Origin: Glaucostegus cemiculus
Taxonomy: Eukaryota
Reading direction: 5' to 3'
Assembly (NCBI GenBank): GCA_976551045.1
Contig: CDPCPM010000285.1
Span: 558,001-622,000, forward strand
DNA: 64,000 nt
This document shows, piece by piece, positions 1 to 64,000 of the stretch. The stretch's first letter is position 1. Every line of letters begins with the position of its first letter. A program made the translations under genes and the position numbers. The notes under the pieces were generated by a model that saw nothing but the letters and a program-made list of their open reading frames with translations, was not told the origin of the DNA and searched no databases.

Positions 1-122
1 AGAGGCTTGAACCTGGAGTGTGAGCATTTAGGAGGCTTATTCCCTCATCCCGAGGAACACATTACGAGGAGGTTGAGGGTATCCCGAGGGGAGAACAGCA
101 AGGAGGTCCTGCTCTGGTTAAA

Positions 123-311
123 ATGGTCCTATTTACACTCTGCGCCACTTTCTTATGCACTTTCGTGTTGCCGCTGTCGCTGTTTCTCGCTGCGGTAAAA
201 CTGTGGGAAATTTACTGCATTAGTGGAAGGGACCGGAGCTGTGAAAGCCCCTTACCTCCGGGGTCAATGGGGCTGCCCTTCCTGGGAGAGACTCTCCAGC
301 TGGTCCTGCAG
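123..311 (+). CDS. CYP26A1: CYP26A1 exon 1 (N-terminal membrane anchor and proline-rich PPGSMGLP hinge)
   Basis: ATG in good Kozak context (AAAATGG); MVLFTLCATFLCTFVLPLSLFLAAVKLWEIY...LPPGSMGLPFLGETLQLVLQ is the typical CYP26A1 N-terminus; ends at CAG|GTGAGA donor; 189 nt, phase 0. Confidence 0.96.
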
Positions 312-829
312 GTGAGAGGTTCCGCTTGCTTCGAGATAAACCACTACTTCAGCCTAGCGTCCACATCAGATTCAGGACGTCAAGAGAACGCCAGAGCAAA
401 ATGCCAAATTCGGCAATTAGACTAGAAAATAATTCTGTAAACCTTTTGAGATAATGAGAACAAGTTGCGAACTTGCAGTGAAAGGCGATAGGCGCTGCTG
501 AGTTCAGCCAGCGACGTACAGTAACTTTAAGGGAATTGCATTCCAATGTGTCGTCATTAATAAAAGGAATTTACAGCAAGCGTCGCTGTGTTAAAACAAA
601 ACAGTTTGGCTGGTTTGAGCGGCTGCCATACTGATTTATTTCGCAAAGTGCGCCAGGTTAGTCTTGCTCTTATTTTGATTTTGTCTCCAGTATCAAACGA
701 TGAGACATGTTTATAGTTATTGTTTCCCCGCTGGTTTTACAACAATTAAGCAACAACCTCAAAAGTAACCCCGGAAAATGTGTTCTGTGCATTAACTGCG
801 ACTAACCAACACGGTGTATCCATTTACAG

Positions 830-1054
830 AGATACAAGTTCCTGAAGATGAAAGTGCGAAAGTACGGCCACATCTACAAGACCCATCTTTTCGGGAGCCC
901 CACTGTGCGGATCATGGGAGCCGAGAATGTGAAGCAGATTCTGTTAGGGGAGCATAAACTTGTGTCGGTGCAATGGCCCGCCTCGGTGAGGACGATCCTG
1001 GGAGCCGGCTGCCTGTCCAGCCTCCACGATACCAAACACAAACTGAGGAAGAGA
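830..1054 (+). CDS. CYP26A1: CYP26A1 exon 2
   Basis: TTTACAG| acceptor; RYKFLKMKVRKYGHIYKTHLFGSPTVRIMGAENVKQILLGEHKLVSVQWPASVRTILG...; AGA|GTAAGT donor; 225 nt. Confidence 0.96.
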
Positions 1055-1290
1055 GTAAGTGCATCTTTCCACATCTGATCCCGTCACTGAGCCGTTTTAT
1101 GAAGGTTTTGCACCATGCACACAGGTACAAGTATAGTGGAATCAGAAGTATTGAATTAATAGCAGCTGTTGATATTTAAAATATGTATAAACATGCATAA
1201 TAAAAATACATCACTGGCGACGTAGAAAAGGGGGAAATGAGGCAGGTAGTTTGCTAATTTGCTGAGATTTTTTTTTTCTAATGATAATAG

Positions 1291-1575
1291 GTGATTTTGA
1301 AAGCTTTCTCTCGAGAGGCTCTGGAAAACTACATCCCGGTGATGGGGGAGGAGATCCGCGCCGGCCTGCGGCGATGGCTGGAGAGCGGCTCCTGTGTACT
1401 GGTTTACCCCGAGATGAAGCGCCTCATGTTCGGGATCGCCATGCGGATCTTGCTGGGATTCGAACCCACCCAGACCAACCCGCGCACGCAACAGCAGCTG
1501 ATCGAAGCCTTTGAGGAAATGATTCGCAATCTCTTCTCGCTGCCCATCGACGTTCCGTTCAGCGGCTTGTACCGG
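1291..1575 (+). CDS. CYP26A1: CYP26A1 exon 3
   Basis: T-tract then ATAATAG| acceptor; VILKAFSREALENYIPV...EAFEEMIRNLFSLPIDVPFSGLYR; CGG|GTAAGA donor; 285 nt. Confidence 0.96.
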
Positions 1576-1716
1576 GTAAGATCCGCAACGGGTAAACATA
1601 GAGAAAATAGTGTAAAAAGCTGTAGGATTTTTATTTGCTTCAACGGGAACTAGGGAGAACGGATAACTGGACCTTTAAATGCCGCCGTGACTCTGATTGT
1701 CATTATCTGATGATAG

Positions 1717-1866
1717 GGATTGAAGGCCCGGAATGTGATCCATGCAAAAATCGAAGAGAACATCAGGAAAAAGGTGGCGAAGCGAGAGGCTGCGGGCCAG
1801 TTTAAGGATGCGCTGCAGCTTCTGATCGAGCACTCGGAGCGGAGCAGCCAGCCCCTGAGGTTACAG
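1717..1866 (+). CDS. CYP26A1: CYP26A1 exon 4
   Basis: TGATAG| acceptor; GLKARNVIHAKIEENI...KDALQLLIEHSERSSQPLRLQ; CAG|GTAGAG donor; 150 nt. Confidence 0.94.
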
Positions 1867-2297
1867 GTAGAGACTCAACTCTTTAAGCAGGAGCTGCCAG
1901 AACACTCTACCCGGCCCAGGTCTCAGGCCGGTGCTCTCGCTCAATGGTCACCGCTCAGCGGAGCCCTGCCCCAGCGCAGCCTTTGCATGCACCGCAGCTT
2001 CTGAGGTCGCAGCTCAGCGCACCTGGGTCACCCCCAATCCTTGTCTCTCGCTGCCCCACGGCGACCAGATCGGTGCCCCAGGCCCGGACACAGTGACTCT
2101 AGTCCCAGATCTGCCCGCCCCAGCAAACTAGACCCCTCCCCCCCCCGCCAAACCCCATCAGAACGTTCCCCCCCCCAGGAGCAGTTACTGTCCCCGCGAG
2201 GATGCTTTTCCTGCAGCGGATCAACCCACAGAAACCTGACCCACTCCCCATCAAACGGCAACGCCCCCGGCCGCACATGCATATTAAATACAGGGGA

Positions 2298-2404
2298 AAA
2301 TGCAGATGCTGGAAAATCTGAAATAACTAAAAATGCTGACGCTTAACTGTTTCCCTTCCTATAGATGCTGCCCGAGTTGCTTAGTGTTCCCAGCATTTTA
2401 TTGC
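2298..2404. mobile_element. Short Penelope-terminus-derived remnant in CYP26A1 intron 4 (two pieces in opposite orientation)
   Basis: TGCAGATGCTGGAAAATCTGAAATAA...AAATGCTG followed by TAGATGCTGCCCGAGTTGCTTAGTGTTCCCAGCATTTT; same motifs as the terminal repeat at 20780-20870. Confidence 0.55.
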
Positions 2405-2840
2405 ACCAGGACAATACCTCTCTCTCAGATCCACCTGCCAGAGCGATAGCGCGACCCACACGCTTCTAAACTAGAACCCTCTGGTCCTGTAATCCAATAC
2501 ACAATGATATAATTAACGCTACATCTTAAAACATGCACTCCTACACAAATAAAACCAGGTTAAACGTTCTCGTTTCTTGAAATAGTCACTGCCAAGCGAA
2601 GAATCTGTGTTTGCTCGCTCCGCTGGCAGTGTCCAGATTCCACCAGCACGGACTGCGGAATGCACCCCGGCTGTAACTGGCCGGTCCATTTCGTGTAACG
2701 TTTACAACTGTTCACTCACGCTCATGCAGTGTAATTCCCTCGAGTCGCGATGGTGTGGTGCAGGGCTGGTCGTCGTGCTAATGCCTGGTGTGCTTCTCCC
2801 CACCCCCTCCCTCCCTGCCTCCCTGCTGCTTCATGTGAAG

Positions 2841-2975
2841 GAGTTGAAGGAATCGGCCACCGAGCTGCTGTTCGGAGGACACGAGACGACGGCCAGCACC
2901 GCCACCTCGCTGGTTACCTTCCTGGCGCTGCACCCCGAGGTGGTGCAAAAAGTCAGACAGGAATTGCAGGAGCAG
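2841..2975 (+). CDS. CYP26A1: CYP26A1 exon 5 (I-helix)
   Basis: Pyrimidine tract then GTGAAG| acceptor; ELKESATELLFGGHETTASTATSL (P450 I-helix GxETT motif); CAG|GTAAGG donor; 135 nt. Confidence 0.95.
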
Positions 2976-3141
2976 GTAAGGCACCACATGCGGCGGCGCC
3001 CGGCCACCCGAGCCTCCCGCTGCGGGCGCCCGGACCGCAGGATCCCACCTCACTCGCTTCACATTGAATGGCATTCAAACTCCAGTCCCGGATTTTGTTG
3101 GTTTTTTTGCTTTTAAATGTGGCCTCTCAATGGATTTGCAG

Positions 3142-3297
3142 GGATTACTGAGCAGCGACGTTAGAGAGAACAAACAAATCACCATTGAAGCCCTCGAACA
3201 ACTTAAGTATACCGGAAGCGTCATCAAAGAAACTCTTCGACTGAGTCCCCCGGTCCCCGGAGGGTTCCGCGTGGCCCTAAAGACCTTCGTGTTAAAC
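3142..3297 (+). CDS. CYP26A1: CYP26A1 exon 6 (K-helix ExxR)
   Basis: TTTGCAG| acceptor; GLLSSD...LEQLKYTGSVIKETLRLSPPVPGGFRVALKTFVLN; AAC|GTAAGC donor; 156 nt. Confidence 0.95.
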
Positions 3298-4450
3298 GTA
3301 AGCTGATATTACAGACTCCCAAAATTAAATCTTGTGCAAAATAACGTGTGGACCTTTTGAAACAACGCACCTAAAGGAATTTTACAGGGACATTCAGAAA
3401 ACAAAGTTTCAAAACAGCCGATATTGTTTTTAAAAATCCAGACTTTATAATGTTTAAGTAGTTACCAAGTATCCATAACATATTCAACCGGTTTCAAGCA
3501 AATTAAAATCCGTATCACTTTACATATAAATAAGAGAATAAAGAATGAGGGGGAAGTTGCATGAAGTGAAAGATAGCCATATTATATTTCAATTGCAGTG
3601 GAGACAGGAGGGGGGTGGATGACCTATTCCTGTTCTTTATATCCATAGGCAACAATCATGTATTCTTGCAATTAAGCAAGGTTACAAAAGCTTTTTTTTA
3701 TCCCCATCACAATCTCAGATAACAGGAGAAATACAATGAACAGAAAAATGTTGACAATAGCTGATCAGGTAGGGATGTAGAAACAAAAACAAAGTCATGG
3801 AGCAGGAGGATCTCCACCAGAACAGTGGGGGAAAAAAATCAAATAGGAAAGTGTGTGTTTCTGAAATTGTGGAGCTTCAGGTAGATTTACAAAGATTCAC
3901 AGTACACTCCCAGAATTTTGATTCCAGACTTTTGTCTGAAAAATGAAAATGTAGTTTAGATAGTGGAAGTGGCACTAACTGACCAGGAGGAATCACTGGC
4001 GAGCACCAGTCCTCTTGAGCTTTCAAGACTGCGATCAGGGAAGGGATGATGTCTGCAAATAGTTAAAGTGTACATGGATTAAAATAAAAAAAAGTAGGAA
4101 TTAGATAATTGTAAACAGATTGATTGTTAACTGTTGCTGCTTGAAATCAAGTATACCTTAAGAGAGCAATAACATAGGATAATTTACAATGAATTTCACA
4201 CAAATACTTTGGAGCTCACAGCCTTCTAATTTTGGTTGTTTGTGGCTCCAGTGACAAAGCTGAGCTACTCAGAATGCTTGGACAAATGTTGTCAACTTTC
4301 AGAGATTGCACTGCAATAATATTTAGTTTCAATTTTGTGAATCATTAAGATGCAACAACCCTGTTAAATCACCAGATGGAATTCACACTGCTCAGAAGTT
4401 CTATATTGCAGAAGCTATATTACTTTAAAATACCTTCAATTTTTTTCCAG

Positions 4451-4795
4451 GGATACCAGATACCAAAAGGCTGGAACGTTATTTATAGCATCTGTGACAC
4501 TCATGACGTTGCAACTAATTTCTCAAAAAAGGATGAATTTAATCCCGATCGCTTCATGGAGGGTTGCCTGGAAAAGGATGCGTGCAGATTCAGCTACATT
4601 CCATTTGGTGGAGGCTCAAGGGGTTGTGTCGGTAAAGAGTTTGCCAAGATCCTCCTCAAAATCTTCACAGTGGAGCTTGTCAGGGCTTGTGACTGGCAAC
4701 TTTTAAATGGACCTCCTACAATGAAAACCAATCCCACCGTATACCCAGTGGACAATCTGCCAACAAAATTTACACCATTCCCATACAAAATCTGA
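4451..4795 (+). CDS. CYP26A1: CYP26A1 exon 7 (PxRF and heme-binding FxxGxRxCxG; stop)
   Basis: TTTTTTCCAG| acceptor; GYQIPKGWNVIYSICDTH...FNPDRF...PFGGGSRGCVGKEFAK...YPVDNLPTKF; TGA stop. Spliced CDS is 1485 nt = 494 aa. Seven coding exons and adjacency to MYOF favour A1 over B1/C1. Confidence 0.96.
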   Translation, partial: GYQIPKGWNVIYSICDTHDVATNFSKKDEFNPDRFMEGCLEKDACRFSYIPFGGGSRGCVGKEFAKILLKIFTVELVRACDWQLLNGPPTMKTNPTVYPVDNLPTKFTPFPYKI

Positions 4796-5319
4796 CCTAT
4801 TAACAACAAACCAGAACTCTGCAAATACATGGTCTCATCATTAACAGACCCAGGTGTAGTGTTCCATCCATCATACCAATATGTGAGGGGAGTAATAAAC
4901 TTCAGCCTGTCATTTGGTGGGTTCATGGAACTGGCAGAAGCTTTAAATCTAATTTTCTAATTTCTAAAGTGTAGTTGTCTGTTTTGAATGTCAAAATATT
5001 TCCTCCACAATTTTCTTTTCCTCCAGATATTTCCTCCACAATGTCCTGTTTGTCACGATGATAAAATCAAACTGTTTATTAATTCTGTAAATGAGCTATT
5101 TTGTACTACTGGCAAGCTTCCCAGCCCACTACAGTTAGATTCTGAATTATTTAAATGCTTTGCATCTTTGTTATGTGACTGCTAATTTATGTTAAAGCCT
5201 TGGTGTGTAAATATTTTAACTTAACCTGCCTGGCATGCATCGCAGAACATGTCACGCACTGAACCATGTATCAGGAGGGAGGCCCATAAAGAGGAATTTT
5301 TAACAAACCTATATGTAAT

Positions 5320-5325
5320 AATAAA
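5320..5325 (+). terminator. Candidate CYP26A1 polyadenylation signal AATAAA (alternative proximal AATAAA at 4894-4899)
   Basis: AATAAA about 525 nt after the stop codon; actual usage cannot be seen from DNA. Confidence 0.4.
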
Positions 5326-5568
5326 AAAAAGACATGAACCAGAGAGCTGATGAAATGATTTATAAGCAACCAACATTGAGTACAGAAGGTATGTGTTGAT
5401 AACACTTTAGTATGCATTTGGTCCAAATTCAAACACAGCACTTGAACAAATTCGCTGAGTACAATATTACTACACTTTATATAATCAATGGAATGTCAAC
5501 CACTAGTTTCTTCCATTCCTGCAGGACACATGCACACCAAGTGAAAGCATTGCACTTTTGAATTAAGT

Positions 5569-5574
5569 TTTATT
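5569..5574 (-). terminator. Candidate MYOF polyadenylation signal AATAAA
   Basis: TTTATT on + strand, about 430 nt downstream of the MYOF stop, in an AT-rich UTR-like stretch. Confidence 0.55.
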
Positions 5575-5845
5575 TTTTATAAAATGATATTCTATAAAAG
5601 TCCCATAAATTTGCATATTTTAGTCTATACTATAACAAATTAGCAAACCAGCCACCTTCAATAGCCATTGTTTTATAACACTTTAGCTTAGCTCATCATT
5701 TCAAAGATCAACCCCGGTATTTCATAACTAGGAGAGGCACCTGCTAAACAAACAGTCAGTTGCAGAAAAGCTGGGATTAAACCAGCAGGATCCTGGCCAT
5801 CAGGGTCAGCAATTAACATGGAATCACTGATAAATGGCCCAGTCA

Positions 5846-5859
5846 TGACCCCGTGAACC
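5846..5859 (-). promoter_or_regulatory. Consensus DR2 nuclear-receptor element (GGTTCA-CG-GGGTCA)
   Basis: + strand TGACCC CG TGAACC fits RGKTCA-N2-RGKTCA; function unproven. Confidence 0.35.
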
Positions 5860-6006
5860 TTGGCTAACCTTGGTAAATGTAGATCTTGTCGCCTTCCTAA
5901 CCTCAGTTCATTTCTATCCTTTAGGCCACGAGGTTGTAGACATGAAATGAATGCTCCTGGACCAGCTATTCAACAGAATTTCTGCTGTAGGAGGGACAGC
6001 CAATCC

Positions 6007-6042
6007 TTAGATGGGATTCACAATTCGCATGGATAGATAGTT
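6007..6042 (-). CDS. MYOF: MYOF terminal coding exon (NYLSMRIVNPI*)
   Basis: Minus strand TTGTTTTGTCTCCCACAG|AAC TAT CTA TCC ATG CGA ATT GTG AAT CCC ATC TAA; matches the myoferlin C-terminus NYLSMKIVKPNV. Confidence 0.93.
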   Translation of the reverse strand, partial: NYLSMRIVNPI

Positions 6043-9000
6043 CTGTGGGAGACAAAACAAGGAGTTTAAAAATTGGATTTCATAGGAACACTATCTAAAT
6101 TTAAACTTAATCATCTCCACTTACTATTTCTCAAAGTAGTAACACACAATTTCCAGCATATCTGCAGGTCATCAGTTAATCTGACAGGTTTAAATAAGAA
6201 TCACATCTAAGCTCAAATCACAAATTATGCTTTTGAACAAGATCAGCTGTAGATTGTTATCCAACACGCGCTCAGTGGAACATTTTTTCAAAAAGCAATG
6301 ATTAACAGAAATTAAAGGAGATAGACATGCCTTTACTTGCATTAAAGGAATATTAGGTTCTGGATTCAATTTCACCTTCCTGCATTGTTGTGGTGACCAA
6401 CAGCAAGCAACTCCTGTACCACATAACTCTGCAGACCAACCTGCACAATGACTTAATCTGCAGTACATGTATCATATTAAACATGCATTTACACTCAACT
6501 AATTTTTCTCAGCACCACCCATGCATGGCTATTTCTGCAGCAGCAGAAGTAGGACAGCGACCATCTGCATCTGATTAATTGCTGTGCTTTGTACACACTC
6601 CAGGATCACATTTGAGTTTCATTTCTGCTTAAATATGATTCTTCATGCACAGGTTTCATCTAACACGTCAGATACTGTGTGCAAAAGGTAAATATAACTA
6701 CATCTCATCAGGGTACTTATTACCTCTCCATGCTGCATTTGCCACCACACCAACCTCAGCATTTACTTCCCAGTTTCTTCACACACAGTTTTCACTTACT
6801 CCATTATTCCCTTCATATATCCTTGTTCATCTGCCTTTCCCTAGCAACTGCACCTGTTCACTTGATTCCTTCTCACCAATGCTCAGGACTCTAATCACTA
6901 TTTCTAGACAGGTTTACCCAAATATACTTGAATCTAGTATTCATTGTTCTTTAGTCTCATTAGCCTTTCTACACATTTTGAAATTGTGGTCATTCCATTG
7001 TCCAGTGCAATAGGATTTCTTGCTTGGCTGTACTGCTAACCCCGGCAATTGTAGCTCAATCTCTACAAGTTACTTTTCTTCCCACTCTCTTCACTCTAAG
7101 ACATTTTCAAGTTCCTCCTCTCCTGTGCCAACATCATTTCAAGGCAAACATGTACACAGTGCTGGTACCCAAGGCCAATCACAACTGTGAACACTATCAC
7201 GGTATTGTCTGGCCACTTGTCCATCCTTCATTTTCTGGTAGTTTTATCAGTTTCTTTTAGTAAAAGAAAATGATGAAAGCCGTTGTCCTGGACTCCACAA
7301 TAAATTGCTTAGGTTTACTAACATTGTCATCCTCCCAGCCCAGTCAGGTTATGGATGTTACCCACAACCACTATTTTTCAACCTCTGATGTTCATTGCAA
7401 AGACCATCTCCATCCTGCATTACATCCCTGCCTTTTGATCAATCCATGTGTTTCCCAAACCTTCACTCTTACTTTAACTTTCAATCCAGTCACTTCCTGG
7501 TTGGCTTCATATCGATCTTCAGCAGTTTTGAATAAATGACCTTCCCATCCCAAACCAGCTTCCACTTGCCTTTCGTTTCTGTGTCCACCGACCCACTCGA
7601 CTCTTGATCAGCCGACACCTCAAAATTAAAATTCTTAACAAATCCCAAAACCTTAATTTCAGGAAAAATTTGCATGGCAAAATTCTTTCTCACCACCAGT
7701 AACAGCTATTTCTTTCCTCCTCCTGTCACATTGCATCACAAATATTAACTGGTTTTATGAAGTTAAGGGAGTGCAGGAAAAGGCATTGATAAAGAAAGTA
7801 GCATTAATGCTACAGCCTATTGCAATACATCAAATAAAACCAAAATGATTAATATCTGACCCCCCATCCCTCCTCCCTGGAGAGGGAATCTCAAACTGAT
7901 TCTATAAATTCCAGAAAATGAATTCTGCACTGCATTCTTTTTCATCTGCTTTGAAGAGCAGCAATATTTGGCTGCACAGAGCTCTATCTAGTGGGCATTC
8001 TGAGAACTAGACTTATTTTCCAACAAACCACACAAGTTTGAATGCGATTCATTCAAACTGCATTCTTCCTTTAGAACTGGGTCAAAATGCTTTTTACTTC
8101 AAATAACGACCTGTATTGGAACTGAAAAAAAAAATCAGCAATTAGAGAAAGGTGGGTGGGGTCAAGAAAACTAAACACGACTGGGTAGAGGGAAGGAGAG
8201 AGTGAACTGTGAAGAGATGTGGTTTACAGCACAAGAGGTTGGGAAGGGAATGAGTGAAGAAACAAAAGCCAATGTGCAGGTGGTGGTAATGGGAACTGGA
8301 GGATCATCAACTATAATCACCACATGGAAACACATGATCACTACAAATCCAAAATTGCTTTTCTCCCACAGATTGTCCCCGATCCATTCTGCATTTACAG
8401 CATTTTCTATTTTTTAATAACTAAATTGATGCATTCAGCAATCTAATTTGGATTTGAATTTGCCAGTTTGGAGATCAAATTATAAATCAGCAATTGCCGT
8501 ATAACTTGGTAAATTGAGACATCCCATTTTATGCCTTATGGCTGCAACAGTGATATTATGCAGTTCCCATGGCAAGCCAGGGGAATTATTCTCCTCTCAT
8601 GTTGCCAGTTTTATTCTGATACACAGACATCATTGCTGCTTTGGCAATCTAAAAAAAATTAACCTTTCTGTAGCACATTCAAGATGAAGTGGGTGAGGGG
8701 AGCAAGGAAGTAAAACAAAAGGTGACTACCCTGAATGAGGATGAGAAGTGTTATCTTTGGGAAGTTGCTCAAATGTTACAGCTGCTTCCTCAGAAATAGG
8801 TTCTTTTTCACCAAATCATGCTTCTTTTATTTCCTAATATCCAAATGTTTCTCCAATGTATCAATCTCCCTTGGTTGTCGGTCAAACACAATTCCTGATT
8901 CTTAGCAGTCTGAATAGATGAATTGGCCCACACCAATTCAACAAGATGGACCTAGAGATCACACTATTTATAAATGATATCCATATGATTGGTGTCCTGA

Positions 9001-9180
9001 TCAGCCCTTTACAGGGCAAGGGATTTGACCAAATCAAGCAGGTTTCCTCAGGAGTTATTGCTAACCATATGGCTTGAAAAAGGACATCTAAATTGATGGT
9101 TCCCACTTTGTTTGTAATTTTCAGTGTACACCAATTATATTCTTTCTTCCTCTCAAGTGTTGATATCCAAGTCTTTAGGA

Positions 9181-9305
9181 TCATAGAGTACTAAAGCACA
9201 GAAACAGGCCTTTTGGCCCATCTAGTCTGTGTTGACCTGATCTTCTGCCCAGTCCCATCTACCTGCACCTGGACCATATCCCTCCAAACCCTTCTCCATT
9301 CCATG
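9181..9305 (-). mobile_element. CR1-type LINE/SINE 3' tail fragment
   Basis: CATAGAGTACTAAAGCACAGAAACAGGCCTTTTGGCCCA..., the same tail as copies at 18591, 24600, 31766 and 33306. Confidence 0.7.
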
Positions 9306-12300
9306 TTGGCAATTGAACTCTTGGTACCAATTGAATATGGACTTTCCCTGTCCTCTAGAGATGTGTGTTTCAGGACACAAATTGCCCCAACATGCCATTT
9401 TTAATGGACCAACTATCATTAACATTGAGAATCTGCAGCAGAGTTAGAGTGATAAATTGTACTCTAATCACTTCACTTAGTCCAAATGTGTACATCAGGG
9501 ACCATCCTTAAATTGGAAGGCATAATAAACTTCATACAAGGACAATAAGCATTCTCCTCAAATTGAAGGAGTTTCTATGCCTTCAAATGCTGGCTTAGTT
9601 TATGGGCTGTTCTATGGACAGTCCTCCACTGATCATTTGTCAGAAGAACAGTTACACTTACAGTTGATGTGCCAGTTACCTACATTAATAGTACCTCAAA
9701 ACACAAGGCCTCAAATGGAGGCATTGGATGTTAGCACCAACTATGACATTTCACAGGCCTCCATGGAGGGAGCTTTATTGGGCTACAGTTTAAAAAAAAT
9801 ATTTAATTTTAGGAGGGCACCTCAACTTTACAAAGGCTACAAGAAGAAGCTCAAACAAGAGCTTAATATCTTGCAGTTTGTCAAAATGGCAGGTGGCCTC
9901 ACTTCCTGTATTGACCAAGACTGGAATAGCCTCTCCTTACTATGAATACCATAAACATCTATCTTCACAGGGAGGTTTGCCTTTGAATTATTTTGCTCAT
10001 TGCTTTTGTATTGCAGTTCTCAGAGAGACATTAGGTTGGTGTAGATGTAACGGAGGATCCTTTTAAAAAAAATGAGCGAATTCTGCAATCCCATCACATG
10101 ATCATTCATTCTTTCTCTTTTGCAGTCATGGGTTATGATGCCGGTTGTCAATGTAATGAATGAAACCAGTGTAAAGCATTTGTCTAAATATATGCAGTAT
10201 TTAGTCCCCAAATGTAATGAATTTGGTCATCCTTGTATGGTGATTGTTTTCAGTTTGTAACTCAAATTTTCAAAAGAATACAATGCAAAATTGAACTGCT
10301 TTCAGCATTGAGGAGAGACAAAAATTGGGAAATGTCTAGGTTTTTTTTAAAAAATAATTTTCCTCACCTCCCAGCATGACATTTACCCTAGGGGTGAAGG
10401 TTATACAGACCAGACTGGAGGTAGTCCTATTCCCCAGCCATCACTCCTGCCAATGATCTGGTCGCACAGAAGCACATCCCCTTGTGGAGTGAGCAGCCAA
10501 GCACACTTGAACTTACAGGAAGTCAGGCTGCAAATGCTAGGCTACCATTAATTACCATTTCTACAAAGGAAGATTAAATGGTACCGTGACATTCACCTTG
10601 CACAATTTCAAAACTAATGCACAGTTATGAGCGCTATGAGTCTTTCCAGAGATGTTCAATTAAATTAAGTGGGACAATATCATTCCTAGGTATATTTTGG
10701 TGGTTACAGGACTATCCAAGGAAGCAGAGCCTTTGAATACTTAAAGGTCTGCATCAAGTTTGCATCGAATACATGATGCTGTGGCTTTAAATTAGTCACA
10801 GCACCCATATCAGCTAACTGAAACATGCAAAATGTACTTTTTTTCTTCTTCACAAATGCCGCCTGACCTGTTGAGGGCTTCCAGCAGGCTTCCAGCATTT
10901 TGACTTATTTCAAATTCCAGAGTCTGCCACATTTTGCTTCAGCATTATTTCATTCACTTGATAAAAAACACAATTTTGCCAATGGCCAGTCATGAACTAT
11001 GCTTTGTTCAAGGGCTGCTCAAACTTTGCAAAATTCTTCAAGTGTAGCAAGGCTGATGAATTTTACTTGCCAATTCCACATCAGGAGAGGTGAAATACAT
11101 GTTCAGCACATGGGGCTCCAGCACATTACTGCCTGAGAGACTTTGCATCTAACAATCCAGACCTAAAATTATTTTCTTTACCACCACGCACACAAAATTT
11201 AGCAAGCAAGCTTGATACCCAGTGAAGATAAACCACAAAATGCTTTACATTTCACATTTAATCTACCAGAACAAAAATCAGAAAATTCAAGTGCTTTAAA
11301 TTTACTTTCATTTAAAACCTTAGCTACTTATAATAGTACACATTAGATCAAACAAGAGCTTTTAAAACAGACACCTTTCCCTCAACTATAAGCGGAAAGA
11401 ACTTGTATTATAAACCTTCCAAACTGGAATAAAACAACGCATTCTAGCATCAGCACTCTGCCTGTGGCCGAGAGTTACAAAAATAGTTCAAATTAACCTA
11501 ATGTAGATGGAAAATTCCACCACAGACACGTAAAGAAAAGGCCAAAGTAGCAAGTGAAAAATCCAGCCCATGATAATAGAACAGTTAAAGCCTTCTGACT
11601 GGCTGGATCTCCTTTCTCAGCTTTATCAGCCACATTTAAAAAAAATCAGCCAAGCTAAGGTCACAAGGCTAAGGAGGGAGATGATGGTTGTGTACAAACA
11701 GCAATGGAAAGCAAGGTCATGAGAAGGGGACTTGCCTTAACACAACATTGAGAGATCCAGCACTGCACAACTAACAGCTGCCTTGGTTTGCCATTCCTCT
11801 GCTAGCTCCACTAACTGTGATTTACTACTGTACCAGCTCTAGTGTTGACACCTTTATGTCCCTCCCTCCTATCCCAGTAAGCCTGGAGGCCATGATAGAT
11901 GCGCTGAACTTTTCCTCCTATCACCTTAAAAAGAACTTTCCCATAATCTTTTGTTTCCCATCAAAGTGGAAGACAGAAGGGGTTTTATTTAATTTTAAAT
12001 TAACAGCCTTGTTGCTCTAACTTGGTAGCAATATACAGAATTTATTACACCAGTGAATTTCTCAAACACCAATCTCTTTTTTTTCTACCCAATGAACTGA
12101 ACATAGTCCAGAGTAAATCAATGTAATTGCTGGTCGTCCAACATTATTGTAGCAATACTTTATACTAAGTGCCATTGGTAATTTGGTGCATTTAATTGAA
12201 AATGCTAAGATAATGGGGAACTTGGCTACTAACATTAACCCCTCTATAGCTGATGGTTCATGAATAGATTAAATACAAAAGCAGCTCCAGGGTATACAGT

Positions 12301-13209
12301 CAATTAAATAAATCGAATGAGCCCAGAAATGAAAATACCCAAAAATGCATACACTCACATTTTCATCCTCTGGTTATAGAATTTTCTTTTCTTAATAAAT
12401 TATTTCTGAACTACCCTTAAGAAGCAAGGGGTAAAGTAATATTTGGAGTAAAGCCCGGATTTCCATTCAGGGCTCTCAAACTCTAATTGTAGCCTTTACT
12501 ACCACTGCTGTTCAGGCAGTCTCCAGTTGCCGTTTTTTTTTACTGGCAGGATCATAAACTATCGCAGGGACATATCCTGTCTCGTAAAGCAGCAAACTTG
12601 TTAGTCAATACAGCACATCGATATGATAGTAGTTGTTGTGGGGGGAGGGGTTGGGGTGAGAAGCCCACACTCTTAGTTAAAAGACAGCAAACTGCGGGGG
12701 GAGGGAGTACATGTGTTTTTACAGCAAAACCCTGGCTTGCTCACCAAATTTTAGTACTATTTTCGACAAGGCAACAAAAGATTCTGAAGTAACCACAATA
12801 GCAGTGTGAGAAAATAGTGACTGAATCAAGAACTTGTACTGAAAAATTGGTCAGAGAAATTGTTAAAAAGGTACTGCAAATGGCAGCGATACCAAGCTAA
12901 CTCCCTCTGAGAATATTGCTTTGTGCCTTCAGACTTAAGTGCCGAAAGTGGCAAGTGTAAACAGCCAATTGTAGCATTCAGGACATGCTCTCCATTTTAG
13001 ATCGGGTCTTAGCTACACTTGGCCAAATACTTTTCATTAGATTCTACATAATGAAAGGCAAAACCCAAAACATTACAAATGAGTGATGACCTGAGTTACA
13101 AGGGGAATTAAAAAAAAGAAAAAGTCAAGTCAGGCTTACTTCTTGAAAGCATGACTTGTCTCTGTGCAATCTCACCTTGAGAACGGTATTATAAAAACCA
13201 TGCACTTAC

Positions 13210-13357
13210 CGGCAATGAATAAAAGAAGATCCCAAGGAACAAAGCTACAAACAGCAGTATTATGATCCCAAGAAATATCCATTTGAATCGGCGCCAGATG
13301 ATGTATTTCATAGTCTTGCAAGGACTGGTGAACCACAGGAAAGACGTTTCTGGACGC
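13210..13357 (-). CDS. MYOF: MYOF exon encoding the C-terminal transmembrane helix
   Basis: (K)[49 protein letters not shown]; AG acceptor, CCG|GTAAGT donor; 148 nt. Confidence 0.96.
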
Positions 13358-14369
13358 CTGATTGTAAAGAATTAAATACAGTTAATTTTCCTTTCTAAAC
13401 TGATAAAGTGTACACAATTTACATTAAGCACTCATTTACAGGATTAAGAAACTATTATTCAAGTAAACCACGGGCACGTTTATTACTCCTTTTAAAAACC
13501 ATAGCGAGTTCCTATCTAACCAATGTCTCAGTGGGTGAATGTAACAAGGCAGAGTCACGCAGAACAGACTGGGTTTTGACTTCTAGTTAGGGAGTGGTGG
13601 TGCTGCTACAACTGAAGTTAACATCTCCTGTGCTGGGATAGAGCAAAGTGCCGAGATGAACAAGAATGGCCTCCAGAATGAAGCCCCATGAAGTCACCAT
13701 CATAAACTGTCCAAGGAAATCATCACCTTTGGAGAGACAAAAAGAATCCTCCTGTGCTCTGGAAAGGAACCACAATGACATTACACTGCCCTGGTTAGTG
13801 AAAGTACCCCTTGTGTGGAAAACAGAATTCAACCCTTGTGTCTACTCAGTCATTCAAGAAGATCAGGGGTGACTTCCTACCTCAGCCCCACCATTCTGTA
13901 CTAAAATCATAACCCTCTATTCCCTTCACATCTAAAGACCCAGCAATCTGAACATCCTCAGCAAATGAACGTCCACAGCTCTTCTGGGTAGAGAATTCCA
14001 GAAGATTCACTGCTGTCCTCTCATCACAGTCAATTCCTTACTTTGAACTGCTGTGTTCCACTCCTAGACACATTAACCAGGGAAAACATCACCATAAGGA
14101 TTTTGTTGGTTTCAAAATGATCACCTCTCCTGCACCCGAACCACAGACCAAATGAGAGTGAAAAAGGAAAACCACACAAAAACCAAAATACAGAGATAGT
14201 AGAAATCTTAAACAACAGCAATGCTGCAAACATTCAGTAGGTCAAGCAATATCTGTCAAAGGCCATCAAATTTGAGACATTAAACATTTTCTTCAGATTC
14301 TGTGCAACCTGCTAGCTCATAACACAAGTCAATCCGCTATACATAACGAACATTATTCAAAGTATCAGA

Positions 14370-14580
14370 AAGTGGCAGATTCAAGCCCCACTTCAAGACT
14401 TCAGAGCAAAATGTAGGCTGATATTGAGCACCATATTCAGATGAACCTTATTAAGCAGCAATATTAAGCCAAGGCCCACAGACCTGGATAAAAGATCCCA
14501 TGGTAACATCCCTCTTTCAACCAAACGTAATGGAAAAAAAGCATCACAGAATACTTGTGCTTATGGGACCTTGCAAAGCA
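14370..14580 (+). mobile_element. Decayed DeuSINE (SacSINE1/AmnSINE1-like) relic
   Basis: TTCAAGCCCCACTTCAAGACTT...AAAATGTAGGCTGA...TTAAGCCAAGGCCC...GGATAAAAGATCCCATGG resembles the Deu-domain as recalled; heavily diverged. Confidence 0.45.
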
Positions 14581-15229
14581 CCAGGAAACCACAACTGCTA
14601 ACAATATTTACTGGGACTCAAAGCAATTAATGGAAGATGGAGACCAAAAGTTTAAAAATGCAAGCTTTAGAATTTAAACTGCAAAAAACAATAAAAGTCT
14701 ACAAAACTGGAATGAGCTGTTAAAAACAACAGCGATGGCAGGTGGCAACATCTTTTAGAAAGCAGGAAACAGCTGACAGCAATGCAGCACAAGGGCCGCC
14801 CACAGAATCTTTTCCTTTCTGCTGTCTCTGCATATTCTAGAACAAACAAAGTGCAAGTTTTGCTAAATTTCTACAGGTTTAAATTAACACGTCAATTTTC
14901 TCCACTTTTCCTATAAAGGATGCCATGGATTCTTTGATTTCTAGAGACCAATAAGCCTCTTGTACATTCATCATGTGCTTTAAGCCCAGATATCAAGTAT
15001 CAGTAGACCATTCACCTACAGAGTGGCAGCACGACAGAATCAGGTTCTAGATCAACACTTACAAATACATTATCCATCTGCTGAAAAAGCCCTTACAATG
15101 GAAACCTGGCAGACTTCCACCTTTAACCCTTGGATATTGACTTACACTTGTCCCATGACCTGTCTACTCTGACACACAGCTGCCTTGTCCTCATTCTTGT
15201 ATTAGCTCCTGCTGGCTGAAAGAATGAAG

Positions 15230-16085
15230 GATGACCCTTGTGCTCAGCATCTACAAAACCAAGGCCCTTCACCAAACTGCCCTCCAACAATGAACGTTCG
15301 TAACACCTTGGAAGTCACCTCTTAGCAAAGGAGGTATTTTGGAGAAAATTCATTACAATCTTTAATGCATTAGCACAGCTTTTCATCAAACTGAGGAAAA
15401 GATCAAAACGTTAGACTTGGCACCAAACAAAGTCTACCAGGCAGCAGAGATCCCTGCTCTCTTCCATGCTTCTGAGTCCTGGGAACTACCTACGGCAGAC
15501 ACCTAAAGGGACTGGAAATATACCACACGCACTGACTGCAAAATCCTCCAAGTTCGCTGGAAGGATAAGTGAACCAGTATTAGCAACTCCTCCCTGGCCA
15601 ACATCTCCAGCATCAAGGCCTTGGTAACACTCAGTTGACCTTGTTGGACTTGCCACATCGTTCACATGCTTGACACTAGACTCCAAACACAGACATGCTA
15701 CTCCGAGCTCTGATGCAGCGGAGATTACCAGACAGACAAGAAAAGATTCAATAAGTTCAATGCTTCCTTGAAGAACATTCCCACCAACTTCTCAGAACCC
15801 CGCACAAGGTGTAGAAGCAGCCTTCAGGATGGTGTTGCAAACCTTGAGGCCACATATCAGGATCACACAGAAGCCTTGCAATAAGCAGTGGAAGGAGATA
15901 CCACCTCACAAACTACACACCAATCCATCTGATCAGCAACCTCCTGCCCCATCTGTGCACGTGTTGGGAGAGGGCGGGGGGGTGACATGACAGTCTGGGA
16001 TCCCACATTGGTTTCATTAACTATTCTACCACTCTTAGCCCACAACATTGGAACAGAAGTCATCCTCTGTCCCGATAGATAGCAC
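15230..16085 (+). mobile_element. Decayed RTE-clade LINE, 3' part of the RT ORF
   Basis: Frameshifted translation gives VYQAAEIPALFHASESW...YGRHLKGLEIYH...KILQVRWKDK...HIVHMLDTRL, typical of the RTE RT C-terminal region. Confidence 0.65.
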
Positions 16086-16719
16086 AAGAGGGCAGGGACA
16101 GCTCTTGTTGGTAAGGAAAGGGTCTAGTTTGGTTGCAAAAGCTTCTTACTCATCGATTCATTTATTTTACAGGTACTTTAACAATCAACAAGCTCCGCGG
16201 GGGAAGACAGGATGTGCAGTCAGCACCTCAAAATAAATCTATGCTCAGAGATGGAGTGGAAAGTGAGGCAGAAGGACAGTCTATTTGCAAATCATTTCAT
16301 TAGCAAATGCATTATGAACGTTCATGATGATTAGAGATGAAATATCCCCAAAAGTTGGTACAAGAAATGCCTTCCCCTGTCTAAATTCACTTTAACTAAA
16401 TCCCAGAACAAACTATTTGTTGAAATGTTCTTTTTTTCCAAGCAATTGAAAGAACAAACATGACTCTCAACTACATCCAACTCCATGGAATCAATAGAAC
16501 ACTTGAATGTAAATCCTAAGTGCATGAAATAGGAGGAGATAAAAAATCTCTGCTTACAAAGAATGGTTAAAATCAACCCATTCACTTCAGATAGTTGGTA
16601 TTCAATGTTTAAAGCACAAAAAACTCTATGCTTTTAAATGTAATGCCCATAAAGGCCCCCATCCTTTCAAAATGTAAGATACAAACATACGAAAACAAAT
16701 CAAGGAAAAAAAAGGTTAC

Positions 16720-16829
16720 TTTGGAGGCTCCAGTTTTGGGTTCATGTTGGGTTCATCTCTTGCTTTGGCAGCAGGTTTTTCCTCAGCCTCTTGTTCAGTG
16801 ACAATCTCCAGTGTCATTTCAACTTTACC
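16720..16829 (-). CDS. MYOF: MYOF exon (ferlin C-terminal region)
   Basis: [36 protein letters not shown](K); TTTTCCAG| acceptor, AA|GTAACC donor; 110 nt. Confidence 0.96.
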
Positions 16830-18590
16830 CTGGAAAACAAAAGAAAAACTTTTAGCAAAAAGTCCAATGAGAACAGACATTCACAGATAAGTGATACGGT
16901 TACCTCAGAATACAAAACTTCTAGGATTACCTCAACCTTTTCAAAACAGTACATCATGCAGTCCTTTTCAGGCTAACAGTCCGATCTCAAAAGCTGACTA
17001 AAGCAGGTATGTGATCCATGAATCGGGGCAGAGCTATTTTTGTGATAATCTCAATTAACTATCCAAACAATTGACCTACAAATGTTTCTCCGGTATTCAA
17101 GCATTACTTTAGCAATTATCAAAATGTCTATCATGGTTTTGTATTTGAGTTTAAAATTCTATCAACATGTCATCATTGACTGTGACTAATGACCCCAGGT
17201 ATGAAATAGCTTAATGGGTGCTGTAGCTCCTGGCTGTTGAATCATTAATCAGGGAAGATTTCATATTCTTTGTGGTTTCAAGTGATTGTCATTTTCCGTC
17301 AAGATTATGTACCAGGATTGAAAAACATGGTGCAGTATAACTATATTTGCTTCTGTATAAGCTCACACATGCTGTATATGGTATTAAAAACATGGGTGCT
17401 GCTTTGCTGCATACACCATTATTTCTCAAGTCAAATTTATTCTGTTTATGCTGAACCAGTTCCTTAACACTTTAGGGCAAAACACACAAACTTAGTTTTA
17501 TGTCATTATCCAGGAATAAAATTTCTTCTTTTGTTTTGTTCATGTTTCTGCTCAAACTAATTTACAAACTGGCTCATGTAAAAACCAACACAACTGGAAA
17601 GTGCTTCAGAATATAATAGAGTTTTTTTTAAAAAAGCATTCAAAATATTCCTTGATATACTTAAGAATTGTGATCTGTTGCAGTTTGTTAATTCAGCTGG
17701 AAAGGGAGTTGCCACAAAAATGAGAAAGGTCTGGTTGATCCTTGGATATAAATTTGTAAAAAAAAATTGAACCATTAAATAGTTACATCAGCATATAGTA
17801 GACAGATGGTTTGTAAAAAGCTTTTAAAGTTCAGAGTCTTCCCAGCACCAAAAACTGCTTAAAAGAGCCACCTTAATGGCCTGTGGAGTGTATTTGCCAG
17901 AAATTCCCAGTTTTATTTACTCTGAGCAAGGAAGAAGGTATTGTGCTCACAGCCTGCTTTTAACACTGTTATAAGCTCATACAGGTTTGTATAAATTGAA
18001 TTTGCACTGTAGGCAAAATAGAAAATCAAGCAACATCTGTATTGAGAATAAGAACATTTCAGTTAACAATCTTTCAAAATCATTTATGTCCCTCACTCTT
18101 CAGATGCTGTATGCCCTAGCAAGCATCTCCAGGAGTCTTACATTTTTATTTTAGATTTACAGTCTTTGCAGTACTTTGTTTTTGCACTAAACAACTTGCA
18201 TTTAAAATTCCTGTACCTTTTGTCCAGGTCTGCAACATCTGGTTGGGCAAAGGGGGCCCAATGGTTAGACACAGTGTTAAAGCAGCACATGCAATTTTTT
18301 TTTTGCTGAAAAGATTAGGAACTTTTATTCAGAATTGAATATGTACACACATCTGTCCTAACATTTCTGATCTGGACTAATCTGGGGCAATATTAGAAAT
18401 ACAAAAAGAAAAATTGCCAACCAAGTAATGCTTAGTGCACCAAAAGGATTGAGATTTATTCCAAACCAACAGAACCTCAAGTCTATTAAGAGTAGTGGTC
18501 CTGAACCAACAGTATGAAGATTGGCCACTTCCTATATAACCCCAATACACTACCCCAAAATTGACCCAACATTTGTCTGGTATTCAAACA

Positions 18591-19935
18591 TTAGAATATA
18601 GAACAGTATAGTAAAGGAACAGGCCCTTCGGCCCAGAATCTCTGTGCAGACCATGATGCTAATTTGAACTCATTGCATCTGCCTACATGTGGTCTGTATC
18701 CTTCCATTCCCTGCCTGTGCATGCACCTGTGTAAATGCCTCTTAAATGTTGTTAGCATATCTGCTTCCACCACATTCCAGGCACCAGTCACTCTTTTTTT
18801 TTAAAAAAAAAACGACATGCCTCATAGATTTCCTTTAAATGTTCCTCTTTCACCCTAACGCAATGCTCTCTAGTTTTTGACACTTCCATCCTGGGTGAAA
18901 AAGACCATCCATCTCATCAATGCCTCTCAATTTTATGCACCATCAGGTTGTCCCGCAGCCTCCAGTGCTCTAGAGAAAACAATCAAAGTTCGTCCAGCGT
19001 CTCCTTATAGCCAATACATCCTGGATAAATCTCCCTTGCACCCTCTCCAAGGCCTCCACACCCCTATTGTGGCAACCAGAACTGCACACAGTACTCCAAA
19101 TGTAGCCTAACCAAATTACAAACAGCTGCAGTACAAGTTGCCAACTTTTATACTCAATGTGCTGACCAAAGGCAAGCATGCTTTATGCTTCTTTGAAAAA
19201 ATATCACCCTATCCACTTGTGTTGCCACTCTCAGGCAGCTATGGACTACAACCCCAAGATATCTCTGTACATCAATGTTATTAAGGGTCCTGCCATTACT
19301 GTGTACTTTCCTCTTACATTTGACCTCCCAAAGTGCGAAACCTCATTTGGCCTGAGTAACACCATCCACTATTTCTCCATCCATATTTCCAACTGATCTA
19401 TACCCTGCTGTATCCTTTGACAACCTCTTCACTGTCCGCAACTCCACTAATTTTTATGTCATCTGCACAAACGGAGATCCTAGAACTAATCCCTGCAAAA
19501 CACCACTGGTCATGGACCACCAGTAAGAATAACACCCCTCCACCACTACCTTGTGTCTTCTATATCCAAGCCAATTTTGAAACCAATCTATCAAGAGACA
19601 AATGGATCCCGTGCCTTAATCTTCTGAATTAACCTGCCTTGTGGGACCTTGTCAAATGCTTCACCAAAGCCAACAAAGACAACATCTACTGCCCTATCCT
19701 CATAAACCAGCTTCACCTCAGAAAACTCAAGTTCACCAGACATGACCAGCTCCACACAAAGCCGCTTCTCCTCAAGTTCATGCTTTCCCAATATCTCTAC
19801 CACTTATGCAAGGCTCATCAGTCTACAATTTGCTGGGTTATCCCTATTGCCCTTCATTAAAAAATTGGATAGTCTCCTGTCCTCTGTATCCTCTTTAGCC
19901 ACAATCAAGGTCCCAAACATCTGTATCAAGGCCCC
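18591..19935 (-). mobile_element. 5'-truncated CR1-type LINE
   Basis: Minus-strand remnants AVDVVFVGFGEAFDKVPQGRLIQK (RT) and VEALERVQGRF; CR1 3' tail GGGCCGAAGGGCCTGTTCC...CTGTTCTATATTCTAA. Confidence 0.8.
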
Positions 19936-19940
19936 AGAAA

Positions 19941-20870
19941 TTTCAACGAGATCCTACCACCAGGCACATCTTCCCCTCAACCCCTCTTCCGCAGGGACCA
20001 CTCTCTCTGCAACTCCCTTGTTCACTTGTCCCTCCCCACTGATACCTCCCCCCCCCCACCCCCCTGGCACTTATACCCACAACCGCACCAAGTGCTACAC
20101 CTCCTCCCTCACTACCATTCAGGGTCCCAGACCATCCTTCCAGGTGAGGCAGCGCTTCACCTGCGAGTGCCATTTTTTTCATCTGGTGCTCCCAGTGCGG
20201 CCTCCCATACACTGGTGGGACCCGATGCAGAATGTGTGACCGCTTCGTTGAGTGCCTTCACTCCATCTGCTGCAACAGCCAGGACCTCCTGGTGGCCAGG
20301 ATCCACTTCAATCCCACATCCCATTCCCCTACTGCTACGTTGAGGCCAGACGCAGGTTGGAGGAACAACACCTCCTATTCTGCCTTGGGAATCTCCAATC
20401 TGATGACCTCAACATTGATTTCTCTAACTTCCGGTAACCCCTCCCCTCCTTTCCACCACTCCTTTGTCTTCCCTTATTCCTGTGGCTCCCTTCCCCCACC
20501 TTTGATGACCTGCCCATGTCCATGGTCCACTGGCTGCTCCTACCAGATTCCTTCTTCTTTAGCCCTTTGCCTATTCTACCTATCACCTCTCAGCTCATTA
20601 TATCTTCTCTCCCCACCCCCCCCACCCACCTACCTTCCCCCATCACCTGGATTCAGCTATCACCTGAACTCACTTATCCCCTGCCTGCCCCTGCTCCTCC
20701 CCCACCCCTTCTTATTCTGGCTTCTACCCTCTTCCTTTTCCAGTCCTGATGAAGGGTCTCAGCCTGAAACGTCGACTGTTTATTTCCCTCCATAGATGCT
20801 GCCTGACCTGCTGAGTTCCTCCAGCACTGTGTGTATTGTTCCAGATTCCAGCATCGGCAGAACTTTGTGT
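19941..20870 (+). mobile_element. 5'-truncated Penelope-like element (GIY-YIG endonuclease remnant plus 3' terminal repeat/pLTR)
   Basis: Frameshifted peptides PPGTY...KCYTSSLTTIQGPRPSFQVRQRFTCE, DRFVECLHSI...DLLVARIHFN and EARRRLEEQHLLFCLGNLQSDDLNIDFSNFR* match the PLE GIY-YIG C-terminus; followed by a pyrimidine-rich pLTR with a hammerhead motif. Confidence 0.85.
20741..20778 (+). ncRNA. Minimal type-I hammerhead ribozyme motif in PLE pLTR
   Basis: CAGTC-CTGATGA-AGG(GTCTCAG)CCT-GAAA-CG-TC^-GACTG: helix I CAGUC/GACUG, intact core, helix II AGG/CCU, palindromic ACGU stem III, GUC cleavage triplet. Confidence 0.75.
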
Positions 20871-21098
20871 TCCAGAAATCTCCTCTCTTCCCTCCCTCGA
20901 TAACCCAAGATAGGTCCCATCAGGCCCTCTAACAATTAACAAAATGTCCAACATGGTTTTCCTATTTGAACTTAAAACTGACAGTAAAGTTATCGATTAC
21001 ATTCTTCACCAAAACAAATGATAAAGCCCCAGAATTGTGAGGAAGAATAATGACAGCACTAAAAATAAAGCTTCAGTGATGTATTGGAAGGTCCTTAC

Positions 21099-21283
21099 AG
21101 CCAAAATACGCTTGCCATCTTTCTCTTGGGCACATGGCCACCATCCATTTATGGATTTCTGAGAGAAAAGTGAAGTCACTTTTGAAGCTTTAGTATCCTT
21201 CTCATTAGGCAGCATATCCAGGTCACATCCTCTGGCTGTTTTGGCTGGACTTATTGTCGAATTCAGGTCCAACTCAAGGACAC
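21099..21283 (-). CDS. MYOF: MYOF exon (end of last C2 domain)
   Basis: (G)VLELDLNSTISPAKTARGCDLDML...SLFSQKSINGWWPCAQEKDGKRILA; TTTGCAG| acceptor, GCT|GTAAGG donor; 185 nt. Confidence 0.95.
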
Positions 21284-21627
21284 CTGCAAATTGGAGACAA
21301 GAACACCAGTACAATTAGGTGATGAGAATCAAACAAGAGCACTTGGCATGTATTACAATCTGCCACATTGTTTTATGAAGCTTTTGTCAAACTTCAAAAT
21401 TAACAACCAGAATTATTCCTTCATTCTAATATTTCAACTTTCATTAGGTCAACTAAATTCAGCAGATTAAACAGACATCACAATTCTGTTCTTTTATCTA
21501 TTAGTGATTCACTGGAGATTGCTGCAATGCCGAAAGATTATTTTGATCATTTTCACTGATAAAGCATACAATTCTAATGCACATTTTCCAGTATCCATTC
21601 ACTAGCTCAACAGACTACATTACATAG

Positions 21628-22058
21628 ATGGCAACACACACTCAATTGCCGGAGGAACTCAGGTGGTCAGGCAGCATCTATGGAGAGAAATACACAGTCA
21701 ACGTTTCAGGTCGAGACCCTTCATCAGGACTGGAAAGGAAGAGGGCAGAAGCCAGAAATAGAAGGTGGGGGAAGGGGGAGCAGTACATGCAGGCAGGGGA
21801 TAGGAGAGTCCAGGTGAGAGGGTGAAGGGGGAGATGCAAGAAGTTGAGAGGTGATAGGTAGAAGAGGCAAAGGGCTGAAGGAGGAATCATCCAGTAGGAG
21901 AGGGCAGTGGACCATGGAATAAAGGAGGTGGGGAATAGACAGGCAGATCATGAAGGTGGGGGGTGTGGGGGAGAAAGAAGGGGAAAGAGAAAAGGGAGAG
22001 GGCCATAGGAATGAGGGAAGACAAGGGGGGGGGTAGAATGCAGAATCTCTTGTGTCCC
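21628..22058 (-). mobile_element. Solo Penelope-like pLTR, inverted relative to the 19941-20870 copy
   Basis: Reverse complement aligns by eye with 20515-20850 (CCATGGTCCACTG...TCAGCCCTTTGCC...TTCCAGTCCTGATGAAGGGTCTC...TAGATGCTGCCTGACC). Confidence 0.85.
21695..21732 (-). ncRNA. Minimal type-I hammerhead ribozyme motif, sense to MYOF pre-mRNA
   Basis: Minus strand CAGTC-CTGATGA-AGG(GTCTCGA)CCT-GAAA-CG-TT^-GACTG; core and helices intact, GUU triplet. Confidence 0.7.
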
Positions 22059-24146
22059 TATTATATGGAAGGGAGAGTCTAGGTAATATCAGTACCTATT
22101 CTGTAACATTCAGCCATTTTTGCAGTCAATATAAGGTTAAGGAACAATGAAAAGCACATTGAACCATGACACAATTTTTTTTAAAGTTTCACTAGGATTT
22201 TGAAAGCACAAGCCCATTTATTAAAATATCACTCCAAGAACGAGAGCCCACATGGCATTCTTTATTGCTCTCTTCATACAGGAGACAGCCATGACTCACT
22301 TATGGGTGGAGTTACAAGGCTGGGGTGGGGAGTGGAGAGGCACTTCATCCTTCTGACATCATCCATTGTCCATAGGGGGCAAAGAAGGAAGTGAATATTT
22401 TCTTCAACTTACTTCCACTGAAGTGCATTCTTAACCAGCATCATGAACAACGTTTTTCTTTTTGAAGGCCATAATCTACTTCTCTAACCCAAGGACAACA
22501 TAACATCCCCATCACTGCCCACAGGCAAGACCTGAAATATTAACTATGGGCAAACCTGATCAGAATGGGTTGGAGTAACAGTTTTACTCCAAGCAACAGA
22601 CTCAAGGTAGTTAGTTTGGCTTTATTACGAAGCCATCTCTTTCTAGAAAGAGTGATTTCCTGTCTGCACTGTGCTACTAAATCCCATCTTTGTGTTTTCC
22701 TTCTAGGTTTTGCTTCTAATGGGGGAAGATGATCAAAAAGGGCACCATTGAGGCGAGGCATAGCTTCAGGACCCATAACTTTAATGGGAGGGCTTTCAGT
22801 TGAAGCTTGCTTTGTGTGGCAGCTGAACACCCAAAGTGTTCCTTCTCCATTTCATTCCACAGGCAGAGATTTGCTTGCTAATAAAACCTTTGAAAATTTG
22901 AATGTGGTACTTATGCTCACAGCCAGTAAACACAAAAAATAAGGGACGAGAGGAAAATACAGGGTTATGAAGGCAAGAACAACAAAAGGAAGTGGGATCA
23001 TGAGACAAAGAATCACATCTGACATGCAAAGGATGCAGTGTTGCCGTTCTTTTATAAAAATGCATTTTTTTCTTTGGTCCTCTTTTTCTGTATTATTGTG
23101 GGAAAACAGGATTTCTGATTTATACTGAAAAGCATGTAAAAAAACACATCGTTAATCCATCTCCCGAGAGATTGAAACCTGCTACACCGTCAGTTTCATT
23201 AATTAAAATGTGAATGTTGCTACAGACAACTATCAGTTTTCATCTTTTCTAAGGTGGTTCTGATTGGTGACTGGGTGAAAGGAAATGCCAAGGTTAGCAG
23301 AGGCGGCTCCGGCGCCCACATGGTAACTCATGGAAATCAGCAGCTTGAAGGAAGCACATTGAGGACCTGGGCAACACATTGGGATTCAAAACACAGATGG
23401 GGGCACCCTCTACTCCCTGTTCAATAGCACAGCTCATCTTTATACCAGCTGTACAATTTGATACCAACAGCAATGGAGTTAATCTGGATTTGTCCGATGC
23501 TGGAATTTTGAAGATATAACAAATGAGAAGACTCACTTAGTGACAGAAACCTTGAACAAACAAACAGAATTCACCTTTTTTGACTAGTGCAGTATCGTCC
23601 AGTTTCATTACAGAAAGTAATCCCCGTTGAGTTCTGACTCATTTCATAATAATGCAACTTATTCATAGATATTACTCAATTAGCATTTTGCTTTGTGAAT
23701 TTTGAAAAAGGGGAACTTAGGAAATATACGAGAATACATTTTTTGCAAAAAATGCACAAGTACTTTTGAAAACAGATTTAAAGAGAATAATTTTTTTTGA
23801 AAAACTTAGAAAAACTGAATACATCTTAACAAAGCCACTGTTTCACTAGTGAAACTGAGTTCAGTATCTTGCGGTAGGACCACTTAGGTACCATTTTCAG
23901 TGATGTTGCACTTCAAGGCCAAGCTGACATTAAGGAAACAATTATACAAGATGATCTGTTCTCTGATATTGAGGTCCTACATGAAGATTAAACAGCTTAA
24001 AAAAACTGAACATGTTGGCTTGCATGGAAAATAGGTCCCAGTACACCCCACACAAAAAAATCTTACCATTTTCATTGGCAGTTTATTTTTTAAAAAATGG
24101 GCCAATAGTAGATTTCAAGATGACAATTTGCCTCATTAATAGTGCA

Positions 24147-24650
24147 GGCATTATAGGGAGGAATGTGGAGGTGTTGGAGAGGATGCAGAGGAAATTTACC
24201 AGGATGCTGCCTGGATTAGAGAGTATGGAATATGAGGAGAGGCTTAAGATGCTAGGGCTTTACCCATTGGAGAGGAGGAGGATGAGAGGAGACTTGATAG
24301 AGGTGTATAAAATGTTGAGAGGAATAGATAGAGTAGATAGCCAGTGCCACTTTCCCAGGGCAACAATGCTCAAAAAAGGGCCTGGCTTTAAGGTTACAGG
24401 TGGCAAGTTCAGGAGAGATGTCAGAGAGGTTTTTCACCCAGAGAGTGGTTGGTGCATGGAATGCGCTGCCTGGGGTGGTGGTGGAGGCAGATACGTTGGA
24501 CAGTTTCAAGAGATTGTTGGATAGACATATGGAGAAATGTGGGATAGAGGGATGTGTGGGAGGAAAGGGTTAGATAGTGAGGTGTGGTTTGATGGACGGC
24601 ACAACATGGTGGGCCGAAGGGCCTGTATTGTGCTGTATGGTTCTATGGTA
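24147..24650 (+). mobile_element. CR1-type LINE 3' end
   Basis: VEVLERMQRKFTRMLPGLESMEYEERLKMLGLYPLERRRMRGDLIEVYKMLRGIDRVD (CR1 ORF2 C-terminus), then tail GGGCCGAAGGGCCTGTATTGTGCTGTATGGTTCTATGG. Confidence 0.88.
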
Positions 24651-25644
24651 TTTAAAACATGATATACTCAAGACAGAAATGAGGGATCAGCTTCATATGC
24701 TGTTACATAGCCTGGAGATGCTAAAGAAAGAAAGTGTCAAACAGAGCAATGACCATATCTTCAACATTCATAACAACAATGCATGAAGTGCCTCAATGTG
24801 TTTAAAAGTGCAGTCTTTCTTAATTTGGTAACAAAAAAAACCACATTGGATTTAATCATGGAATGTTTGTCTGCAAACTTGCCTCTTAAGGGAAAATGTG
24901 TAAAAGTATGCATTACAGCATCTTGGTGCAACTTAAAGCTTTTCCTTCACATTTTATCACCATGACAGAGTTGTTTGAAGTCCAAATGCTTTTTTTTGGG
25001 GGCTGTGGGTGCAAAGTAAGCAGAAGGCACTAAGTTTTATACTAGTCACATGACTTTTACCAGTAAAAACATCATGTGCCGATTTTATTGCTGCAGCAAG
25101 ATTTTATTTTAATCCTTTTCTAATGATGGTGTTTCAATTTCTGCTGAATTAACAAGGTGCAACTGGCAGCCACTGGAAGTTGCCCATACACCAAAAAAAA
25201 GTTTCTAAAGATGCAATGTGAGACCATCTGTAAGGGATTTATTCAAATATGTAACCCAAAAGTCATCTCAAATCTAGACTTTAAAATAGTAACCAAAGTG
25301 GCACTTATATTTATTGCTGCCAACAATTTTTTTTTGGATGCAATGGATAACCCTTGTCAAGGCTTTGCATGCCTTCAAAATGTTGTCTTACAGTTTGCAG
25401 TTATCCTTCTGAAATAAAAGAACAATGAAGTATTCAGAACTCTATTCGAGATGGTTTTGTGTTACAAAACAGGCAAGAAGTTGACTCAATTTAGGGAAGG
25501 TAGCACATTACAAGCTGTCTTTTTTGAGTTGTGTTATGTTGATGGTAAATGCATCAAGCAGCTTACAACAGAAAATCAAAGTTTATGACAGAACTGTAAA
25601 AAAAAGTTACCATGAGATGTGATTTTGTACTTACCACAAATGGG

Positions 25645-26060
25645 TTACAGGAAGGCTCCAAATCACATTCATGATCAATAGAAGGATGGTGGCAATGCCT
25701 CACTTCAGACTGCTCCTCCACTCACTACAATTACGGCTGATCTCCAGGTCACAAAATTAAATTCCCTTACTCCCTCTTTACCCCTTAATGCCTCATGTCT
25801 AAAAATCTATCTACCACCTTCTTAAACATGCTCAGTGAGTTGGTCTCCTTAGCCTTCATTCCACAGGTTCACCACCCTCTGAGTGAAGAGCCTTTCATCT
25901 CAGACCCATGTCTCACCCTGTGACCACTGGCTCTAGATTCTTTCCCCCACCCCCGTCCTCCCAGCCAGGAGAAACACCTCCCCATATCCAGTCTGTTAAG
26001 TCTCAGTATTTTGTGTGCTTCAATCTCCTTCTGTTTCTCTAAACTAATAAACACAGTCCT
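25645..26060 (-). mobile_element. Older CR1-type LINE 3' fragment
   Basis: TTCCACAGGTTCACCACCCTCTGAGTGAAGA...CTGTGACCACTGGCTCTAGATTC, a CR1 ORF2-end pattern on the - strand. Confidence 0.55.
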
Positions 26061-27035
26061 AGTTTGAGAGGAATTTGCACTGCACATAATAGTTTTTGCT
26101 ATACATTCTTTGTCCAGTTAGGACACAAACTCAGACTTTATTAATAGTCTAATGATTACCAAAGACAACATTCCATAAGATGGGGAAATGGAAATGATGC
26201 CCCTTTAGGGATTCACATGGGCTACAAAATTACAAATCTCACCTTGGAATAGCGTCATTCCTTTGACTAGCCAGTTTGGGTTACTGATGGAATTCAGAGA
26301 GATGCTTGCACCACAGGTAACTAGGACTCTTCTATTTGGTTTCATAGTCTTTAGTAACAGATTTCCCATCATAATGTTCACAGGTAATGAGGTTTGGAGT
26401 TCAGGGATTGCTCCATTTTAAATATTTAATTTGGCCCATTCCTTTCCGATTACATTTAACCTATCCTTGGGGGGGGGGGGAAATCGCCAAAATACGTACA
26501 TCCTAAGGCTGATTAGAAGTTACAGTTGCCAAAGCAAGCTTCTCTATTTTGGTAGATGATTGAAATTCCCTGCTTCATGACCCCAGGGACATATTACACT
26601 GAAGATTAGAAGCTAGTAGAAAATAACAAGCCTATTTTGAAAGGAAAAGCCACATCTGTTAAATCACAACATTCTTCCCATTATCAGTAATAAAAATAAA
26701 AATTACAGGACATATTTGGGTCAGGTAGCATCTGTGGAGATAGGAACAGAGTTATCATTTTGGATCAATGACCTTTCATCTGAATTGGAACCGTGATAGA
26801 ACCGTTAAAATTGCAGAAAGAGTTGGCAATTAGAAGTCTTCGAGAACAGCAGCACTGGAATAGCAATGGGAGAGATGTTGAGGTCTAGTAGAACTTTTAA
26901 CCCAATAAATATGATCTGCTGTTTGATTGCAAGTTCAGCCTTAAAATTAACTTAAGCACAGTGATCTCTACGGGTACATGTTATAATATTTGAAAAACCT
27001 GTGGCGTTTGTTTTAGGCAAGGGGAGTACATAGTG

Positions 27036-27173
27036 AAGACACAAGAGACTGCAGATGCTAGAAATCTTGAGCAACATACAAAGGAGCTGGAGGAACTCAG
27101 CAGGTCTGGCAGCAGCTTTGGAGGGAAATGAACAGTTGATGTTGTTTCAGGTCGAGACCCTTCATCAGGACTG
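27036..27173 (-). mobile_element. Penelope-like pLTR terminal fragment with degenerate hammerhead (27133-27173)
   Basis: GACACAAGAGACTGCAGATGCT...GGAGGAACTCAGCAGGTC...; minus strand CAGTC-CTGATGA-AGG GTCTCGA CCT-GAAAC-AACATC-AACTG (stem III disrupted). Confidence 0.75.
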
Positions 27174-28732
27174 TGGAAATTGTGGAGATTTACTTAAGGA
27201 AAAAGTCTAAAACACCATGCTATGCAGCCTCCACTATTGCACATGTTAATCATAAATCAGAATACCACAATGCTTGTTACATAGATATGATCTTTTTGTT
27301 GGAACTATGCATTCACCATCAACAGGAGACCAAGTACATGTTGTATTTCATTTATTTAGTGCTAGCCAACTAATTCAGGTGTCACGTACATTTCCACAAA
27401 TTCCTGCAAGACTTGCATTCTGCCGACTCAAATGGAGACTTCATCTATCACAAAGCCACAAACTTCCTTAGAACTGGCAAGTAAGATATTAAAGCAATGT
27501 CAGAAAAGAGCACAAGTAAACTTTCCAACCTCATGATCACTTGGGGGCAAGTAAAATGAATGCCCATACAAAACTTAACAAGTTTTTATGAACACAATCC
27601 ACTAGCACGCAGTTTCAATGACTTCAAAACAGTTGACAGTCACCACTATTACTGAAATCAGATTCTACTTTGTGCAGTTAAATGTAAACATTTGAAATGA
27701 AGGAGGCTGTTGTCAGTGATACCCTGCTGCAATTTCTGCAGATGCAATCAAAACTTAGTTATGGCACAACCTTTAACTATTTTGTATAATTTTCACTGAA
27801 AACCAATGGAAGTTGATCCATGTGCAAAAAAAAATGGTAACAGCATTTAACTGGCATACAAATCAATTACCTCCAAACTCTCCTCCCTGAAACACATTTT
27901 TACAAATCTCAAGTCTAAAATTGTAAAACCTATTATTTAACATAAATTGTAGAATAAGTTTTTCACAATTTGTCCAATTGCCATTCTGCTTCTTCAGTTT
28001 AAAAACTACGAGCAAGTGCCAAATATAGATGAAAAAAATTATAGAACTTACAAGTTAATTTACAAAAATATACTTGCACTAACCAGCAAGACCTGTTCAA
28101 CTGTTGATGGAACTGTACGAGTTTTGCAAAGCACCACAACCTGGAACTTAAGTTCATCTATGCTCCTGGTCTCTGGTACAGCCCTGAGAACTACTCATTC
28201 CAATCAATTTGACCTCAGTCTCCCTATTCGTTCCAATTCTTTCCTAATTTTGCCCACCTTGCTCTATTCTTGGCACAATCCTGATCATTTTCTACTTAGC
28301 ATCATTGTTCTTGGATCTGATGACTGTGAGAGATCTAATTTTTTTCCAGGTGACTGCTGTCACTCTGCTACATACATGAATACATTTAAGGAGCCCAAAT
28401 ACTTGAACCATATAATTGCAACACTGAGGGACAGGTTTCACAAATATTAAAACAATTTGCAGGGCTCTTCAAGGCTGCATTAGACAACTTCTAGACACTT
28501 CATGCAACTTCTAAAAAAAATGTTGGGTTTAAACAGCAAAAAGAACTGGAACAATGGAAACAATGGCCATCATAGGATTACATTATTTAATACAAAACAC
28601 AACCAGCAATTAATGCTGCACCTAAAAAGAAACATATTTTGACAGCACTTGTGCTGCTGGATTAGAAAGGCAGTATTCACAGCATCACTTTAGTTTAGCC
28701 ACAATAGATTAAGCAGAAAGAGAATTCCATAC

Positions 28733-28832
28733 CCAAATAGTCATCCATGGAAAATTTATCATTGTCCCATATTTGAATGAATAGTTTTGGAGGTGTCCTG
28801 AACTCTGTTTTGTCAAGACTCCAAAAGTTTTC
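28733..28832 (-). CDS. MYOF: MYOF exon (last C2 domain, WDND loop)
   Basis: [33 protein letters not shown](G); TTCTAG| acceptor, G|GTATGG donor; 100 nt. Confidence 0.96.
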
Positions 28833-29770
28833 CTAGAACAGAAAAAACAAGCCAATATGGATGACCCATTTCACATTAATCTTCTCTTTCACCTTTTACA
28901 TGAAGCCATCTGTGATAGCTTATGCTTTCTGAAAAGGGCAAAGAGAATCACATTTAGCAGCAAATGTTAGACATTGCTAATATCTTGCCAATTTATCAAA
29001 AATACTTTATTGAAGCATGCAACTTAATTCTGCACTAGTACTTTCCTACATTTATAAATGCTGCAGTAAAATGATTTGAGATTTTTTTCCCCTTTTGCAA
29101 AGATGGCATGCACACCCTAAATCTAAACACCTGGTTTAAGCAGATACAACCAGCTGTACAGTGTCAAATTAGAGGGAGCTGGAAAGATAGCTGACACGGA
29201 TACAAAAGTACCAGGCTGCAAGGTTACTCTAATGATGCATTTTTTGATCCAAAGAAAAAGAGGGGTCAGTCAGATCCGACCCTTGCTAGCCTCAACCATT
29301 TCTTCATGCAGCAGTATTCCCACAGAATACTGCATAAATAACTGCTCACAGCAAGGGTTACATTCACATGGCTGTTAGCATGAATAGAAAGAATGTACAC
29401 TTACAAACAAGAGGAAATGGTGCAGGGCAGAGGACAATAGACCTCCCTATGGGAGCTTCTGTTCCACAAGAAGGGCTGGTTACAAACCAACGTAACTGCC
29501 CTGTGGGGATAGCAGCACTCAGCAATTACTGTACTTGAACCTGAACATTCCAGAGAATATTAAGTCTATGGGTTTGGCTTTTCCTCTATTGAGCAGTATT
29601 GACAAAAACAAAACTGCTGTCTCAAGTCAGACTTGGATGCTCAGCCCCCCGAGATTTTCTGCTGTATATGACAAAATTCTCAACTGTTTAACAAGATAAT
29701 CTCAGAGTGCATCAAAAATATTTTCAGCATCTCTTTGGCCTTTGTGCCATCACCGATTGCATAGAATTCA

Positions 29771-29932
<162 letters not shown>

Positions 29933-31765
29933 TCAAAAGAAACATGAGAAAATACAATCAAATGTATAACTAAATATTATGAGTCAAACAAAAGGCATCA
30001 CCCATTAACGATAAATACTTAGTGGTAATGACTTTGGCAAAGGACACTTGGAGACACTCAGCTGGCAAAGTACGCACACTTCCCATGTATATAGTAAATT
30101 CAGAGGAAGCCAAGAAACTAGGATGTAATGAAGCAAAAGGACAGAGGATTAAAAAGGTACAAGAGATGAGGTCAGGCTGGAGCAGGACATCTCGTTGTGT
30201 TGAATGTTCCACCATTCCCCACCTAAATCCCAGTTTAAAATGTCCAGAGCTACAAAATGAAGGAATCAGAGTGATTATGGTAAACAATGGGACACCTTGA
30301 ACTCCAGAACAATAGGAATCACAGTATCTCCTCCAAAGTTTGATTTTGCATTAATCATCATTATAATAAAATGTATTTGTGCCAGTGATTATAGGACTTG
30401 ACTTTCTGCTGTGCATTTAATGGGCAGCCAATGTGCAAATTAAAAATAATAGGCCAGATCACAGCTTGTGCGCACTGGCTCTGCAACAGCCTGCAGCCCA
30501 TCCACTTTCTAGTGTTCTTCACGTCTTCAACTTCTGCATCTGTGTATCACACATGTCAGAGGTCAAATGCTGACATCTGCCTTTTCACTCTGCTGCTAAA
30601 CTCGTCACCAACTGGCAGTGGCTCTGGCACACAAATGGCGACTCCATTTATTTGAACAAAGGTCACCACATTCATTAAAAAAATTAAGCTTTTCATTTAC
30701 TTCTTTAAAAAATTCATTGCATACAAAATTTATTACTATTTATTAAAACATTCAAGCCATTTGTTTTTAAATATCTCTGAAGACTAGGCTTTTGCCAATA
30801 CTAAGCCATCTAGGTCATGCTGTGGGCAAGGCCTCTGGTTCAGTCACCCACAGCCTAGTCATGGAGTGCTCTAACTTGGGCTATGGAACAGCAGGCGAGT
30901 TCAGCTAAAGAATTAGCAGCGTGCTGGGTGCAGGCAGGAGTGGGATGGAGGATAATCTGGCTCTATAGGAATGTTAAAGCCAATATGCTGGCCCAGTTAA
31001 CTAAATAGCAGAGTGACATAAGTCAACCCCCATCTCAATCTCCTAAAAGTACTGGCAAATTTTCACATCAAGAACAGCAGGCGTTGCGAATATGCCACTC
31101 TCTTAAAGGCCAAGGGCTGGTAAAATTCCTGCTGACCCTATATACTTTGTACACAATTATCAGTTTCATTCCTCGAGATTTACTAAGTGAACAGAGGAAA
31201 CTGTATTTCTACAATGCACGGTTGCCCAAAAAACACTGAGGGTAGTGAACGTATCGAGAATCCATGGGAAACAAGATACACAGAGGCACATACCGACAGA
31301 CAGTGGCATACACAGGCAGGCAAGATTGAAGCATGCATTAGAGTTGACAACAAAACCAGTGTGGCCCCAGTTTCCAAGTCCACACTCACCCAACAGACAG
31401 GAGACATGGAAGACCTCAATGACAAACCGCATCAGCAAAGTATAGGAAGATCTCAACTTTATGTCCAAAACTCCTCAAAATAGACCTACTGCTACACAAA
31501 AAACTCATTTTAAAATGTTAAGCAAATCTTGTAAACCAAGCCAATGCTGACCAAAATGATAGCTTATCAGATAAGTGAAGTCCTACAAGAAATTATTTGA
31601 TTCTTAAATCCAGTTCCTGACAGCTTTGTATTTACACTAGTAAAGAGCTTATAATTCCAAACAATGCAATGCAAAATCAGTCACGTCACAAGCACAGGCC
31701 ACAGGTGTCTGGAAAATGGTATAAAGTGACAATGGTGTAAGATAGAGTGAGGCACGGGTGGTTTA

Positions 31766-31895
31766 ACCATAGAATAATACAGCACAAAACAGGCCCTTCG
31801 GCCCACAGAATTGTGCCGTCCTTCAAACGTCACACAATCTAACTCTTTTCTCCCACATATCCCTCTATCCCACATTCCTTTTTCTTTATTCATGC
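31766..31895 (-). mobile_element. CR1-type 3' tail fragment
   Basis: ACCATAGAATAATACAGCACAAAACAGGCCCTTCGGCCCAC..., reverse complement of the tail at 24530-24650. Confidence 0.7.
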
Positions 31896-32361
31896 TCCAA
31901 AATCTAAGTGGGAATGCTCATTCTCAACACTGATCCTTTAACACTAGCATCACCCAGTTTTATAATTACATGAACCATTTCCCCCTAATGGTCAACTGCA
32001 CAATGCAACATGCTATAATGGAGGTGCTCTCTACTGGTTCTTAACTTGCACCCAATTCAAAACCAGGCAGGAACCAACTAGACTTCCCTTGAGGGAAGCT
32101 ACTAACTTCTACATCCATTGGAAACCAGCCACAACTGAGAATTTGCGTAGCTAACTAAAGTGGTAACATTGACAATTGCAATATATCTTACAGGTCACCA
32201 CACAGGACAAATATCCTTTCCTCACACCAGTATATTGATCACATAAGTAGAAAGAAAATGCTTACATAAAGAAAGCTGTGAATTCAGAGTCTATAACAAA
32301 CCACAACAAAATACTTTGTCACTCCAGCCTCAGTGATTCCCAAGCTCTGGTACTTTTAAGA

Positions 32362-32595
32362 TATCAGAATCAGATTTATTATCACTAACAGATGATGTGA
32401 AATTTGTTATTTTGCAGCAGCAGTACAGTTCAAGATAAAGTTACCATAAATTACAAAAATAGTGCAAAAAAAACTAGTGTTCATGGACTGTTCAGAAATC
32501 TGAGGGCGGAGCAGAAGAAGCAGTTTCTAAATCATTGAGTGTGGGTCTTCAGGCTCCGGTACCCCCTCCCTGATAGTAGTAACAAGAAGAGGGTG
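32362..32595 (-). mobile_element. Rex1/Babar-like LINE 3' end (family assignment tentative)
   Basis: ATCAGAATCAGATTTATTATCACT...GTGAAATTTGTT...GCAGCAGCAGTACAG...TCTTCAGGCTCCGGTACCCCCTCCCTGATAG; short (ATTCTG)n-type tail on the - strand. Confidence 0.5.
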
Positions 32596-33305
32596 TGTCT
32601 CAATTAAACCAGGAAATGAAAGGAAACATGTAGTTAAGCAGTTAACAAACACATGCAGAAAAAAAGTCTCTCTCATAATAATCTTTATAGCTTTGGTATT
32701 CCTTCCAAATATCAAACAGCTGCAACATTTTCTTTTAATCCATTATAAAAATATTAATCCAGAAATAAAACCTGCAGCTCACACCATGTTTCTCAGTCTC
32801 TTTCGGAGATGGTCTTTCATTCTTAACCTAGAAGACATATCTTCCAAAGCTTTCAGTGCCTCTCTAATCCTTCTATCTTCCATCTCTCTCACAGGCTGCA
32901 TACAAGCCTACAACCTTCCCCTCGCTGCTCAGGGTGACCTGGAAGTCCTCAGGTCAGTTTGTTGCTGGCAAAGTCACAATAATTCTGGACAGGGTTACAA
33001 GTCTGGACAAGTCAAGATGTTTTACGACTTGAAAGATAAATCTGTCCAATAATTTGAAGAGTAGTTTTAACGGTGATACAAACTAGAGATTCGGGAAGCA
33101 ACAGCAACAACAGGAAAATATACGGTACACCAGGCAGTATCTGTGGAGGAAAACTTAACATTTCCGTCAATAGCCTTTCAATAGAGCTGGGAAAAGTTAT
33201 AGATAAAGAAGGGTATTAAATAAACATATTGCAATTTTAGCAAAGACAAGGCTCTTTTAAGTAGGCTGCACCAATCAGATCTTCAACTTGTTTGTTTAGT
33301 ACTTC

Positions 33306-33550
33306 AAGTCACAGAGCATGGAAACAGGCCCTTCGGCCCAACCAGTCCAGGCTGACCAAGATTCCCATCCAAGCCAGTCCCATTTGCCCACATTCCTCTA
33401 AACCTTTCCTATCCATGTACCTGTCCAAGTGCCTTTTAAATGTACCTGTATCAACCACTTCTCCTGGCAGCTTGTTCCATATACTACTGACCACCGTCTG
33501 GGTGAAAACATTGCCCCTCAGATTCCCATTAAATCTCTCCCCTTAAACCT
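33306..33550 (-). mobile_element. CR1-type LINE 3' end
   Basis: Minus-strand VSSIWNKLPGEVVDTGTFKRHLDRYMDRKGLE plus GGGCCGAAGGGCCTGTTTCCATGCTCTGTGACT tail. Confidence 0.8.
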
Positions 33551-36500
33551 ATCAACAAAGGTGCAACCCCCAAAAGGGAAAACTTGAAGGTTTTTGTAGT
33601 AGCATTAGGAAAGCCATTCAATCGAATCATGGCCGACATGTCCATGCTCTGGTTCCAAACATGTCCAGCAAAAAAAAATATCATTGCCCATTTTGATTTT
33701 TTCGCTGAGCTAGCAAAGCAGCTGAGGACGTATCTCCCAGATTTCAAGTATCTTTTGCATCAAGAAATGTTTCCTGACATCACCCTGATCAGCCCACCTC
33801 CAGTTTTAAGGTTATGCCCTCTTGTCCTGGACTCTCCAAACAGAGGAAATAGTTGCTCCATCAAATCCTTTAATCATCTTAAAATACCGCAATTAGATCA
33901 CTCCTTAAATCATCTTTACTCAAGGGAATACAAGCCTAGTCTATGTAATTGGTTCTCAATTTAATCCTTTTAGTCCGGGTAATGATTATCAGTTGCTGAA
34001 AAAAAACAAAATGGGGGTGGACAGCAATACTAAGAAATGAAGCCCATTCTTCCAATTTGATGTTTTATTGAATTAAATATGCAGCAACAGAAAGATGTCA
34101 GGTTCTAGCAATACCCCACCTTCACTGCATTTTATTTAAGGGGAGAACAAAAACACAAGAGAAATCTCATTTCACAACATACGCTTCTCCGATTCAAAAG
34201 AATTCCATTCACCTGAATGAACAGCATATTTTGCATAATATTTTAATCAAATCTTTCCAAGTTTGAATGGTTAAGCTGCTTAACTAAATTCCACACACTT
34301 GTGATCCATGGACATGAACAGACGTTGACATATCGTACTAAGCATATCCATGCGTAGTTACAGAATACTGTCCTTTACATCTCCGTGCCCCACCAAAATA
34401 AAGCTCATTACATCCAGTACCAGATGGACTACATCATGAATCTGGTGCTGTCAAATGCCTCAAAGATTGTACATCATCTTGCTACATTACAAGTCAGAAT
34501 CTCCTTTTCAAAAATTGCACAGACAACAATGGAACTCTCATTTGTTCAAAATAAATATTTAAATGTAATTCTGGATATAATTAACATATATGCATCTTTT
34601 AATATATAATTAGATTTCCATAGATATATAAATGCAGACAGAAACTGTTATTCCATTATTAGCAAGTTTGGCTTGAATTTCAGTTTTTTACTTTTGGTTC
34701 AGAGCTCCCGCCCCAGCCCTCGATCATTGGTTGGTGAATAATTGGGTATTTTTAGTTATTAAAATAATAATGAAATGCAACTGAATGGTAATGACAATAA
34801 ATAATACCCACACATTATTCAAAGTTGACTACTTCTGCCTACAATTTTTATTTTTTATTATTAGGAGTTTGCACTGACCAATCAACTCGCACCCTACCCA
34901 CTTATTCCCCCACAGTTACCTATCAATGTAACAGAATATGTCAGTAACAAATGATTGGTCCATTGTCTGTACACAAATTCTGTACTTTGAAATTCACATT
35001 ATTAAAATACAAAATATATTGCCAAAGGTTTTAATGCTGAAGTAAAAAAATAAAATCGGCCTTTTGCTCCCCACCCCAGTTACCACCTGTAAAAGTCAGG
35101 CCCAATAAGCAGTGCCACCATCTGGTCCCAATCAATAAAATCAGCAAATCTATTTTTAAACATTTTATGATAAATTGTATGTAGCTGAAGATTATAATAA
35201 AATAAAATTTAATTATGAAATTTAACAAATTAATGCATTTTCATAGTGACAGATTTAGCATACAAGAATTATAAAAATAAAAGATAGGATTGTACTTATC
35301 ATACAATTGCTTCTCAATAAATAAGTCAAAGTTTTCAGAAGGAGCCATGGTATTGACACAATATACAAGTGTCCCTGTGGTATAATAAATAGCTATGTGT
35401 TACGGCCATCATCCATAACAAGATACCAGAGGTACCATTAGCACTCTTAAGTGTTATATAAATCAAATAGGGCATAAAAAACTGTCTAGGGCATTCTCCA
35501 TGGCATGCAAACTGCATGAAGAGCCCATCTGCTCGGCTGACACTACACAAGTTGAAGGCTTTGGCTACCATGCAAGAAGATTAAACCTACATCCATCAAG
35601 CTGAAAGATAATTATTGTCTTTGTCAGACACCATCTGTTTCTGTAGCATTCTTGAATTCAAAAGGACAAGCTGAAACTTTCCTCTGAAGTTCATGTTTGA
35701 CAGTAGCTCCAGGCATTTCTTTCATACCTATACTGCAGCCTCTGACTGCACTCTAGCATCTTGCAGGCTTCATATCTGCTCACCCACATACCTCAAGAAA
35801 CACAATCAAACGTGATGGTCTTTCCTTAAAATTCTTAGGTCAGGTGCTAGTTCTTCTCTTAGAAAGTCATTTTGACTGTATAATTCCTTCCTGTGTACAA
35901 AAGGTCTACCAGATAAAAAGATAGATTTCCTTCATAGTTATGTTTTTCTAAATATAAATACAACATTCAAATTTAGGTAGTTCTTCTAGGTCCTGTTCAC
36001 CTATCACACCATGTGCTCATAGATCCACATTGGATCAGGAACATCTTGATTTCACATCTTCCACATTGTCTTCCAATTTGGTGCTTTCCAAAGTTCTGGA
36101 AATCACATCAAACATTTTGCCTCCATTCAAGGTAACCACTCCTGGTCTTAAATACCAGTTGGTTCATTAGAGTCCGATGGCATAGCCTTGATAGCACCAG
36201 GGCTTCAGGCACTGCGGTCAGGAGGCTCTGCCCTCTTCCCCACCCCCACCAAAGATGCCCCAAGACTGATGAAACCGGAGGCAGGGTTTTGTCTCTTGTA
36301 GAAGCATTGATTCTGGCTTTGAAAACCCCGATGGTCAGAGACATTAAAATAGAAGTGAATCAAGAAATTTAAAAACTTGCAAATAATTAAAAACCTTAAC
36401 CCAAAGCAAAATTATTTAGAAGAATTTGCAACCCCCTTTGCTTCCCCAACACTGCCCTTTGAAATCAGTGGGATCTTGGATCCTGCATCAGATCTGCCAT

Positions 36501-37943
36501 GGCATGGGATTTACGGGGCAAGTCCTTTGCATGATGCTCCACACACATGCAAGTCTGGGACTCTCCAGGATTTTCAACAGCAGAAACACTAGGAACATGA
36601 TAAGTGTCCACTTAGGCATGGTGGCAGCACTAATGGAGCTGGAATTAAACAGGAGACCATTCTGCTTATAGCTTCTCTGCCAGCTCCTTGGTGGTGATAT
36701 TCTACTTACCACCAACACTAATCATCAGTTAGGAGGGCAAAAGGATAAGGCCAGGTTAACTTCAAATCAGGTGCCCTTGAGCCCTGCATTTTACTAGCTG
36801 TTGCACATATTTTGTTTCTGCAGCCCTGTACATCCAATTATTCTGGAGGCTTGGCTGTTGTGGCCGTCCCATAAAGCAGCATGGGCCATACATCGTGACT
36901 GTCCTCAACAGTTAATCTTTAAGCTCTGCTCAGTACTATCCTGATGATCGTTTGTCAGCTCACCACTAACACACACTTTTGAACAGTTTTAAAATAATTG
37001 ATCAGAGCCATTTTAAAAATTGTTGAAATGGATTTAAAAGTAAACAAAGTTATTTAATAAACACCCTTAAGTGCTAATAATGAAAAACATTAAGTTTAAG
37101 CAAACTAAAAAAAAAATGAAAATAAACTACTTATATGCACTTAGCATTTCAATGAAGGCGAGAAAAGCCATTTGTGTGAACAGGGTTGTACTACATACAG
37201 CAGTCATCCCTGATGTAAAGCTGACAGGCCAGATGTTTTGCACCCATTCCCTCACCGCTGGACACATGTTCCACCCCTGGACTATGCCAGGTCTGGTGAA
37301 TGAACATCAAACAGAAGCAGGAATAAGCCATTCAGCCACTCATACCTGCTCCACCATTCAAGCACTTTCACCTTGCACTAACCCCATACACAATATCCCT
37401 TTGACATCTAAAAAAGGGAATCAATCTTAGTCTTAAATATACACAATGACAGAATCTCCTGTCTTCATGGACAGTTAATCCAAAGATTCAGTACCTGCTG
37501 AATGACAACATTTCTCACCTGTCCTGCACAGCTGGCCCCACATTCTGAGAGCATGAACTCTAGCTGCAGTCACCACACCCTACAACACCTAGCCAGAGAA
37601 ACCAACTCTCTATTCTGTTGAGCTTGTTGAGGTAATCCCTTTCTTCTGAAGGCAATGGGCCACAACATTTAAACTTTCCTCACACAACAAACCCAACCAC
37701 TCAAATCAATTTGGTGAACATTTACTGCACTCCCTCCACTGCAGATATATACTTCCTTAGGTGAGGAGACCAAAGCTATATCCCAGATGTCCCAGAGCCT
37801 TATATCAGGGCAAGGTATCTCTATCCTTCCATTCAAATTTTCTTGCAATAGAGGGGACTAGAACAATTTGTCTTTTAATTGCTTGCCAATTCTTCATTTC
37901 ACTTCTTGGCAATTTGTGCTAAAGGACACCAACACCTTCCAAC

Positions 37944-38185
37944 TTTTTTTATTTACAGCGTGGTAACAGGCCCTTTCGGCCCAACGAGCCGGTGCCACCC
38001 ATCTTAAACCCCCAAATTCACCTACCCGTACGGCTTTTAGAATGTGGGTGGAAACTGGAGCACCCGGAGGAAACCCATGCAGACACAGGAGAACGTACAA
38101 ACTCCTTACACCCAGCGACAGGAATTGAACCCCGATCGCTGGTGCTGTAACAGCGTCACGCTAACCGCTACACTATCGTGCCGCC
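37944..38185 (-). mobile_element. Full-length tRNA-derived V-SINE (HE1-like), nested in an older CR1 fragment
   Basis: Minus strand: A box TAGTGTAGCGG (38165-38175), B box GGTTCAATTCC (38121-38131), V-domain GGAGTTTGTACGTTCTCCTGTGTCTGCATGGGTTTCCTCCGGGTGCTCC, CR1-like tail GGGCCGAAAGGGCCTGTT, A-tail. Confidence 0.85.
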
Positions 38186-39204
38186 TTTCCCAATTAAATT
38201 CAATTTCTCGATTAAAGAATTTTAAAAAATCTTTCCTTAGTTTCTCAAGTGGATGACCTCATATTCCATATTATCCTCCACTTACCACGTGCTTGTCCAT
38301 TGACTGAGACTGCCCACTACATGGCAAGGTGTCTTTGCATCCACCTCACAATCCACAGGGCTACCCTGCTTGGCAGCATCAGGAAAGCTAGACATAGTGC
38401 ACTTGACTCCCTCATTATAGGAAGTAAATTGTAGGGGGCCCTAGACAGATTCCTGAGCAGCCTACTGGTTACACACTCCCAGTCATGACCTGTTTAATCC
38501 TCTTGCTTTCTGTTTCTTAATCAATCCTCAAACCATCCCAGTATATTATTCCCATAATGTGCACTCTAATTGTGTGTTTCATAACCTTTTGAAGATCCAT
38601 ATACATCAATTGGTTCACCGCCAACTGCTCTGCTAGCTACAACCTCAAAATTCAAAATGATTTGTCAAACACAATTCATAAATTCAGTCTAATGTTCTGT
38701 AAGGAAATGGAGAAGAGAAAGCAGACCCCCTCCCCCATCCAGAAATACACAAGTATTTTGTTTTACTCATTTCCTTCACTTGTAGCAGATAATTTTAATT
38801 CTTCTATCATACTTCCATCAGTAAATCTCTAGCACCATTTGGAGGAAGTTTTTGGAAAGAATATTCACTTTTACAGATCTATTAAAAGGTGCAGGACTTA
38901 AAGTAAATAATGAAAAAAAATAATGAACTGATCACCATTTTGTTTACCAAAATATCACAATAAATCTCAAATACTCATGTTTAAAATCTGGGCTTCTACT
39001 TAGACTGTCTTACCAAACTTGAATAATGGTGCAATTCTGTCAGATTTTGATCTGCCTTATGAGCAATGTCTACAAATAATTAAGACAGCTGCTTGTAACA
39101 TTTTGATGTATTGCAAAACACAAAGACCTTACTACTACGCTTGCCAGTTTCCTCATCTGTAACTGGACTTGCTGGAATTTTCTCCAAAAGTTCACAAAGG
39201 ACAA

Positions 39205-39705
39205 AAACAAACGGAGTTCAGCAGGTCAGCCTGTGTGGAGGGAAATGGACAACTGGCTTTTCAAGCTGAGACCCTTCAGCTGGACTTAAAGAGTAGAGGG
39301 GAAATAGTCAGTACAAGGAGGAGAGGGGCGGGAAAGAGCTGGCAAGCAAGAGGCGAGGAGAGGTTGATTGGCAGATGGAGTCTGGTGGAGGAGGGAAGGG
39401 GGCCAATAGCGACAGAGGCTGGGAGGTGGGGGTGGAGGCAATAAAAGGCTGCAGATTATGGAATATGATAGAAAGGAACCAAAGTGGAACCAAATGAGGG
39501 AAGCGTGGTAGGAACAGTGGAGGGAGGGGACTGAACAGGAGGAGTGCATGGGTGATGGACAGATGGAATAAGTGGGGGCAGGGAAAGAGACCTGGAGGTG
39601 GGGTGGGTGGGGGCTTCCTTGGAAAGAGTCTGTGTGGGAGGGCCTGGGTGGGCGCAAGAGAGAACGTCACCTGAAATTGGACAACTCAGTGATTCAATGT
39701 TCTCG
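39205..39705 (-). mobile_element. Decayed Penelope-like pLTR with ORF end
   Basis: Purine-rich on +; hammerhead core mutated (CAGCTGAAGGGTCTCAGCTTGAAA); ...TCCAATTTCAGGTGA matches the SNFR* end of the 20430 copy. Confidence 0.65.
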
Positions 39706-40129
39706 CCATTGGGTCATAGACTCACACACACCTTCACAAAGGACAACTTTTACTTTTAGCTCAAAAAAAGTTTCATAATTTAAAATCACAGGTATTCCAA
39801 TTATTTCCTAAAGCAAATAGCTTCCCAGTGTGTGTTTTCTATGCCATCATTTTCCAGTGAAGTTGCAGGCTTTCAAAGCAGATTGGAATGCTCAGAATGG
39901 CCAACTAAAACATTCAGGAAGTTGATGCACAGGTGCATGGTGGAATTTGCCTTGCATTTGAGACAAAATGGCTGAAGATCTGTCTTGTGCACAAAAGCTT
40001 GACCATCCAACCAGGCCAAATCATAATTCTATCAGCAAATGAAAATAAGAATGGATGGTGCAAATCAGACAGCATCTAAAAGAGCAATAACCTACTCAGT
40101 GATCCAAGTTTTGGGTTCTGTCATGACTA

Positions 40130-40500
40130 CAAGTGTACAACCTTGGTCCAAAGCAGGGCTTGAGATGAAATGAGGATGATTGCCCTTGACATTGAGACAG
40201 CACTGGACTGTGGGTTGCACCAAGGTGTCCTTTTAAAACTAGTTAGATGGAAAACCAACAGCTGGAGTCATATCTAGGACACGAGGAATTCAAGGCCCAA
40301 CCACTGCATCCATGATCTTCCCTCCATCCTACTGTAAGAGGTGGGATTGCTTCCTCAGATGTGTGTGGTGTTTAGTTCCTTTTGCAGTTTCCGAGATAAC
40401 AATGGAGACTGCATGGCAACCTCTGAGCAAAGCCTGTGCTGAGGAGTGGCCAGTAATATTGCCATCAGTTGTGTTTTTAGATGCAAAAACCAGCAACTGT
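40130..40500 (+). mobile_element. Decayed CR1/L2-group LINE RT fragment (related fragment at about 43340-43760)
   Basis: ATTGCCCTTGACATTGAGACAGCACTGGACTGTGGGTTGCACCAAGG ~ ALDIxxAFDxVWHQG RT motif; similar GCATTTGATCAAGTGTAGCATCAAGGAGCC at about 43420. Confidence 0.45.
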
Positions 40501-41153
40501 GGAGGTGCAGAGACTTAGTCCCTCACCCCCCAAAGCACAGAAATCACTTAAAGTGAGTGAATAACTACAAGTGTGGGTCTATTAGCTTTTCAGGAGATGA
40601 TACATTACCATCAACATCATGGCGGCCAGCCAAAGGGAACTCCACTTCAAGTACATCCCATTTGGTTCATTAAAGCTGAACTGGTGATGGTGAAAACACT
40701 GAATTGGTGGAAGTTATCCATTGGGTTCAATGGTGTTCTTCAGGGATGGATACTTGCCGTCCTTATCAAGCCTCATCTGCATGTGGTTCTTTCTGAACTG
40801 CCCAAGCAAGCCACTACAGTTATAAAAACTACTCCTATGAGCAAGCAAATTTGGATACAAACACAAATTTGGATGCTGAACTCAGTTAATGACTTCTGAG
40901 AATGTGCTAAAATATGGAATATCATCCCATCGAGCACCCAAGCAACATCCAACACCCACGGTCTCAGAATCACTTCTTTCAGACTCCAGCACATAAAACT
41001 CCTTCCAACAGGACAGATTCACTAAAGGCAGCATAACAGTCATTACACAACTGTAGTTAAAAGTGAGCCTGGGAGACCTCACCAAAGCCACAAGGCACCA
41101 TAGGCTGCAAGGCAAACATGATCACCACTTGGTGTCCCTTCTCAACTAATGAA

Positions 41154-41475
41154 GGCTGCAGGAGTACGTGCTGAGGGACGCACTGAAGCTGGGCACAGCC
41201 AGTGCAAGGGCTCGGTGGGGAAGGACGGCAGTCTAGGGTTCTTCTGCCACAGGAGAGGGAAGGGTGGGGGCAGGCGAGGAAGCCCCTCAAGTGTTGTAAA
41301 TATGTGACTGGGGTATCACCCCAGGGAGCCACACGGGTGGCATCGGTGCTGTGTTCTGTACATATAAAAAGGTAACACTAAGAATGGAACTGTACACGAA
41401 TGTAATGGTTTGAACTGTTTTTATCATTATTATTGTATATAGTTTTTTGTGAATGAAGTTTATTTTGTTAAAAAA
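41154..41475 (+). mobile_element. Tx1/L1-clade LINE 3' tail with poly(A) and 10-bp target-site duplication
   Basis: Close match to 54202-54532; flanked by AACTAATGAA at 41144-41153 and 41476-41485. Confidence 0.85.
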
Positions 41476-42239
41476 AACTAATGAAATCAGTCCTACCTCA
41501 TGACGAGCATTTTGTAGATTAAACATGAAGGGTGACAAGAATGAACACTGTATGCCATGTGTGGGACTTCAATGTCCATCACCAAGAATGACTTGGGAGT
41601 GCCACAAGTGACTCTGCTGCCCAAGTCCTGAAAGACATTGTGGGCTTATTGCAAATGGGTGACAGAGACAAGGTGAAGGGAAAGCAATACTTAACTTGGT
41701 CCTTACAAGTCTGCACACAGGCAGCAATAAAATCCCATCTCCATAATCAAGCTGCCAGCAGAAATGCAACAACATTGAGGACTCCTGCGAAGTCCCAATG
41801 CCTGGGAGCACACAAGTCTTGTGCAGACAGAAGCAGTGTACCATTTCTCAAGCTTCTCACTGACCTCTTCTCCAGCCACCTCTTTTCCCATTTTTTTTTG
41901 GGGAGGGGGAGGAAGAAATCAAGAGAGATGGAAATCCATGGCTCCCACATTGACCTTATTAGCCACCTCAGAACCCATAAAGCCAGAATGGAAGCCAATC
42001 ACCCTCAATTCTGAGGGACTGCCTAAATAGCTTCCACCACAATGTGCAATCAAGGCTTGGCACATTGGCCATCCTGCAATAACCAAGATCGGAATGTGAA
42101 TGTGGCTTTGAGTGCAGGAGAGAAGCCCTGGACCAACAGGTTTTACCTGAAAATGTAGTCCAAACGAAGCCAAAGGCAGCCTAAACATGGACACAATGTG
42201 CTGCAGAAAGAGCCAAGAAATTCCATGCAATTAGAGCGG

Positions 42240-42740
42240 GAAAAAAAAAGCTGAAGATGCTAGAAATCCAAAACTAAAGACTTGACAAGTAGCATCGTCA
42301 GGGGAGAGAAACAGAGTCAACACTTCCAGCCACGGCCTTTGTCAGAACGGAATGTGAGAAGACATGCACGTCTTTAACTGCAGACAGGGAATGGGATGGA
42401 GAAACCAGAGGGAATGCCTGAGAGAGGGTGCAAACCAACATTGTCAAGGTTACTTTAAAAACTGGTAGCTGGAGGTGCAAAAGAAAAAAAATTGTACCAG
42501 AAACTACAGAAATATTTTGATGAAGGGTGAAATGGTGTTCCCCAAGCATACACTGGACATCTTTGGAGCAATAAAAGTTGAAGACAGATCAGAATGGGAA
42601 AGAGACGGAAAGTTAGTGTGACAGGAGACCAAAAGCTCAGGGTCCTCCTTATAGACTAAACAGAGATGTTCTGCAAAGTAGTCAACCCCTCTGTGCTTGG
42701 TTTCTACAATGTGGAGGCCAATCGATTTGAACAAACCTCT
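42240..42740 (-). mobile_element. Older Penelope-like relic (GIY-YIG fragment plus pLTR)
   Basis: Minus-strand SIGLHIVETKHRGVDYFAEHL ~ CGLLYIGETKRRLGDRFAEHL; pLTR-end motifs at 42250-42350. Confidence 0.6.
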
Positions 42741-45017
42741 AGTTCTGTCATAACCAGCCCTATGAGACCATGGGAGATAGCTGCTTCATGGACATGCTCG
42801 TATTCAGCAATGACAGATTAGCACAAGAGTTTGGAACCACCTCTCGGGAAGAAACATCAGGTCAATCTGGAAGTCCCTGCCCGCACAAAAGTGCAGTCTT
42901 CCTCGTACTTCATAACAATGATGGTCATTTGGCTCAAGACCTATGCTAAGTGCTCAGAGCAATCCCATAATCACCTTTCCCCCATACATACTTATTACCA
43001 CCACCCACCCCACCCAATTCTCCTACCAGACATCTACACTTGGAACAATTTACAGTACTCAATTAACACAACAACCAGCATGCCTTTGGGATGTGAACAT
43101 ACTAGGACACCCCGTGACCTTCCAAATGCACACTTTGCTCCAGAACTGGCCACATTTCTGGCCAAACTGCCACACTCTGGCTGCCACAAGATACCTGCTG
43201 GATGCAGTAGAAAACTGCCCTCTGCATCTGGTTCATAAAATCTCTCAAGTTACCACTCCAGTTTACTCTCAATTATCAGCAGATTGGACGTGGGCAGTGT
43301 GGTGACAGGTGTTTCAGTACCTCTTGCACAAGACCTCATTACAGCTCAGCTTAAACATGGATGAAGGAACTAAACTCTGGAAGTAAATCGAGCAATCAGT
43401 TTCAATTGACTTTAAAGGTAGCATTTGATCAAGTGTAGCATCAAGGAGCCTTAGTAAATTGAACTCAAGGGAAAATCAAAAAGGTAAAACAGGAATCAAA
43501 AGGAGAACAAAGCTAGGTGGTGTGACCATTGGAAGCCATTATTAGCATCAGGTCCTTTTTAAGGAGTTCCTCAGGCCCATGGCCCAAACAACTTTAGCTG
43601 CTTCACTAAAAGCCCACCGAAAGGCCTTTATCCCTCAATGATTATTAACATTTAATTATATCCACAACTTCACAGATAGTGAAGCAGTCTTTACCCACAT
43701 GACGCAAGACCTTACAATATTCAGGCCGGGGCTGATGTCAAGTAACATTCAAGCAATGATCATTCCAACCACATCTCCTTAACACTTTTTACCATGGATT
43801 CCTTAACAAAGGCAGATAGATGGCATTAAGATACAGATCAGCATGATCAACCTGAGTGGCAGAACAAATGGGCTGAAGAAATAGCCCTTTTCTTTTCCCA
43901 CAGACAACAGTCAGATATTATCTCCAGAATGAGTCAAACTGCCTCCTGTGACATTGTGATATCAGTGGAGCCCCTCATATTAGAAGTGACCATTCACCAC
44001 ACATTCCACTGTAGCAGCCAAACAGATGGCGATTGGAATGGGTCAAAGTTACTGCCTTGTATCACTATCAACAAGGTAGAAGTGGCAATAAATACTGTCC
44101 CTGCTGACACCAGGCACCTACTGGGAAAGAAAACATATTCCCAATTCAGTCATTGGTTTCCGTTGTTGGTTTCTGATTAAATGCCATCCAATTTGCATAT
44201 ACTTGATATGCGACTTCCACTGGAAGACTGTTAATTCCAAAATCAACTCTATATTGATTCAACACAAACTGGTACTTTGCTACATTCCTAGAATAGCACA
44301 TGGTGAGGCAAGACATCAAACATAGTGGATGCCAGTAAGGGCCACGATGAGGAAATCTCCTTCAACGACCAGATGCAGCTTCCTCCCACGACAGCATTTT
44401 CTTCCTGTCTCTGCTCCAACCGCAGTCTCAGTTAGTTCACCTTTCTCTAACAGTGGCTGCTCAAGGTTCACTCTCCCTTCTTGTCATTGTCATTCGCTTG
44501 GAGTCCATTACTTCCATCATCTCTCTTCACTACTCTGCAAAATATGTACCTTTGCTCTACCTTTTTCAAGATGCATTATTTCAAAAAAAAAAATTGTACC
44601 TTACAAATAACTATAATTTTCCTTACAATTGTACAATTCCTTACTATCTCAAAAATCTACGCAAAGCAACTTTACCTGATACTATTCTAGGCCAAATGAT
44701 TTTCACATTTTCCCCTCCACATTTGTGTTTTCACTTATTTTTCCAGTTCTCTTTCCATCGATCAGACCAACTTAATCCTGATGAGTTAGTCACTAAGCAG
44801 CAAATGTGTAGGGGAAAAGGAAGCACTACACACTGTTGGGTATTTTCACAACCACACATCAACTAATACAAGTAGCAGGTATTTTCTGAATTTTTAATTA
44901 AATTAAGCCTCAACTCTTTAACCCACGTATGCACAGATCAATAAGCCTTTAAAGTATTTACAAATAGTTATTTTCAGCTAAATTGTGCAACCTGCAGCAA
45001 ACTGTGGCTTGTTCCAG

Positions 45018-45371
45018 TGAACTCCCAGCCCTGCAGCATGTGAAATTGGATAGGAAGCTTTGACAGTCAATGCTGCTGTGACTTGTCCTGGGGAAGCCTC
45101 TAATATGGGGGGGGGTCAAACAGAGTTCAGTAAACTGATGAACCAACACAATATCAGCTTTCTCAAGGTACTCCTTTCACTTATCTCAAATCCTGCTCGT
45201 TATTAAACTGATGGCTTACACTAAGTAAATAAAAGAACATTTTCCCCTGCCAAATGACCCAGACGAGGCATATGCAGAATTCTGCCGACAAAAACTGTGT
45301 TGGGTTGATTTAGACTGCTGCACTGCGACAAATACGGACAGGAGTTCAAAAGTTCAGATGAACCATGAACT
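45018..45371. promoter_or_regulatory. Candidate retinoic-acid response element cluster (DR5 + DR2 + DR1 + extra half-sites)
   Basis: GGGTCA-AACAG-AGTTCA (DR5, 45113-45129); AGTTCA-AA-AGTTCA (DR2, 45343-45356); TGAACC-A-TGAACT (DR1 on -, 45359-45371); single half-sites at 45018, 45139 and 45255; not in a recognisable repeat. Confidence 0.7.
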
Positions 45372-48300
45372 TTGCCATTTCGCAGCAGGCTACTCCAGAA
45401 ATATAGCCAAAAAGAAAAAAAGTGGCTCAAGTCCCTCAGCGCAATTTTTGTGGGCTTTAGGGAAAGTATGTTTGTCAATAAAATAATTTTATATCCCGCT
45501 GGGAGAGAGGCCAGGGGGAGGGGGGTTGGTTTGGAGGGGGGGGTGGGAAGAAGAGGAGGGAAGGAAACTATTGTAGCTGTGGATTTGCAGGGTAAGATTT
45601 GCTTTTAACCCTTGCATAGATTTCCCAATCACACACCCAGTAGATCTGCACAGATGAGCTGCAAAAGAAAATTCCGAGAGGTTTAGTGTTTTGGCTGCTG
45701 TGTTCCTGTTGCTGCAGCACTATTCATCCTGGGCAGGAAATCAGTGGAAAAATCAAAACAAATGGGTCATGACTTGCTTTATTTATTTAAGACCGAGCTG
45801 CATGTCATCCTGTGATGTGGCCTTGGCCCCAACTATGCAAAACAGCACTAAGCATAACTGGGCCAGGAATGATAACAAACACATGTTGTATGTGCCTTTA
45901 ACATTATGCACTTTCAAGGAAATCACTCATTCGGATTTTCAAAGGAATGATAACATGCACATATCTTGATGCCAAGAGAGGCAGCTACAGTAACCCAGTG
46001 GAACAAAATCCTACAAGACAAGCAGGCTAGAACCAATTTGTCAGTTAGCAGATACGTTTTGCCGTACTTGTGCACCCCCACACAAAAAAATAACATTTAC
46101 TTAGCAAAACCCTAACAAGGCTTCAGGGAATAATAATAGTGCAGATACAAGCTACAAGAGCTTTTTCCAATTAGATCTAAATTGGCCTTAAGTCAGAAGA
46201 GAGAATAGGCTATTCACATAACCATAAACTTGAAGTAGAGGATTATAAAACAAAACTAAAAGACCAAGTCTGAAAGGGCACTGACAAGTTTTTTTTAAAT
46301 CTCTTGGAAAGGAGCAAAAACCCACGCCATACTTTTGGGAAGAAAATAATGAAAAACATTGCAATGTGGAAAAGATTGTGGTTAGATCCTGATAGGAGGA
46401 AGGAGGAGAACTTTTAAAATTGTATAAACACAGGACACTGATGTGTATTTATTGACAATTATACCCCCTTCAGGTATCATATGATTAGATATTACATTTG
46501 AGGCTCAAATTCATACTTGTATTATTTTTACAAACAGAAACATGAGAAAACAGATTTTCAGAAGCCAAAACGTCACACTGCAAGTCCAGAAACACCATCT
46601 AAGGCTACCTTTGTGAAGGGGGCTCAGAAGCTGGCTCAGACAGTTAGGAATGACCTTCACCTGACTGGGGGTGACAGAATAGCTCGTTCATCACTCGTAA
46701 ATTACCATGAAATATAAACTTTGCTAACCTTTGTTTAGTAATTGGCTCCTATGGTAGTCATACCAAGGGTAAACTTAAGTGCATTCTACATAGTGGAGGA
46801 GAGTCCCTCCTCACATCAAACACAATAGATCTAACATTCCATTAAAGAAAGGAGAGGAAGTAGACAAACTGAACTATCAATAGGGTGTGACAAATGTTAT
46901 TCTGATTCATTTTGTTTTTAAAAAGAGGAAAAAATTACTCCCAAAAGAATTTCATAATTGTACCATGCAATGAAAGGGAGGTTGCAATCACTTTTACAAT
47001 ATAAATACTGAATCACAAAGAGCTAGTATTTTGAAGCACTGAATTGTTATTTTGTGGAATGAAAAGTGCAAGCAGATCTGTCTGTGAAGCAGTTCAAAAG
47101 GCACAATGGTGATAACAGAGAGAGGAAATATGGAACCAATTAAAGGATAAGAAATATAGCCATTGTGTCTGCATACAGTCCAGAGAAGAATTGGCTTTGG
47201 AACTATTGACATGTTCTGCTAAAGACCAAGTGGCAACAATAACACAGGCCTGACAGGTGCCAGGTTTACACACGTTTTGCTGGTTAGTTGTCTCAGTTAT
47301 ACTGGCATGACTACAGACATAGGAGTAAGTGGAGGGTGGCAGGACAGAACAAAATCTCAAAAATTCCTGCGTCATATACACTATCTTGCTTGGTACTGAA
47401 AATGTGTTCCCAAATACAAGAGTGGAAAGAGCGGAACAGTATGTAAGTTGTGTTTATAACCAGTGAAATCCCTGGGTTTGAACAGCTGTGTAACCCAAGG
47501 GGACACAGCAGCTTCCAACACAACCAGCAGGTGGCAGTGACACCCTCAGGAGGGTTCAGGTGGTCTCCCAACACATGGGAGGCAATGGTCCGCACACTTG
47601 GTTTGGGTGGGGTGGGGGGAAGCGACGGCAGGAGGTGAGGGCTGAGCCCCACATCTCAGTACCAAGCTGGCACACCTGGCCTGCCCAGAATCACCACAGG
47701 CAGCCTCTTCAAGCTGTGGAGGGCAGAGGCAAGCACCAAGTCCCAGCACAGAAGAGCACAGCTAATGTGCACGTCATTTTACAGTAAGGGAGGGGTATGT
47801 GGCCATGAAGGCCATGAGCATCATAATGAATCAGTACTGTAAATTAGGTCTTAGCAGCATACCAGTGTATCTATCCATTTGTATTCACTAAAGCTTGGTG
47901 AACATTTGTCCCTTGAGCAAGGTGGTGGGCACAACTATGCAAACAGAGGTGGCAAGGGTAAATTTACTGCAAGTATTTGAATCAAGATTCGATTTCACAA
48001 GGTGGAAATGCAATACAATTGCTACTGTTGCTTTGACACACTTCAGCAGAGGTATGCATAACTGATGAAATCAGTGCTCAAGTCTCGAAGCAAAGCAAAA
48101 TGGACATTTCAGGATTTTTAATCCAAGAAAAAAAGGGCTCAAATTGAAGTTTGACTCAAGGTAAACAAACATATACTGGGAGATTAGCAATGTTTTATGA
48201 ATGACTATTTCCTCAACCATTTACTTTCGCTGCATCCACAGATCCATGCATTGATGCATGCAATCTCTCCAATTACACTGACTTAGGATCTTAACTTTGT

Positions 48301-48984
48301 TTTTGCCCATACCTCCATTTCATTCTTCTTGTCTGGCACTTAATAACAATAAAGCTGTTCTTCCTCCTTTCCACCACCACCCCCACCCCAACTGCCTTCT
48401 TTGCAACCATGTCCTTCTCCTTCTCCTCTCTCGCCTCTGACCTTGTGGCACTTCTTTTGTTGGGAGAGGTTGCTTGACGAGATGCTGCAATCCAATTGTT
48501 AGCCACTCCCTCTAGTGGCCATGTGACCACCAAAATAAAATGGCTTCACAAACCAGCCAGTGACAACTGCAGAACTACCCATCTTGTTTTTACTTTCTAT
48601 CTGAAAGCACTGAACAGTGCAAATATTAATAACCTCGAGCAATCATCTCAGACGACACATTAAACTTCATCCTCTAACCACCTCAATTAATGTAGAGTTT
48701 GGCTCAATGGTAAGATCTTCTGTTGGTTTTCTTTCTAAACTCAACTTTATTTTTGGGCAGATGCCTTCCCACTACCCTCTCCCACACAACTGTTCTATCC
48801 TGGAACCCTTCCTTTGACCAATACTTCAGATCTTTTTGCAGCAACATGTTGGTATTAATTTCAATTTCTCTCACATCCCCCAAGGACTTGGTAGGTTATT
48901 TGGCCCTTGAGATAATCCCACTCCCCACTTACTTCCTTGTAACATACTTTTGCCCATTACCATCAACTCCACCCAGATTCTTCT

Positions 48985-49170
48985 CCTATACACCTACACC
49001 AGGAGCAATTTAAAATAGCCAGTTTACCCAGCATATCTTTGGTGTGTGGAATGAAACAAGAGCATCTGGGTGAAGTCATGTATAAACGCCATACAGACAG
49101 CACTGGAGGTCAGGACTAAACTAAGGTCATTGGAGCTGTGCAGATCTACCTGCTGCTCCACTGTGTCAAA
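48985..49170 (-). mobile_element. Decayed V-SINE-like relic
   Basis: GCATATCTTTGGTGTGTGGAATGAAACAAGAGCATCTGGG...ACAGACAGCACTGGAGGTCAGG...GGAGCTGTG resembles the SINE at 37944-38185. Confidence 0.45.
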
Positions 49171-51970
49171 GCTCTGAACTTACAGAACTGAGGTCCAGAC
49201 CTATAGTTAATTTTATATACACATGTTCCAGCAAAAAGGATCAACCACTAGGTCATCTGTTTCTCTATTTGTGGATGCTGCCTGGTTGGCTGAGCATTTC
49301 CTGCTTTTATTTACAATGGCTAAAATAGTCTCAAATAAGATCAGAATGAAAGTTTGAAGGGAAATATTAGTCAAGGGAAATAGTATGAACAGGAACAATA
49401 AGAGTGAAATGGAGGTACAGGCTAAAACAGATTTGAGGTAGTAAGTCACTTCAGTGCTAACTCTCAACATAGCTCCAATCCTGTTTAAAAAACAGGATTC
49501 TTAAATTGTTAATCATTTCCTTGGACAGTATACCAACAGTATTTTGTGGCAACACAAACAGGTATATTAAAATGTTTAGCCGCCTAGATCCCAGATGCAA
49601 GTACTAATACTTCCTCCCTCCATTACAAGTCAAAATTAAATTCTTGCCACTGGGTCATGCAGTGATGTAGAATCAGTGGATAGAATTTTTCCCCAAGTTC
49701 TTTACTCCATAATTTTTGTTGATTCCAGGTCATGGAGTTTACAAACTAAGCATCAATTTCCTTGGTAAAAAACTGTACCATTATGGGTGAATGAAGACAA
49801 GCTGTGCATTGATTATATATTGGCCTGAAGGTTGCTCTTTTTGGGAAATGGAGGAGGTAGCAAGGAGACTGGGGCAGAGTGGACAACAAATTATTTAATG
49901 ACACTTGAAAATAAAATGGGGAGCAGACCGTCTGTTCTGTGTCATGCTGTTAGAACAGTCTCTGGGTTGCTGGCAGGCTTTTAATGATGCCACTGAGCTT
50001 TTATTTCTCAACTATTTAACAAAGGCTCTCACAAAGTGCATTTAAGATTTTTATTTTGGAGGACTGATTTTCATTGCTTTTTTTAAAACTATCCTTTGTA
50101 ATCTTCAATGGGTAAGGCAGATATTATCTATAACAACCATCCGTCCAAGTAAATGTTTTGGAAAGCATCTTGCAACCAGTGATGGATGAATGGGGAGCCA
50201 AAAGCTGGCACAGTGAATTGATCATTGGAAAAGCTTCTTGGGTACGAATCTTCCTTTCTGCTTTTGGAATTTTGATAAGGGAAGTGAATGCATTGAGCAC
50301 AAACATTCTGATATAATCCTCTGCATACAAAAGGAGACCAATAAACTTCAGAGTCTAAATTAATTTTATCAGTGAAGGATGTCTACTGGGGTGAAAATTG
50401 GACCAGATGTTTCTACTCTGTTCAATAGAGAAAGGAAATCTATTCAATTTATTAGGACTAGAAAGTCAAAATTAAAGCAGGTCATCTGATCATACTTAAT
50501 AATGGCCACATTACATTCATTAGACTAAGCCCACAAGATGACTATTTTACACGTGGTTGCAAGACCTAGATCCCGTTAAATCAGATAAATATTGTGGTTC
50601 TGTTCCAGACAGATTACTCACAATACTTATCATTGACCACGTTCAGCGAATTAGCAAGGAGGACACCAGTGCAGGATTGCATCTACCTGGACAGGATCCC
50701 GTCATTACAAATAAAGTCTTCCATTTATATCCCTTTTTTCACATCCTACAAATTCAATTTGAGGAGAAACCATTGTTCCAATCACAGGCAACTGGCATAG
50801 TGCAAATATTAGGGGCCTGGATTGAAAAGCACTATAGGATTACCTTGACCCACTGCAGTATTGATCCATGATGGTTTGCCTTGAACCTTTACAATGTTAC
50901 TGAGTATACATTCCAATGTCATTGAATCAGGCTCACTGAACAAATCATTCTTTGACTGAAGCCACAAATACTGACATTTCCAGATATTCAGAATTGCACA
51001 GAAATCAACTAGGATGGTTGAGGTTAAATCAACTGGAACACATTTTATTCACCATCAATTGCTTACCCACGTCCCCCATTGTGGGAAATCAATGTGCAAC
51101 AGAATGAAGATTTGTCAATCCCAAAACTATAGTAAGATTCTTCATTAGCTACCTAGACTTGAGGGTGGATGATATCTGGAATGTGCACAGGTATGGTCTC
51201 ATTTTGCAAGGCTATACTTGCAAAGGAAGCGGAGCAAATGTTCATGAGTATGTCGTACAAGGTGGTCAAGTTGTGCTGCAGGTTAGAAGAATGAGATGAT
51301 CTCACTGCGTCTAACCCATCAAGTCCTGTAACAATTTTGCAGAGTCGGTCGGCCTTTCAGGACAGATAGAAAAAAGAAATCTTCAGTTGGAGGGGAGGGA
51401 GGATTGTGAAAGCTCAGTTATTCGGCTCACTCAAGAACAATGGAGAGAATTTTGATGTTAGGGAAGTTGCACAGCATGGGGATACAGCAGAAAGTGGTGC
51501 AGAGGTAAAAGATTACGCATGATCTTATCGAATGATGAGCTAATGACAACTCCCGTTTCTATTTCTGCATGTTCTTGTATTGATTAAAAAGATTTTCTTC
51601 AGATAATTTGGGATAAAATTGTCACAAGCTAAGCATGATTATTTGTTTTCTCAGGTACCAGAGAACACAGATATTGCCAATAATGCCAACTTGAGTGACA
51701 ATTGATGAGGTGTTATTTGCAATCATAGGTTGTCAAGATGTTTATCATAAAAAAAAACGAACTAATTCATCCCCTCCTGTTATTCCGAGATCTCTACAGT
51801 TAAGGCATTATTTTTTGATTCCAGCCATTTTTTGGAGCACATGCATGAAGACCACGAAAATTTTAACCACAAGATTCCAGACGGTATTGTTTGATAATTC
51901 CACTATGAAGTCTATACCTTGTATACCATTACTTCCAACAACCGTCTTCATAGGCAAATAAAAAAGACAC

Positions 51971-52157
51971 CTGCTGGAGGAACTCAAGAAGTCAGGCAGC
52001 ACCTGAAGCGGGAAATGGACAGTCAACGTTTTAGTTCGACACCATTCAAGGGCCTCAACCTGAAGTGTTGACTGTTCACTTGCCCCTGAAGATGCTGCCC
52101 AGCTCACTGAGATCCTCCAGCAGTTCTTCTATTTGCTTCAGATTCCAGCATCTGGAG
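51971..52157. repeat. Inverted pair of Penelope pLTR ends (imperfect palindrome)
   Basis: CTGCTGGAGG (51971-80) pairs with CCTCCAGCAG (52114-23); ACAGTCAAC (52019-27) pairs with GTTGACTGT (52067-75). Confidence 0.7.
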
Positions 52158-52847
52158 TGTCAGGTCACTGTCTTCATAACTTTAGATAATTAACATTCAT
52201 TTCAACTGAACTATGAATTTTAAGATCTTTTCTTCCCCTTTCAAAAGAACTTTCAAAAGTAATCATTACCACATGCTTAAGATTCTAATTCAATCTAGCA
52301 ATAAGAAAAATTATTCTGCTGCCTCAATTTTGCTTCAAAACTGATGATGCGTTTTAAAGTGGCACACCTGCTCATCATCTTGCTAACAAAAAAAACACTG
52401 ATGCAATAAAAGAAAACATGAATAAATATATTTTAAATAAAAAGACATTTTATTGGTGGTGCTCAACAAAATGCCCATTTATTCAGAGATATTAAAAAGG
52501 AAATGAAAATCACATTAAACTCATGCCCACAACTCCCACCTGCAGCAATTCTGAACTTCTGACTGCAAGGAAATTGTCAGCAAGGTCATGAGCCTTTCAA
52601 GGCCCAAGTTCCATAGGTCTTTCATCAGACCATCCGTAAAAGTAATATTCCAAATACCAGCAACTCCCCTGGGGTCTCGATTGGCCTGCACATGAACTCC
52701 ACTTTACTTTCACTGCTGGTATGATAGAGAGCAGGGCTGCAGCAGATAGCAAAGAACACTAACAATTCAAATGTTGAGGTCATGTCTGGACTTAGAAACA
52801 AGCAAAACTTTTTTTTTTAAACACCAGTTAAGGAATTACTTACTTAC

Positions 52848-52943
52848 CCTTTAACATAGATATCACTCATCTCTTCTCCAGTAATGCTCTTTTCATCCAG
52901 GAGAACATCACTAGTGTTCCATATTACACAGCGAAGGAAATGT
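52848..52943 (-). CDS. MYOF: MYOF exon (start of last C2 domain)
   Basis: (K)[31 protein letters not shown](G); ATGCAG| acceptor, GG|GTAAGT donor; 96 nt. The following intron (29922-52847) is about 22.9 kb. Confidence 0.96.
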
Positions 52944-53879
52944 CTGCATGTAGTACACAAAGTGACAAAGCATTGAAAATGCGAAGCATGAAGAATAGGA
53001 GTAAACACATTTCCTTCAAGTAATTGTTAAAGGCATTGGATAAAGAAGTTGAGAAACAGGTTGAAAAGGAAAAAAAAAAGCCTTGGGAATACAGCATAGA
53101 TGCTTAACATTTTTCTTACTAGTTTATGTAGATGTATTAAATCATTTGAAAACACATTGGTATTACCATCTCCTGAAATAACAGTGTGGAATTTGACACT
53201 GTCCATACATTAATATTGCAATAAATAATTTCTAGGCTCAAACTGTCAAGACTCACACTATTCCATTTTTGAAGGCTACTTCTAGTTGTACTCTGTTGCC
53301 TCATGACAAGTGGGTGGTTTTCAGCCTAGATAATGGCAGCAAGCAATTTAACAGGGACAGTGGGAAGAATCACAATCAAAACCACTTCAGATATCACCTA
53401 ACATTTACATGGGGAAAAGTAAAATTTCCACCAGGCGTCATTATGTAACAGTGAGAACTGAAAGCCAGTGCCAAATGTATTCTTTCTAGACACTGATTGC
53501 AATGGTCAGTTCAGCCCTGATGCCAAGTCTGCAGTTATATGTTGAGTCTGCAGGAAAATTAGTAAAATTTCTAATCAGATCATAAAACAACCACACAGAA
53601 AAGATAACTGGGACAATTGTTCTTCTTGACAACAGATGCTATTGTGTCAGTTTTCTTGGTAGCCACAGGGTTCTAAATGACCATTACACAACAAAGAATC
53701 CATTAGCATCAGCCTGTGGGGAATTCACACTTAAACAAGCATCCTATACATGTTGATATATCTTGGCATACATTGACATGTTGGCACTTCTCACCAATGA
53801 TATCACCTTGTAGTGATGTCAACAAAAAATGCAATAGGCACAAAACATTTAGCTTATGCCCCATCAGCCAAACGGATGG

Positions 53880-54532
53880 CTTAGCATCACCCCCAGCGCG
53901 CGCTGCCCCCGGGAGGACTGTGCTGGGGACGAGACGGTCGCCCACCTCTTTGCTGACTGTAGGTTTGCGAGGAGGGTGTGGAGAAAGATGCAAGGTTCCT
54001 TGACACGGTTCATCCCCAGCAGCTGCATAACAGAGGACTCTCTGCTCTACGGGCTGTTCCCGGGGACACACACAGAGACGGACATCAACTGCTGCTGGAG
54101 GGTCATCAACTCGGTGAAAGACGCCCTTTGGTCAGCCCGAAACTTGTTGCTCTCCCAGCACTGAGATGTCCGTAGAGGAATGCTGCCGACTGGCACATTC
54201 CAGGTTGCAGGAGTACGTGCTGAGGGACGCACTGAGGCTTGGCGCAGCCAGCGCAAGGGCTCGGTGGGGAAGGACGTCAGTCTAGGGTTTTTCTGCCACT
54301 GGAGAGGGAGGGGCGGGGTCAGGCAAGAAAGCCCCTCAAGTGTTGTAAATATGTAATTGGGGTATCACCCCAGGGAGCCACACGTGTGGCATTGGTGCTG
54401 TTTTTTTTCTGTACGTATAAAAGTGTGACACTAAGAATGGATCTGAACACGAATGTAATGGTGTGAACGGTTCCTCTCATTATTATTGTATATAGTTTTG
54501 TTTTATGAATAAAGTATATCTTGTAATAAAAA
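53880..54532 (+). mobile_element. Tx1/L1-clade LINE 3' end with zinc-knuckle (zf-RVT-like) remnant
   Basis: CPREDCAGDETVAHLFADCRFARRVW (C-x-C...H...C knuckle), DINCCWRVINSVKDALWSARNLL; ends AATAAA...AATAAAAAA. Confidence 0.85.
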
Positions 54533-54826
54533 ATTAGTTAAATGAGCACATAGTAATTTCTGTCAAAGTCAAAAAGTGCCTCACAGACCAACAAACAATA
54601 CATTATGAAAATATACTGGAAATCTGAAATTAAAAAAAGCAGAAAATGCTGGAAAAACCATGTAGGTCAGGCAGCATCTGCAAAGAGAAATAGAATTGAT
54701 GTTTCAAGTTGATGACCCTACAATCCGGTCTTTGTCCTGAAGTGTTAACTCAGTTTCTCTTTTCATGCTGTCCGACCTGAGCATTTCCATCAGTACATAC
54801 TAAAGTACAGAGGTAACCAATACTTA

Positions 54827-54916
<90 letters not shown>

Positions 54917-55041
54917 CTAATGCAAGAGATAAGGTGTGACAAAATCAACACATACAACTTAGGAAAAAAGAAACAAGCACTTGATGACAATTTGGAAAAC
55001 ACAAGTGTTGTATGGCTGCTGACCTTGACAGCCCTAATCAT

Positions 55042-55454
55042 CATTTAGACTGCAATGGTCAGAGCTGCGTTATGGCAAGTCTGTGCCACCCATCATCATT
55101 ATAGTGTTCCATTTAGACTGCAATGGTCAGAGCTGCGTTATGGCAAGTCTGTGCCACCCATCATCATTATAGTGTTCCATTTAGACTGCAATGGTCAGAG
55201 CTGCGTTATGGCAAGTCTGTGCCACCCATCATCATTATAGTGTTCCATTTAGACTGCAATGGTCAGAGCTGCGTTATGGCAAGTCTGTGCCACCCATCAT
55301 CATTATAGTGTTCCATTTAGACTGCAATGGTCAGAGCTGCGTTATGGCAAGTCTGTGCCACCCATCATCATTATAGTGTTCCATTTAGACTGCAATGGTC
55401 AGAGCTGCGTTATGGCAAGTCTGTGCCACCCATCATCATTATAGTGTTCCATTT
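55042..55454. repeat. Perfect minisatellite, 6 x 68 bp
   Basis: Unit CATTTAGACTGCAATGGTCAGAGCTGCGTTATGGCAAGTCTGTGCCACCCATCATCATTATAGTGTTC starts at 55042, 55110, 55178, 55246, 55314 and 55382; copies identical, no spacers. Confidence 0.97.
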
Positions 55455-58050
55455 GACTATCTGAACAACTGCAGATGGAAAAGCCATTTGGCTCCACTGG
55501 CTCCAGTGACCAAAATTCTATAAATGTTCTCTCATCTAAATTACAAATTGGATGAATGAGTAAATGAAATGGGGTCAAACACAAAAACTATTTGCATGTG
55601 TACTGTGAGTGACATAAGGAAGGCAGAATTACATTCCCAACCACCCAGGGCATCAAAAGGCTTCTATGTTCCTTAGCTGCACGCAGACCATAACTATTAT
55701 GGGTGGTAGGTTGCCTTCCCTGAAGAGTAGAGAGCTTTTTCTTGTACATGGAAGGTGATAAATTACCAGGTTCATTCAATTCAGAGTCACAGCTTGGCAG
55801 TGGGTTTTAAACTCACACAATCTAACACTACAACTGGTTGGTTAATGTGCTCCATGTTCCTCTATCTGTAGCCACGGCTAAAAAAAAAGTAGTGCTCTAT
55901 ATTTTAATTCTCTTCTGCTTAGTACTCTCATTCACCTTTGAAGGCTAAAGGATACAACAAGATAGCCCAGTCTTTAGGAGCCCTTTATGCAGAGACTTCA
56001 AGGATCAAATGCTTCCTGGTTCCACTTAGGCTCAAGATGTAGGCCGACTAGGAACTGGTCAGTTTCAGCACAACAGCCTTGGACTTTTACTCCACTGATT
56101 TGGTAACAGCTCATCATTCTATTAGCTTTATTAATAGCATGCCAGTCGACGCAAGGCTTCCACTCACTTCCAGATGAATTTCTGGCTTTTCTCCAGTTAG
56201 CTCAACAAAATTCACTCCAAACCTATCCCAATTCCTTTTTTTAAAAAAAAATACATACATCTCTTTCCATCCTCAAATTACCTATTGGGCTATAATACAC
56301 GGTTGAACTACAACTTCCCAAGACTGTACACTTGTGTTTGTAACCCTACAGCTCACTGAATCCTCTGTTCCTTACTCAGGAGAAAGTGTATAATCTGCAA
56401 CTCACCTTCAAACCCAATACTCTGCATCAAAAACAACAGCCTATCTCGCTATTTGCTCTCTTACATTTTGTTGCAACTTATCCATGTTTTCATTATCCCA
56501 AAGAGGGACAACATATGGTGGGATTTACAAAATGACAATTCCTTCAACCACCTGCCCAAAATGGATAATCCATTTCTACTAATTCTGGATTATCTTCAGC
56601 ATTGGGTGCCAACTATTTCCATTCTGCTGGTCATAAAACTGTCCCTTCAATGGCTGGGCAACCTACTTCTCAATGGGGGAAACACCAACTTCTTCAGTTA
56701 TCTGCTTTATCAAAAGATCGGCATGGCTGAAAACAATTCTAATAGTTCCTATTAGTTATCAAAATTTGCACTTTATCTTGACATTGAGAGCTGTTCTACT
56801 CATCTAACTGCCATGCTCATGAGATCACTTTTCTCACCATGTTAAGATTCCCTTGACTGTGAAATATTCAGATTTTTATAAGCCATTGGCATGAAACGTT
56901 GATGGCTACAGGGTTGTACAACACTCCATAACAGTGAATTCTGGGAATAAAGATGGTCTTTGGTAGGGAGATATTGACTCAGTTACCTTAAGTCGTTAAT
57001 ATTCAATGGACTCGTGGTAATTATATTAACCATATTCAATGCACTGGTATCAAGTTGCATTCTAACCACCATTTCCTTCTCTTTAGAACTCTGAGAAATT
57101 TGGCAGGCCAAAGTTCTAAAATATATTTTAGTCAAATGTGTCCTTTATTACTATTACCCAAATCTGCTCAAGTTCAAGTCCCTTAATTCTTCGAACTTGC
57201 AGATAATTCTCGTCTATGCCCTTCAAGGCTAACATGTTTTCTGAAAGGTAATGGTCAGAATCATACACAATAATCAACTGATTTATGAGATACGGTGACT
57301 TGTGAAGGCTCCACATGACTGGTTTCTCTACCCAATGCACTCAAAGCCAAATATCACAGATTCCACACATGACAGTATAATTAAAATAGAACTCTTTCCA
57401 TCTTATTCTTTCCCAAGAGCATCACATTACACTTATCCACCCGACAGTACATTTGACACGCTTCTGAACTACATCAGTACAACTATGTTCTCAAAAACAC
57501 AAAATACCGCAATCATTCAGTATTCAGGTAGTATCTGTAGAAGAAAAAGTTAATATTTTAGGTCAAAAACCCTTTCTCAGTAGGGAATTCCAGCATTTCT
57601 GTTTTTATTTCAGTTCTTCTGTCTCCTACCATCCCGCTCTGTTGCCAAGCTCGGCATCTTCTACAAACTTTCACTGTACTTTCTATACTCAAGTCCACTT
57701 CACTTGCACAAACAAGACAACTTATGCCTTGAATGGTTTCTTTTGCATTTGAAAAGATGAGAAAAATGCAAATGTAAAAAGAAAATCAGAGGTCAAGTTT
57801 AGTCTCAACAATCCAATATGGAAAAACATTCTGTGCTACGACAACTAAAGAAACACCCCTTCACCCAACCCTGCCCATGTCCTCAGAAGATCATAAATTA
57901 GTGACTCCTCATTGCCAGGTCTCCCCACCAGGGAAGGATTACATCCACCCTCCCTGCTTCTAAATTTTTCTTTTAAGAAATATTCTCTCGAGACCTTCTG
58001 TTCCAAAGTAGCCCAGGCAAGTTGACTTGCTCCAAACCTACCTTTGGTTA

Positions 58051-58224
<174 letters not shown>

Positions 58225-61200
58225 TTACAATGTCAATGGTGGATTCACACATTGCAAGATCAAACTGCTGCTTAAAAGAGGTTTTAAACACTAATATATT
58301 ACAAAGACAAAGGGTTCTCCTTTAACTTTCTCACTGATGATTAAACTCAATTTTTCTTGATTTCTTAACAGTTCAGACTCCTCTCTGCACTAATACAGAC
58401 ATCTTGTGAAGTGCACCATCAATTGTTCTCCAAATTTAAGCTGATGCAACCGATATATTATGAAGCCTCAGTAGGTGTGGGCACCAATTACACAACATCT
58501 AATGTTTCAAAACTAGAATGCCCACACTGGGACAATATTGGAAAGGTGACAACTCCTATGTCACACCCCAAGTCCTTTACAAGAGTCCCTCCACTACTTT
58601 TACCCTTCGGTTGTAGAGCCCATGTTGCTCATTTTTTGTTACATACAACTTCACATCTGTTTGTGGGATGGATGGAAACCACTCAATAAATGATTAACTG
58701 ATCATGCATTATTGTTAATGCTTCATGGTCAGGTTTTCTTCATGCAAGCCATTACTGGCACTGAGGAAAAAAATGGAAGCCAAAACAGGTTTGTGATCAG
58801 AAGAAGCCAGCTTAACTTTGCTGTCCACCCCACCCCACCCACTCGGTGGCCCAGCATTATAGAAGGTCAAGCTTCTCATCAATGATGAGCTAAGACAACA
58901 AACCAAAGCTTGAATTTGGAACTTCCTGTGCATGACTTAATGTTATGCTGTGTGGTGCCTTTGTCAACTAAGCCATTGGGAAAACTGAAGAAATCCTTTT
59001 AATCTTGATAGAAGGAAACTGAATAAACAGTAGTTATCTGTATCAAATAAATGACTAAAATGAAACCCAATTACATCTGTCTATTCATTGCTCCACACCC
59101 TTACCTTTTAAACCCATCAGTGTCAACTTTGCTATTGATATTCACGTGCAGTGTGCATGGCACATGAAAAATGATTGATGTGAATTAATCAAATCAAAAC
59201 AGATATTCTCCCTCACGCCAATGATCAAATATGCTTGAAGGATTTGTTCTTTATCAGATTACAAGTACAACCTTATATCTGACAAGTTCAAGTCTCTCCC
59301 CAGTACTTGAATTTTCCTCTATTTGAATGACCCTATTTTTTAAAATACACATTTCTCAGAAAGCATCTATAAATTCAAACAAATTTTCATGGAAAATGGA
59401 AATCTTCAGTTATGCTAAATGATTCGTTCAATATTGCTGACCACTTCTGATTTGTGTGGATAACTGCTCCCCAAATTTATCAGTTAGCACAATTTTAATA
59501 ACCAGTTTTATCCAAATTGGACAAATAAAGCATGAAGCAAGGCACTTGGGGCTCCAAGGTAAATTTTGTCCATGGTATCTCTTAGGTTGGCCCACTGGGA
59601 AGGATCATTTTTGAAGGAGAGGCTCCATCATACTTACATACATGGAACCCAAGGTGGAACAAGCCTCTCTTTTATTGGGGAGTGGAGTTAATGAAGTAAT
59701 GGGGGAGAAAGACTATTCTGGGAGGGGAAGTGGAATTTGGAGAGTCAGAGGCATTTTGTTTATGAGGAGATGCAGGAATGGAGTGAGAAGCAATGAATTG
59801 TTCACTAGAATGATGTGGTGATGGCAGAGGATGTCAATATTGCAAGTGGTGCAAGCAGTAACAAAAGGAAAATTAAAGACACATAGTATCCAGATGCAAG
59901 TGTGAAGCTGCCGACTCCTTGGCAGAGATTCATGTGGAGAGTTGTTTCAAGGAAGAGTTGCTGACCTGAAATGTTATTTAACCTAAACCGAAAGTGTCCC
60001 CAAGCCTCTGGTTACTCCTCCCTCACTGTTCCTTTGGGTCTCATATGTTGGTACAACTGTGCAGTGAAGTCATTTTATGCCATTTGTTATCACTGTGTAT
60101 CCTTAACTGCTGCCACACATTAAAGTGCCACAATAACTTCACTAAAAGCTTTACTGTTTATTGACCTGAAAATGGTCCTCCAAGCACATAGAAAATAGTG
60201 TATATATTTGAATAAAGATCAGTTAAAAATATGGGTATAAAAACAGCTGTTTTTAGTAAATTTCTATAGTAAAAAAGTCTTCAAGCCATTGTTTGAGGGC
60301 ACTTCCCTTCCTAAATATTTTGCATCATTTGATTATGATATGTGGCTTGAGAATGAATAATCACCAGGCACAGATTTAAGATCTGAGAAAAATCAAAAGA
60401 TGACAGGAGGAAACTTTTAATAAATAAAGTGAGAGCTTGTGATTTGGCATGAGTGATGCAATGACAAGTTGTTCGAGTAAATCCAAAGAGGTGAAAATAG
60501 GAATATGGGGCAGAGAAGTGGATTGGGTTATCCAAGTTCTTTCTGGGATCAGGTGGGGGATCTTGCCATCTTGGTTTGGGCAGGGAGATGTACACAGATG
60601 CAGTCTCAGTCTCACAATGCATGACATTTCTCCCACCTTTCTGCTGGCCACAAGAGCAGCTTCATTTCAGCAGCTTTCTGGAGGCAGCCGCAGTGGCAGG
60701 AGGGGCCCTTGAAGCCAAAGCATGGCGTGCAAGAATCAAGGCAGTGCTGGGTCAGAGGGACTATCTGCAAATTGTCTCCCTTTCGTTGGTGATGGGAAGA
60801 GGAGACTGGGATGGCCGTCAACAGTGTATAGGAAGGAAGCTGGGATGAGACAGGTGGGTGAATATGGAGTATGGGGAGAGAGCTTGGTGGGGTGGTCAGT
60901 TGGGGTAAACAGGGTACCATATTGCAGATGAAATGGAACAGACTTAAAAAGGATATTCTCGTCATCTGCCCGACAATCTATCAAGATCCAACATTTTTCC
61001 ACACACCCCAACCCACTTCCCTCTAGTCTCCATCTTGGGATTATCTGGTGCAATACTGGGATGTTCACTTGGCCTGATTAGTGCTGGCTGAAACTCTGCA
61101 CCCAACCTTTAGGGAAGCTTAATGAGCATCAAACCTGTCCATCGTGCTTTATAAGCACCCACTCTCGGCTTTAAACGTCTTTGGCAATTAATTCTGAGAA

Positions 61201-64000
61201 ACACTTACTAAATAACAATTACTAGAAATCAGAGTCCAGATCTGGCTCAGTCCCTTGCAGTAAGGTCCTGCAGATCAATGGGGCTCTGGCAATATATAAG
61301 GTCACATGGGTAAAACATGACAAATTTTTACCATCCCCCACCAATTACATTAGCATGGCAATTTTTTTAAGAAGGTAGTGAGACACGCACCCTATCATTT
61401 GGAAAAGATTGCTACCGCCAATGCTGCAATAAAATCCCCAATGATCTTATACCAGCAACATGCCTAAAGCAAGAGTTAGAAAAGTTCATTCTCACAACAA
61501 GACCTGAAGCAAACTGATAAATAAAACAACATGATGAATAAACTCTGGCCAGTTGTTTACTAGGAAGGTCACATCCCTTTGACATTTCATAACAGACTGC
61601 CTCAGTTTTGCTATGCTAACAATACCACATCTGGATTTCAGAGTCAAACTAAGCTGCACTAACTACAAATAATACGTTAAAAAAAAAATCGCCCAAGAAT
61701 ACACCTCCTTGCATGATCCTGTTCCACAGCATCATACACAATGAAAATGCGCATCAGTTCTGAACCAGTGGCACCACAAATAAATTCTGCTGCTTATGTT
61801 CTGCAATTTGCAAGCTTCTCCTAGTACTTTGTTATGATGATATTACCATAGAACAATACAGCACAATACATCATCATACCATTTGTGTTCTTCAGATTGA
61901 CAGTTATTTAAGTGACCAGACATGACGCCCATGGAGCTGCTCCTGTGTGGGCTTCTTGCCAATTGCAAGGCTGAGAATATGCAACCTGGTTCAACACAGG
62001 AGGGCTGTAACTAGGCTTGGCACAGCACAACAACAAACAAGCCAAACAAATGCAAATTTAAAGTTATAGTTTATGAAGGCAACTCAAAAACAATTGAAAT
62101 TTGGTGATAAATATACAATATTCTGGAAAAAGTAGAGTATAACAAGCATGGCTGCCAATTCTGGAAACAAACTGCATCGTTTCATGGTGCATACTAAACG
62201 ATGGTTCATCCAGTTTGTTCATTCTGCTGCTGGATTTTGGAAGGAAATGGTTAACTTTCCAGTACTAGTGTACAGCTTTCTAAGGCAAGTAGCACATTTA
62301 TTTATATGGAACATCTGCAGCTTTCAGACAACTGCCAAAGCACAAGTTAAAATAAACTGGTGAAAGGAAGCTGCCCAGTTCATGGAGAGGGCAGAAAGGA
62401 TATAGTGCAGCAAGTCCCTGACACTGCACACACAGGCAGAAAGAATCACCCGCAGCTGCCCGCTACAAATCTCCCCGCATCAGCAAAAGAAATGCTCCTT
62501 GCAACATTTCACTCTCATTTTAGCACCCATTATCTCTACTTTTCATACTCCTTGGGTTCATTCTCATGTCAAACCGACCTGTCTGGTTTGAGCATCTGCC
62601 CACTCACATTACTGCTCAAAAACACTGTTTTGCTCTGTTGAAATCTGATGTTAAAATATTTAATCATCATTTGAACTCGCATTTTGGGAGCATTGGGATG
62701 TTTTAAAAACATTTTATGGGTCAAAAGAAAAAGGCTGTGCCAACTTTGAAAATTTCCCATCAATTGTGCATAATTGTCAAGACCTGGAGATCTAAAGTTA
62801 CCCAATTTGAGGGAAAAAACACATCATATATTCCAATTTAAAAACCTGTAGTTTAATGCACAGGCATGATTTCACAGTAAAAGGTAAATTGCATTGTTTT
62901 TCCCCAACTTAAAAAGGTAGAAGGACACAAAAACAACAAAATTCATATCAAAATATTAATACATCCACCAACGTTTGAAGTTCCCACACTAGTCCCTGCT
63001 GCTTGGGATGTAGGTTTTATGCAAGGCGACACCAGTACAAGCCACATATGCACAATAATTACTTTCTATAGATGTTAAAGGATGTTCATTCAGCTTCACA
63101 AACTGCTTAAAAATACAAAAGGATCACTATCGGCTCAAATGTAGAGAAACTGAAATTTTGATGCACTGTTTTCCAACTTCCTAAAACATTTGGTGCACCA
63201 GGGGGCTGGAGTGTGTGTGGGGGGGGGGAAGCTGTAAGAAGAGGAGAGAATTCTGGAAAAGCAGCAGGACGCCATAGAGTACAGTGGAGAACGGCAATGC
63301 AATGCTGGCAAGGTGCTCTTCTCACTGTGAAACATAGTTCATATGGAAACTGTTCCATTGCAGTATTTCCACTCAAGTAGATTTGAGAGAGTCTGTACAT
63401 CTAAATCAAGCTGTGCGATTAGGAGGACATAGGTGTAAAAAAAAAGACTTTGCAACACGCTGTGAATTTGGCAATATAAGGACGTCAGCAACATGATGCA
63501 ATTGCGTGCCAAGAGCACAGGAATCAATAAAACTGGCTATGTTTTATAATTCCTTTGGATCTAGTGCATTGTTTGTTGAATAACTGTTCTTTGATCCAAT
63601 TATCTGCTCAAAGTTCTTCAAGTACAAATGTAGATCCTCTTCAACTGGTACTTTGATGCATTTTGTTATGTGACAAGCTACTGCAATGATTTGTCGTCTG
63701 ATTGAACAATGGCACATGGTTTTCTGGATAAATCCCTCTACAGGGTATGATATGCTACAGAGCAAGGGCTTAGCAAGGTATCAAATTCAACCACAATGAT
63801 ATACAGAGTAGTTTTTAAAAACTGCCTGGGGTGAAAGGAGATGGAAAGGTAGCCAGGATCCTGCCTCACTTACTTCTCAACTCCTCAGTTAGAACCACAC
63901 TTACCTATTTTCATCAGACAAGAACACATTGAGGGTCAGCTGTGAAAGCTCCAATAATAATTTACCGGCCCAAGTACTATTTTTGGGCCAATGAATAGCA

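Follow-up and report, generated by a model that had tools for sequence, protein, structure and literature searches.

A conserved cluster of retinoic acid response elements in a MYOF intron of Glaucostegus cemiculus: a candidate distal enhancer of CYP26A1

The CYP26A1 and MYOF locus

The window analyzed here is a stretch of 64,000 nucleotides from Glaucostegus cemiculus. It contains CYP26A1 and, on the minus strand, MYOF; both identities had been assigned in the original prediction and were supported by protein comparison. For the minus-strand gene, 38 exon matches were found, with 76% to chimaera myoferlin-like versus 59% to whale-shark dysferlin, and the paralogue on contig C19 showed the opposite pattern, being nearer to dysferlin than to myoferlin-like. 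MYOF and DYSF were told apart by this comparison of many exons; single-exon searches did not separate them. The exon carrying the MYOF stop codon was not found in the exon mapping. The element of interest lies in a MYOF intron that had been described as 23 kb long; it measures 22.9 kb and has GT..AG ends. The two main features are as follows.

123..4792, plus strand: coding span of CYP26A1, the putative target; its last exon matches named shark CYP26A1 proteins at 96%
29933..52846, minus strand: host intron in MYOF; no other intron between the 38 mapped exons is as long

Between the element and the CYP26A1 start there are 45 kb, as originally estimated; the start of a CYP26C1-like gene is ~92 kb away, and that of MYOF >114 kb. 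The CYP26A1 promoter is the nearest to the element. The second CYP26 gene is located 16–47 kb before the start of the window, and CYP26A1 lies between it and the element. We named it CYP26C1-like from its position, because CYP26A1 and CYP26C1 are neighbours in most jawed vertebrates (PMC10879103). On the promoter side of CYP26A1, there are direct repeats with 5-bp spacing (DR5) that precede the start of the window by ~60 bp and 1.1 kb (C285:557937-557962 and C285:556855-556871). After the proximal one comes a third half-site, so that a DR3 is formed as well.

Other repeats of this kind were seen in the surroundings. A second perfect DR5 (C285:625569-625585), with five half-sites in ~330 bp, lies immediately beyond the window, in a MYOF intron of 20 kb. 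Outside detected repeats, there are further perfect DR2s at 39215-39228, in the same intron as the element, and at 5846-5859, 1 kb past the CYP26A1 stop. The perfect DR5 at 16739-16755 overlaps a MYOF coding exon match and is probably incidental. A MYOF intron also contains 6.1 copies of a 68-bp unit, which are 99% identical (55042-55458). Elsewhere in the genome, C265, C339, and C899 hold at least 15 clustered, intron-free, near full-length P450 matches, which represent an expanded single-exon P450 family.

The linkage of CYP26 and ferlin genes had been called ancient, and it is real and old (PMC10879103). The distance from CYP26A1 to the last mapped MYOF exon is at most 8.4 kb here (window positions 4792-13192); the paralogous CYP26B1-DYSF gap is ~450 kb (C19:30676476-31127000), and the mouse Cyp26a1-Myof gap is ~197 kb. 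Of the mapped MYOF introns, the two that are longest (22.9 and ~20 kb) are found close to the CYP26A1 end. The further suggestion that the element could help explain why the linkage is kept was unsupported, as no counterpart was found on the DYSF side and the enhancer tested in mouse lies outside Myof. The matching DYSF intron, of 2.8 kb, had three half-sites and no DR, and the 600 kb of the CYP26B1-DYSF locus contained neither a DR cluster nor a similar sequence. An old paralogue could have diverged past detection.

Layout and copy number of the element

The original prediction listed nine RGKTCA half-sites in 354 bp (45018..45371). All nine were found, at 45018, 45113, 45124, 45139, 45255, 45343, 45351, 45359, and 45366, and so were the claimed DR5 (at 45113), DR2 (at 45343), and DR1 (minus strand, at 45359). 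Each of the three is perfect when retinoic acid response elements (RAREs) are defined as RGKTCA direct repeats spaced 1, 2, or 5 bp (PMC8950952). There is also an IR2 at 45351, within the block formed by the facing DR2 and DR1. The features of the element are listed below, together with their state in L047, the distant homologue described in the next section.

44976..45506, no strand: conserved non-coding core, candidate enhancer; fewer changes than the 3′ flank in organism D, 70% to L047
45017..45033, no strand: 17-bp block with a lone minus-strand half-site at 45018; identical in L047
45080..45099, no strand: 20-bp block without a half-site; identical in L047
45113..45129, plus strand: perfect DR5, GGGTCA-n5-AGTTCA (motif positions); conserved in L047
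45131..45144, minus strand: imperfect DR2; the perfect half is swapped in L047
45255..45260, minus strand: lone half-site; lost in L047
45343..45371, no strand: head-to-head block, a DR2 on the plus strand (45343-45356) facing a DR1 on the minus strand (45359-45371); one genome match, 29/29 letters in L047
45749..45790, no strand: another conserved block, beyond the span originally described, which includes a GGGTCA half-site (45764); its 42 bp match L047 at 86% (E 1e-7, the main alignment having E 1e-45)

Two of the predicted details stood in part. The imperfect DR2 at 45131-45144 is present, on the minus strand, and is not a fixed element, its other half being the perfect one in L047. The accessory words TGACAG at 45061 (Meis-like), TGATTTA at 45306 (Pbx/Hox-like), and CAATAAAA at 45476 (Cdx/Hox-like) all occur; L047 has kept none of them.

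The chance expectation had been put at under one half-site in a span of this size. The window contains 185 half-sites, which gives 1.0 expected per 354 bp. When 185 sites were placed at random, 0.14% of 20,000 trials had nine half-sites in any 354-bp span, and none of 300 order-5 Markov windows reached nine half-sites or three perfect DR1/2/5 in 260 bp. Half-site density alone was not unique: stretches of C19 hold 14–15 per 354 bp, and the one examined was a short tandem repeat. Density by itself is therefore a poor test of how rare a cluster is. The arrangement of the repeats was more distinctive, as the element was the sole place with at least two perfect DR1/2/5 within 300 bp among 1.064 Mb of the genome, which held 25 perfect DR1/2/5 (264 kb around the window, 600 kb of the paralogous locus, and 200 kb of 20 arbitrary stretches).

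The claim that this DNA is not repetitive was borne out. The 1-kb stretch matches the genome once, there is no tandem array at the element, and the element is within a 6-kb stretch that has no match to 800 kb of other genomic DNA. The four-half-site pattern of the 29-bp block had a single match in the 2.85 Gb genome. A transposon-derived RARE was considered and rejected, since many genomic copies would be expected and a single one was seen. The DR5-plus-DR2 spacing pattern had three genome matches, against three for the reversed control.

Conservation in nearer and distant relatives

Six coded organisms carry 13–30% of the sampled words of the window. Alignments were made to 4 of 24 runs, and contigs of organisms B, C, and D were used, E and F being left out. 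Organism A (run X4) had no contig across the core; gaps of this sort can arise from filtering, and neither this one nor the missing coverage 5′ of 44976 was given any weight. These contigs align from 44976 to ~46220. Because the intron flank aligns, we infer that B, C, and D are other cartilaginous fishes. Organism D differs at 27 of the 531 bp of the core (5%) versus 86 of 649 bp in the 3′ flank (13%; Fisher p 1.4e-6). Among the 40 of 148 substitutions listed for B, C, and D, 12 are at 44976-45343 and spare every half-site except the one at 45343; judging from its apparent position order, this list is probably complete for 44976-45343, and 45344-45371 lies outside the rows listed. The change at 45343, A to G in all three organisms, stays within RGKTCA and is the sole half-site change among the substitutions listed. 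TGACAG at 45061 is altered in these relatives, in such a way that the hexamer now reads on the opposite strand.

The distant homologue came from a scan of metagenomes with the pattern of the block, in which 13 contigs matched. Twelve of them had the pattern only, with no similarity in the flanks, and were dropped. The remaining one, L047 (record Ga0181612_134040, with 1 kb of flank on each side), aligns at 70% over 427 bp (window 45017-45421; E 1e-45), matches the genome only at this element, and is presumably vertebrate host DNA. A scan of viral sequences gave no matches. A similar near-palindromic motif is common to four other, non-homologous metagenome contigs (L044, L046, L048, and L055), where its flanks also resemble one another; it may be a microbial repeat element.

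The 29-bp block at 45343..45371 is letter-identical in L047. Seven of the nine half-sites are identical, and half-site letters agree at 51 of 54 positions versus 249 of 351 for the other letters. The search pattern required the four half-sites of the block, so the independent test is given by the remaining five, in which 27 of 30 letters are identical versus a background of 71%. L047 lacks the half-sites at 45139 and 45255 and has new ones opposite 45131 and 45302. In the DR5, both half-sites are unchanged (12 of 12 letters) and only one of the five spacer letters is identical, with the spacing still 5 bp. Selection on a spaced, two-receptor site predicts this pattern. Constant half-sites around a free spacer are a signature of receptor binding, which we predict here. 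The identical 17- and 20-bp blocks 5′ of the DR5, missed in the original prediction, point to binding by putative partner factors.

Comparison with relatives had been proposed as a check of the original reading, and it found the core conserved both in organism D relative to its flank and in L047. Purifying selection on half-sites and spacing is indicated by one distant homologue, L047, and partly by B, C, and D. The reading of the element as a constrained RARE module was thus upheld by the contrast of core and flank in organism D and by the half-sites of L047.

Candidate target, known enhancers, and alternative readings

The direct repeats DR1, DR2, and DR5 are bound by RAR/RXR (PMC8950952), and regions bound by these receptors often have several motifs (PMC4446430). 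Motif predictions, on the other hand, frequently miss the working RARE or its target (PMC8950952). In mouse F9 cells treated with retinoic acid (RA), Cyp26a1 reached a log2 change of 5.6 at 6 h, and Myof had values of −0.3, −0.6, and −0.1 at 6, 12, and 24 h and +1.7 at 48 h. In zebrafish under RA, cyp26a1 goes up and cyp26c1 goes down (log2 −7.2 and −5.3; PMC8608873 supplement). Judging by distance and RA response, CYP26A1 is the most plausible target, because it has the nearest promoter and is the RA-induced gene.

A distal RARE enhancer of Cyp26a1 is known in mouse (mm10 chr19:37,788,057-37,792,531), where it is RAR/RXR-bound, loops, and was tested by deletion; the ligand brings p300, H3K27ac, and the loop to the promoter (PMC13738024). 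An RAR/RXR peak is at the same place in a 2015 table from F9 cells (PMC4446430 supplement). With the Cyp26a1 start at 37,697,808, this enhancer is at +90 kb, intergenic, and ~107 kb short of Myof, which ends 201 kb from the Cyp26a1 start (mm9 coordinates). It was dissected only in 2026; that paper does not mention Myof, and its consulted portions make no comparison beyond mouse and human (PMC13738024). Like the element described here, it lies tens of kb from Cyp26a1 in the downstream direction, toward Myof, and has more than one RARE. In contrast, the mouse enhancer is intergenic, has two named RAREs, and is functionally tested, whereas ours is at +45 kb in a MYOF intron, has three perfect DRs, and is known from its sequence. 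The two therefore do not share the same position relative to the Myof exons.

For two of six published mouse oligos, 12 of 13 letters agree with the core, in each case within a run identical with L047 that is not the 29-bp block, in a test that was shaped after the fact; the other four matched no better than background. Random oligos rarely match so well (p 0.004 for the core and 1e-4 for the blocks), and both values overstate the case: the test used 6 of 8 RARE guides and ChIP primers, one match was noticed by eye first, and the score cut was set afterwards. The two matching oligos bear different RARE labels, and no clean geometry resulted. These matches are a hint of orthology with the mouse enhancer, which we regard as possible, though we lean against it. 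Among 9,956 of the 13,791 regions of mouse F9 RAR/RXR peaks, there was no chr19 row in places beginning 3797 or 3798 (19 places; the last 16 kb of Myof), which is weak evidence against an intronic mouse counterpart. A wider proposal is that both are the same ancient enhancer, whose order relative to the last MYOF exons changed in one lineage, and that the DR2/DR1 block is a four-receptor platform kept across distant vertebrates; this we consider doubtful.

Other known elements resemble the one found here. In zebrafish, cyp26a1 has RARaa peaks at 25, 33, and 48 kb on its downstream side, the side on which our element lies and at a similar distance, and RA opened chromatin at 34 and 45 kb; these peaks are annotated as intergenic, unlike our intronic element, and the same work does not list them among its RAR sites that fall in conserved elements (PMC8608873 and its supplement). 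A conserved RARE in intron 4 of skap1 acts on the hoxb cluster, as shown by ChIP and a transgenic reporter (PMC8608873). It is likewise a DR5-type, deeply conserved element in the intron of a bystander neighbour, but it belongs to another locus and has a DR5-like motif, whereas here there is a DR2/DR1 block besides. The CYP26A1 promoter RAREs R1–R3 (PMC10879103) and the upstream Cyp26a1 elements (PMC8643627, a mouse enhancer, and PMC4784732) concern the same gene and half-site type; they are upstream and proximal, and our element is distal and downstream. The consulted part of PMC11040003 had nothing further on the site, and neither PMC5435891 nor the supplements of PMC7259794 had any yield. 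A search of the open-access literature found no RARE in a MYOF intron and no shark CYP26A1 enhancer. The class of element is already known, and what is new here is the conservation of this RARE module.

From its sequence and by analogy with mouse, the element is probably an RAR/RXR enhancer of CYP26A1. The mechanism we propose draws on established RAR biology and the mouse locus, to which the present data add the motifs, their position, the single copy, and the constraint on half-sites and spacer length. RXR/RAR dimers would occupy the DR5 and the DR2/DR1 block, and RA would exchange a co-repressor for p300, with acetylation of the chromatin (H3K27ac). A loop over the final MYOF exons may then bring the element to the CYP26A1 promoter, where there are further DR5s. 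CYP26A1 would be boosted and the signal cleared, in a negative feedback, and MYOF would host the element as a bystander.

DR1 is a binding site for other nuclear receptors as well, and binders of DR1 or DR2 other than RAR/RXR include COUP-TF, TR2/TR4, HNF4, and RXR homodimers. We think it unlikely that the element, read by RAR or by these other receptors, serves mainly the CYP26C1-like gene or acts as a silencer or tissue switch. That gene is in the same cluster, its zebrafish namesake is strongly lowered by RA (PMC8608873), and the invariant block includes the DR1 and IR2; however, the DR5 has the canonical RAR/RXR spacing, conserved with a free spacer, and it is CYP26A1 that intervenes and is RA-induced. 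Regulation of the host gene would fit the location inside MYOF and the rise of mouse Myof after 48 h of RA. The remote MYOF start and the unchanged Myof values up to 24 h, which point to an indirect effect, make this improbable.

Constraint on RNA, as a hairpin or a hidden exon in the MYOF pre-mRNA, appears very improbable. On the transcribed strand, the near-palindromic block does form a small hairpin (z −2.1, matched by 8 of 200 shuffles), but its L047 counterpart has z −0.4 and the whole core z +0.9, there is no Rfam match, and the DR5 pattern fits protein binding and not pairing. As for an exon, the longest stop-free run is 66 codons, and gaps relative to L047 break the frame. A chance cluster or repeat remnant is scarcely credible. 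The window was selected from a large scan, and repeat-like stretches can be denser in half-sites; yet the single copy and the independent conservation in L047, together with organism D, have already largely refuted this reading.

CYP26A1 feedback sets RA levels in vertebrate embryos. For the RAR/RXR enhancer favoured here, the exact bases to mutate are now at hand, including those of the unusual invariant DR2/DR1 block. If it is orthologous to the intergenic mouse enhancer, the enhancer would have moved into, or out of, the intron of a neighbouring gene. The element is also a candidate for comparison with a human disease signal downstream of both CYP26A1 and MYOF (PMC13393102). The compact, conserved element suggests that long-range RA feedback may be old in jawed vertebrates.
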